Made by a program: the position numbers and the translations under genes. The notes under the pieces were generated by a model. The model was not told where the DNA came from. It saw nothing but the letters and a program-made list of their open reading frames with translations, and made no database searches. Below are positions 1 through 37,726 of a stretch of DNA of 37,726 bases, piece after piece. The first letter of the stretch is position 1. Each line of letters opens with the position of its first letter. This DNA comes from a virus. Taxonomy: Duplodnaviria > Heunggongvirae > Uroviricota > Caudoviricetes. Where the stretch lies: the IMG/VR virus record IMGVR_UViG_3300025093_000001; one strand, 5' to 3'.

Positions 1-327
1 GTTGACTATGAGGTAGCAAAACTTCTGGATGAGTATCTCACCAGTTTTGTGTCTGCCCCTGTCTATGCATACATTGCTGTAACTACAACATACACAGTCT
101 TAACGACTGACTATATAGTTGACTGTACGACAGGTACATTTACTGTAACCCTACCTACTGCGGTGGGGATTACAGGTCAACCTTTTATCATTAAGAACTC
201 TGGCACTGGTATTATTACTGTAGATGGTAATGGTTCTGAAACTATTGACGGAGAGCTTGATTTAAAATTATATAACCCAGATGCTATTACTATTGTAAGT
301 ACTGGGTCTAACTGGATAATTGTATGA
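1..327 (+). CDS. Tail fibre protein, C-terminal part (5'-truncated)
   Basis: Frame 1 is open from base 1 (VDYEVAKLLDEYLTSFVSAP...), so the GTG at 49 is not the real start. The TLPTAVG..IIKNSGTG.ITVDG..SETIDG pattern is typical of small beta-sandwich phage fibre tip domains. Confidence 0.7.
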   Translation, partial: VDYEVAKLLDEYLTSFVSAPVYAYIAVTTTYTVLTTDYIVDCTTGTFTVTLPTAVGITGQPFIIKNSGTGIITVDGNGSETIDGELDLKLYNPDAITIVSTGSNWIIV

Positions 328-1478
328 CATATATACCTAATAGAAGTAGAATTGATTCGGATAATAGTAGTACTGCTACTCTTACTTCTGGTAGTACGTA
401 CACAGGTACTTGGGTTAATGTAGAGGCTGAGGGAACATTAATTATAGCTGCTGCTACTGACCAAGATGGTACTTTAACAGTACAATTTTCTCCTGATGGT
501 ACTAATATAGATTCGTCTTTAACTAGATATTATAGAACTGCTAATATTAATCCACCACATAGATTTACTATAACTCGTGGATATTATAGGGTAACATTTG
601 AAAACACTTCAGCTAGTAATCAAACATATTTTAGATTACAAACTAAATTATCATTTGATACAGATATTTTAAATATTCCAATAGGAGCTACTATTTCTCC
701 AGATTATGATTCTATTTCTACTAGACCAACTAATTATCACTATGAAGTTGCTTTAGGTAGAAGACAAGGACATCAAACTTGGAATAAATGGGGTTATAAT
801 GCTGATATAGATTCTGCTGCTAATGAAACTATTTGGTCTTCGGGTGGTCTTTTTTCTAAATTAGCTAGTGCTGAAACTTTAGACATAGTATCTAGTAGTG
901 CTAATGATACAAATTCCGCAGGTTCGGGAGCCAAGCAAATTATTATTTATGGTGTAGATGGTAATTATGAGGCTCAACTAGAAGTAATAGCTTTAAATGG
1001 AGTAGGAACAGTAACAACATCTAATACTTGGTTAGGCGTGAATAGGGTAGCCATTTATACTTGTGGAGCAACTGGTTATAATGAAGGTACAATCACATTA
1101 ACAGCTAGTAGTTCTGCAACTGTTCAAGCCGAAATTCCTATTGCATCAGGTTCTACTCAACACGCTTTTTACTTTGTGGCAGCTAATTCTATAGCATTAT
1201 TGGATTGGTTATGGATAAATATAATTAAAACAAGCGGAGGAAGTACTCCTATAGTAACACTATATTGTTACGTTACCTCATTAGTTTCAGGAGCAAGATA
1301 CGAAGTGTTCAGAGTTAATATAGATGTGTCTGTAGAAAATACAAAAGAATTAAAGCCTAGCCATCCTTTTGTAGTGGGTGAAAAAAGTTTGATAGAATTT
1401 ATAGCAGATACAGATACTAATAATACTTCTGTTAATTGTAGATTTAGTTTAATAGAAGTAAAAGATATAGACGCATAA
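324..1478 (+). CDS. Putative virion structural / fibre-associated beta-rich protein (384 aa)
   Basis: ATGA overlap with the upstream gene. The protein is Thr/Ser/Gly-rich and beta-strand-like with two apparent domains, and lies inside the fibre array. No specific family recognised. Confidence 0.55.
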   Translation: MTYIPNRSRIDSDNSSTATLTSGSTYTGTWVNVEAEGTLIIAAATDQDGTLTVQFSPDGTNIDSSLTRYYRTANINPPHRFTITRGYYRVTFENTSASNQTYFRLQTKLSFDTDILNIPIGATISPDYDSISTRPTNYHYEVALGRRQGHQTWNKWGYNADIDSAANETIWSSGGLFSKLASAETLDIVSSSANDTNSAGSGAKQIIIYGVDGNYEAQLEVIALNGVGTVTTSNTWLGVNRVAIYTCGATGYNEGTITLTASSSATVQAEIPIASGSTQHAFYFVAANSIALLDWLWINIIKTSGGSTPIVTLYCYVTSLVSGARYEVFRVNIDVSVENTKELKPSHPFVVGEKSLIEFIADTDTNNTSVNCRFSLIEVKDIDA

Positions 1479-1481
1479 GAT

Positions 1482-1649
1482 ATGACAAAAGATTTAGCAC
1501 AATTCGCATTAAGAATCCTACCTACAGTTAATATTGAAGGTAAGGATGTAGATAAATATATGGAACTTAAAGCATTCTTTGAGGCTAATCTCAATGCTGA
1601 GATTCCAGAAGTACAAGAAGGTGGTATCAGTGAATTATTTGAAGACTAA
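1482..1649 (+). CDS. Small acidic protein, 55 aa (MTKDLAQFALRILPTVNIEGKDVDKYMELKAFFEANLNAEIPEVQEGGISELFED); not in ORF track
   Basis: Translated by hand. It fills the gap between 1478 and 1649 exactly, and its TAA overlaps the next ATG (TAATG). Confidence 0.7.
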   Translation: MTKDLAQFALRILPTVNIEGKDVDKYMELKAFFEANLNAEIPEVQEGGISELFED

Positions 1650-4129
1650 TGGCACAAACTAACGAAGAAATATTAGCCCAGTTAAAGAAGCTACTCATTG
1701 CGCCCTCTAATAAAGTTAGTAGGGCTTCTCAGCGTTATACACATGTTGGTGGTACTTGGGGAAGAGTATATGAATCTTTTCGTCACTTTATTAATAACTA
1801 TGACATTACTAGTAGTCTAACATTATTCGCCAGTCCAGCTATTGCTACTGGTGGAGAAGTTACAGACGCTGGTTCTGGACGGGTCTCAGTATCTGCTGGT
1901 ACAGGTAGAGCTAGGCAAACTAACTCTGCTAGTGGTACTATGACAGATATCTCGTGGGATGCTAAAACTCTTACACTAGCTGCTGATACATTACACTATA
2001 TTTATATAGATTACAATAGTGGTAATCCAACTCCTACAGCTTATACTTCTGACCAGAATGATTATACAAAGGTATTAGTAGCTTTAGTTTATAGAGATGG
2101 AAGTGCGGTTCACATTACTAATGTAAATACTCCTACTGCCAATGTAGATAGAGCTGTTATGAGGCATCTCTACTACGTTCAAGGTGCAGAAAAAGGAGAT
2201 GGTGGTACTATCTCAGAGACTGGTACTAGAAATATTACAGGTACAGCTTGTAAGATTTACATTGCCCTTAATGAATATGAACACCCTTCATTTGATACAT
2301 CTAGTGGAAATACATTCACCTATTTGTATGCTGATGGTACAGGTGGATGGACAGAAGTTACTGGTTCTACACAAATTGACAATACACAATATGATGATGG
2401 TTCTGGTATATTAGCTACACTATCTAACAATAAATACGGTGTACATTGGGTATATCTAGGTACAGATGGTGACAACTATGTACAGTATGGTTCAGGAGAT
2501 TACACCTTGGCTGAAGCACAAGCTGCAACTCTTCCACTTAATAGACCATCAAACTTGGATAAATGGCATGGAATCTATGCTGCTAAAATTATCATTAAGA
2601 AATCTGCAGCTACTTTTCACTCTATTATTCAGACAGATGAAGACTCTGGTATAGGACAATCCGTAGCTACTGACCATGGTTCATTAACTGGACTTACAGA
2701 TGATGACCACACGCAATACCTACTCGTAGATGGTACGAGAGCCATGACTGGCGACCTCGACATGGGTGGGAATGATGTAAACAACGCAACAACATTTAAT
2801 GCCACAAGCGTTACAGTAGGATATACAAACAGTTACACAGGCTACATCAACCTCATCCGAGAGATTGGAGCAGGTTTTGGTATGGTTACAGGCTACTATA
2901 ACAACCAAAAGATTCGACTCAATAGTAGCGTAGATGACGCTGCCTACATTGACTTGCATGGAGGAACGGAGGCGAGTTATGGTGGAGAGATTCACTTGAT
3001 ATCAGCCAATGGTACAGTTATTGGCTCTGCGAATGCGAGTGCTGATGGGCAGTTGACCGTAGTTGGTTCAGGCACAACCAATGCAACCAACGCTTTAAGG
3101 GTGGAGAACGCTTCGGGTGAACTTTTGATGCAAATTGACGATGATGGTAATAACGTCAAGATTGGACACCTTGCGGGGAATGCGGTAACAGGCGAATACG
3201 AAAACGTATTCATTGGATGGGGTGCAGGTAAGTTGGTAGATACCTACTCAAGTGTTGTCATTGGTCGCATGGCAATGGGTAATACCTCAGCTACTGTTGC
3301 ACAGAACTTCCAAAACGTAGCTATTGGAGAGGGGACATTATATGAATGTCAGTCAGCAGAAAATACAGCAGTCGGTCATGCTGCCCTCAGACTTTTGACA
3401 ACAGGTGGCAAGAATGTTGGTATTGGACACGATGCAGGTGCTTATGCTAATGGAGTCACCCCGATGTACACCAATGCAAACAGCGTATTTATTGGTTTTG
3501 GTGCAGCAGCAAACGCAAACGGCAACACAAATGAAATTGCAATAGGGTATAACGCATACGGTAACGGTAGTAATACAGCGACTATTGGTGATTCTACTTT
3601 AGTAGGATTCTATCTGGGTGGAGGTACTATGTTTGCAAGTGCATCTACTGCATCATTAGCATCCCTGAATATTCCTACTGGTACTACACCTTCATCTCCT
3701 AATACAGGAGATATTTGGGCTAGTGGTGATAATCTTTTCTATGAGAATAGTGTAGGTACTACATTGCTTAATAGTCCAATTGTAGAAAAGATAGCTGTAA
3801 CTGATGAAACTACTGCTATTGCTTCTACTGGTACAGCACAAGCTACGTTTAGAGTTACGGAAACTATGACAGTAACTGAAGTAAGAGCTTCTCTTACAAC
3901 TGCTTGCACTACAGGAACCTTTACTATTGACATCAATAAAACAGGTGTTGGTAGTATCTTGGGTACTAAACTTACCATTGATGCTACTGAAAAGACAAGT
4001 ACAACTGCAGCTACTCCAGCAACTATTATTACAGCACTACTCTCAGAAGATGATGAGATTACAATAGACTTTGATAATATTGGTGACGGAACAGCAACGG
4101 GGCTTAAGATTCAATTGATAGGATACTAA
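1649..4129 (+). CDS. Long tail fibre (826 aa) with YadA-head-like beta-roll repeats
   Basis: Contains the DHGSLTGLTDDDHTQYL fibre motif (2672-2722) and repeated NVFIG/SVVIG/NVAIG/NTAVG/NVGIG/SVFIG/EIAIG units (3152-3592) typical of trimeric adhesin-like beta-rolls, followed by a beta-sandwich-like C-terminus. Confidence 0.8.
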   Translation: MAQTNEEILAQLKKLLIAPSNKVSRASQRYTHVGGTWGRVYESFRHFINNYDITSSLTLFASPAIATGGEVTDAGSGRVSVSAGTGRARQTNSASGTMTDISWDAKTLTLAADTLHYIYIDYNSGNPTPTAYTSDQNDYTKVLVALVYRDGSAVHITNVNTPTANVDRAVMRHLYYVQGAEKGDGGTISETGTRNITGTACKIYIALNEYEHPSFDTSSGNTFTYLYADGTGGWTEVTGSTQIDNTQYDDGSGILATLSNNKYGVHWVYLGTDGDNYVQYGSGDYTLAEAQAATLPLNRPSNLDKWHGIYAAKIIIKKSAATFHSIIQTDEDSGIGQSVATDHGSLTGLTDDDHTQYLLVDGTRAMTGDLDMGGNDVNNATTFNATSVTVGYTNSYTGYINLIREIGAGFGMVTGYYNNQKIRLNSSVDDAAYIDLHGGTEASYGGEIHLISANGTVIGSANASADGQLTVVGSGTTNATNALRVENASGELLMQIDDDGNNVKIGHLAGNAVTGEYENVFIGWGAGKLVDTYSSVVIGRMAMGNTSATVAQNFQNVAIGEGTLYECQSAENTAVGHAALRLLTTGGKNVGIGHDAGAYANGVTPMYTNANSVFIGFGAAANANGNTNEIAIGYNAYGNGSNTATIGDSTLVGFYLGGGTMFASASTASLASLNIPTGTTPSSPNTGDIWASGDNLFYENSVGTTLLNSPIVEKIAVTDETTAIASTGTAQATFRVTETMTVTEVRASLTTACTTGTFTIDINKTGVGSILGTKLTIDATEKTSTTAATPATIITALLSEDDEITIDFDNIGDGTATGLKIQLIGY

Positions 4130-6222
4130 TGAGTAAGATATATAATCCAGCAAGACATGGTGGAGGAGGAGTTGCTTCTCCCCCAAATAACCTGAAATCT
4201 GGGTTAGTGTCATCCTATGAGATGACGGATACAAATCCTAGTCAAATGATTGATGCTCATGGAACTCAGGATAGTACTACTACTAATGACCTTACTAGAA
4301 CAGGTACAGAATATACTTTTAATGGTACTAGTTCTTATGCGTCAATACCTGATGTAGACGAACACTCTTTTACTGATGCGGAGTTTTCATTTAGTGTAAT
4401 GGTAAAAACCACTACTACAGCTACTAATTGGGCTATGTATAAAGGCAGTAATACTACTAATAGAGAATATGCCTTTACTACTTTGTCTACAGGAGAAGCT
4501 AGATTTGCTATCTTTCAAACAGGTACTACTACTAATGAAACAGTAACCAGTACTACTGCAGTTAATGACGATGCTTGGCATCTTATTACTGTTATTATGA
4601 CGGGAGCTCGTATGAAGATGTATGTAGATGATGTATTTGAAGCAGAGACTCCTATTACTGTTACTATGGGTAATCTAGGAAGTTTACTCAATGTTGGAAG
4701 ATATGGTGGTGGTTCACTATACTGGCAAGGTTCTATGAAGAAGTTAAGACTTTGGAATAGAGCCCTTACTGATGGCGGAGTAGAGATAGGAGATTCAGTG
4801 GGTGGAGAGGTTTTAGAACTTTACAATGGAGGAGATGTTTTAGCTTATAGTGACTTTGGTTACGATGGAGCTACATTAAAAGCAGGACTTCTATCTTACT
4901 GGAAGTTGGACGAAGCCTCTGGAACACTAGTTGATAGTCAAGGAACCAACGATGGTACTAATAATGGAGCTACATATGGAGCCACTGGTGTCTTAAATGA
5001 CGCTATGGATTTTGATGGTAGCAACGATTATATAGATGTTGGAGGTAATTTTGAGTTTGAATATAATGAAGACTTTAGTATCTCCGCTTGGGTAAACATG
5101 GATGCAGATGGCGGTAGTTATACTATTATAGGTAATAGAGAAAATTCAGGAGACTTTAGGGGTTGGACATTTGAGCGTAATACTTCAAATCAATTATTAT
5201 TTGTATTTAGGGAAACCGCAGGAGTCTTATGTGATGCAAATTCTACAGATACCTTTACCGCAGCAAGTGGTTGGAATCATGTAGTTCTAACTTACATTGC
5301 TCAAGCTCCTACATTTTATTTGAATGGGGTTGAGACTGGAAGAACTTTAGTTAGTGATACTCTAACTGGCACTCCAACTTATGCTCACAATACTACAATT
5401 GGGGCAAATAATGGAGGCACTGGAAATAACTTTGATGGTCAGATTGATGAAGTGGGTATATGGAATAGAGGACTTTCTGATAGAGAAGTACTACAACTTT
5501 ACAATGAATCTAATGCTCAGAGTTTTGATGACTTTGAATATTGGACTACTACTTTGTACGAAGGGATAACTTCTTATTGGAAATTAGATGATTCTGGTTC
5601 TACTGCTGTAGATGCATTAGGTACTAATGATGGGACTATTACAGGAGCAACTACAGGAGCTACTGGTATAATCAATGATGCTTTAAACTTTGATGGTACA
5701 AGTGATTATGTAAATTTTGGAGCTATTGTATTATCTACTTTTACAGTATCATTATGGTTAAATGCGGATACACTACCTACTACTGGTAATTATGCATATT
5801 TATTTAGTAAGGGATACGATAGCGCACAAGAACCGTATACTATTAGGTTATATAATGATGCTGGAACTTTGTATCTTCAAGTAAGTACATATAGAGTAAG
5901 TCCTCCTGATAACATTGTCTGTCAAATAAATGTTAACTCATGGTCCACTGGAACATGGTATCATGTATTGGGTGGATATAATGGGACAGATTGGTTTATT
6001 CAATGGAACTACACCAATGTAGCAACTCTTACTGACTCAGGCCCCTATTCTTCTGCACGCAGTACTTATATGGCTGCATTTGATAATAACGGTAGTTTCC
6101 AAAGATTTTTTGATGGCAGAATAGATGAAACAGTGTTATATGAGAGGAGCTTGTTAGATGTAGAAAAGGAGGCCTTATACAATGAAGGAAATGGACAACC
6201 ACTAGAAAATTTTAACACATAA
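4129..6222 (+). CDS. Triple LamG / concanavalin A-like lectin domain protein (receptor-binding, 697 aa)
   Basis: Three repeats have the GL.SYW.LD...D..G.N.GT...A..G.....A..FDG..DY start, a WHL/WNHV/WYHV core and a F.G.IDE...W.R.L end, which are LamG_3 hallmarks. Confidence 0.85.
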   Translation: MSKIYNPARHGGGGVASPPNNLKSGLVSSYEMTDTNPSQMIDAHGTQDSTTTNDLTRTGTEYTFNGTSSYASIPDVDEHSFTDAEFSFSVMVKTTTTATNWAMYKGSNTTNREYAFTTLSTGEARFAIFQTGTTTNETVTSTTAVNDDAWHLITVIMTGARMKMYVDDVFEAETPITVTMGNLGSLLNVGRYGGGSLYWQGSMKKLRLWNRALTDGGVEIGDSVGGEVLELYNGGDVLAYSDFGYDGATLKAGLLSYWKLDEASGTLVDSQGTNDGTNNGATYGATGVLNDAMDFDGSNDYIDVGGNFEFEYNEDFSISAWVNMDADGGSYTIIGNRENSGDFRGWTFERNTSNQLLFVFRETAGVLCDANSTDTFTAASGWNHVVLTYIAQAPTFYLNGVETGRTLVSDTLTGTPTYAHNTTIGANNGGTGNNFDGQIDEVGIWNRGLSDREVLQLYNESNAQSFDDFEYWTTTLYEGITSYWKLDDSGSTAVDALGTNDGTITGATTGATGIINDALNFDGTSDYVNFGAIVLSTFTVSLWLNADTLPTTGNYAYLFSKGYDSAQEPYTIRLYNDAGTLYLQVSTYRVSPPDNIVCQINVNSWSTGTWYHVLGGYNGTDWFIQWNYTNVATLTDSGPYSSARSTYMAAFDNNGSFQRFFDGRIDETVLYERSLLDVEKEALYNEGNGQPLENFNT

Positions 6223-6761
6223 TGTTTGCAAAAGTCGAAAATAATACTATATTAGAAATTGGGGTAAGAGTACCCAATGAGATATTAGACCCAGTAACTG
6301 ATACTTGGATTGAATTAGATACTTTGGAAAAGATGAAGACTTGGGGATACTACCGTGTACTTAAACCACAACTCCCCGATGTCACTAAAGTTTACGGACC
6401 AATTGAGTATGATGCCCAAGAAGATGAGGTATCATATACTATCGTAGACAAGGTTTATTCGCCTTTATATGATGTGGATGGTACTACGGTACTAAAGACA
6501 GCATTAGAGGTTGTACAAGAGGCTAAAATACGCCAATTAGATGAGGTTGAAGAATACCTTATGAAGTTAGCTTTACCCTTCGTAATTAGAAAGGTAGCCT
6601 TAAATGATAATTGGAGCAATCACCAAGGACAAGTATTCAATGATGTATACACTCAATTGGGGGAATGGAAGACAGAAATTAACAATGCAACTGATGTAAA
6701 ACTCTTAGATAAAAAAGAGTTTGGTATATCTACACTAATAAATAAATTGAATACATTATGA
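6222..6761 (+). CDS. Putative tail-fibre assembly chaperone (179 aa)
   Basis: Directly follows the lectin gene (TAATG). The helical C-terminus (LEVVQEAKIRQLDE...KTEINNATDVKLL) resembles fibre-assembly chaperones (inference). Confidence 0.5.
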   Translation: MFAKVENNTILEIGVRVPNEILDPVTDTWIELDTLEKMKTWGYYRVLKPQLPDVTKVYGPIEYDAQEDEVSYTIVDKVYSPLYDVDGTTVLKTALEVVQEAKIRQLDEVEEYLMKLALPFVIRKVALNDNWSNHQGQVFNDVYTQLGEWKTEINNATDVKLLDKKEFGISTLINKLNTL

Positions 6762-6904
6762 AAGCAACTGAAGCAATTAAAATTTTAGAACAAGTTACAG
6801 CTCAAGTACCTGGTACAAGACAAGACCATGTGATGATACTTGACGCTATTCAATCAATTAAAGCAGCCTTGCCTAAAGAGGATGAGGCTACAGAAGAAGA
6901 ATAA
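6758..6904 (+). CDS. Small protein, 48 aa (MKATEAIKILEQVTAQVPGTRQDHVMILDAIQSIKAALPKEDEATEEE); not in ORF track
   Basis: Translated by hand. ATGA overlap with the upstream gene; ends in TAATTATG before 6907. It has an acidic tail like the 1482-1649 peptide. Confidence 0.7.
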   Translation: MKATEAIKILEQVTAQVPGTRQDHVMILDAIQSIKAALPKEDEATEEE

Positions 6905-6906
6905 TT

Positions 6907-7434
6907 ATGGCAGGATTAAATGAAAGTATGTCTAGCTCAGAGATGTCAGCATTTCTGAAGAAACTAGAAAAAAGAATATGCTGTGTAGAGAATGGTGGAA
7001 GTTTAACTCTGGATGAGATTTCAGACGTTAATGCTACTTCCCCAACAGATACATATGTGCTTACTTATGATGCAGCTACTAATACTTGGATAGCTGCTGC
7101 TGCTTCTGGTGGTGGTGGTGCAGCCTCTTGGCAGACTGTAGCTCATTCAGTAGGTGCTGCAGGATTAGATTTATCCTCTGATTACTGGGCTTATGTAACA
7201 GGTGGTGCTAGTTTTAATGATACTATTATTGACACTAGTACTATTCAAACAGGAGTAAGACATTTAGTTCTCATTGAGAATACAACTGGCGGACAGATTA
7301 CAGTAACTCATGGTACTACAGCTATTAGTAACCTTGGTGCTACAACTGTTTTAGATTCAGGAGAGTGGTTAAGACTAGAGGTATTTGACGATGCCAATGG
7401 TGATGTTCATATTGTAGGAGGAATAGGAGTATAA
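6907..7434 (+). CDS. Short tail fibre / fibre adaptor (175 aa)
   Basis: N-terminal helical LKKLEKRICCVE segment, the classic fibre motif LDEISDVNATSPTDTYVLTYDAATNTW, a GGGG hinge and a beta-rich tip. Confidence 0.7.
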   Translation: MAGLNESMSSSEMSAFLKKLEKRICCVENGGSLTLDEISDVNATSPTDTYVLTYDAATNTWIAAAASGGGGAASWQTVAHSVGAAGLDLSSDYWAYVTGGASFNDTIIDTSTIQTGVRHLVLIENTTGGQITVTHGTTAISNLGATTVLDSGEWLRLEVFDDANGDVHIVGGIGV

Positions 7435-8156
7435 TGTTATTCGGGTATGTAGGTAAACGACCAGAGTTGGACTATCCCTTTACTGCGGATACGGCTAATA
7501 AGTCATGGGCTGCTAGTACTTACCCTACATTAAGTACCCATAGTGCTACTGTTAGTTATAATGCCACTTACTCTGAATATGGTGAAAGTAGTCTAAGAAC
7601 TACTAGTGCTACTACTAATGGTGTAAGAGTTAGTAATTGGGGAACTACTATTAAGAATAACATTGGAGGTAGCGGTTCTATTACTAATGTACAAAGAATA
7701 TTGGTGGAATCTTGGGGAAGTAATGGAAATCATACTGCTCACTATAATTACACAGGTGTTTTTGACGGTACTTATTATCAAGGTATAGGAGTAAATATAG
7801 GGTTTAACAATAGTACACCTGCTGTTGAACTTAGACTTTGGGCTTCTCCTACTCCTATAGACCCTAATATCGCACAAACTAACGTTTTAGGTACGTGGTA
7901 CACTGTAATCATAACTGGTAATCAAGACTATGCTATAGGGTTTATTAATGGCAATGTTAATAGTGGTACTCAAACCAATACAGGAGCATTTGGTTCTGGT
8001 TATAACTATGATGGTTTTGGTCTAGTTGGGTCTGGGGGAGTTAATCCTGTTGGAACAGGAGTTATGAGAAGAAAATATTGCTTCCAATTTGATGGTGCTT
8101 TAACTAGACAAGATATGTATATTCTTCACTTAAACAACGGGAGGGTAAAGTTATGA
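7434..8156 (+). CDS. Lectin-like (ConA/LamG-type) receptor-binding protein A (240 aa), paralogue of 8153-8863
   Basis: Shares G..GKRP.LD.P....TAN, YN.TYSEYGE, GTWY, VNPVGTG and IL..NNGR with the next gene. The composition is beta-sandwich-like. Confidence 0.6.
   Translation: MLFGYVGKRPELDYPFTADTANKSWAASTYPTLSTHSATVSYNATYSEYGESSLRTTSATTNGVRVSNWGTTIKNNIGGSGSITNVQRILVESWGSNGNHTAHYNYTGVFDGTYYQGIGVNIGFNNSTPAVELRLWASPTPIDPNIAQTNVLGTWYTVIITGNQDYAIGFINGNVNSGTQTNTGAFGSGYNYDGFGLVGSGGVNPVGTGVMRRKYCFQFDGALTRQDMYILHLNNGRVKL
8043..8060. repeat. 18-bp direct repeat, copy 1 (AATCCTGTTGGAACAGGA), containing a 7-2-7 dyad
   Basis: Identical to 8750-8767. TCCTGTT and AACAGGA are reverse complements. Confidence 0.9.
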
Positions 8157-8863
8157 TAATGGGATGTTTGGGTAAGAGACCGCAATTAGATGCACCTTTG
8201 AATAATTCAACCGCTAATACTTCTGTAGAAGCAAGTAGCTATCCATATTCTACTAATGTGGGTGGAAGTTTTAATTATAATGTTACCTATTCTGAATATG
8301 GAGAATATCATTTTAGAGCCACTCCTAGTAGTAGACAAGGATTAAGATATTCAAATCTTGGAACTGCTATAGGTACAGAAGTTAATACAAATGGTACTTT
8401 TGTATCTCTATATATGAAAGTATTAATAGAAACTAAAGGAACAGGGGGATATACAGTTTATAATTGGTTATATAATGGTAGTACTTCGGAACAAATAACT
8501 TTTTATGAACTTGTAAGTGGTACTGCTGTCAAAATGACAATAGAAGATACTACATCTAATGTGGATGTAGACCATAGTGCTACTTTATCTACAGGAACTT
8601 GGTATAATTTTACAGGTGTATATACAACAGGAGAGGGTTTACAATATAAAGATGGAGTGAGAGTTACTGCTACTAATGGTAGTTCTGTAGCTGTAAGACA
8701 AATAGCAACTTATGGTGGTTTTGGAGGTAACTTCGGAACAGGAACAGTAAATCCTGTTGGAACAGGAACTACACGTTGGAAAAATGTATTATATTTCCTT
8801 GATAAACTAAACATGGGAGATATACATATTCTAGAAAGTAATAACGGAAGAATAAATTATTAA
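8153..8863 (+). CDS. Lectin-like (ConA/LamG-type) receptor-binding protein B (236 aa), paralogue of 7434-8156
   Basis: Same shared motifs as the upstream gene; ATGA overlap. Confidence 0.6.
   Translation: MIMGCLGKRPQLDAPLNNSTANTSVEASSYPYSTNVGGSFNYNVTYSEYGEYHFRATPSSRQGLRYSNLGTAIGTEVNTNGTFVSLYMKVLIETKGTGGYTVYNWLYNGSTSEQITFYELVSGTAVKMTIEDTTSNVDVDHSATLSTGTWYNFTGVYTTGEGLQYKDGVRVTATNGSSVAVRQIATYGGFGGNFGTGTVNPVGTGTTRWKNVLYFLDKLNMGDIHILESNNGRINY
8750..8767. repeat. 18-bp direct repeat, copy 2 (AATCCTGTTGGAACAGGA)
   Basis: Identical to 8043-8060. Both copies end 96 nt before the last base of their gene's stop codon. Confidence 0.9.
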
Positions 8864-8867
8864 AGAA

Positions 8868-9428
8868 ATGGCAAAATTTTATTACACACAATATAACAGG
8901 TTTGTAGATTTTCCTGAGAATCAGGTTAGTCCTTCAGACATTGGTGTTGGAAAGAAATATAGAAAGGTAGATGGTGCTGCCTTAACTAGATACAACCAAG
9001 CTGTTACTGATGGTATTCCACCTACAGCAGCTTATGTGTTTGACAATGATAGTACTTATAATGACCAGATTAAACTGGCACAACGTAAGGAAGAATTACA
9101 GACTAGTTTAGAGTCTAATTATGCTACAGCAGTATCTACAGGTATTGTACGTAATACAAAGCGTTTCAGCTTTGATGCAGAAACTAGAGCTGATATTGTA
9201 GAAACTAATACAATTGTAGTTGCAGAAGGTGGAAGTGTAACCTCTGATGTTCAGTTAATAGATTCAGATGGAGAATTAGTTAGTGTACAGAGAAGTAATT
9301 GGAATACTGTATTCTTGGCATACATGAATGCTGCAAGGACAGTGGAGAAGAATTATTACAGAAAGAGTAAGCAGATTCAGAAAGCTACTCAACTTTCAGA
9401 TTTAACAAACTTTGATACATCAGTATAA
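8868..9428 (+). CDS. DUF4376-like tail-fibre chaperone (186 aa)
   Basis: KLAQRKEELQTSLESNY...RFSFDAETRADI...LIDSDGELVSV...YYRKSKQIQKATQLSDL resembles the DUF4376/fibre-assembly pattern; located after the receptor-binding genes. Confidence 0.55.
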   Translation: MAKFYYTQYNRFVDFPENQVSPSDIGVGKKYRKVDGAALTRYNQAVTDGIPPTAAYVFDNDSTYNDQIKLAQRKEELQTSLESNYATAVSTGIVRNTKRFSFDAETRADIVETNTIVVAEGGSVTSDVQLIDSDGELVSVQRSNWNTVFLAYMNAARTVEKNYYRKSKQIQKATQLSDLTNFDTSV

Positions 9429-9874
9429 TGGACAATGGTGAAATAAACAAAGAGTCCTTGTTGAAGATTATCAAGGCATCTGATTGGAAAGAAGGTATAC
9501 CATATGATGAGTTACCAAATCTTGTCAAGTTTTATAAGAAGTTTACAGCTTCTCATAATAAAGCTACGGTAAAATTTAAATTAATTCCAACTGGATTAGA
9601 GATAACTTACGCAAGTGATAATATAGACGAAATTATCGGTTACACGCCAGAAGATTTGGTAGGTAGTAACCTATCTCAATATAGCCTAAGTAACCCTTCT
9701 GAGAAGAAAATGCAATATATCATTGGACTTCTTGATGCAGGTGAGGTAGTGGTAAAATCCAGTATTATTCAGCATAAACAAGGAGGGGAGGTCTATACAA
9801 AGAGTATGATTTATAAAGATAAAGATAGATACATAGAATTTATATGGAAAGCCTCAGATGAACTATTTATTTGA
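9428..9874 (+). CDS. Stand-alone PAS-domain protein (148 aa)
   Basis: LEITYASDNIDEIIGYTPEDLVGSNL matches the PAS core (Y.S.....ILGY.PEEL.G), and IQHKQGGEVY matches the PAC-like R.KDG..W strand. There is no kinase or output domain. Confidence 0.8.
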   Translation: MDNGEINKESLLKIIKASDWKEGIPYDELPNLVKFYKKFTASHNKATVKFKLIPTGLEITYASDNIDEIIGYTPEDLVGSNLSQYSLSNPSEKKMQYIIGLLDAGEVVVKSSIIQHKQGGEVYTKSMIYKDKDRYIEFIWKASDELFI

Positions 9875-10166
9875 TATAACGCATGGACCCAGTGTATTAA
9901 CCTTAATAGCAGAAATTGGGGGAGCAGTAACTGTTCTTTTCGGACTAGTTAGGTGGTTATATACAACATATATCAAGTCATGCAAGGATAAGATAAAACA
10001 ATTGGAGGAGGAGATAAATGACCTGAGACAGAAATTACAACTGTCTGAAATACAATCAGCAGAAATGAGAACTATCATTAATATGACATCTAAGTTCTTA
10101 GAGAAAGAGTCTGCTGAGAATATAATGAATGAAGAAATTAAACAAATAGATAATGAGACAGAATAG
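9858..10166 (+). CDS. Single-pass membrane protein with coiled coil; holin-like (102 aa)
   Basis: Hydrophobic VLTLIAEIGGAVTVLFGLVRWLY followed by heptads KIKQLEEEINDLRQKLQLSE. The holin function is inferred. Confidence 0.55.
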   Translation: MNYLFDITHGPSVLTLIAEIGGAVTVLFGLVRWLYTTYIKSCKDKIKQLEEEINDLRQKLQLSEIQSAEMRTIINMTSKFLEKESAENIMNEEIKQIDNETE

Positions 10167-10653
10167 TAAGAAAGGACTAAGCAGTGCTACTTTATTAGAA
10201 TTAACTAAAAATTTAGAGTGTAGGATTTGTGAATTAGAAACTAATCCCCCAGTATTACATACTGTAGATACTATAATTACGACTAATCAAATATTAAACG
10301 GACACACTAATACTATTAATTTAGTGCCTGACACTGGAGATGAGAGTACTTTGGGTGTATATGTTGCAGCATTAGTTAAGTACAATCATAATACTACTTC
10401 CTTTACTACAGGAGGGGCTTCTTTTTCTATTAGAGGGGTTAACTATAGTACTTATCCAGGTCCACTCATTAATGATAATTTAGAATCATATTCTGCAGAT
10501 AAGATTATAAGCACTAATACTTCATTTAGTGGACACTCTATTTTTAGTGGTTTTGAATTTTTTACAGGTGGTGCTTATACATTAGGTGATGGAACTTTAA
10601 CTGTTAAATTATTCTATTATTTACTTGATATTGAAACAGGAGAATTTATATAA
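10153..10653 (+). CDS. Short fibre / spike protein (166 aa)
   Basis: N-terminal LSS..L..L.K.LECRICELE motif shared with 6907, followed by an AT-rich, beta-rich C-terminal domain. Confidence 0.55.
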   Translation: MRQNSKKGLSSATLLELTKNLECRICELETNPPVLHTVDTIITTNQILNGHTNTINLVPDTGDESTLGVYVAALVKYNHNTTSFTTGGASFSIRGVNYSTYPGPLINDNLESYSADKIISTNTSFSGHSIFSGFEFFTGGAYTLGDGTLTVKLFYYLLDIETGEFI

Positions 10654-10655
10654 TT

Positions 10656-11240
10656 ATGCCAGCATTAACATTAGATTTAACAACAACATTCGATTCTACT
10701 AACGGACAGATAGTAGTATCAGGATTTACCACAACCACAAATACAGCTTGGACTGATGTTGATGGTGGTAATACAGAAGCTATTCAAACAGTAGAATTTA
10801 ATACTTGGGTGGGATGTGATTCCTGTACAAGTTGTTCAGATGATGATTATCTTCTAGCTACTAATGAGGGAGTTACCTTAGGAGGTTCATCTACTTATTA
10901 CAGCAATACTGCAGATGATACTATCAAGATTGAACCAGAAGCTTTTCAAAAGACTGAATTTACTTATGGTGTTTATCATGTAAGGTTCTTTGTAACAGGA
11001 GATGATGCGTCTGCAGCAGAGTGGACTCAAGAGTATCATGTCTGTATCTTCGTAGCTGATGAAATTGTTTGTACAATTATCGAGGCTATTGTAGATGATG
11101 AGGTACAGTCAGATGACTTAGTGACTGTGTTTGAGGCACTTACATATGCCAATACTTGTGCCAACTGTTGTAAGACTTGTGAATTATATGAATACCTAAA
11201 TACCCTAATTGATAACTTAGATAATTGTGAAACATGTTAA
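10656..11240 (+). CDS. Cys-rich tail hub/collar-like structural protein (194 aa)
   Basis: Ig-like beta-rich N-terminal part plus a helical C-terminus with CANCCKTC...NCETC. Its position between the fibres and the ring genes suggests a hub role (inference). Confidence 0.45.
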   Translation: MPALTLDLTTTFDSTNGQIVVSGFTTTTNTAWTDVDGGNTEAIQTVEFNTWVGCDSCTSCSDDDYLLATNEGVTLGGSSTYYSNTADDTIKIEPEAFQKTEFTYGVYHVRFFVTGDDASAAEWTQEYHVCIFVADEIVCTIIEAIVDDEVQSDDLVTVFEALTYANTCANCCKTCELYEYLNTLIDNLDNCETC

Positions 11241-11506
11241 GTACAGAGGAAATAACAATAGCAAAGAATACTTTTAGAACTGCACAGTACCTAACCTCTG
11301 CTCTGTACATTCAATCTAAGATGTTTGGGTTTCAAGAGGCTGCAGCGGTTCATAGAAAAAGATTGATGAAGTATAGAAACTATGCATTCATCTTAGAATA
11401 CTACACAGAAGATTGTATAGATTGTGTTAATCTAGATGATATAGTTTGTGAAGTAGAAAATATACCAATCAAATATTTAGTAAATTGCAATGGAGAATTG
11501 TCATAA
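11234..11506 (+). CDS. Small helical Cys-containing structural protein (90 aa), possible second tail-hub subunit
   Basis: Overlaps both neighbours and carries a DCIDC...VC...NC cluster. Confidence 0.45.
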   Translation: MLSTEEITIAKNTFRTAQYLTSALYIQSKMFGFQEAAAVHRKRLMKYRNYAFILEYYTEDCIDCVNLDDIVCEVENIPIKYLVNCNGELS

Positions 11507-12479
11507 TAAAATTACACGAGAAGAATGCCTTAACCTAATTGCGTTAAGGATTAGCCAGTTTGAGGTATTAGTAGAAGCCCTGGCTGGTGCAGACTTCACT
11601 ATCCCAGTAGTAGGAGATACTATTACGGATAGATTTACTACTAATGAGGCAAGTATTACTACTAACCAAGGTAATATCTCAACGAATACTAGTAACATAT
11701 CTACTAACACAACTAATATAGCTACTAACACTGCTAACATTGCTACTAATGTTACAAACATTGCAACTAATGCTGCGGATATTGCTACGTTACAAAGTCA
11801 AGACGGACGTACAGTAACATCTAGTGATACAAGTGTAGATGTAGATGCTGCAACTTCAACAGAGTATGATATCACTATTTCTATGTTAGCTGCCAATACT
11901 GATGTGGCTAATTCGGAGCCAGCACTTGTTTTAGCAGCAGCTAAGACTGGTTCTGGAGAGCATACCTATACTTTGAAGACTAGGAATATGCCCGACCAAG
12001 CTATGTCAGCATTTGCTGGCGGTGTATCTGCAGGAACTGTAACTCCAGCTGTTAGAAAAACTACAGCAGGGCCATTTAGACTTTTGGGAGACTTTGCTCT
12101 CACTAACTTTGTTATTAACTGGGACCTCTCAGCTAATGATGGTCAAGAGTCTGACTGGATGAATGTAGCAACATTACCTGCAACTTATAATCCATCAGGA
12201 GAAGGTTCAGCTGTAAGTATCTATCCTTCAACTACTATCTACGCACCAATTGTTATCTTTGCTACAGAGACAAGTTCTCTTACTGAGGCAGTTAACCTTA
12301 TTGGTATTGCTAGAGTTACAAACCTTGGAGCTATTGATATTAAGGTAGCTACTCCATATAGATTTGTTGTATCAGGTACTGCTATTGAAGAGGGACACGT
12401 CCTTGCTTCAGGTACAGATTGGACAGGTCAATATACAGGAACACTTTATTTACAAAGTGTAACTTGGGATTGGGAGTAA
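11490..12479 (+). CDS. Tail fibre with trimeric coiled-coil shaft (329 aa)
   Basis: Seven I-x-x-N heptads. The C-terminal NVATLPATYNP resembles the xTLPxGxRP motif of phage fibre C-terminal domains. Confidence 0.75.
   Translation: MENCHNKITREECLNLIALRISQFEVLVEALAGADFTIPVVGDTITDRFTTNEASITTNQGNISTNTSNISTNTTNIATNTANIATNVTNIATNAADIATLQSQDGRTVTSSDTSVDVDAATSTEYDITISMLAANTDVANSEPALVLAAAKTGSGEHTYTLKTRNMPDQAMSAFAGGVSAGTVTPAVRKTTAGPFRLLGDFALTNFVINWDLSANDGQESDWMNVATLPATYNPSGEGSAVSIYPSTTIYAPIVIFATETSSLTEAVNLIGIARVTNLGAIDIKVATPYRFVVSGTAIEEGHVLASGTDWTGQYTGTLYLQSVTWDWE
11655..11801 (+). repeat. 21-nt/7-aa tandem heptad repeat (ITTNQGN ISTNTSN ISTNTTN IATNTAN IATNVTN IATNAAD IATLQSQ)
   Basis: Read directly from the translation: Ile at position a and Asn at position d in six of seven heptads. 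Confidence 0.9.
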
Positions 12480-12485
12480 AAAAAA

Positions 12486-12517
12486 TTTGGAATTGTCAAT
12501 TATATTCCTTAAGTTTG
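12486..12517 (+). promoter_or_regulatory. Bacteroidota sigma-A-type promoter (-33 TTTG, 20-nt spacer, -7 TAAGTTTG)
   Basis: TTTG at 12486-12489 and TAAGTTTG at 12510-12517 match the consensus TTTG-N19-21-TAnnTTTG. The site lies in the only sizeable intergenic gap (12480-12533), has an A-tract upstream and ends 16 nt before the ATG. Confidence 0.85.
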
Positions 12518-12533
12518 TGGAAACTAATATTTT

Positions 12534-13610
12534 ATGAATAAACAAGATGTTATTGAATTCTTGTTGGAAAAGCCTGGCTACCTTAAAGAGGGAGCTAAAA
12601 GGTTATCTGACAAATTAGGAGTTGATGCAGAAGTTTGCTATGAAGCTTTAAAAGAAGCCAGAGTAATGGTGAGGGAAGAAGACGAGGCTATAGATAATTT
12701 AGTACTTAAGTCACGTTGGCAAACAGCCTCAGGAGAATGGAGAGAATCTTACACAGCTCCTAAACAAGCAGTAGATAATTCTGAATTCCTTAAACTCAAG
12801 AATGAGTTACTTGCAGATTTAGAGAATCTTGCAGAACCTAGAGAGTTACAAGAGAATGTGTTTGAGGGAGATGAAGTGGCTGTAGAAATCAATCTACCTG
12901 ATTTCCACTTTGGAAAGAAGGATGGTTTAACTATTCAAGAACAAGCTACATTATATGTAGAGGCTGTGGGCGAGTTAGTTCGTAGAGCATCTGTCTATAA
13001 TATTTCCAGGTTCTTCTTACCTATGGGTAATGATATTTTGAACTCAGAAGGTATGAGACAGACTACTACAAGAGGAACTCCACAAGAAGATAATGCTGGA
13101 TGGAGAGAGTCATTTAGAATGGCTTGGCTATCTGTAGTATCAGCAATTAAGTTGCTGTCTGAGATTGCACCTGTTACAGTTATTACTGTTCTTGGTAATC
13201 ATGACTTTGAGAGATGTTTCTATCTTGGTGAGTTGCTTTCTGCAACATTCAGTCAGGATGATATGGTACAAGTTATTAATAATGGAGAGGAAAGAAACTA
13301 TGTTGTATATGGTAATAACTTACTTGCCTATACACATGGAGATAAAATTAAACCACAAGAGCTACCATTGATTATGGCAACTGAGGTTCCTGTAGAATTT
13401 TCAAAGACTACACATAGGTCTTGGAGATTAGGACACATCCACAAACACATGAAGGATGAGTATAGAGGAATTGAAGTAGAGTTTCTTCCATCTTTAGGCG
13501 GTTCAGATGAATGGCATAGGTCTGCAGGTTATTATACCGATAGAAAAGCTATGGCTTACATTTGGGATACTAATGGTGGTAAGATTGGCTTTGTTCAAAT
13601 AAACAAGTAA
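12534..13610 (+). CDS. Calcineurin-like metallophosphoesterase with N-terminal HTH-like segment (358 aa)
   Basis: Ordered motifs PDFHFG (DxH), GND, LGNHD, THGD and GHIH. The N-terminal KEGAKRLSDKLGVDAEVCYEALKEAR is HTH-like. Confidence 0.85.
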   Translation: MNKQDVIEFLLEKPGYLKEGAKRLSDKLGVDAEVCYEALKEARVMVREEDEAIDNLVLKSRWQTASGEWRESYTAPKQAVDNSEFLKLKNELLADLENLAEPRELQENVFEGDEVAVEINLPDFHFGKKDGLTIQEQATLYVEAVGELVRRASVYNISRFFLPMGNDILNSEGMRQTTTRGTPQEDNAGWRESFRMAWLSVVSAIKLLSEIAPVTVITVLGNHDFERCFYLGELLSATFSQDDMVQVINNGEERNYVVYGNNLLAYTHGDKIKPQELPLIMATEVPVEFSKTTHRSWRLGHIHKHMKDEYRGIEVEFLPSLGGSDEWHRSAGYYTDRKAMAYIWDTNGGKIGFVQINK

Positions 13611-13611
13611 C

Positions 13612-14367
13612 ATGACAATAAGAGAAGTTTGCGAAAGAGTTCAATCAGCTTACCAAGCAGGTGTAGCAACAGATGACAGTAGGATGAGCTATAGGCTCAT
13701 CTTTTCTGCGTTAAAGAGTGCAAAGGCAACTCTGCTATATCAAAGAGGCAGTAAGCGTAGACAACTTTCAGATAGAAATATTGAGTTTTTAGAATGTGTA
13801 CCTATGGAAGTAGCAGAGCCTCATGACTGTCCTTGTGCTCCACCTACAGGATGTACCATACTGAAATCAACATGCACAATCCCTAGACCTGTCTCATCAT
13901 CTCATGGAGATTATATCCATGCGGTGACATCTATTGATGGTACTAAGACGTTCTCTAGAACAACATGGGTGGCTAAGTCTAAGAAGAAAGGGAATAAGTA
14001 TACTTCTAAAACTCAGGACTTCTTCTTTAAAGATGATTACTTGTATTTAACTGCTCCTACAGCAGACCAAAAATTACTTAAGACAGTTACAGTTGCTGGT
14101 ATCTTTGCAGATACTACTGACTTTGATTGTGACTTTTGTGCAGAATGTGATGATGAAACTAAGGATTGCCCAACTCCATTGGACAGTGAGTTCAAGATAG
14201 ATATCTCTTTAGAGATACCTGTCATTGATTTGGCTACCAAAGAGTTAATTAGAGCATTCAATACACAATACGAAGATAGAGAAAACAACGCAGAAGATGA
14301 TGCAACAAACCCAGACAAGAAGTACCCGAGAGGAAGATTCAGTGACCCTAGGAGACCTATACAATAA
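13612..14367 (+). CDS. crAss-type tail ring / head-tail connector protein (251 aa)
   Basis: Contains DCPCAPPTGCTILKS.CTIP, FFFKDDYLY and a C-terminal F.ID..L...VIDL pattern. Its position immediately before the IHF-like and tail tubular genes is as in crAss-like phages. Confidence 0.6.
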   Translation: MTIREVCERVQSAYQAGVATDDSRMSYRLIFSALKSAKATLLYQRGSKRRQLSDRNIEFLECVPMEVAEPHDCPCAPPTGCTILKSTCTIPRPVSSSHGDYIHAVTSIDGTKTFSRTTWVAKSKKKGNKYTSKTQDFFFKDDYLYLTAPTADQKLLKTVTVAGIFADTTDFDCDFCAECDDETKDCPTPLDSEFKIDISLEIPVIDLATKELIRAFNTQYEDRENNAEDDATNPDKKYPRGRFSDPRRPIQ

Positions 14368-14755
14368 ATATAGGAGAGAGAATAAAGACACTCCATTTCA
14401 TCTAGAAGCTTCTGAATTTAAGAAAGCTGCTAAGATGGTTTTTCAGGGCATTGTTGATGAACTTCTAACAGGTAAAACTTATAAGCTCCCTTACAATATG
14501 GGAGACCTATATGTAGATAAGTTCAAAGGTAAGAGTAATACAGTAGACTTTGGTGCTACCAAAAAATATGGCAAGACCATTTACCATCAAAACTTTCACT
14601 CAGATGGATTTATCTACAAACTTAAATGGCGTAAGGCTCATTCAAGATTTCAGAATAGGAAGATGTATAACTTCAAATTGATTCGTAAACATTCAAGGAA
14701 CTTATCATCTCTTATAAAACAGAATAAAATAAAGATATTCAAACACTATGGCTAA
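14297..14755 (+). CDS. IHF/HU-like DNA-binding protein (crAss-type); the start may instead be the GTG at 14342
   Basis: FKKAAKMVFQGIVDELLTGKTYKLPYNMGDLYV matches the HU/IHF helix-turn-strand pattern. The protein is basic and sits in the conserved crAss position before the tail tubular gene. Confidence 0.7.
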   Translation: MMQQTQTRSTREEDSVTLGDLYNKYRRENKDTPFHLEASEFKKAAKMVFQGIVDELLTGKTYKLPYNMGDLYVDKFKGKSNTVDFGATKKYGKTIYHQNFHSDGFIYKLKWRKAHSRFQNRKMYNFKLIRKHSRNLSSLIKQNKIKIFKHYG

Positions 14756-15695
14756 CCACAATTTGATTTCAGTTGATACAATTATCTCTAAACTATTTAG
14801 AGAGAATATCATTGGTCCTGAATATAATGAATCCGATGTTATTGAAATGATAGGGGAAGCCCTAGCAGCCATTGGAGCATTTAAACAGTTTGAGGAGAAG
14901 GTAGAGTTTCTAGAGATTAAAGACCATAAGGCATTACTTCCAGAGGGAATGCAGGAGATTGTTATGGCAGCTTATTCTCTTAGCACAGATGTGAGCACAG
15001 ATGATTGCACTACTTCATGTGGTGTAGATGATACATGCTTAGGTGCATGTGATGAAGAAGACCCAGATGAATGTTGGAGTTCTCATAACAGATATTATAT
15101 CCCTGAGCAGAGGTATTATGATGTTGTGAAGGATTACCAAACAATCTACAGCAAGTTCACAAAAGACTTCTATCGTAACTTCTTACCACTGAGATTGGCA
15201 GCAAGTCCATTCAGTGTGACCAATATGATGCATTGTGAAAACTGTATCAATATGGTTTATCCAAGTGAGTATGAATATAGCATTAGGAATGGAATGATTT
15301 ATACTTCGTTCCAAGAGGGTAATGTATGCCTCGCCTATCTAAGCATGCCACTTGATGATAATGGCTACCCTATGATACCAGACCTATTTGAGTATCAGGA
15401 AGCTATTACTGCATATATTATGATGAAGGATGCTAAGTCTCGTTACTACAACGAGCCATCCGCAGCTTATAGAGCTTTGTACAGAGAGCTAACTAGAGAT
15501 TGGCATTGGTATGTACGAGCAGCTAAGAATAGACAAATGATGCCTAGCAATATTGACGAGAGGGAAAGATTGTATAGAGGTAATATGAAGCTAATAAAAC
15601 AACATAGAGGTTATACTAACTTCTTTGGCAACTTAAATGACTTAGATAGATTTAATTTACATGGCGGAACGACAAGAAAGAGATACAGGTATTAA
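14748..15695 (+). CDS. Tail tubular (ring; P22 gp4-like) protein (315 aa)
   Basis: ISVDTIISKL...DVIEMIGEAL..IG and Y.I.NG.I.TSF.EG.V.LAY...PLDDNGYPMIPD...EAI..YI, typical of crAss tubular/ring proteins; supported by synteny. Confidence 0.7.
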   Translation: MANHNLISVDTIISKLFRENIIGPEYNESDVIEMIGEALAAIGAFKQFEEKVEFLEIKDHKALLPEGMQEIVMAAYSLSTDVSTDDCTTSCGVDDTCLGACDEEDPDECWSSHNRYYIPEQRYYDVVKDYQTIYSKFTKDFYRNFLPLRLAASPFSVTNMMHCENCINMVYPSEYEYSIRNGMIYTSFQEGNVCLAYLSMPLDDNGYPMIPDLFEYQEAITAYIMMKDAKSRYYNEPSAAYRALYRELTRDWHWYVRAAKNRQMMPSNIDERERLYRGNMKLIKQHRGYTNFFGNLNDLDRFNLHGGTTRKRYRY

Positions 15696-18600
15696 GATTA
15701 CTGGACCTCGTAAAGGTCTCTTTACTGATACATCTCACGAACAACAACCACAAGGTACTTATCCTTTTGCTCTTAATGCTGTAGATGATTCTACGGAGGG
15801 GGATATCTTTGCTCTCTCAAATGAAAACTCTAATATAGAGTGTGCTTCTGTACCAGATTCTTATATCCTATTAGGTAATGCCTATATGGAAGATGGAATG
15901 AATGTATTATTCTATGTAGATAATGATACAGGTAATTCCATCATCTCAACACTAGATAAGAACTGTAAACTTGTAAACTATGTTACATCTGATTGTTTAG
16001 GCTTTAATAGAAACTACCCTATTGAAGCATCTTTCAGAGTACGTAACGGTTGTGAAAGAATTATCTATTGGGTAGACCATCTTAATCCAGATAGACATCT
16101 TAATCTAGATGACCTGGACACTTTCATTAGAGATGACTATGATGAGGTAACTGACCCAGAAGAATCTAAATGGTACTGCCCACAATTTAATGTTGATAAA
16201 CTGACTGAACCAGTATGTATTGAGTTTATTTCTTTAAATGAGAATGGTGGAAACCTTCCGTCAGGTGCTCTCCAACTTGCAGTACAACATCTGGATGAAA
16301 ACTTAAATGGTGCTGGATACTGTGACCCAACACCAGTCATCGCTATTATTGATGACTTCTACTCACAAACTTATTCACAGATAACTGGTTGTGAAGCAGG
16401 TACTACAACAAATAAATCTGTCACAACTACAATCAGTAATATTGACACTAACTATGCTTACCTAGAGATAGTAGCTATTCTAACTGTTAATGGTGTTACA
16501 ACTCATTACAGTATAGAGAACTTACCTATCAATGGGGCTAGTATGGAATATACATTAACAGGTATCCTTGACAGTTCTACCGTCATCCCTGACATCTCTT
16601 ATGTCAAAAATGTATATTCATCTAAAACTATTACTCAATTAGAGAATAGACTTATTCGTGGAAACATAAAGGCTCCTAGTAGAGACTTCACAAGCCTTCA
16701 AGCATTAGCTAATGATATTCAGACTTTCTACTATACAAAGAATGGTAGAGCAGATGATACGACTAATCCTCGTAAATTCTCAGCTAAGCAGGGTTCATAC
16801 TATTATGACAACAGGTCATATATGAGGGATGAGGTATATGCTTTTGGTATCTATTACATCTATGAAGATGGTGATAGGTCACCAGTATTCCACATTCCTG
16901 GTAGAGAGAAAAATAAATTTGCTGATGGTGCTACTATACCATCAGCTGACCCTAACAATGGTGGACCACAATATCATCCTAGATACCCAGTAGATACATC
17001 TACAGGTGGTTGGGATGATTGTACTTACGAAGTAGTAACTAATGGTTTAGGTAATAAGACAGATAAAATTGATGAACATGAGGTAGCTCATCTTGGTTTA
17101 TCTGCAGCCAATAGTGATACAGTAGAAAGATGGAAAGTATTTAATACTGCTCGTAAGGATACTACATTAGGTGATAGTGCATTAAGACCTTTAGGTGAGT
17201 ATGGATTTACTGACCTTGAATCTACAGGTACATTGGCTTATCATGAATGTGATACAGCAACTTATCCTACTACACAGGACTGTGATGGTAATTATATCTA
17301 TGGAGATTTGGCTGGTGAAAAAATACGTCACCACAGAATGCCTGATGCTTCATTGGAACTTCACTATAAGAAGGATGGATTTGGTCGTAACATCTATCCA
17401 TTAGGTATTGCCTTTGACAATATTTCTCTTCCTGCTGGAGTTGTTGGATATAAGATTGTTAGGGCGGATAGAACTCCTCTTAATAAGACAGTATTAGATA
17501 AAGGTATTGGATACTTTGGTAGAAAAGCTACTATTAGTACTGGAGATTCTTTTGATTTCCAAGCTGCAATGATGAATAAGCATTATCCAACTACAGCTAA
17601 CCTAGATACTTATGTTCCTGCGGGAGCAGAAGCAGGTGCTTTATTAGGTACTGTTACTTCTGGAGTGAGTTCTAGACAGGATAAAATAGCATTCCATTCA
17701 GCATATACTAAATTTATTGGTGCAGGTATTAAACCTAGTCACATTAAGTCAGAGCTTTTGTTTGAGGCAGATATTGATGCTATTGGACCAGTTGGTGCTA
17801 CTGCTGGTGAAGGCGGTGGATATGAAGCTATTTATGACAATGTAACTCAGATTAGGATTAATTCTAAGTGTAATATACCTATTACGCAAAGCTCTTATAT
17901 AGGAGCTAATACTATAGATAGAGGTACATTCTCAAGAAAGAAGATTAATAACTTCCAGCAAGAGACCCTGTGGTTAGAATCTAATGTAGATTCTGTTATA
18001 TTAGATGAAAATAATGTAGATGTTGGTATTCAAGCCGACTTAGCTATTTATGATACTGGTACTAATAATTCAGATTATGTTGGTTACTATTCACTTAAAG
18101 CTTCTGGCTTTGATGTATATACTAATCTAGAGAATCTAATTTATTTGCCTGTCAGTGTTTGTATGCAGACACAGGAATTTACTACAGAGTTTGGTGGAGA
18201 TATCTTTATTGCCAGGATGGATTTCAATCAGACATTCAGAGCTGAATTTGATGGTAGTGTTACTACTTACTTTGAAGCTCTTAGTACTGGTGTGACTACT
18301 TGGAATTATAGTAACCTTGTTACTTATTGGGCAGAAAGTGAAGTTAACTCAGAGTTGCGACACGAATTACCTGACCAAACATTCTATCCTAAGTCTCATA
18401 CATTAACTCTGTGGGATGATTTCTTAGAACCAGCATTACAAGGCGGTAACTATATCCCTAACTATTATAACTACAATACTGACTACTCGTTAAATAATAG
18501 GGAGATTACTTTTATACAACTCCCGCTTACATGGAACTATTGTTCTGATTGTTTGAATGAGTTTACAAATAGAGTAGTATACTCAGAGAGAAGTTATCAA

Positions 18601-20073
18601 GAGGAACTTGCTGACCACTATTTAAACACTCTTATCAACAACTATAAGGATATCAACTCTAATAGAGGAGGTATAACTAAGCTGTTCAACTTTAAGAATA
18701 CACTCTTTGTAGATACAGAGGAGAGTAGGTTTGTATTACCCTCAACAAGTAAGGCTATTAAGGTCTCGGAAGAAACTATTAACCTAGGCACTGGAGAGTT
18801 CTTCTCTTTACCTGTACAAGAAATTGTAGATTCAGATATTGGTTATTTAGGTAATCAGAGTCAGTGGGCTATGGATATAACAGAGAATGGTGTATTCTCT
18901 ATAGATGCAGAGGCGGGTAATATATTCTTATATACTAAGGGTATACAAAACCTAGCCAGTCCTAAGTATGGTATGCACGGATTCTTTAAGGAACACCTAC
19001 CTCTAAATCTACCTGCACAATATGAAGACCTTAAGAATGGAGTTGGAAGTAATCCAAATTATATTCATGAGGATAGTCCTGTTAACCCTTATAATGGTAT
19101 AGGATACACTTCTGTATATGATGCAAGAAATGAAAGATGGATACTTACTAAGCATGACTATAGATTAACTGCATTAGGAGAGTCTTATGTACAGGGAACT
19201 ACAGTTCTTGTGGGAGGCGTACTTGTGCCTACTCGCATGGATATAGTTGATGGTACTTGGACTATCTTCTCGGGATTGACCTCATATGAGATTACTCCAC
19301 ACACTAGACCACTACTCTTCGAAGATATTGGTTGGACTATCTCCTTCTCAATGAAGAGGTCTGCTTGGATTAGTTTCCATAGCTATAGACCAACTAACTA
19401 TATCAGTAGTAAATTACACTTCCTGTCCGTAGATAATAAACTACAAATTGGTATAATTGATGGTCAGGATACTACAGGTATTTGGAAACATGGTGAGAAG
19501 TTCAGTTACCAAAACTTCTATGGTACTATATATCCACACATCATTGAAATGGTAGAATCTTCTAATCCTTTGGAAACTAGAGTATATGATTCTATTGGCT
19601 TTGTAACCAAAGCTAAGCAGTGGGATTCAACTAACAACTACTTCGTAGATAAGAGATTGATAACCTTTGATAAAGCAATCTTATACAATAACTATCAGAG
19701 TTCAGGGGAGCTAACCCTAGTAACCAAGCGGGATGACACTACTGGAATCTTACAAAGAAGTCAGGAGTATGTACAGACTGAGGCTCTATTAGATATTAAT
19801 GAGAGAACATTCTCATTCAATAACTTTAGAGACATGGTTGGTGACTATGATGTACCACTATTCACAAAAAATTGGGGTAATTCAGACTATCAGTCTAATT
19901 ACTACATAGACAAGATTATAAATCCATCAGCAATAAACTTGAATAAAAACTGGTGGGAACAGGATGTTTTTAGGGGTAAACACTTGACTTTACGGTTATT
20001 TTTTAGTATATTTGACAATGTGAAACTTTCTACACAAGTAAAAGTTTTTCAAACGAACACTACAGCACGATAA
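15661..20073 (+). CDS. Tail stabilisation / muzzle protein (P22 gp10-like, 1470 aa)
   Basis: Size, synteny and motifs: N-terminal KGLFTD...Y.FALNA, IYWVD..NPDR.LN, RSYMRDEVYAFGI.Y...DG..SPVFHIPGR, and C-terminal WT.SFS....WISFHSY.P. Confidence 0.8.
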   Translation: MAERQERDTGIKITGPRKGLFTDTSHEQQPQGTYPFALNAVDDSTEGDIFALSNENSNIECASVPDSYILLGNAYMEDGMNVLFYVDNDTGNSIISTLDKNCKLVNYVTSDCLGFNRNYPIEASFRVRNGCERIIYWVDHLNPDRHLNLDDLDTFIRDDYDEVTDPEESKWYCPQFNVDKLTEPVCIEFISLNENGGNLPSGALQLAVQHLDENLNGAGYCDPTPVIAIIDDFYSQTYSQITGCEAGTTTNKSVTTTISNIDTNYAYLEIVAILTVNGVTTHYSIENLPINGASMEYTLTGILDSSTVIPDISYVKNVYSSKTITQLENRLIRGNIKAPSRDFTSLQALANDIQTFYYTKNGRADDTTNPRKFSAKQGSYYYDNRSYMRDEVYAFGIYYIYEDGDRSPVFHIPGREKNKFADGATIPSADPNNGGPQYHPRYPVDTSTGGWDDCTYEVVTNGLGNKTDKIDEHEVAHLGLSAANSDTVERWKVFNTARKDTTLGDSALRPLGEYGFTDLESTGTLAYHECDTATYPTTQDCDGNYIYGDLAGEKIRHHRMPDASLELHYKKDGFGRNIYPLGIAFDNISLPAGVVGYKIVRADRTPLNKTVLDKGIGYFGRKATISTGDSFDFQAAMMNKHYPTTANLDTYVPAGAEAGALLGTVTSGVSSRQDKIAFHSAYTKFIGAGIKPSHIKSELLFEADIDAIGPVGATAGEGGGYEAIYDNVTQIRINSKCNIPITQSSYIGANTIDRGTFSRKKINNFQQETLWLESNVDSVILDENNVDVGIQADLAIYDTGTNNSDYVGYYSLKASGFDVYTNLENLIYLPVSVCMQTQEFTTEFGGDIFIARMDFNQTFRAEFDGSVTTYFEALSTGVTTWNYSNLVTYWAESEVNSELRHELPDQTFYPKSHTLTLWDDFLEPALQGGNYIPNYYNYNTDYSLNNREITFIQLPLTWNYCSDCLNEFTNRVVYSERSYQEELADHYLNTLINNYKDINSNRGGITKLFNFKNTLFVDTEESRFVLPSTSKAIKVSEETINLGTGEFFSLPVQEIVDSDIGYLGNQSQWAMDITENGVFSIDAEAGNIFLYTKGIQNLASPKYGMHGFFKEHLPLNLPAQYEDLKNGVGSNPNYIHEDSPVNPYNGIGYTSVYDARNERWILTKHDYRLTALGESYVQGTTVLVGGVLVPTRMDIVDGTWTIFSGLTSYEITPHTRPLLFEDIGWTISFSMKRSAWISFHSYRPTNYISSKLHFLSVDNKLQIGIIDGQDTTGIWKHGEKFSYQNFYGTIYPHIIEMVESSNPLETRVYDSIGFVTKAKQWDSTNNYFVDKRLITFDKAILYNNYQSSGELTLVTKRDDTTGILQRSQEYVQTEALLDINERTFSFNNFRDMVGDYDVPLFTKNWGNSDYQSNYYIDKIINPSAINLNKNWWEQDVFRGKHLTLRLFFSIFDNVKLSTQVKVFQTNTTAR
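19984..20014 (+). promoter_or_regulatory. Candidate Bacteroidota promoter embedded in the 3' end of the muzzle gene (TTG, 20-nt spacer, TATATTTG)
   Basis: TTG at 19984-19986 and TATATTTG at 20007-20014, with a T-rich spacer, about 60 nt upstream of the cargo-gene ATG at 20076. Confidence 0.5.
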
Positions 20074-20075
20074 TT

Positions 20076-21893
20076 ATGAAATCTAAAGAAATAAAGATAA
20101 CACCTAAATATGCACTAGGAGGAGCTCTCTCAGGGGGGCTTTCTGGTTTACAGGCTGGTGCTAAGTTGGGCCCTTGGGGAATGTTAGGAGGAGCACTATT
20201 AGGTGGTGTTGCTGGACATTTTATTGAGGAAGATACACAAGCTAAGGCTGAACAAGAGAAGGCTAGTATGGCATCTCTTAATAATTCAGGTTTTACTAAC
20301 ATGAATCCTGGCGGAGTTAGTGGAGTCATCACCTTTGAAGATGGTGGACTTTCAGTTACTAATCCTCTTATAAATGTAGAGGAGGGTGAGTTGATGGTAG
20401 ATAGAGCATCTGGAGAAATCATTGAGGAGTATTCAAAGGATAGGGGATTTAAACGTCACTCTAAAACTGAATCTCCTAATAACTTTGTACAGGCTCGTGA
20501 GAATGGAGTAGTAATTCCAAGACGTATGGCTGCTGAGTATAAGATGAATAAGAATCTTAGATATGGCTTCCTTAGAGATGTACTAAACAAACAAGCCGAC
20601 AGAATGATGTATGGTGTGGATGCAGATGGTAACCACGTTGAGTTTTCTAAAATTCAGCAAGATGCTAAGAGAATGTCTCAAGGTGGCTTTGCTAAGAGAT
20701 ATGGTAATGGTGGAGGGGAGCCAACGCTGGCTGAATTAAAAGCTTATCGTGCTGCTGCAGTAAAGGCAGGTAGAGTAGACACTGTAGGAAATAGAGAAAC
20801 CTTTTTTAATAATATTAGTGATGAAGATTTTCGAGAGAAAGTACGTTTTTATGCAGATATGAAACCAGCTGCTAGAGAGGCAGCTGCACAGGATTTGTAT
20901 CGGGAAATATTAAAACAAGAGGGTAGGACATCTTTAGAGCCATTAAAATTTGCTAGAGACCAGGTGGGAAACACTTTAAAAGATTGGACTAATCAAATTT
21001 TTGCAACTTCATTTGAAGATGGTGGAACAGTTCCTGAGGAACCAGTCATCCAAATTGACCCAGATGAAACAATGTTACCAGCTGCTTGGGAATTTCAACG
21101 TCAGTGGGGAGAAGGTCTTACACCTATGGGCTTAGAGGGTATTCCTAATACTCTCTCTACTGTTGACCCTATAGCGTCTGGACAGGCAGAATTACCTGGC
21201 AATCTATTGACACAAGATAGTTTTGTAGATGGTGTAGGTAAGTTCACTAGACCTGATAATCCACTATGGACTACAGGAAATACTATTGGTGCTATTGGTA
21301 CTGGTATTTCTGCATTGGGCCCACTGTTTACTACAATGTACAGTGGTATTGACAGAGATGAGCAGAATACATACAAAGGAGTAAGCCGTCGTGCTGAGGG
21401 TGAAGTTGCAGATGTATTCAAGGGTGTACAAGAAGAAGGGTTGCGAGATATCAATATGGGAGCTAATGTAGCTACTGAGATGAATAGAATTAGAACTACT
21501 GATTTCTCATCTATGTTAGCTAACCAACAAAATATTAATAGACAGAAGAATCGTAGTGTATCCTCTTTCTTAAATGATGTGGCATCCTCAAGAGCTAAGC
21601 TTATGGCAGACTTAATGTTTAAAGGCGATATGGCTGAGGCTCAGGCAGAAGAGAAAAGGTTGACTAACTTAGATATGAATAGAGACAATTACTTTAGTAA
21701 CATCTCTAGCAACTTATCTAACTTAGGTGTTAACATGCAAGGATTTGGAAGAAACCTTAACATGCATACACGCAACCAAACTCAATTGAATATCCTTAAA
21801 CAAATGTCACCAGACTTTGATATTGATGCACAAGGTAATATTACTTTCAAGGGTAAGCCTTTGGGAGTTGATGTAAATGGAAAAAGAGTATGA
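20076..21893 (+). CDS. Internal virion cargo / ejection protein 1 (605 aa)
   Basis: Gly-rich hydrophobic N-terminus (GGALSGGLSG...GALLGGVAG), NVEEGEL motif, repeated xxxGG motifs, Q/N-rich helical C-terminus and no Cys. Follows the muzzle gene as in crAss-like phages. Confidence 0.65.
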   Translation: MKSKEIKITPKYALGGALSGGLSGLQAGAKLGPWGMLGGALLGGVAGHFIEEDTQAKAEQEKASMASLNNSGFTNMNPGGVSGVITFEDGGLSVTNPLINVEEGELMVDRASGEIIEEYSKDRGFKRHSKTESPNNFVQARENGVVIPRRMAAEYKMNKNLRYGFLRDVLNKQADRMMYGVDADGNHVEFSKIQQDAKRMSQGGFAKRYGNGGGEPTLAELKAYRAAAVKAGRVDTVGNRETFFNNISDEDFREKVRFYADMKPAAREAAAQDLYREILKQEGRTSLEPLKFARDQVGNTLKDWTNQIFATSFEDGGTVPEEPVIQIDPDETMLPAAWEFQRQWGEGLTPMGLEGIPNTLSTVDPIASGQAELPGNLLTQDSFVDGVGKFTRPDNPLWTTGNTIGAIGTGISALGPLFTTMYSGIDRDEQNTYKGVSRRAEGEVADVFKGVQEEGLRDINMGANVATEMNRIRTTDFSSMLANQQNINRQKNRSVSSFLNDVASSRAKLMADLMFKGDMAEAQAEEKRLTNLDMNRDNYFSNISSNLSNLGVNMQGFGRNLNMHTRNQTQLNILKQMSPDFDIDAQGNITFKGKPLGVDVNGKRV

Positions 21894-23869
21894 GTAGATT
21901 CTATAAAACCAGTGGAAGTAACCCAATAGATTGGGCTTACCAACTTCCTTATCAGGAGATGTTGCAGGGACTTATGTCCAAGCAAGGTGCTCAAGACAGA
22001 ATGATTGCTGCTACAGGTCAGATAGAATCTCTTGGGCAGAAGTTAAGATTTTTGAATGCAGATAGGACTGAGGCTATGCGTCAGATGGAATGGTTGGATA
22101 GTAATGTTCAACAGTTCACTGGTATGGATTTAACTGACCCAACTAATAGAGCTAAGCTTCGTGGCTTTGCTAGAGAGGCAGCTAGACGTTGGGGACCAAG
22201 TGGTATTGCAGGAAAAATCAGTTCTAACTTTGCTTCATTCCAAGCTTATCAAGATGCCCTATCAAAAGACTCTAATATCTCACAATTTAGACGTAGAAGA
22301 GCTATCGAAAAATCTCTTAAGGATTATAAGGGTGTAGGAAGCTCTGACCCGTATGGTGGAGAATATAAAAGTTTCTCGGGCTTTACTCCAACTAAAGATT
22401 TTGCGTATCAAGATGAGTGGCTTAAGATTGCTTCTAAAGTAAAAGGTGATAAGATTACTAAGAAGTGGGCTGAAAGTAATGGTATGTACATTGACAACTG
22501 GGAGGAGATGAAAACTATGAACACTGAGCAGAAAATGGCTGCCATGTTCCAAGCATTCCAGAATAGACCAGATGTTAGAAATGCAATTCAAGAAGATGTA
22601 TATTTAGGAGTAATGGAAAAAGATTCTGTTCCACAATTCCTGACTCAATTGTATCAATCTGGAATGTCTACTCAAGCTTTGGATTCTGAGACTGGATTTT
22701 CACGAAGAGCTGATAGTTGGAAAATTGCACAGTGGAAGAGAAAGCAAGAACAGGCTAATATTTATGACCCGTATACTCTAAGTCAAGTTGATGCTGTTGC
22801 TGCAGCAGGACGTGGTGAAGGTATAGATATCTCTACTGATAAGCCAGGTACTTGGACAGGTGGTGGTAAGGTAGCAGCTACAGACCTTATTCTGACTGGT
22901 AGAACTATTCCTATTGATTATACTAAGTTTAAGAACTTAAGCCCAGCAGCTAAGCAGGTATTGAAGTTACAATGGGAAAATAAAGATATATTAGAGAGTA
23001 ATCCTAACTCAAAAGAGTCCTTAATGATTAAGGAGCAAATTGCAGACTTAACATCTAAGTTTGAAGCTGATGATACTATTTACTTAAAGAGGGCAGGTAG
23101 AAAACTTAACAAGATGTTTACCCAACTTCAGGCTATTCAACTTGACCATGCAGGTACTGTAGAGGCAGAAGCCCTAAGAGATTTAATAGCAAGACCTGGA
23201 GAGAAGGGTTATGATATGTATGTAACTGGAAGTTTCCGTACAGGTAAGACTAAGATTGATAATATCAAAACTTTACAGAGGGACTTTAAAGAATATACAG
23301 GTACTAATGTAATTAGTAAAAATGAAGATGGTACTTACTCTATTTTAGGAGGTATTAGACATACACCTGGTCATGTAGCTCAAGGAGCTGTAAATACGGG
23401 TAGGGGTGTTAAGATGACTCAAGACCATATTGATAATTATACAAATACTTCTGAAGCAATGCTTATACTAGATGAAGATGCATTAGAACAAAAACAGTAT
23501 ATGGACAAGTATTACTCCAATCCAGCGGGAGATGCATTTATTCTTCCTGACCAAGAGGGAGAAGGTGTAAGATTTGGATTGGCTGGTGAGAAGAGTATTC
23601 AAGAAGATTCAGATGCTTGGGACAGAAAAGCAGCTTGGGAAAGAATGATTCAATCAGAGGTTGACCTCCCAGCAGAACAAAGAAAGAATTTCAATCAAGC
23701 CACTATAGATGTTTATAATGAGGCAAATAGACTAGCTAATTATATTGACTATGAACTTACAGACTGGTTCTCTGGTCCATTAGATAGAGAAGTAAAAGCA
23801 AAAGCAAAAGCAGAAAGAATTTCTAATAACCCTGTTAACCCAGGAGGATTAACTTGGGGATTCCAATAG
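21890..23869 (+). CDS. Internal virion cargo / ejection protein 2 (659 aa)
   Basis: N-terminal RFYK...YQLPYQEM...KQ..QD helical region, no Cys, located between cargo 1 and the RNAP gene. Confidence 0.6.
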   Translation: MSRFYKTSGSNPIDWAYQLPYQEMLQGLMSKQGAQDRMIAATGQIESLGQKLRFLNADRTEAMRQMEWLDSNVQQFTGMDLTDPTNRAKLRGFAREAARRWGPSGIAGKISSNFASFQAYQDALSKDSNISQFRRRRAIEKSLKDYKGVGSSDPYGGEYKSFSGFTPTKDFAYQDEWLKIASKVKGDKITKKWAESNGMYIDNWEEMKTMNTEQKMAAMFQAFQNRPDVRNAIQEDVYLGVMEKDSVPQFLTQLYQSGMSTQALDSETGFSRRADSWKIAQWKRKQEQANIYDPYTLSQVDAVAAAGRGEGIDISTDKPGTWTGGGKVAATDLILTGRTIPIDYTKFKNLSPAAKQVLKLQWENKDILESNPNSKESLMIKEQIADLTSKFEADDTIYLKRAGRKLNKMFTQLQAIQLDHAGTVEAEALRDLIARPGEKGYDMYVTGSFRTGKTKIDNIKTLQRDFKEYTGTNVISKNEDGTYSILGGIRHTPGHVAQGAVNTGRGVKMTQDHIDNYTNTSEAMLILDEDALEQKQYMDKYYSNPAGDAFILPDQEGEGVRFGLAGEKSIQEDSDAWDRKAAWERMIQSEVDLPAEQRKNFNQATIDVYNEANRLANYIDYELTDWFSGPLDREVKAKAKAERISNNPVNPGGLTWGFQ

Positions 23870-23876
23870 AATAAAT

Positions 23877-26800
23877 ATGGCAGAAGATAAAACATTTAGT
23901 GTAGAAGACTTTGCAAGTCAAGGTGTAGGATTTACTCCTACTCCTAAAGTGCAACTATCGCAACAAATCCTAGCTCCACATAGAAAGAGGCAAGCTGTTG
24001 CATCTAATTTTTCAAGTCCTGGTAGGTCATATTTAGATATGACTTTTGAGCCTACTGAGGAAGGAAATGCTTGGTGGCAAAATGAATTTGATGCAGCTAA
24101 TCAGAATTGGTTAGAATCTTGGGGAGTTGGCTTAACTAAATTTGTAGGAAAGACTGGACTATATACAATAGGTAATATAGGTGGACTTGCTGTGGCTTTA
24201 CTTAAGACTCCAGGTGCTATCGCCAATGGTGATTTTACAAGATTATTCAATAACGAATTTTCTACAGCTATGATGAATGCTGAAGAGTGGTTGGATGAAA
24301 ACCTAAAGAGTTATTATAGTCAAGCAGAGCAGGACGCTAACTTTTGGAAAAGTATGGGTCAGGCTAATTTCTGGGCTAATGATGTTCTTGGTGGCATGGC
24401 ATTTACAGTCTCTGCTGTATTATCAGCATATCTTACTGGTGGTGGGGGATTAGCCTCTGCTGCTGCAAGAGGTTCTATGCTCTCAAGAATGCTTAAAGGT
24501 GCATCTGTTGTAACTAAAGGTATTTCTAAAACTCCATGGAAACAAGGTCTTACTCAAGCATCTAAGCTATTAGGTAAAAGCTTTGGACAAACAGCTAAAC
24601 AAGCTGCTATGGGTACAAAGAACTTTATGGTAGGTGCTTGGTATGAGGCAGGTGTTGAAGCAAATCATTTCATTAAGGATACTGAAGACAAGTACAAAAA
24701 TAAATTCATTGAAGAGTATACTAAAACTAATGGACAAACTCCTTCATCACAAGAGGTAGTAGATTATTTAGCTACTAAGAAGTCTACTATTAATCGAGCT
24801 GCTAATGCTTTATTTGTTGGTAACCTTGCTCTTGTAGGTGGTGTAAATATGATTACACTTCCTTCTATATTTGGTAGAGGACTATTTAAAGCTTCTAATC
24901 CTTATGCTCATCTAGCTAAAGGTGCAAATAAACCTGTTGACTGGTTCAAAAGAGTAGCTGGTGACCTAGGTGCTAAGAAGATAAGTAAGGATGCTGCAAC
25001 TGGTGCATGGAAGATGGCATTTGACCGTTGGGGAAGTACTACAGGAGGTAAGCTCCTAAGAGGTACTTATTATACATCTAAACTACTTAGAAACCCATTA
25101 TATGAAGGTTTCGTAGAAGAAGGTGGCCAAGGCTTGATGTCTAGAGCTGCATTCAACTATGTAGCAGGACAGTATAACCCAGAAGGTACGCATAACCAAT
25201 ACACAATGATGAACTCATTAGGTGATGCTTTTGATGATACTTATGGTACATTCGGTACTGACGAGAATCCAGAGTTCTGGAAGGAAGTTGGTATTGGTGT
25301 AATCATTGGTGCTTTAGGTGCTCCTACATTCAGAGGAGCTAATCCATTCAAGGATGGTAACTGGCAGGGTGGTGCTTATGGTAAATACCGTGAGACTCGT
25401 AGGGATTTAGCTGCTGCTAGAGAAATGATAGATGAAATAAATGCTGGTAACGTAGCTCCTGCATTTAAGAAGGCTGTTAAGGCAAGTAACTCTATCTACA
25501 CAAGTAGCCAAAGAAAGCAGGAAGGTATTGCTGATACTGACTTCTTTACAGCTAAGAGAGCTGAATCTGCTGAACTATTTGGTGCAGTTAAAATGCATCA
25601 TGACCTTGGTATCACAGAATACTTAGAAGAAGACTTCGCAAAAGAAGTTGAAGAAATGCCACTTGATGCTTTCAGAGAATCATTTGGTTATGAGAATATG
25701 AAGGATGAAGAGCTTGAGGCTCGTAAGAAAGAAGTTGTTGATGCTTTTAGAAGAAAGGTAGAGATGACTACTAACGCTATTAACAAGGCTCAAGAAATTA
25801 TCCGTAACAGAAAATTAGTAGGGGAAGATGAGAATGGTAACATTGATGAAATGCTCAATGAAGACCTAACAACTGCTTTAGCTTACAACATCCATTTAGG
25901 TTATGACCTGGATGCTACTGAGAAGAAGTTGTTTGAGACTTTATCTGAGATGACAGGGATGGACCCAAGAACTCTTCGCCAAGCTCGTAATGCTAATCTT
26001 AGAATTCCTTTCAATAAGAGTCAAATTAGTAAGGTACAAAAGGAACTTAAAAAGTACCAACGTTACCTTGATATGTCCAAGAAGGAAGAGAAGATTGGTA
26101 AATGGTCAAGTAGAAAAGAAACTGCTGAAGATGTAATTGCAAATCTTGAAGATAGAATCAAGGCAATTATTCGTGAAGAAGAAGAAACTCGTAAGGCTGT
26201 TAAGTTAGAATACAATGGTGATATTGACGCATTGTATGAAGATTTAATGGCTTCATTTGAAGCGAGAAAGCAGTTTGAAGAGGTATATGAAGAATTACCT
26301 TACGACAAAGATGCTATCACTAATACATTCAATGACCTGCACAAGATTGCAGAGCAAAGAAGATTAGCTGTCCAAGAATTTGATGCACTCTCTTCAAGAG
26401 AAGGTGCAGTTCTGTTTGGAGAAGATGTAGCTACTGTACGAGCTGATATGGAACGTATCACTAAAGAAACTCTTATCAAGAGATGGAGACAAGACTTAAT
26501 CCAGATTGGACTCAAGACTGGTAACCAAAATCTTGTAGAGTCTGTACAAGCTGATGAGACTTCTGAACAATTAGGTGAGTTCAAGAGAATGCCTGATACT
26601 GACGATGCAGAGTTCAATGGCTTTAAGAATGAGTTCTCTGATTTGGTTGAAGATGTTAGAGAGAAGCTGAAGAATCCAGATGGATATTCACCAGAAACTC
26701 TAACTAATGCTATCTCTACATTAACTAAATACAAAGAGGCTGCAGAAGCTATGGCAGAAGAGGCTGCTAATCCAGAAGTTAAAGGATTGTACACTGAGCT

Positions 26801-29800
26801 TCAAGAGCAAATTGATGAAGAGTTAGATATATTAAAAGAACTTAATAAGGCTAACAAGCGTTACGAGACTCATGGTACTGAGCCTATTCTAGATAAAGCA
26901 ACCAGTTTAATTCGTATTACCCTTCCTCAGGATGAAGAGGAAAGAGCACAGGCTCTTGAGGTATTGGATAAAGCTGATGCAGATTCCCTAAAAGCTTTCT
27001 TATCTATTCGTAAAGTAGAATATGATAAAGGAGGTACTCCCGTAAAACCTAAGAATAAGAGAGGTGTTGAGATTACTGATACACCAATCACAATTATGAG
27101 AGGTAACCCTAAGGTTGCAGGGGAGGGGTATGCCTTATTTTATGGTGATGTTAAGATTGGTGGAATTACACACCCTGATAAATTTCATTATGAAGGTAGA
27201 CCACTAAACCCAGAGGTTGCTAATGAGCTTCTGGCATTGGGATTACCTGTAGGTGAGCATGAACTGTTTAAGCAATTCCATGCAGCTACTACTGCTCTTT
27301 TCCAAGAGGTAGATAATAAAGGTAGTGTTGGTGGTAAAAAGATTGCTGAAACTCTTTACTTGCGTAAGGGTGCTCCTGGATTCCAAATGATTTCTAATCA
27401 AGATATTAGACCTTTGGTAGGTGACCTATTTACTCAAAACCCTGAGTATCTTGTAGAGATGGGTGGTAAGAAAGGATTATTCATAGTAAGAGACCAAGAG
27501 ATGTTCTTGGTAGAACCTACTGGAGAGGTGACACAACTTGAGTCTGAGGAAGCTATTAACTTTAGAGCAAAAGGTATTAAAGACTCATTCAAAAGTCCTG
27601 CATCTTTTGCAAACCTTCGACATCAATATGTACTGGTTGCACCAGTTGGAGATAGAAACCAAATCTTAGGTCTTGATTATCCACAAGCTAACTCATATAC
27701 AGAAGAGCAGTTTAAAGCAGAACTAGAGGATAAAGTATTTGCGTTTGATAAGGTTTCAAATGAAGACCTTGTTAAAGAAGCTAAAGATAAAAAGATAGTT
27801 AGTAGAGAAATTGAGATGTTCGTGACTTTGGGTAACTCTGAGAGAGCCACATCTAAGGTGTCTGTATTCGTAACTATTGCGAGAAGAAGAACTACTGAAG
27901 ACCCTAATAAGTTTACTAGAGCATTTGTTAACATTAGATTCAAGCCAACAGAGCCTGGGTCTTGGGGTGTTAACTGGAATGTAATCAAAAGAAATGAAGA
28001 TAATGACGGTCTCTTAGTAACTTACTATCAAGATAATAAAAAGGTAGAAGAACCTTTAACTAAGGATAGCCTTATTAGAGCTCTTAATAGAAGAATGCTT
28101 TCATTCCACAATAAGAAAAAGAAAGAAGAGCATGAAGAATATTTAGATACTCTATTGAGTGATTCTGATGGTAACTTGGCTGCAAGAGTAGCTGATGTTA
28201 AGACACGAGTTGAGACTGATACACTTAGAGATTTAGAATTAGCTGCAACTCCTAGAGCTGCTTCTGGAACAGATTATTACATGTACCCTAGAAAGGCTGT
28301 ATTTGAAAAAGCAGTAAAGGTAGCTAAGAAAGAAGATGCTCCAGTAGTATCTCCAACTACATCTAATCCAATCAATACAGCTAGTCCTGAGTTGAGAGTG
28401 GTTGATAATCCTGAAGTTAAAGGTGGGAAAGAAATCTTTATTAGAGCTGGATTTGATGCACAGAAGGGTGAGGAAAGTTGGTTATCTGTAAGTAGCTGGC
28501 AACAAGAACTTGATGGTGCATTAGCTGCAGGTATAGTTAAAGATATTGATGCTGCAAGAGTACATCCAAGATTGGGACAATACTATGCTCAATTTGGTTT
28601 ATCTATTAGTGATACGGGTAAAATCTATCTTCCCGAAGTTAAGACTGAGGAGAAACCAGCAGTAGCTGATGATGAAGCTTCTACGGAAGTTGCTTCTCCT
28701 GATGAAGTAGAAACTCCTAAAACTGATGCAGAACGTCTTAAAGAAATGGAAGAGGCTGCTCAGGAAGATACTAATGCGGAAGAACAAGAAGAAGAGGATG
28801 ATGATAATCCATACTTCTCAAGAACCTCTTATGACAATACTTCTAAGTTGACTTATGCTGAGGCTTTGAAACTGTTGAAGAGTATTCTTCCTATTCAATC
28901 AGATGAGAATCCTAATGGACTTATCTCACTTAAGGAAATTGCAGGTCTAGAGAATAGACTTAAAGCTAATGGTACTACCTTTGGTGCATTTAGAGATAAT
29001 ATTATCTACCTAGAAAAGAATAAAGCAAATAGAGGTATTGTATTCCACGAAGCTTTCCATGCTGTATTCAGGTCTCTACTTTCTCCAAGTGAGAGAGCAG
29101 CTATCTATGCAGAAGCTATGGAAGAGTTCGGAGTTCCATCTAAAGAAGATTTAGATAAACTGAGAGATACTCACCCAAGCTATTTGAATATGTCTGGTGT
29201 TGAGGTAGCTAACCTATGGTATGAAGAAAAGCTTGCAGATAAATTTGCAAACTATGCAGCACCAAAGAAAGCTGCAACTACTGCAATAGGAAGATTCTTC
29301 CAAAGAATCTGGAACTGGATTACTTCATTCAGAGGTACTTCCAGAGCTCCATTCCAACAACTATTTGATAACATTTTATCTGGACAATATGTTAAGCCTA
29401 GCTCTATCTATAATAATGATAGTAGCGTAGCTATGATTATGTTGCCTAGAAAGAAACGTATTAATGAGAATGTAAAGAATCCTAGACTTAACAGGATTCA
29501 GTCTGAACGTATTATCTCTAGAGTAGCACATGATGTCTATGATAAGGTAGCAGAGTCTGGAACTCTTATTGGTATTTCCGAGGTGATTAATGCTGCTATG
29601 GATAACATTGCAGACTTCTATAGTGTAGCTAACTGGGAGACTGAAAGACTTCAAAAACTGAAGAATACTAATGTGGAATTAACGCAAAGGTTCACTAATG
29701 ACCTTGCTGATATGAGTTCTGCACTTAAGCATAAAGAGTCAAGAAAAATTATTCGTAGAGAGGTTGCTAACCTTATCTCTATGATTGATACTGAGCTTGA

Positions 29801-32800
29801 ACTTTATGATGAAGTAGAAGATGCGGATAATCCAGAGAGAAGTTTTGACAAGTACATTGGTCAAGATGGTGGATTCAGCTCTCTTACTAAAGAGATGAAA
29901 GCATTCCTATTATTGTCTACTGTACAATCAGATGAGTTCGGAGTAGGACTGTCAGAGGATGCTTTAGCTGACCCTAAATATACTGTACCTGTTAATGTAT
30001 TTAATACTTACTACAATATTCAAAAAGGATTAGTAGGAGCTTCTGCAGCAAATATGTTGCCAAGATTAAAGGAACTTGCAGTATATGACAAGGAACTTCA
30101 GTCTGTGTATGATAGAATGATGATTCGTATCAAGGCTGATTTAAATGAGCAAGATACTGCTAACGATGATTTGACATTCTCTCGTATTAAGAGAAGTAAC
30201 TTCTTTAATCTATTCAACAGTAACTTCAATAACACAAGACTGTCTATTGATGATACTCTGTTTGACGTAGGTACTAAGAAGTATAAAGTAGTAGCAGCTA
30301 ATCAAAGAAATGCTGCTGAGACTCAAGTAAATGCTTGGGCACAAAGATATGAAAGGATTCTAACCTATAAGAATCCATTTGATATTGCTGAAACTATTAC
30401 TAGCCTGAAGCCAAAGTATATTTTAGAGGATAATGCAGAGTCTAGAGATTTACTATTCTCTGAAGAGAAACTTCAAGCAAGACTTTCATACATAAAGAGT
30501 GAGCTCTTTAATGAGCTTGGTATGGACTTACATATCAATTATATTAAGTGGAGTTTCTTAAATGATAACTTGGCACTTCTTAATAATGCTAGATTAGAGT
30601 TTGAAGAGGAAGAAGGATTCCATCCAAATGAGGCTAAAGCTCAGGAACTCTTAGACTTCCATGCACTCTTTGCTGAGTCTGGTGTTAACTCTCTTAATGA
30701 GAAAATTCAATCTGCTGCGGATAAAAAAGCCAAGAAGGCAGGTAAGGGTCTTCTATTTGACCTATTACCTACAACTAACATCCTGAGACATGTTAGGGCT
30801 AACAATAGAAACCCTTATGGATTAACTGATTTTGAAATTAGTCAGAATACACAAGGTAAGATTGTTCGTTCAGGTGGTGAGGGTGCAGTAACTAGAATGA
30901 AGTTTATTGCTGCATCTAACGCAATATTTGATACTTCTGTTAGACCTACTTCTCATCAAAATGCTGAGGGTAAGACTATTACAGATGTAACTAAGTATTC
31001 ATTCTACTCTAGAATGTTGGACATAATGAAGTCTAAACCTTTTGTAGAGTATCTGAATAATATAAACAGTGATGATGTAACTTGGGAGACTCTGAGAACT
31101 TTATTGAGGGAGAACTTCAATATTAGTTATCCTGACCATTTTATAAGAACATGGCATAACTCGTTGAAATCTAACCCATTAGTTACTCGTAATATCATCG
31201 AAGATATCTTTAATTCTACCACTGTAATTAAAACATTAGGTGGTATGAGAGAGGTTAGCATTCGAGAAGATGATAGTATTAATACTAACAAGGACTACCG
31301 TGATGGTAAGACTTGGAAACACTTGGACATCAGGTCTAAGATTATAAACTCACTTATTAACTTTGTAGACGAGAAGTCTGGGACTGATAATCCTATGTAC
31401 TATAGTATGTTCACTATTAACAGTGACAAGTCTACAGTATACTCTAAACTACTTCCTAAGAAGAGCTACGTTACTAGTAAAGGCTTAACTGCTGAAGCTA
31501 GAGAAACTCTCTTTGAATTGTTTGAAACAGACTACAATAGGGTAAGTGCTGAGTATCAGAATATTGAAAAAGTTAAAGCTGGTGAGATTGATAGGTTGGA
31601 AGGATATAACCACGATGCAGCTACTGGAAGTTTTGAAACTTATCTTGATAAAGATGGTCAGGAACAACCATTAAGAGCATTTGAATTTAATACTTTCATA
31701 TGGTTAAAAGATACTAATCCTGGACTTTACAATACACTTATTGAAAATGCTAAGGTAGGTAAGAAGATAACTAAAGAGCTTAAGGATAATATTAAAGACC
31801 AATTTGAAGAGTTCTTAAATACTCAGGCTCAAGAGATGTTAAACTTACTACAGAGTCCAGCTTTTGAGGTTATCAAAAAGAATAAGAAGGATGAGTATGT
31901 GAATAGACTTCTCCCTAATGACTTTGTTGATACTGGTGTTGTTAATGAGTTAATGCTTCATAACTTCTTGGTAAATGATTACATCAACTCTATTGCTTTC
32001 AACAATATGTTGGATGGTGATAGCTTTATGGGCACTAAGAACTGGATTGACTTTATCAACAGAAATGCTGGTAAGAATGCTTACGGTGCTAGTCTGGGTG
32101 AAGGTCAATCTAAAATTGCTATTATCAAGGCATTTAATGATGAGAGAATCCCTGGTATTGATTGGGCAGACGCACAGTCATATAGTACAGAGGGATGGAT
32201 GATGAATACTTACCTTAGAAAATTAGGTAAGCTTCCTAGAAATGTAGAGAGAGTGTGGCAACAGAAGAGAATGGGTAAAGAGCTTAGTAGCTCCGACCTC
32301 AGTATCCTTCGTCACCATAAGGCAATGTCTCAATCTAAAAAGCTTGTAGCTAAAGATGGTTACTTATATTGGAAAACTTCGGTAGCTGAAATTGAAAGAG
32401 GTGGTGTATCTTATATTGACCCACAGGATGAGGCAGCTAAAGATAAGCTGTATCAACAACTCTTCAAAGCTGAGACTGACCTTATCTATGCTGAGACTGA
32501 TAAAGCTAAGCAAAAGGCTCTTAATAAGATTGATACGTTATATATAGGCATCCATAAGTTGTGGAAACCTTATCCACATAAGGAAGTACTGCATAATCTT
32601 CTGAATCAAATGGAGAGAAAGGGCATTGACCTTATAGCATTTGATAGTGCTATGAAGACTAATAAGCCTAACGTATCTAATGTTCAGACTGATGGTTCTG
32701 TTGACCTTATAGCTAATGATATTAACAATGAGTTTATCAGAGAGCAGGTTATTACTTCTGGATTCAAGAATAAAATTGTACACGGTACTCAGCTAATTCA

Positions 32801-35800
32801 ACTTATCTGGTCAGAGCATGACCCAGAGACTGAAGTACAAATTGGTGATAAAGTTTACAAGCTTGGTTACTTAAGAGACCTGTATCAAAATAAAATTGCG
32901 GACAGAACTCAGAGAGGTAGAACTCGTCTGGAGAAAATTCTATTTACAAATAGAGATGGTCAGCAAACACTTAAGCCACAATATAAAGAACTGTATGAGT
33001 CATTTGTACGTTCTATTGAGAAGTCAAATCCTGACCCATACTTAGTAGAAATGTTTGCTACTGACCTGCAAAGTAGTCCTGTATATAACCCTAACTTCAG
33101 TGGTGTATCTCAGAAGTTCTACCAAATGTTCTTAGCATTTGCATCTGCAGATGTTCTGAAGCATAAGGTAAATGGTGTTAAGTACACATTACAATCAGAC
33201 TATGGACATAAGGTTCTTGTTGATACTGAAGGTAATGTAGTCATGACTAAGGACTTTGACGCTAGTAAAAAATATGGCGAGCCAAGACACCTAGCATACG
33301 ATGAAAGTACTGGAGAAGCTGAAGCTATCATTTCAGGAAATGTGGCTAGTCTATACAAACTACAGAAAGGTCAAACTATTCCAAAGGATTTAGCCAAGCA
33401 GTTAGGATTCCGTATCCCTACTCAAGATAAGCACTCAATGATTAAGTTGAAGGTAGTAGATATTCTACCTCCATCAACTATGAATACTATCATTGTACAT
33501 CCTAAAGTAATTGAACTGTCTGGAGCTGACTTTGATATTGACTCCCTGTTTGTAAGAACTTACTCTGTTACGGGTAAAGCTCGCTATGGTAATTATCTGC
33601 AAGTAGGAAGTATTGATAGAGCTATCCAAGAACTACGAGCTAGTAGAGATAACTCTAAAGATTTCAGTGAGTTCTTAAAGAGAGCTAAGTCTGAAATTGC
33701 ATTTGATGCAGAGGCTCAGTTCGAAGCTATGAAGGCTAGTGGTGAAAGTAATCTGGAAGCATTGCAGTCTGGATTCACTAACACTGATAGAAAGAATAAG
33801 CTTAAAGAGTTGATTGACAACTACTATAAAACTAAAGGTTTATCATCTGATATCGCAGAGTTTAAGAAATCAAATTCTGCTCTGCATGACCAAATCTTAG
33901 CTAACATTGCAGCTTACAAAGAGGGTAGATTAGGAGATATAGTTCCACTTACTACAGAGGAATTAGATAACTCTATCTTAGACCTTGAGTATGAGATGGT
34001 TAACACAGGTAGTACTGGTAATAAGACTATTGCAGAGACTCCAATGACAATGGATGTTATTGAGAATGTCCTTGATACTTGGAAGGGTATGGGTCTTGAT
34101 TACTCTGTATCTGTAAAAGCTCCACACACTTTCTTATCTAAGATACAATCTATTCTTGCAAATGATGCTGGTAATGCTGGTATTGGTCCAGTTGCCCTGT
34201 CTAACGTTGCAGTACAAAACTTATTGGCTAAGGGGGCGAAACTTCTCCATGATGTAAGTATCTTAGGTGAAAAAGCATTTGATGATTTTGGAGAAGGTTT
34301 GAATAGAGTAAATAACATTATCTCTACTATCCTATCTGCAATGACTGATAACAATAAACACTTATTCTCTTCTCAGCTTAATTTGAATATGGATACAGTA
34401 GGTATTGCAGCAACTATAGCTGGTCTAGGTGTTAAACCTGACAAACTGTTTGCTACATTTAGACAACCTGCTATCACAGTATTTGCAAATCTTCTTGATA
34501 GAAAACGAGCAGCTATTAAGTTAGGTACAGAGAGAAGTGAGATTAATGGATTGCTGAGTGACCTGGATAGTATGATTGAATATACATTCGACAAGCTTGG
34601 ATTGTCAGATGTAAATATGGATGTAGTAAGTGACCTTAATGTACCTTTAACTGTAGAGAACCTACATGAAGGTATGAAGTATGAGAAAGGTCTGAACTCT
34701 TCTTTATCAAGAGAACAATATGCACGACTGCAAATGAATGCTCTTGGAGAAATTTACAATGCAAAGAAAGTTGCGGATGAAATTAGAAACTACACTCGTC
34801 TGTTGTCACTTATCAAGGGACTTGAGGGTAGCCCAACACAGCTTGATAGACTAGAGGATAGCTTGATTGAGTTAGGTATCAAGATTAAAGAATCTGATGG
34901 AAAGGTAACCTTTACTAAAATTAAAGGTGCTGATACCTACTTAGATTGGGAAGACATTCTGTTGTCAGAAGATTCTAACCCATATGTTATAGAGAACATT
35001 AAGACTGCTATGTTGCTTAAGAAGCACTTAGGTAAGTTCTTGATTCCATTCTCTGATAAGGGATACTCTCTATTAAACACTGTTAAGAAAAATGCTAACC
35101 CAAGAAGATTCTATGATGAAGGTAGATTCAGCAAACTTCTTCGTAGTGTATCTGCTTACCTACTTATTAAGAAGGATAAGCAAAGAAGAGAGCCTGGATT
35201 CTATAGTCCAGATATTGTATTCAAACCTGATTTGATTATTCAACATAGAGAACTTATGAAAGAGGTTGAGGATAGAACCTCACCACTATATAACAACAAG
35301 TTCCTATTGGCACTTAGAGAAAACATCTATGAAAGCAAGTTCCATAATAAGTGGGTGTTTGGACTTACAGTAAATACTCGTAAGATTACAGACCCTGACC
35401 TGAGAACAAAAATATTAAATGACTCAGGAATCTTGTTTGAGAACAAAAAATATCGTAAATTTGCAAAAGACTTAGTTAAATCACTTGTAGTATCTGATGC
35501 ATTGATGTATAAAAATGGTTCTTATCTTACCAACTTAGACCCAACATTCTTGAGTCAACTAATTGGACAGTTAGATGGAGTGCAAGATGCATTCAATTCT
35601 GGTTCAATAGAAAAGATTTCTCAGGAAATGGGTATGGATTGGAATGAAATGAGAAAAGAATTAACTGAACTCTTCTTATATGATTCATCTAACTTTACTG
35701 AAAGAAGGATAGCTAAGAGTAGAATTGTAACTATATTGAATAAAGTTACTAGAGGTATCATGGCAGAGCATAAGGGTGTAAGTCCAGAGGCTATAGCTTC

Positions 35801-36539
35801 ACTTAAAAGTGAAGAAGCCAGAGAGTACAGACCTGTATGGCATGATAGAAAAGAGAAGACTCTTCATATATCCTTGAGAAAAGGATTCAATACTAAAGCT
35901 AAGGATTATGCTCCTGAATTTGCGTATATGAGAGAAATGGCTGATAAGCTGGCATCCTCTTCTAGCCTATTTGTAAAAGGAAGTTACGTTTGGAAAGAAG
36001 CTACAGAGAAAGAGGAAGCTAAGACTACAACATCATTAGGATTCCCTCTAATGTTCAACTTTATCATTAGGTCAACTGATGATAGTGGTCAAACTGTAGA
36101 GAGAAATGCTTTGTATAAACTAACTAAGATTAATAGAAATCCATTTAAGGATGAGTGGACTGAGCCATTCTTTGAGAATGATTCAAACTATGTGAATGCG
36201 TTAGATGCTGTTTATGAGGAAGTTCCTGAGATTAATTCATCTGCATTCTCAATGCTTGGAATGTCTGTTGAAGAGGTTCAAGAATACTCTAAGAGGGAAG
36301 CTACTGAAGAGAAGTTAGCACCTAAGAAGGAAGAAATTTCTGTAGGTAGAAAGCTAACTGCTGAAGAGCAAAATGCATTAGACAATGCACATATTATGGA
36401 TGCAGCTTCAGAAGCTAGAGCTAAAGAAAACTCTCACCTAAAACATATCACTAATGAGTTTGGAGTTATGATTAAGAATCCACATTATGCTCCAGAAGGG
36501 AAAAAACCTATTCAGGATAAAAATAAAGACAATTGCTAA
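23877..36539 (+). CDS. Giant virion-packaged RNA polymerase polyprotein (4220 aa): membrane/ejection region, zincin metallopeptidase and double-psi beta-barrel RNAP
   Basis: Catalytic GADFDIDS (DFDID at 33528-33542, aa 3218), GFRIPTQ (33411), DAQSY (32169), FDSAMK and SAMTDNNK are crAss-RNAP-like motifs. HEAFH at 29046-29060 has a downstream EEKLAD. Gly/Ala-rich hydrophobic segments lie at 24156-25326. Confidence 0.9.
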   Translation: MAEDKTFSVEDFASQGVGFTPTPKVQLSQQILAPHRKRQAVASNFSSPGRSYLDMTFEPTEEGNAWWQNEFDAANQNWLESWGVGLTKFVGKTGLYTIGNIGGLAVALLKTPGAIANGDFTRLFNNEFSTAMMNAEEWLDENLKSYYSQAEQDANFWKSMGQANFWANDVLGGMAFTVSAVLSAYLTGGGGLASAAARGSMLSRMLKGASVVTKGISKTPWKQGLTQASKLLGKSFGQTAKQAAMGTKNFMVGAWYEAGVEANHFIKDTEDKYKNKFIEEYTKTNGQTPSSQEVVDYLATKKSTINRAANALFVGNLALVGGVNMITLPSIFGRGLFKASNPYAHLAKGANKPVDWFKRVAGDLGAKKISKDAATGAWKMAFDRWGSTTGGKLLRGTYYTSKLLRNPLYEGFVEEGGQGLMSRAAFNYVAGQYNPEGTHNQYTMMNSLGDAFDDTYGTFGTDENPEFWKEVGIGVIIGALGAPTFRGANPFKDGNWQGGAYGKYRETRRDLAAAREMIDEINAGNVAPAFKKAVKASNSIYTSSQRKQEGIADTDFFTAKRAESAELFGAVKMHHDLGITEYLEEDFAKEVEEMPLDAFRESFGYENMKDEELEARKKEVVDAFRRKVEMTTNAINKAQEIIRNRKLVGEDENGNIDEMLNEDLTTALAYNIHLGYDLDATEKKLFETLSEMTGMDPRTLRQARNANLRIPFNKSQISKVQKELKKYQRYLDMSKKEEKIGKWSSRKETAEDVIANLEDRIKAIIREEEETRKAVKLEYNGDIDALYEDLMASFEARKQFEEVYEELPYDKDAITNTFNDLHKIAEQRRLAVQEFDALSSREGAVLFGEDVATVRADMERITKETLIKRWRQDLIQIGLKTGNQNLVESVQADETSEQLGEFKRMPDTDDAEFNGFKNEFSDLVEDVREKLKNPDGYSPETLTNAISTLTKYKEAAEAMAEEAANPEVKGLYTELQEQIDEELDILKELNKANKRYETHGTEPILDKATSLIRITLPQDEEERAQALEVLDKADADSLKAFLSIRKVEYDKGGTPVKPKNKRGVEITDTPITIMRGNPKVAGEGYALFYGDVKIGGITHPDKFHYEGRPLNPEVANELLALGLPVGEHELFKQFHAATTALFQEVDNKGSVGGKKIAETLYLRKGAPGFQMISNQDIRPLVGDLFTQNPEYLVEMGGKKGLFIVRDQEMFLVEPTGEVTQLESEEAINFRAKGIKDSFKSPASFANLRHQYVLVAPVGDRNQILGLDYPQANSYTEEQFKAELEDKVFAFDKVSNEDLVKEAKDKKIVSREIEMFVTLGNSERATSKVSVFVTIARRRTTEDPNKFTRAFVNIRFKPTEPGSWGVNWNVIKRNEDNDGLLVTYYQDNKKVEEPLTKDSLIRALNRRMLSFHNKKKKEEHEEYLDTLLSDSDGNLAARVADVKTRVETDTLRDLELAATPRAASGTDYYMYPRKAVFEKAVKVAKKEDAPVVSPTTSNPINTASPELRVVDNPEVKGGKEIFIRAGFDAQKGEESWLSVSSWQQELDGALAAGIVKDIDAARVHPRLGQYYAQFGLSISDTGKIYLPEVKTEEKPAVADDEASTEVASPDEVETPKTDAERLKEMEEAAQEDTNAEEQEEEDDDNPYFSRTSYDNTSKLTYAEALKLLKSILPIQSDENPNGLISLKEIAGLENRLKANGTTFGAFRDNIIYLEKNKANRGIVFHEAFHAVFRSLLSPSERAAIYAEAMEEFGVPSKEDLDKLRDTHPSYLNMSGVEVANLWYEEKLADKFANYAAPKKAATTAIGRFFQRIWNWITSFRGTSRAPFQQLFDNILSGQYVKPSSIYNNDSSVAMIMLPRKKRINENVKNPRLNRIQSERIISRVAHDVYDKVAESGTLIGISEVINAAMDNIADFYSVANWETERLQKLKNTNVELTQRFTNDLADMSSALKHKESRKIIRREVANLISMIDTELELYDEVEDADNPERSFDKYIGQDGGFSSLTKEMKAFLLLSTVQSDEFGVGLSEDALADPKYTVPVNVFNTYYNIQKGLVGASAANMLPRLKELAVYDKELQSVYDRMMIRIKADLNEQDTANDDLTFSRIKRSNFFNLFNSNFNNTRLSIDDTLFDVGTKKYKVVAANQRNAAETQVNAWAQRYERILTYKNPFDIAETITSLKPKYILEDNAESRDLLFSEEKLQARLSYIKSELFNELGMDLHINYIKWSFLNDNLALLNNARLEFEEEEGFHPNEAKAQELLDFHALFAESGVNSLNEKIQSAADKKAKKAGKGLLFDLLPTTNILRHVRANNRNPYGLTDFEISQNTQGKIVRSGGEGAVTRMKFIAASNAIFDTSVRPTSHQNAEGKTITDVTKYSFYSRMLDIMKSKPFVEYLNNINSDDVTWETLRTLLRENFNISYPDHFIRTWHNSLKSNPLVTRNIIEDIFNSTTVIKTLGGMREVSIREDDSINTNKDYRDGKTWKHLDIRSKIINSLINFVDEKSGTDNPMYYSMFTINSDKSTVYSKLLPKKSYVTSKGLTAEARETLFELFETDYNRVSAEYQNIEKVKAGEIDRLEGYNHDAATGSFETYLDKDGQEQPLRAFEFNTFIWLKDTNPGLYNTLIENAKVGKKITKELKDNIKDQFEEFLNTQAQEMLNLLQSPAFEVIKKNKKDEYVNRLLPNDFVDTGVVNELMLHNFLVNDYINSIAFNNMLDGDSFMGTKNWIDFINRNAGKNAYGASLGEGQSKIAIIKAFNDERIPGIDWADAQSYSTEGWMMNTYLRKLGKLPRNVERVWQQKRMGKELSSSDLSILRHHKAMSQSKKLVAKDGYLYWKTSVAEIERGGVSYIDPQDEAAKDKLYQQLFKAETDLIYAETDKAKQKALNKIDTLYIGIHKLWKPYPHKEVLHNLLNQMERKGIDLIAFDSAMKTNKPNVSNVQTDGSVDLIANDINNEFIREQVITSGFKNKIVHGTQLIQLIWSEHDPETEVQIGDKVYKLGYLRDLYQNKIADRTQRGRTRLEKILFTNRDGQQTLKPQYKELYESFVRSIEKSNPDPYLVEMFATDLQSSPVYNPNFSGVSQKFYQMFLAFASADVLKHKVNGVKYTLQSDYGHKVLVDTEGNVVMTKDFDASKKYGEPRHLAYDESTGEAEAIISGNVASLYKLQKGQTIPKDLAKQLGFRIPTQDKHSMIKLKVVDILPPSTMNTIIVHPKVIELSGADFDIDSLFVRTYSVTGKARYGNYLQVGSIDRAIQELRASRDNSKDFSEFLKRAKSEIAFDAEAQFEAMKASGESNLEALQSGFTNTDRKNKLKELIDNYYKTKGLSSDIAEFKKSNSALHDQILANIAAYKEGRLGDIVPLTTEELDNSILDLEYEMVNTGSTGNKTIAETPMTMDVIENVLDTWKGMGLDYSVSVKAPHTFLSKIQSILANDAGNAGIGPVALSNVAVQNLLAKGAKLLHDVSILGEKAFDDFGEGLNRVNNIISTILSAMTDNNKHLFSSQLNLNMDTVGIAATIAGLGVKPDKLFATFRQPAITVFANLLDRKRAAIKLGTERSEINGLLSDLDSMIEYTFDKLGLSDVNMDVVSDLNVPLTVENLHEGMKYEKGLNSSLSREQYARLQMNALGEIYNAKKVADEIRNYTRLLSLIKGLEGSPTQLDRLEDSLIELGIKIKESDGKVTFTKIKGADTYLDWEDILLSEDSNPYVIENIKTAMLLKKHLGKFLIPFSDKGYSLLNTVKKNANPRRFYDEGRFSKLLRSVSAYLLIKKDKQRREPGFYSPDIVFKPDLIIQHRELMKEVEDRTSPLYNNKFLLALRENIYESKFHNKWVFGLTVNTRKITDPDLRTKILNDSGILFENKKYRKFAKDLVKSLVVSDALMYKNGSYLTNLDPTFLSQLIGQLDGVQDAFNSGSIEKISQEMGMDWNEMRKELTELFLYDSSNFTERRIAKSRIVTILNKVTRGIMAEHKGVSPEAIASLKSEEAREYRPVWHDRKEKTLHISLRKGFNTKAKDYAPEFAYMREMADKLASSSSLFVKGSYVWKEATEKEEAKTTTSLGFPLMFNFIIRSTDDSGQTVERNALYKLTKINRNPFKDEWTEPFFENDSNYVNALDAVYEEVPEINSSAFSMLGMSVEEVQEYSKREATEEKLAPKKEEISVGRKLTAEEQNALDNAHIMDAASEARAKENSHLKHITNEFGVMIKNPHYAPEGKKPIQDKNKDNC

Positions 36540-37123
36540 TGAAGTGTAGATTAGATGTAAGGGCTGATATTGCTGACCAAGTTCGAGAGGATTTGGGAGC
36601 AACTGGACGTGTCATTGATAATGGTACTCCTACATTTGAATTAAATCATTTGGGGAGAACTGATTACAAGAACACTATACAAGCCGTAGCTAAAATTAAT
36701 GAAGAGTATGGGTCAAAGGTTGTTAAGTTGACTAATGACCCACCATTAGCCACTATTGAGATTCCAGACAATCTAGTTGAGGAATATTATCAAGCTGGTG
36801 TACTTCAGGAATTTGGTGGTAAGAGTGTAAGTGATGAAGCTCTTGAGGAACAAGAAGAAAAAGATTATCAGGATTGGGAAAGTACTACTGAGTTTAAAGG
36901 CAGAGTAGCATCAGGTAATGTTACTGATACTCTTAAGAATATTGAGGGTCAAAGATTCCATACAAGAAGTGCTGTATTAGCCTATTTAAAAGCAGCTAGT
37001 AATCCCTATTTCTATAAGTTAGTGCAGAAGACTGATGCAGAGGGGTCTTACTGGAACGCTATACTTAATCCTAGATATGAACGTTTCATTGATGAAATAA
37101 ACAAATACGAAAGTTGTAGTTAA
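36539..37123 (+). CDS. Small cargo-region protein (194 aa, MKCRLD...YESCS)
   Basis: The TAATG overlap at 36537-36541 favours the ATG at 36539 over the TTG at 36533. Function unknown. Confidence 0.7.
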   Translation: MKCRLDVRADIADQVREDLGATGRVIDNGTPTFELNHLGRTDYKNTIQAVAKINEEYGSKVVKLTNDPPLATIEIPDNLVEEYYQAGVLQEFGGKSVSDEALEEQEEKDYQDWESTTEFKGRVASGNVTDTLKNIEGQRFHTRSAVLAYLKAASNPYFYKLVQKTDAEGSYWNAILNPRYERFIDEINKYESCS

Positions 37124-37125
37124 TT

Positions 37126-37726
37126 ATGAGTTGTAGAGTAGATTTCGAAGAATTTAAAGCTAAGGTAGGTGAAGAACCAGTAAGGTTTGAGCTTGACCAA
37201 AAGAAGCAGGATTTGTTTGATAAGCAAATCCCTAATGGTGCTCCAAGAGTTCAGAAAGAACTAGCGGATACTCTTATTCGTGAGCACTCTAAATATAAAG
37301 CCATTGTAGGTAACTACTATGTAGATGCTGCAGGTAAAGAATATTTAAGAACCACTAACTTCATTAAGAAGTTGAGAGATGGTTATTTCGCATTTCAGTC
37401 TAATGATGAGAGTAGATATGAAATAAATAGAGAGCTTGGTAATACTACTGATATTGTATTGGAAGGAGCCATCCTTGGTAAGAGTTTACCTGACATCTAT
37501 CAAGATGTTAAGAGATTGAGAAATGGTATTTCCATTTCAGAAAAAGCTGTTAATGAGCTTGTAACAGAGATTAATAAATACAAGGTGATATACCCTGGTG
37601 CTGTATTCTTACCACAGATTACTTTAGGCACTGGCTTTGGTGTAGCGGGTACACTTGACCTTTTGATTATTGAATCAGATGGTACAATGCACATTATTGA
37701 TTTAAAAACTTCAGTTAATCCTGTTA
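37126..37726 (+). CDS. Probable large cargo protein with N-terminal PD-(D/E)XK (RecB/Cas4-like) nuclease domain, 3'-truncated; not in ORF track
   Basis: TAATTATG start. The frame is open for 200 codons to the window end: MSCRVDFEEF...VAGTLDLLIIESDGTMHIIDLKTS (37648-37710 matches G.xD......IIDxKT). Confidence 0.8.
   Translation, partial: MSCRVDFEEFKAKVGEEPVRFELDQKKQDLFDKQIPNGAPRVQKELADTLIREHSKYKAIVGNYYVDAAGKEYLRTTNFIKKLRDGYFAFQSNDESRYEINRELGNTTDIVLEGAILGKSLPDIYQDVKRLRNGISISEKAVNELVTEINKYKVIYPGAVFLPQITLGTGFGVAGTLDLLIIESDGTMHIIDLKTSVNPV

Follow-up and report, generated by a model that had tools for sequence, protein, structure and literature searches.

A stand-alone PAS protein gene linked to a small membrane protein gene in uncultured phages: a candidate lysis-timing module

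We found that a gene for a stand-alone PAS protein and a gene for a small single-pass membrane protein, which overlap in the late operon of an uncultured crAss-like phage, stay together in distant uncultured phages, and that in several of these the pair lies directly beside an M15-type endolysin gene. With moderate confidence we read the two proteins, called PAS1 and TM-CC below, as a lysis-timing module, in which a holin-type or holin-controlling bitopic protein would offer a cytoplasmic helix as docking site to one or two PAS sensors.

The gene pair and its operon

The window, that is, the whole stretch of 37,726 nucleotides analysed here, contains both ORFs where an earlier note on this DNA had placed them, and the lengths of 148 and 102 aa and the overlap of 17 nt given there all match. 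Both genes start with ATG. Their features are as follows:

9428..9874, plus strand: stand-alone cytoplasmic PAS protein, 148 aa, PAS1 type (TIGR00229, PDB phmmer, AF2, Foldseek)
9428..9559, plus strand: N-terminal helical cap, residues 1-44 (AF2 helices 8-17 and 31-41; family motif PNLxxFY in alignment A1)
9560..9850, plus strand: PAS core, residues 45-141, with two strands, short helices and three strands (AF2, Foldseek, phmmer)
9858..9874, plus strand: 17-nt overlap of the two genes; the membrane-protein gene is in the +1 frame and begins before the PAS stop codon
9858..10166, plus strand: single-pass membrane protein TM-CC, 102 aa, with a helical tail predicted to be cytoplasmic (phrog_1009 member)
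9894..9950, plus strand: glycine-rich transmembrane helix, residues 13-31 (Kyte-Doolittle 2.17)
9969..10157, plus strand: charged helical tail with heptad periodicity, residues ~38-100 (family motif AEMxxxLxMTSKxLK)

The pair is tightly packed into its surroundings. The start codon of the PAS gene shares one nucleotide with the stop codon of an upstream 186-aa ORF, and the next ORF, which begins at 10153, overlaps the 3' end of the membrane-protein gene by 14 nt. In the relative L001, the two genes likewise overlap by 17 nt. When the 17-nt overlap was inspected by eye for a possible frameshift fusion of the two ORFs, no X XXY YYZ slippery site was seen. A scan for sigma-70-type promoters returned 11 promoter-like sites against 14.7 in shuffled sequence, which is fewer than expected by chance, and no terminators flank the pair. 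The overlaps with neighbouring genes and the lack of a promoter excess fit late co-expression, and both proteins would accordingly be made late, along with the tail genes.

The window as a whole is a single long same-strand late operon of a crAss-like phage, in which the following genes serve as landmarks:

10656-11240: conserved Cys-rich protein
13612-14367: CrAss_Ring_2 (Pfam, E 3e-26)
14748-15695: CrAss_Ring_1 (Pfam, E 5e-48)
15661-20073: muzzle protein, crAss_MUZ (Pfam, E 2.5e-53)

A Crass_capsid protein and a P22-type portal are encoded on the same 102-kb metagenomic contig. With Ring 1, Ring 2, the muzzle and the crAss capsid protein, the phage belongs to the Crassvirales, and among cultured phages its closest relatives, with about 30% protein identity, are the Fpv1-type phages of Flavobacterium psychrophilum. 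The earlier note had set the pair inside a tail-fibre array and had found no endolysin in the window. The first statement is plausible, as fibre-like genes stand on both sides: upstream are Laminin_G_3 proteins and paralogous small fibre-like genes, and downstream come a 166-aa gene of fibre-like type and a 329-aa gene rich in repeats. The second holds to the extent that no scanned ORF matched an endolysin family, the five ORFs from 20076 onwards having been compared with PHROGs only.

A position between fibre-like genes would suit a role in virion morphogenesis, with the pair acting as a membrane-tethered assembly or chaperone factor for fibre proteins or as a minor part of the virion. The same is suggested by L001, L007 and L010, where the pair is found immediately upstream of the conserved Cys-rich protein, from which it is separated in the window by the 166-aa fibre-like gene. 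However, the pair gave no PHROG structural-protein matches, and in a siphovirus-like lineage it follows the tail genes and stands between a patatin gene and an endolysin. To our knowledge, neither PAS domains nor bitopic membrane proteins occur as virion parts. We consider a morphogenetic role quite improbable.

Architecture of the two proteins

PAS1 has neither a signal peptide nor an output domain. In agreement with the PAS signature that had been noticed before, it scored 31.2 bits with the NCBIfam model TIGR00229 (PAS S-box / sensory_box; cut-off 22.9, E 1.9e-7), while Pfam PAS models stayed under their gathering scores (PAS_9, 22.9 vs 27; PAS_3, 21.3 vs 25.6). In a phmmer search of PDB sequences, HIF-2alpha, HIF-3alpha and HIF-1alpha were matched in their PAS-B domains, at E ~1e-5 across 70 residues. 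When 1.8 billion representatives were searched with phmmer, 298 matches were obtained, among them 11 small stand-alone proteins of 137-157 aa; many others are long proteins with several matched stretches, which we read as probable multi-PAS sensor proteins.

The structure of PAS1 was modelled with AF2 on the 12-sequence alignment A1, which gave a pLDDT of 87.4, as compared with only 38 for single-sequence AF2. The model has PAS topology after two N-terminal helices, with strands at residues 45-53, 56-62, 108-115, 121-131 and 134-141 and helices between them, i.e. a five-stranded antiparallel PAS fold. Foldseek of this model against the PDB returned 477 matches at E<=0.001, and all of the best 50 are PAS or LOV domains. 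The best matches were short LOV proteins, the LOV domains of aureochrome and phototropin, and HIF-2alpha PAS-B, with a Foldseek probability of 1.0, E values of ~2e-6 and a target TM-score of up to 0.79 (HIF-2alpha PAS-B). The PAS fold was thus confirmed by model and structure search together. Judged by sequence and model, the first ORF encodes a true stand-alone PAS protein, and its N-terminal helical cap is a candidate contact surface for the membrane partner.

The short stand-alone LOV proteins PpSB1-LOV and W619_1-LOV, which together with HIF-2alpha PAS-B match PAS1 best in structure and in sequence, resemble it in having a PAS core, helical extensions and no effector domain. In contrast to them, PAS1 is phage-encoded, is coupled to a membrane protein and has no flavin-binding cysteine motif. 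Identity as a LOV photoreceptor was rejected because the flavin-adduct cysteine of the GxNCRFLQ motif is missing; the place of GxNCRFL in LOV domains is taken by GSNLSQY in the window protein and by GKxLSxx in the family consensus. No Cys or His is conserved across the PAS1 family in alignment A1, nor are any ligand-defining residues.

TM-CC consists of one hydrophobic helix and a heptad-periodic helical, probably coiled-coil, tail with a hydrophobic period of 3.4-3.5 residues, which fits its earlier description as a 102-aa single-TM coiled-coil protein. Residues 15-101 matched phrog_1009, a family of unknown function, at E 1.1e-8, as did six of the eight TM-CC family members to the same family. 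Homologues from eight loci align (alignment A2) with a common C-terminal motif, and sizes in the family range from 81 to 110 aa. The window protein has no K/R before the helix and three after it, and is predicted to be N-out/C-in. This bias is general: in 16/16 members, 3-6 K/R fall within the 15 residues that follow the helix, and 0-2 within the N-terminal stub of 2-15 residues. The K/R excess after the helix predicts, by the positive-inside rule, a cytoplasmic tail, in the same compartment as the PAS protein. Small size, a TMD and a charged C-terminus predicted to be cytoplasmic are features that TM-CC shares with the holin class. A search of the ESM Atlas yielded generic long-helix look-alikes only.

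Linkage and endolysin neighbourhood in relatives

The survey of relatives covered nine lineages, all uncultured, and was made apart from the PAS1 homologues P0003, P0004, P0105 and P0151 and the TM-CC homologues P0157, P0158, P0159 and P0164. Eight of these lineages carry PAS1: the window, L001, L007, L008 (L008/9), L010 (L010/11), L012 (L012/13), L014 (L014/15) and L016/L022. In 8/8, the TM-CC gene is directly downstream of PAS1, within a few bases of the PAS stop codon. The PAS protein of L001 is 55% identical to that of the window, and the linkage holds down to 24-30% PAS identity. Searching from the TM-CC side led to L022, with PAS1 upstream of TM-CC, and to L017-L019, in which a second, sequence-distinct PAS type (PAS2) is found directly downstream of TM-CC; the L014 copy of PAS2 matched Pfam PAS_3 at E 1.8e-15. 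There are three gene orders, namely PAS1-TM-CC, TM-CC-PAS2 and PAS1-TM-CC-PAS2, the last in L010 and L014. TM-CC is always accompanied by at least one stand-alone PAS protein in the lineages examined, so that the adjacency of PAS and membrane protein, on which the earlier note had made its case depend, is conserved in all of them. A fusion of PAS with a holin-like TM-coiled-coil protein, which had also been envisaged, was not found among the longer proteins searched, and this counts as weak evidence.

Broader scans added no members, and the family is therefore rare in the collections searched. Among the cultured phages of INPHARED, nothing meaningful was obtained for the DNA of the region, PAS1, TM-CC, PAS2, the L014 TM-CC or the L014 tail protein, and the L014 patatin gave two weak matches only, in uncultured giant phages. 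No relatives were returned from IMG/VR, whether PAS1 by itself or the alignments A1 and A3 served as query. A scan of JGI metagenomes gave 10 loci, of which eight matched the PAS core only; the other two, L031 and L032, in which the match spans most of the protein, were rejected as bacterial PAS histidine kinases. Structural matches in BFVD to the Cellulophaga phages phi18:3 and phi19:1 were also rejected, with an rmsd of 12-14 and no TIGR00229 match in either genome.

The lysis link that was lacking in the window is present in relatives. In four non-crAss lineages (L008, L014, L017-19 and L022) the module directly adjoins an M15-type endolysin, and in a fifth (L012) the case is weaker. The order in L008 is a 138-aa TM protein, PAS1, TM-CC, Peptidase_M15_3 (E 1.4e-17), a 190-aa protein and a metallophosphatase, and the 190-aa protein combines a lipobox with a TM helix at the C-terminus, as is the architecture of a unimolecular spanin. 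The siphovirus-like lineage (L014, L017-19, L022) has tail genes, HNH, a patatin-like phospholipase, (PAS1), TM-CC, (PAS2), the endolysin and early genes, in this order. The L014 endolysin matched phrog_465 at E 2.4e-32, the L022 copy is 67% identical to it, and the endolysin of this lineage has no hydrophobic segment of signal or SAR type. TM-CC is the sole small membrane protein of the whole locus in L014, L017, L019 and L022 (loci of 4-16 kb), and the only nearby membrane protein in three of the four endolysin-adjacent lineages. In several unrelated uncultured phages the module thus belongs to the lysis cassette, and as the sole membrane protein beside a soluble endolysin there, TM-CC would most likely be holin-type or holin-controlling. 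In L012 the order is a patatin fragment, PAS1, TM-CC, a multi-TM 129-aa protein, a secreted protein with a weak match to an endolysin family, and a 100-aa N-terminal-TM protein; since multi-TM and N-terminal-TM proteins stand beside it there, TM-CC need not be the holin.

An N-terminal TM helix followed by a coiled coil is also the gross architecture of i-spanins, and TM-CC might be a short Rz-like i-spanin that aids outer-membrane disruption, with the PAS gene as a mere neighbour. Weak profile matches point in this direction, to phrog_214 for the window protein (E 0.0038), to phrog_1152 for one member (E 9.3e-6) and to phrog_739 for two members. Typical i-spanins, however, have about 130-170 aa and are longer than any TM-CC protein. 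Moreover, a lipobox-bearing o-spanin ORF (at least 25 aa, same strand) embedded in or following TM-CC was missing in 7/8 loci, and the exception, L008, has the lipobox protein described above, which resembles a self-sufficient unimolecular spanin. The K/R bias of all 16 members predicts a topology opposite to the N-in/C-out one of i-spanins, whose coiled coil is periplasmic, and the constant partner is a cytoplasmic PAS protein. An i-spanin identity thus appears very unlikely to us, and a holin-type or holin-controlling protein is the reading that we carry forward.

Lysis control in the window phage and its possible mechanism

No endolysin adjoins the pair in the window phage or in its crAss-like relatives L001, L007 and L010. 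By walking upstream along the 102-kb contig with exact-protein look-ups, we came upon a candidate lysis cassette that immediately precedes the terminase gene, some 20 kb upstream of the pair, and so has the same position as the annotated endolysin of Fpv1. This cassette comprises a GroES-like gene, a 330-aa hydrolase protein, a 162-aa polytopic membrane protein, an 89-aa N-terminal-TM protein and an overlapping 103-aa ORF. The 330-aa protein, which has four TM helices, scored 83 bits with the hydrolase model TIGR02594 (cut-off 70.55) and is the candidate endolysin of this phage. Because this separate candidate cassette has its own membrane proteins, the pair in the window phage probably regulates lysis timing in an accessory role and is less likely to supply the main holin. 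The earlier proposal that the pair times lysis gains from the endolysin neighbourhood in relatives; the separate cassette speaks against TM-CC as the principal holin and for a regulator.

Accessory genes are common at the ends of tail-fibre blocks as well as in lysis cassettes, and neighbourhood alone is therefore no proof of a lysis role. The pair could be a membrane-anchored sensor with another task, such as superinfection exclusion, a block of DNA entry or a late adjustment of the host membrane, which happens to occupy the usual landing sites of accessory genes. Its two neighbourhoods, a fibre block (window, L001, L007, L010) and a lysis block (L008, L012, L014, L017, L022), would agree with this, as would the full-looking lysis cassette that the window phage already has elsewhere and the generic sensor nature of PAS domains. 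Yet the overlapping genes, the lack of a promoter excess and the absence of flanking terminators are not like an autonomous moron, no PADLOC defence model was matched at E <= 0.001, and in three lineages TM-CC is the only candidate able to release a soluble endolysin. We regard such a non-lysis sensor as unlikely. A defence system was rejected as well, the sole PADLOC match being a marginal one of TM-CC to PDC-S66 (E 0.0052).

For the lysis-timing module, we propose the following mechanism. A PAS sensor in the cytoplasm and a small bitopic inner-membrane protein would form one conserved phage module. The N-terminus of TM-CC, which is very short, would be external and lead into the single glycine-rich membrane helix, and its tail, helical and probably a coiled coil, would lie in the cytoplasm. 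This tail is the probable docking site of the PAS protein, and docking may shift the oligomerisation of TM-CC on a cytoplasmic cue, which could be a metabolite, the redox state or the energy state; the shift would then bring lysis forward or delay it. In the window phage, the pair would work as an accessory timer or antiholin-like regulator and not as the sole holin. More tentatively, the module may be a PAS-gated lysis clock, in which one or two dedicated cytoplasmic PAS sensors of host metabolite, redox or energy state determine when a holin-type protein fires; this stronger form we find possible but doubtful.

Known systems offer partial precedents. Among phage PAS receptors, VqmA(Phage) of vibriophage VP882 comes nearest; its binding of a small molecule reportedly decides when the host is lysed. 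It is a phage-encoded PAS-domain receptor (PMC8284805). VqmA combines PAS with DNA binding as a transcription factor on the lysis-lysogeny switch; PAS1, in contrast, has no DNA-binding domain and has a membrane-protein partner in a late operon. The nearest functional precedent for TM-CC is LysF1b of F1-cluster mycobacteriophages (Girr gp35 / NormanBulbieJr gp33), whose deletion causes severe lysis defects (PMC13056207). LysF1b is encoded in the lysis cassette, overlaps the neighbouring gene and is paired with a 2-TMD holin-like protein (PMC13056207). Like TM-CC, it shows one N-terminal TMD, a predicted N-out/C-in topology, basic residues after the TMD and an extended charged helical tail (PMC13056207). 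By its description, LysF1b differs in its Gram-positive-type mycobacterial hosts and in that no PAS partner is described for it (PMC13056207), while the TM-CC proteins are shorter and belong to phages whose hosts are probably Bacteroidota. RI/RIII of T4 are the nearest precedent for a regulator that is separate from the single-TMD holin. The T4 antiholin RIII acts from the cytoplasm (PMC8385771, PMC11413866), and holin T with RI/RIII resembles the proposed module in that a single-TMD lysis protein is timed by a separate small sensor or binding protein. Unlike TM-CC, T bears a large periplasmic domain, and its topology is the reverse; RI does its sensing in the periplasm, and a PAS fold is absent from T, RI and RIII alike. 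The searches run, none of them a direct comparison, brought up no link to these three proteins.

A search of the literature brought up no paper in which a PAS domain is connected with a holin, antiholin or lysis cassette of a phage, and no work on lysis control in crAss-like or other Bacteroidota-type phages; the module was not found in any paper or cultured phage searched. Lysis timing sets the burst size and fitness of a phage. Its known inputs are holin accumulation and membrane potential, together with periplasmic or cytoplasmic antiholins in a few model coliphages. The PAS/TM-CC pair beside an endolysin in uncultured phages suggests an undescribed sensor input to this timing. If this is true, phages can make the time of lysis depend on a chemical or redox signal from within the host. 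A PAS-gated clock, should it exist, would be the first case of a ligand-sensing domain wired straight into the lysis machinery, not via transcription or periplasmic DNA sensing, and would occur in crAss-like and other marine phages, some of which would have a patatin phospholipase replacing spanins. As the module is small (two genes, ~740 bp), it is easy to test and might serve as a ligand-controlled lysis switch, and through it the control of lysis in crAss-like and other Bacteroidota-type phages would become open to functional study for the first time.

PAS proteins and their relatives

The closest sequence matches of the phage PAS protein (window 9428-9874) in solved structures were animal HIF-alpha PAS-B domains (E 1e-5), and not bacterial PAS domains. 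Convergence by chance within so short a domain probably accounts for this likeness. A second stand-alone PAS type, of 132-141 aa and with strong Pfam PAS_3/PAS matches, was found directly 3' of the membrane-protein gene in a crAss-like relative and in the siphovirus-like lineage:

L010:2451-2876, second PAS type, crAss-like relative
L014:6738-7136, second PAS type, siphovirus-like lineage
L017:8302-8700, second PAS type, siphovirus-like lineage

No sequence similarity was detectable between PAS1 and this second type (BLASTP E 1.1), and in some phages the membrane-protein gene was flanked by both.

Candidate lysis genes near and far from the module

In the window's own phage, a candidate lysis cassette was located roughly 20 kb 5' of the PAS/TM-CC pair, immediately ahead of the terminase gene and preceded by a GroES-like gene. 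In L008, another uncultured phage, a 190-aa protein was encoded directly 3' of the M15 endolysin.

L021:5310-7314, candidate lysis cassette
L008:2047-2619, 190-aa protein

The cassette encodes a 330-aa protein, in which four TM helices are fused to a TIGR02594 hydrolase, and a polytopic membrane protein of 162 aa. It also contains the gene for an 89-aa protein with an N-terminal TM helix, and an overlapping ORF of 103 aa whose product is hydrophobic at its C-terminus. The L008 protein, for which no family match was found, carries a lipobox-like signal (LLNGC) at its N-terminus, a coiled coil in the middle and a TM helix at its C-terminus, a layout that matches unimolecular spanins of the T1 gp11 type.

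At four loci, the PAS/TM-CC module was directly preceded and overlapped by a patatin-like phospholipase gene, which lies inside the lysis cassette in the siphovirus-like lineage:

L014:5148-6008, patatin-like gene
L017:7148-8014, patatin-like gene
L022:788-1657, patatin-like gene
L012:51-461, patatin-like gene

Its product weakly matched CBASS-type phospholipase effector models (E 4e-9). No spanin candidates were seen in the lysis cassette of this lineage; the phospholipase may stand in for spanins, or attack the membrane at lysis.

Fibre-like and other genes around the pair

The pair is surrounded in the window by fibre-like and other genes:

6907-7434, 175-aa fibre-like protein
7434-8156, 240-aa tandem paralogue
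8153-8863, 236-aa tandem paralogue
10153-10653, 166-aa fibre-like protein
10656-11240, 194-aa protein, Cys-rich C-terminus
11490-12479, 329-aa protein, short Thr/Asn-rich repeats near N-terminus

No family match was found for the last two. In the crAss-like relatives L001, L007 and L010, the 194-aa protein, with several CxxC-like pairs in its C-terminal part, was kept directly 3' of the module. The TNxxNIxTN-like repeat run of the 329-aa protein is typical of fibre shafts. The tandem paralogues share 32% identity (E 4e-29), and the 175-aa and 166-aa proteins share 25% identity (E 2e-4) and an N-terminal 'L..LE.RIC' motif. These two pairs of genes suggest a diversified set of receptor-binding proteins.

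What the first reader, a model, noticed from the sequence alone, without database searches (positions are those of the whole stretch)
36534..37143. Cysteines confined to the facing termini of three consecutive cargo proteins: a possible head-to-tail ejection chain
Seen: by my scan the 4220-aa RNAP polyprotein has one Cys, its last residue (KNKDNC*). The next protein (194 aa) has two, at residue 3 (MKCRLD) and second-to-last (YESCS*). The following nuclease protein starts MSCRVD and has no other Cys in the 200 visible residues. The two N-termini share M-x-C-R-[LV]-D. The two upstream cargo proteins (605 and 659 aa) have no Cys at all. Inference: Cys is purged from proteins that cross the envelope unfolded, except at ends where C-terminal and N-terminal Cys of successive gene products could pair by disulfide or metal clasp. 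This would string RNAP, the 194-aa linker and the nuclease into one chain for co-packaging or ordered ejection, released in the reducing cytoplasm. I know of no description of such a system.
Basis: partly seen in the sequence, partly recalled or inferred. Interest (0 to 1): 0.82.

Follow-up and report, generated by a model that had tools for sequence, protein, structure and literature searches.

The report
Terminal cysteines chain crAss-like cargo proteins
Five proteins that this crAss-like phage probably packs and injects, among them its giant RNA polymerase, hold four cysteines in 7,037 residues, each at a chain end facing the next protein; every relative checked keeps this rule, which suggests an undescribed end-to-end tie into one injectable thread.

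Summary
The five consecutive proteins (605, 659, 4220, 194 and 1359 aa) hold 4 Cys in 7,037 residues, where about 69 are expected. They are the last residue of the polymerase fusion, residues 3 and 193 of the 194-aa protein, and residue 3 of the nuclease-bearing protein.

The rule is conserved in phi14:2, crAss001, IAS virus, Suoliviridae, Intestiviridae, Flavobacterium phage Fpv2 and 80 IMG/VR loci. Terminal Cys number twice the protein junctions. Fused proteins have none at the fusion point, intron-interrupted genes have none at the break, and the outer ends never carry one.

New here: the 194-aa protein belongs to a small family. Its six distant homologues all keep only the two terminal Cys and sit in the same gene context. 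An unrelated 345-aa protein in another phage obeys the same rule.

Best reading (about 0.55): head-to-tail disulfides stitch the separate products into a threadable pseudo-polyprotein, which is reduced in the host cytoplasm. The chemistry is inferred, not shown.

Cys depletion of ejected proteins is already known from N4-like phages. I found no paper on the terminal pairs. This scan has noted the same rule on at least 17 other genomes.

The parts
20076..21893 (+). 605-aa cargo protein, first of two after the muzzle-like gene (the position of crAss001 gp45); no Cys
   Evidence: PHROG 15413, E 2e-10. The positional equivalents in Fpv2, cr50_1, cr55_1 and crAss001 gp46 also have 0 Cys. Direct homology to crAss001 gp45/gp46 was not detected.
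21890..23869 (+). 659-aa cargo protein (the position of crAss001 gp46); no Cys
23877..36539 (+). 4220-aa fusion of a gp67/gp47-like part (residues about 9-660 and 1664-1761) and the gp66/gp50-like virion RNA polymerase (residues about 2912-3547). Its single Cys is the last residue.
   Evidence: BLASTP against phi14:2 gp67 and gp66 and crAss001 gp47 and gp50.
36534..36536 (+). TGC codon of the C-terminal Cys 4220 of the polymerase fusion; the stop TAA overlaps the next ATG (TAATG)
36539..37123 (+). 194-aa 'linker' protein. Its only Cys are residue 3 (36545-36547) and residue 193 (37115-37117). The model shows two small domains joined by a disordered, variable spacer.
   Evidence: Six distant homologues have the same two Cys. 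AF2 model with the alignment has pLDDT 76.
37126..37726 (+). First 200 residues of the 1359-aa gp65/gp49 homologue (PD-(D/E)XK domain at residues 139-286). Its only Cys is residue 3 (37132-37134). The gene runs off the window.
   Evidence: tblastn to phi14:2 g065 and crAss001 gp49. Pfam PF12705, E 2.9e-5.

Best explanation
The window carries the cargo (ejection) block of a crAss-like phage. It encodes two Cys-free cargo proteins, then the RNA-polymerase module as three separate products: a 4220-aa gp67+gp66-type fusion, a 194-aa linker and a 1359-aa gp65-type protein.

Shown: these proteins have been purged of cysteine. The only Cys kept lie 1-3 residues from the ends that face the next product, and this rule is conserved and covaries with gene architecture across crAss-like phages.

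Inferred: in the assembled virion, the C-terminal Cys of one product forms a disulfide with the N-terminal Cys of the next. The separately translated proteins then become one unbranched chain, a pseudo-polyprotein of about 5,770 residues.

Because the bond sits at the very chain ends, the linked chain stays linear. It could thread through the narrow tail channel in an unfolded or partly unfolded state, each protein pulling the next and keeping 1:1:1 stoichiometry. In the reducing host cytoplasm the bonds would be cleaved and the subunits released.

Internal Cys would be selected against for two reasons. They would make branches or wrong links, and, as argued for N4-like phages, they would be a liability during passage through the periplasm.
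For: 1. Position and depletion in the window: 4 Cys in 7,037 aa, all at junction-facing ends; P about 5e-12 for position and 1e-24 for depletion.

2. The same rule holds in distant relatives (21-29% identity).
- phi14:2: g067 1797 aa with Cys only at the last residue; g066 with Cys 3 and -2; g065 with Cys 3 only.
- crAss001: gp47 at -3; gp50 at 5 and -9 plus one internal; gp49 at 5 only.
- 80 IMG/VR loci.
- IAS virus, Fpv2 and Carjivirus; cr50_1, cr60_1 and Rudgehvirus; cr55_1, cr3_1 and the Azobacteroides phage; cr8_1 and cr116_1.

3. Covariation with architecture. There are four layouts: 67|66|65 (4 terminal Cys), 67+66|65 (2), 67|66+65 in Intestiviridae (2), and 67+66|linker|65 (4). Terminal Cys always number twice the junctions. 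Fusion points carry none, and the outer ends never carry one.

4. Negative controls.
- gp50-like genes interrupted by group I introns and homing endonucleases have no Cys at the break.
- An apparent split in L041 is a frameshift in a colinear gene.

5. The signal is at protein level, not DNA level.
- crAss001 gp47 lies on the opposite strand from gp50 and gp49 yet keeps its C-terminal Cys.
- A GIY-YIG gene separates the partners in L008.
- Carjivirus has an intergenic spacer of about 130 nt.
- Both TGT and TGC codons are used.
- The motif TGTAGANTAGAT occurs nowhere else in the window.

6. The linker family. Six homologues at 24-42% identity all have Cys only at position 3/4 and at -2. These are 2 of only 7 invariant columns. 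All lie between a giant ORF with Cys at -1 to -3 and a protein of about 1375 aa whose only Cys is at 3/4. An unrelated 345-aa middle protein in L008 has Cys only at 4 and -2.

7. Inter-subunit disulfides do exist in crAss001 virions, in the tail barrel, fibre hubs and portal vertex (PMC10172136). The same paper argues that gp46, gp47, gp49 and gp50 must partly unfold to pass the tail.
Against: No bond has been observed, so the disulfide is an inference from sequence.

- Virions assemble in a reducing cytoplasm, and gut phages live in an anoxic habitat, so when and whether these thiols oxidise is unknown.
- The two junctions of one phage carry very similar short motifs ([DE]-x-C-x* and M-x(1-2)-C-x-[LIV]-[DE]). 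Nothing in the sequence dictates that the partners pair in gene order. A cyclised middle protein plus a direct link between the outer two proteins is equally possible.
- cr273_1 has its last Cys 50 residues from the C-terminus and many internal Cys. IAS virus and several Intestiviridae also keep several internal Cys, so the purge is not absolute.
- Drobysheva et al. (preprint 10.1101/2020.03.07.982082) assume that the fused forms are cleaved into separate components. If so, permanent linkage is not required for function.
Confidence: 0.55

Rival explanations
1. The terminal Cys pair across junctions, but through a bridging metal ion (for example Zn, Cu(I) or an Fe-S centre) rather than a disulfide. 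This would be a metal clasp released by ligand exchange or a redox change in the host.
For: It explains the same conservation and covariation data. Acidic residues next to the C-terminal Cys ([DE]-x-C) could supply further ligands. A metal clasp could form in the reducing cytoplasm during assembly, which a disulfide cannot easily do.
Against: Each end offers only one Cys. Known zinc clasps and hooks use CxxC or CxC from each partner (my own knowledge). Architectures with a single junction have only two thiols in total (Fpv2, cr3_1, Rudgehvirus), which is too few for a tetrahedral Cys4 site. No conserved His lies next to the Cys.
Confidence: 0.12
2. The terminal Cys do not link the cargo proteins to one another. 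Instead they tether each of them to another virion component (portal, tail barrel or inner capsid), or form homodimers, to position or retain cargo until ejection.
For: crAss001 tail and portal-vertex proteins are Cys-bearing and make many inter-subunit disulfides. The window's tail-region proteins are Cys-rich. Some Intestiviridae cargo-region proteins carry a lone C-terminal Cys with no obvious N-terminal partner (Carjivirus 1304-aa protein).
Against: It does not explain three things:
- why the first protein has a Cys only at its C-terminus and the last only at its N-terminus;
- why both Cys disappear exactly where two products are fused;
- why inserted middle proteins always carry one at each end.
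Confidence: 0.12
3. The terminal Cys have no linking role. They might serve N-terminal processing or stability, act as redox sensors in each protein separately, or be a by-product of a translational-coupling or other nucleotide signal at gene junctions.
For: In the window the junctions are tightly coupled (TAATG overlap; a 2-nt gap). The two N-termini share 12 nt (TGTAGANTAGAT).
Against: - The pattern persists when the partner genes are on opposite strands (crAss001), are separated by a homing-endonuclease gene (L008), or by about 130 nt.
- Codons alternate between TGT and TGC.
- The Cys are invariant while the flanking residues drift to 24-42% identity.
- A per-protein role does not predict the loss of both Cys on fusion.
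Confidence: 0.05

Closest known systems
RNA-polymerase cargo module of Crassvirales: phi14:2 gp67-gp66-gp65 (gp66 = PDB 6VR4) and crAss001 gp47-gp50-gp49
   Same: Homologous proteins. They have the same position after the muzzle gene and two small cargo genes, and the phi14:2 and crAss001 proteins are virion-packaged. The same terminal-Cys rule applies.
   Different: Here gp67- and gp66-type parts are fused into one 4220-aa protein. An extra 194-aa protein with Cys at both ends sits between it and the gp65 homologue. The Cys rule is not mentioned in the papers I could read on these phages.
Cysteine suppression in ejection proteins of N4-like phages (Schitoviridae; N4 gp50, DEV gp71/gp72/gp73)
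   Same: Giant virion RNA polymerase and co-ejected proteins almost devoid of Cys. The published explanation is passage through the periplasm (PMC11445570).
   Different: In N4-like phages the polymerase is one polypeptide and no Cys are retained. Here the module is several polypeptides, and exactly one Cys is kept at each facing end. Homology to N4 vRNAP was not tested. The 2026 N4 paper calls the two enzymes structurally distinct.
Interchain disulfides of translocated A-B protein toxins (functional analogy only; my own knowledge)
   Same: A disulfide holds two chains together while they cross a membrane unfolded, and is reduced in the target cytosol to release the active chain.
   Different: There is no homology. 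In toxins the two chains come from nicking one polypeptide, and the bond is not end-to-end. Here separately encoded proteins would be joined head to tail to mimic a polyprotein.
Single giant polyproteins of some crAss-like phages, and structural disulfides of the crAss001 tail
   Same: Fusion achieves the same linear connectivity by peptide bonds. Virion disulfides between subunits are experimentally seen in crAss001.
   Different: The proposed links are between cargo proteins, not structural ones. They would replace peptide bonds at exactly the places where fusions occur in other lineages.

Membership tests
Crassvirales virion RNA-polymerase cargo module (gp67/gp66/gp65 type) | Giant protein with a region homologous to the phi14:2 gp66 / crAss001 gp50 catalytic RNAP | tested here: met
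   BLASTP of the 4220-aa protein, residues 3076-3547, against phi14:2 gp66: E 1.6e-13. Residues 2912-3310 against crAss001 gp50: E 1.3e-15.
Crassvirales virion RNA-polymerase cargo module (gp67/gp66/gp65 type) | gp67/gp47-like and gp65/gp49-like partners encoded with it | tested here: met
   The N-terminal part matches phi14:2 gp67 (E 7e-12) and crAss001 gp47 (E 2e-18). The 1359-aa protein matches phi14:2 g065 and crAss001 gp49 by tblastn (E 3e-11 to 3e-27).
Crassvirales virion RNA-polymerase cargo module (gp67/gp66/gp65 type) | Proteins present in the virion and ejected into the host | not testable with these tools
   Shown by MS for phi14:2 and crAss001 (annotation; PMC10172136). For this uncultured phage it is only inferred.
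Cys-suppressed phage ejection proteins (N4/Schitoviridae type) | Cys frequency far below the proteome background | tested here: met
   0.057% against 0.98% in the rest of the window.
Cys-suppressed phage ejection proteins (N4/Schitoviridae type) | Homology to N4 gp50/gp51/gp52 | not tested
   No search against N4 proteins was run. The literature treats the two polymerases as structurally distinct.
Split inteins / protein trans-splicing | Intein N- and C-fragments (tens of residues with conserved blocks) flanking the junction Cys | tested here: not met
   The Cys lie 1-3 residues from the ends, which leaves no room for intein fragments. Pfam finds no intein domain in the 194-aa protein, the 4220-aa protein or the 1359-aa protein.
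Zinc clasp / zinc hook (CD4-Lck, Rad50 type) | Two Cys (CxxC or CxC) contributed by each partner to one Zn | tested here: not met
   Each terminus carries a single Cys. Single-junction architectures have two thiols in all.
Bacterial lipoprotein N-terminal Cys | Signal peptide with a lipobox before the Cys | tested here: not met
   The Cys is residue 3-5, directly after the start Met, and no hydrophobic signal peptide is present.
Disulfide-linked translocated multichain proteins (A-B toxin type; analogy) | Experimentally demonstrated interchain disulfide that is reduced after translocation | not testable with these tools
   Needs non-reducing gels or MS on virions. Only the sequence rule is shown here.

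The most novel reading that the evidence does not exclude
Crass-like phages use a general, modular 'terminal-cysteine coupler'. Any protein carrying an M-x-C N-terminus and a [DE]-x-C C-terminus can be spliced by disulfides into the chain of ejected proteins. The unrelated 194-aa and 345-aa middle proteins would be examples. The chain is injected as one thread, and reduction in the cytoplasm both releases the subunits and switches on the autoinhibited virion RNA polymerase. If so, this is a redox-gated, post-translational substitute for a polyprotein, and a natural handle for loading foreign cargo into virions.
Probability: 0.3. Interest if true: 0.92.

Novelty: categorically new. Interest (0 to 1): 0.8.

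Why it matters
How crassviruses, the most abundant phages of the human gut, package and inject about 0.7 MDa of polymerase-associated protein is an open question. So is how the autoinhibited virion polymerase is activated. Both are stated as open in the 2020-2026 papers read here.

A conserved rule that places one Cys at every facing chain end gives a concrete hypothesis that is cheap to test: a disulfide-stitched pseudo-polyprotein, threaded in order and released by reduction. The cultured phages phi14:2 and crAss001 allow the test.

The rule also explains why fusions and splits of these genes are freely interchangeable in evolution. In practice it is a simple check on gene models: it exposed a mis-annotated start and helped show that two annotated genes are exons of one intron-split gene.

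The 194-aa family adds evidence that extra proteins can be plugged into the chain.

Tried and rejected
- **Nucleotide-level signal.** The 12-nt motif shared by the two N-termini occurs only there, but the rule survives strand inversion, inserted genes, spacers and synonymous codon changes. Rejected.

- **Close relatives of the 194-aa protein.** None were found in the phage collection or in IMG/VR, and the word-index search found only the protein itself. Only the exhaustive HMMER search found relatives.

- **Is the 194-aa protein a split-off piece of a neighbour?** BLASTP and phmmer against the polymerase C-termini and gp65-like N-termini of relatives found no similarity. It is not related to the L008 middle protein either.

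- **Fold of the 194-aa protein.**
  - Single-sequence AF2 was poor, pLDDT 48.
  - With the 7-row alignment the pLDDT was 76.
  - Foldseek found no significant match in PDB or BFVD.

- **Complex prediction.** The job used the polymerase C-terminal 349 aa, the 194-aa protein and the N-terminal 350 aa of the 1359-aa protein. It gave no answer (score 0.02, no alignments, low pLDDT). This counts neither for nor against binding.

- **My first reading of Intestiviridae was wrong.** I took it for a permuted gene order. phmmer shows the giant protein there is gp66-like plus gp65-like fused, so the order is conserved and only the fusion point differs.

- **Apparent exceptions that were examined.**
  - L014, L026, L044 and L050: the 'splits' are introns or homing endonucleases.
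  - cr116_1 gp51/gp49: a group I intron lies between them.
  - L041: a frameshift.
  - cr273_1 remains a partial exception, with its Cys at -50.

- **Access problems.**
  - No whole genome is held for this window.
  - p-crAssphage NC_024711 is not in the collection.
  - The final Nature version of Drobysheva et al. is not held.


Full report
**1. Observation**

Translating the window's + strand ORFs gives the following.

| ORF | Length | Cys |
|---|---|---|
| 20076-21893 | 605 aa | none |
| 21890-23869 | 659 aa | none |
| 23877-36539 | 4220 aa | one, the last residue (..KDNC*) |
| 36539-37123 | 194 aa | residues 3 and 193 (MKCRLD.., ..YESCS*) |
| 37126 onwards | 200 aa visible | residue 3 (MSCRVD..) |

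The parent contig is 102 kb (L001). It shows that the last protein is 1359 aa and that Cys 3 is its only Cys.

Together that is 4 Cys in 7,037 residues. The other window ORFs have 64 Cys in 6,516 residues. About 69 Cys would be expected, so P(4 or fewer) is about 1e-24. The chance that four random Cys all fall within 3 residues of the four junction-facing ends is about 5e-12.

**2. What the proteins are**

- The 4220-aa protein is a fusion. Its N-terminal part matches phi14:2 gp67 and crAss001 gp47. Residues about 2900-3550 match the catalytic virion RNA polymerase, phi14:2 gp66 / crAss001 gp50.
- The 1359-aa protein is a distant homologue of phi14:2 gp65 ('RNA polymerase associated protein') and crAss001 gp49. 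It has an N-terminal PD-(D/E)XK nuclease domain (Pfam PF12705, residues 139-286, E 2.9e-5, above the curated cut-off).
- The 1470-aa protein upstream (15661-20073) matches the Fpv2 virion structural protein gp30 and PHROG 15100. It is Cys-rich, with 15 Cys.

The window is therefore the late/cargo block of an uncultured crAss-like phage. It has no close relative among deposited phage genomes.

**3. Conservation**

The same rule holds in every relative examined. Negative numbers count from the C-terminus.

| Phage or locus | Pattern |
|---|---|
| phi14:2 | g068 0 Cys; g067 (1797 aa) last residue only; g066 (2180 aa) Cys 3 and -2; g065 (1421 aa) Cys 3 only |
| crAss001 | gp46 0; gp47 (2341 aa) only -3; gp50 Cys 5, -9, one internal; gp49 only Cys 5 |
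| 80 IMG/VR loci | gp65-like Cys 3 or 5; gp66-like Cys 3-5 and -1 to -10; gp67-like Cys -2 to -4 |
| Fpv2 | gp33 (4401 aa) only -2; gp34 Cys 3 |
| Suoliviridae cr50_1, cr55_1, cr60_1; Azobacteroides phage | giant protein Cys -1 to -4; next protein Cys 3 or 5 |
| Intestiviridae Rudgehvirus, cr3_1, cr8_1, Carjivirus | upstream zincin-annotated protein Cys -1 or -2; giant protein starts MxC or MANNC |
| IAS virus | terminal Cys kept, although it has more internal ones |

In the Carjivirus record the annotated start of the giant CDS is upstream of an in-frame ATG. That ATG gives MSCGN.., the start the rule predicts.

**4. Covariation with architecture**

Mapping domains gives four layouts:

- 67|66|65 in Steigviridae: two junctions, four terminal Cys.
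- 67+66|65 in Suoliviridae, Fpv2, L007 and L009: one junction, two Cys.
- 67|66+65 in Intestiviridae, where the gp65/gp49-like region is fused to the C-terminus of the giant protein: one junction, two Cys.
- 67+66|middle|65 in the window clade and L008: two junctions, four Cys.

In every case the terminal Cys number twice the junctions. Fusion points carry none. The N-terminus of the first protein and the C-terminus of the last never carry one.

Breaks at the DNA level only behave as negative controls:

- gp50-like genes interrupted by LAGLIDADG or HNH endonuclease genes and a group I intron have no Cys at the break (Rfam RF00028 in L044).
- In cr116_1 the annotated gp51 and gp49 are separated by a group I intron with an endonuclease gene. 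They are probably one spliced protein whose real C-terminus (..KKLC*) faces gp48 (MAKNSC..).
- An apparent split of the gp47-like gene in L041 is a frameshift in a colinear gene.

The one partial exception is cr273_1. It uses TAG-recoded late genes, its last Cys lies 50 residues from the C-terminus, and it has many internal Cys.

**5. The signal is at protein level, not DNA level**

- In crAss001 and most IMG/VR loci, gp47 lies on the opposite strand from gp50 and gp49 yet keeps its C-terminal Cys.
- A GIY-YIG gene lies between the partners in L008.
- Carjivirus has a spacer of about 130 nt.
- TGT and TGC are both used.
- The 12-nt identity between the window's two N-termini occurs nowhere else in the window.

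**6. What is particular to this window: the 194-aa middle protein**

Word-index, phage-collection and IMG/VR searches found nothing. The exhaustive HMMER search found six true homologues of 166-334 aa; by the alignment they are 24-42% identical to the window protein.

- All have Cys only at position 3 or 4 and at -2.
- In the alignment only 7 columns are invariant, and two of them are these Cys.
- In every contig that shows the neighbours the order is the same: a giant ORF ending ..[DE]xC(x)*, then the linker, then a protein of about 1375 aa whose only Cys is at 3 or 4.
- The AF2 model built with the alignment (pLDDT 76) shows two small domains, residues 1-92 and 130-190, joined by a disordered spacer of variable length. 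The Cys lie just outside the first and last helices. No known fold matched.

Independently, L008 has a 345-aa middle protein with no detectable similarity to the 194-aa family. Its only Cys are at 4 and -2. Two unrelated inserted proteins that obey the rule are strong evidence that the rule is functional and modular.

**7. Mechanism**

Shown: conserved, architecture-dependent retention of one Cys at each facing end of otherwise Cys-purged proteins. The homologues in phi14:2 and crAss001 are virion cargo.

Known from the literature:
- Cys suppression is a conserved feature of the ejected proteins of N4-like phages. It is explained by passage through the periplasm (PMC11445570).
- crAss001 virions contain real inter-subunit disulfides in the tail and portal vertex.
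- crAss001 cargo must partly unfold to pass constrictions of under 50 Å (PMC10172136).
- Some crAss-like phages fuse all three proteins into one polyprotein.

Inferred: the C-terminal Cys of one product bonds to the N-terminal Cys of the next. The result is a linear, unbranched chain that can be threaded like a polyprotein and is released by reduction in the cytoplasm. Placement within a few residues of the ends is exactly what keeps such a chain threadable.

I give this 0.55. I give about 0.7 to the broader statement that the facing Cys interact across the junction by some chemistry.

Caveats:
- No bond has been seen.
- The time and place of oxidation are unknown.
- The two junctions of one phage have near-identical short motifs, so pairing order is not encoded in any obvious way. 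A cyclised middle protein plus a direct link between the outer proteins is not excluded.

**8. Rivals**

- A metal clasp (0.12).
- Tethering to structural proteins or homodimerisation (0.12).
- No linking role, or a nucleotide signal (0.05).

The reasons for and against each are in the Rival explanations section. The complex prediction gave no verdict and is not used as evidence.

**9. Novelty and earlier notes**

The purge is known. I found no mention of the terminal pairs in the phi14:2 polymerase preprint, the crAss001 atlas, the DEV paper or the 2026 N4 paper, nor in full-text searches.

This scan had already noted the same rule on at least 17 other genomes. I formed my reading before seeing those notes. 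They agree with it but are not independent evidence.

This window adds the linker family, the convergent L008 middle protein, the four-architecture table and the intron and frameshift controls.

Noticed in passing
window 10656-11240, 13612-14367, 14748-15695, 15661-20073: Proteins just upstream of the cargo block are Cys-rich, in sharp contrast to the cargo proteins: 11 Cys in 194 aa with CxxC spacing, 10 in 251 aa, 8 in 315 aa, and 15 in the 1470-aa muzzle-like protein. They may form Zn sites or the structural disulfides seen in the crAss001 tail.
   Followed up: no
L008:6669-7706 and 7758-8351: An IMG/VR relative has a 345-aa middle protein, unrelated to the 194-aa family, with Cys only at 4 and -2. 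A GIY-YIG homing-endonuclease gene follows it, inserted before the gp65-like gene.
   Followed up: partly
L107 (cr116_1, NC_055882) 20042-20884: A group I intron (two partial Rfam RF00028 hits) carrying an endonuclease gene lies between the annotated gp51 and gp49. The two CDSs are probably exons of one polymerase-module gene. The exact splice junction was not determined.
   Followed up: partly
L087 (CrAssphage C0531BW4, MW067003) 17631-17700: The annotated start of the 4091-aa RNAP CDS has a non-ATG start that reads ILLYISHR... It lies 21 codons upstream of an ATG that gives MSCGNIK.., the start expected from the terminal-Cys rule.
   Followed up: partly
L105 (cr273_1, NC_055904) 5248-22632: This is a TAG-recoded 5794-aa giant protein with 36 in-frame TAG codons. 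Its last Cys is 50 residues from the C-terminus, before a low-complexity tail, and it has 13 other internal Cys. It is the only partial exception to the rule that I found.
   Followed up: partly
L041:12075-18991 (minus strand): The gp47-like gene appears split into 1620 aa and 616 aa with no Cys at the break. blastx shows a frameshift at a colinear position (reference residue 1774). This is either an assembly error or a real or programmed frameshift.
   Followed up: partly
L087 5213-9127; L094 5276-6175; L092 6490-8763: Intestiviridae proteins upstream of the Cys-free cargo genes carry a lone Cys near the C-terminus with no evident N-terminal partner (..QSCQ* in Carjivirus; C-G-G followed by a basic tail in cr3_1 and Rudgehvirus). 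Their role is unknown.
   Followed up: no
L087 32090-32368 and 33088-33357; L106 29659-29928; L092 31780-32055: Intestiviridae genomes encode one or two thioredoxin-like proteins a few kb downstream of the RNAP module, on the opposite strand. This may be relevant to thiol/disulfide handling, but no link was tested.
   Followed up: no
window 23877-36539, protein residues 2795-2917: Weak Pfam hit to RlmJ-type rRNA methyltransferase (PF04378, E 7e-4, 19.4 bits, below the 27-bit cut-off) inside the polymerase fusion. It is probably chance.
   Followed up: no
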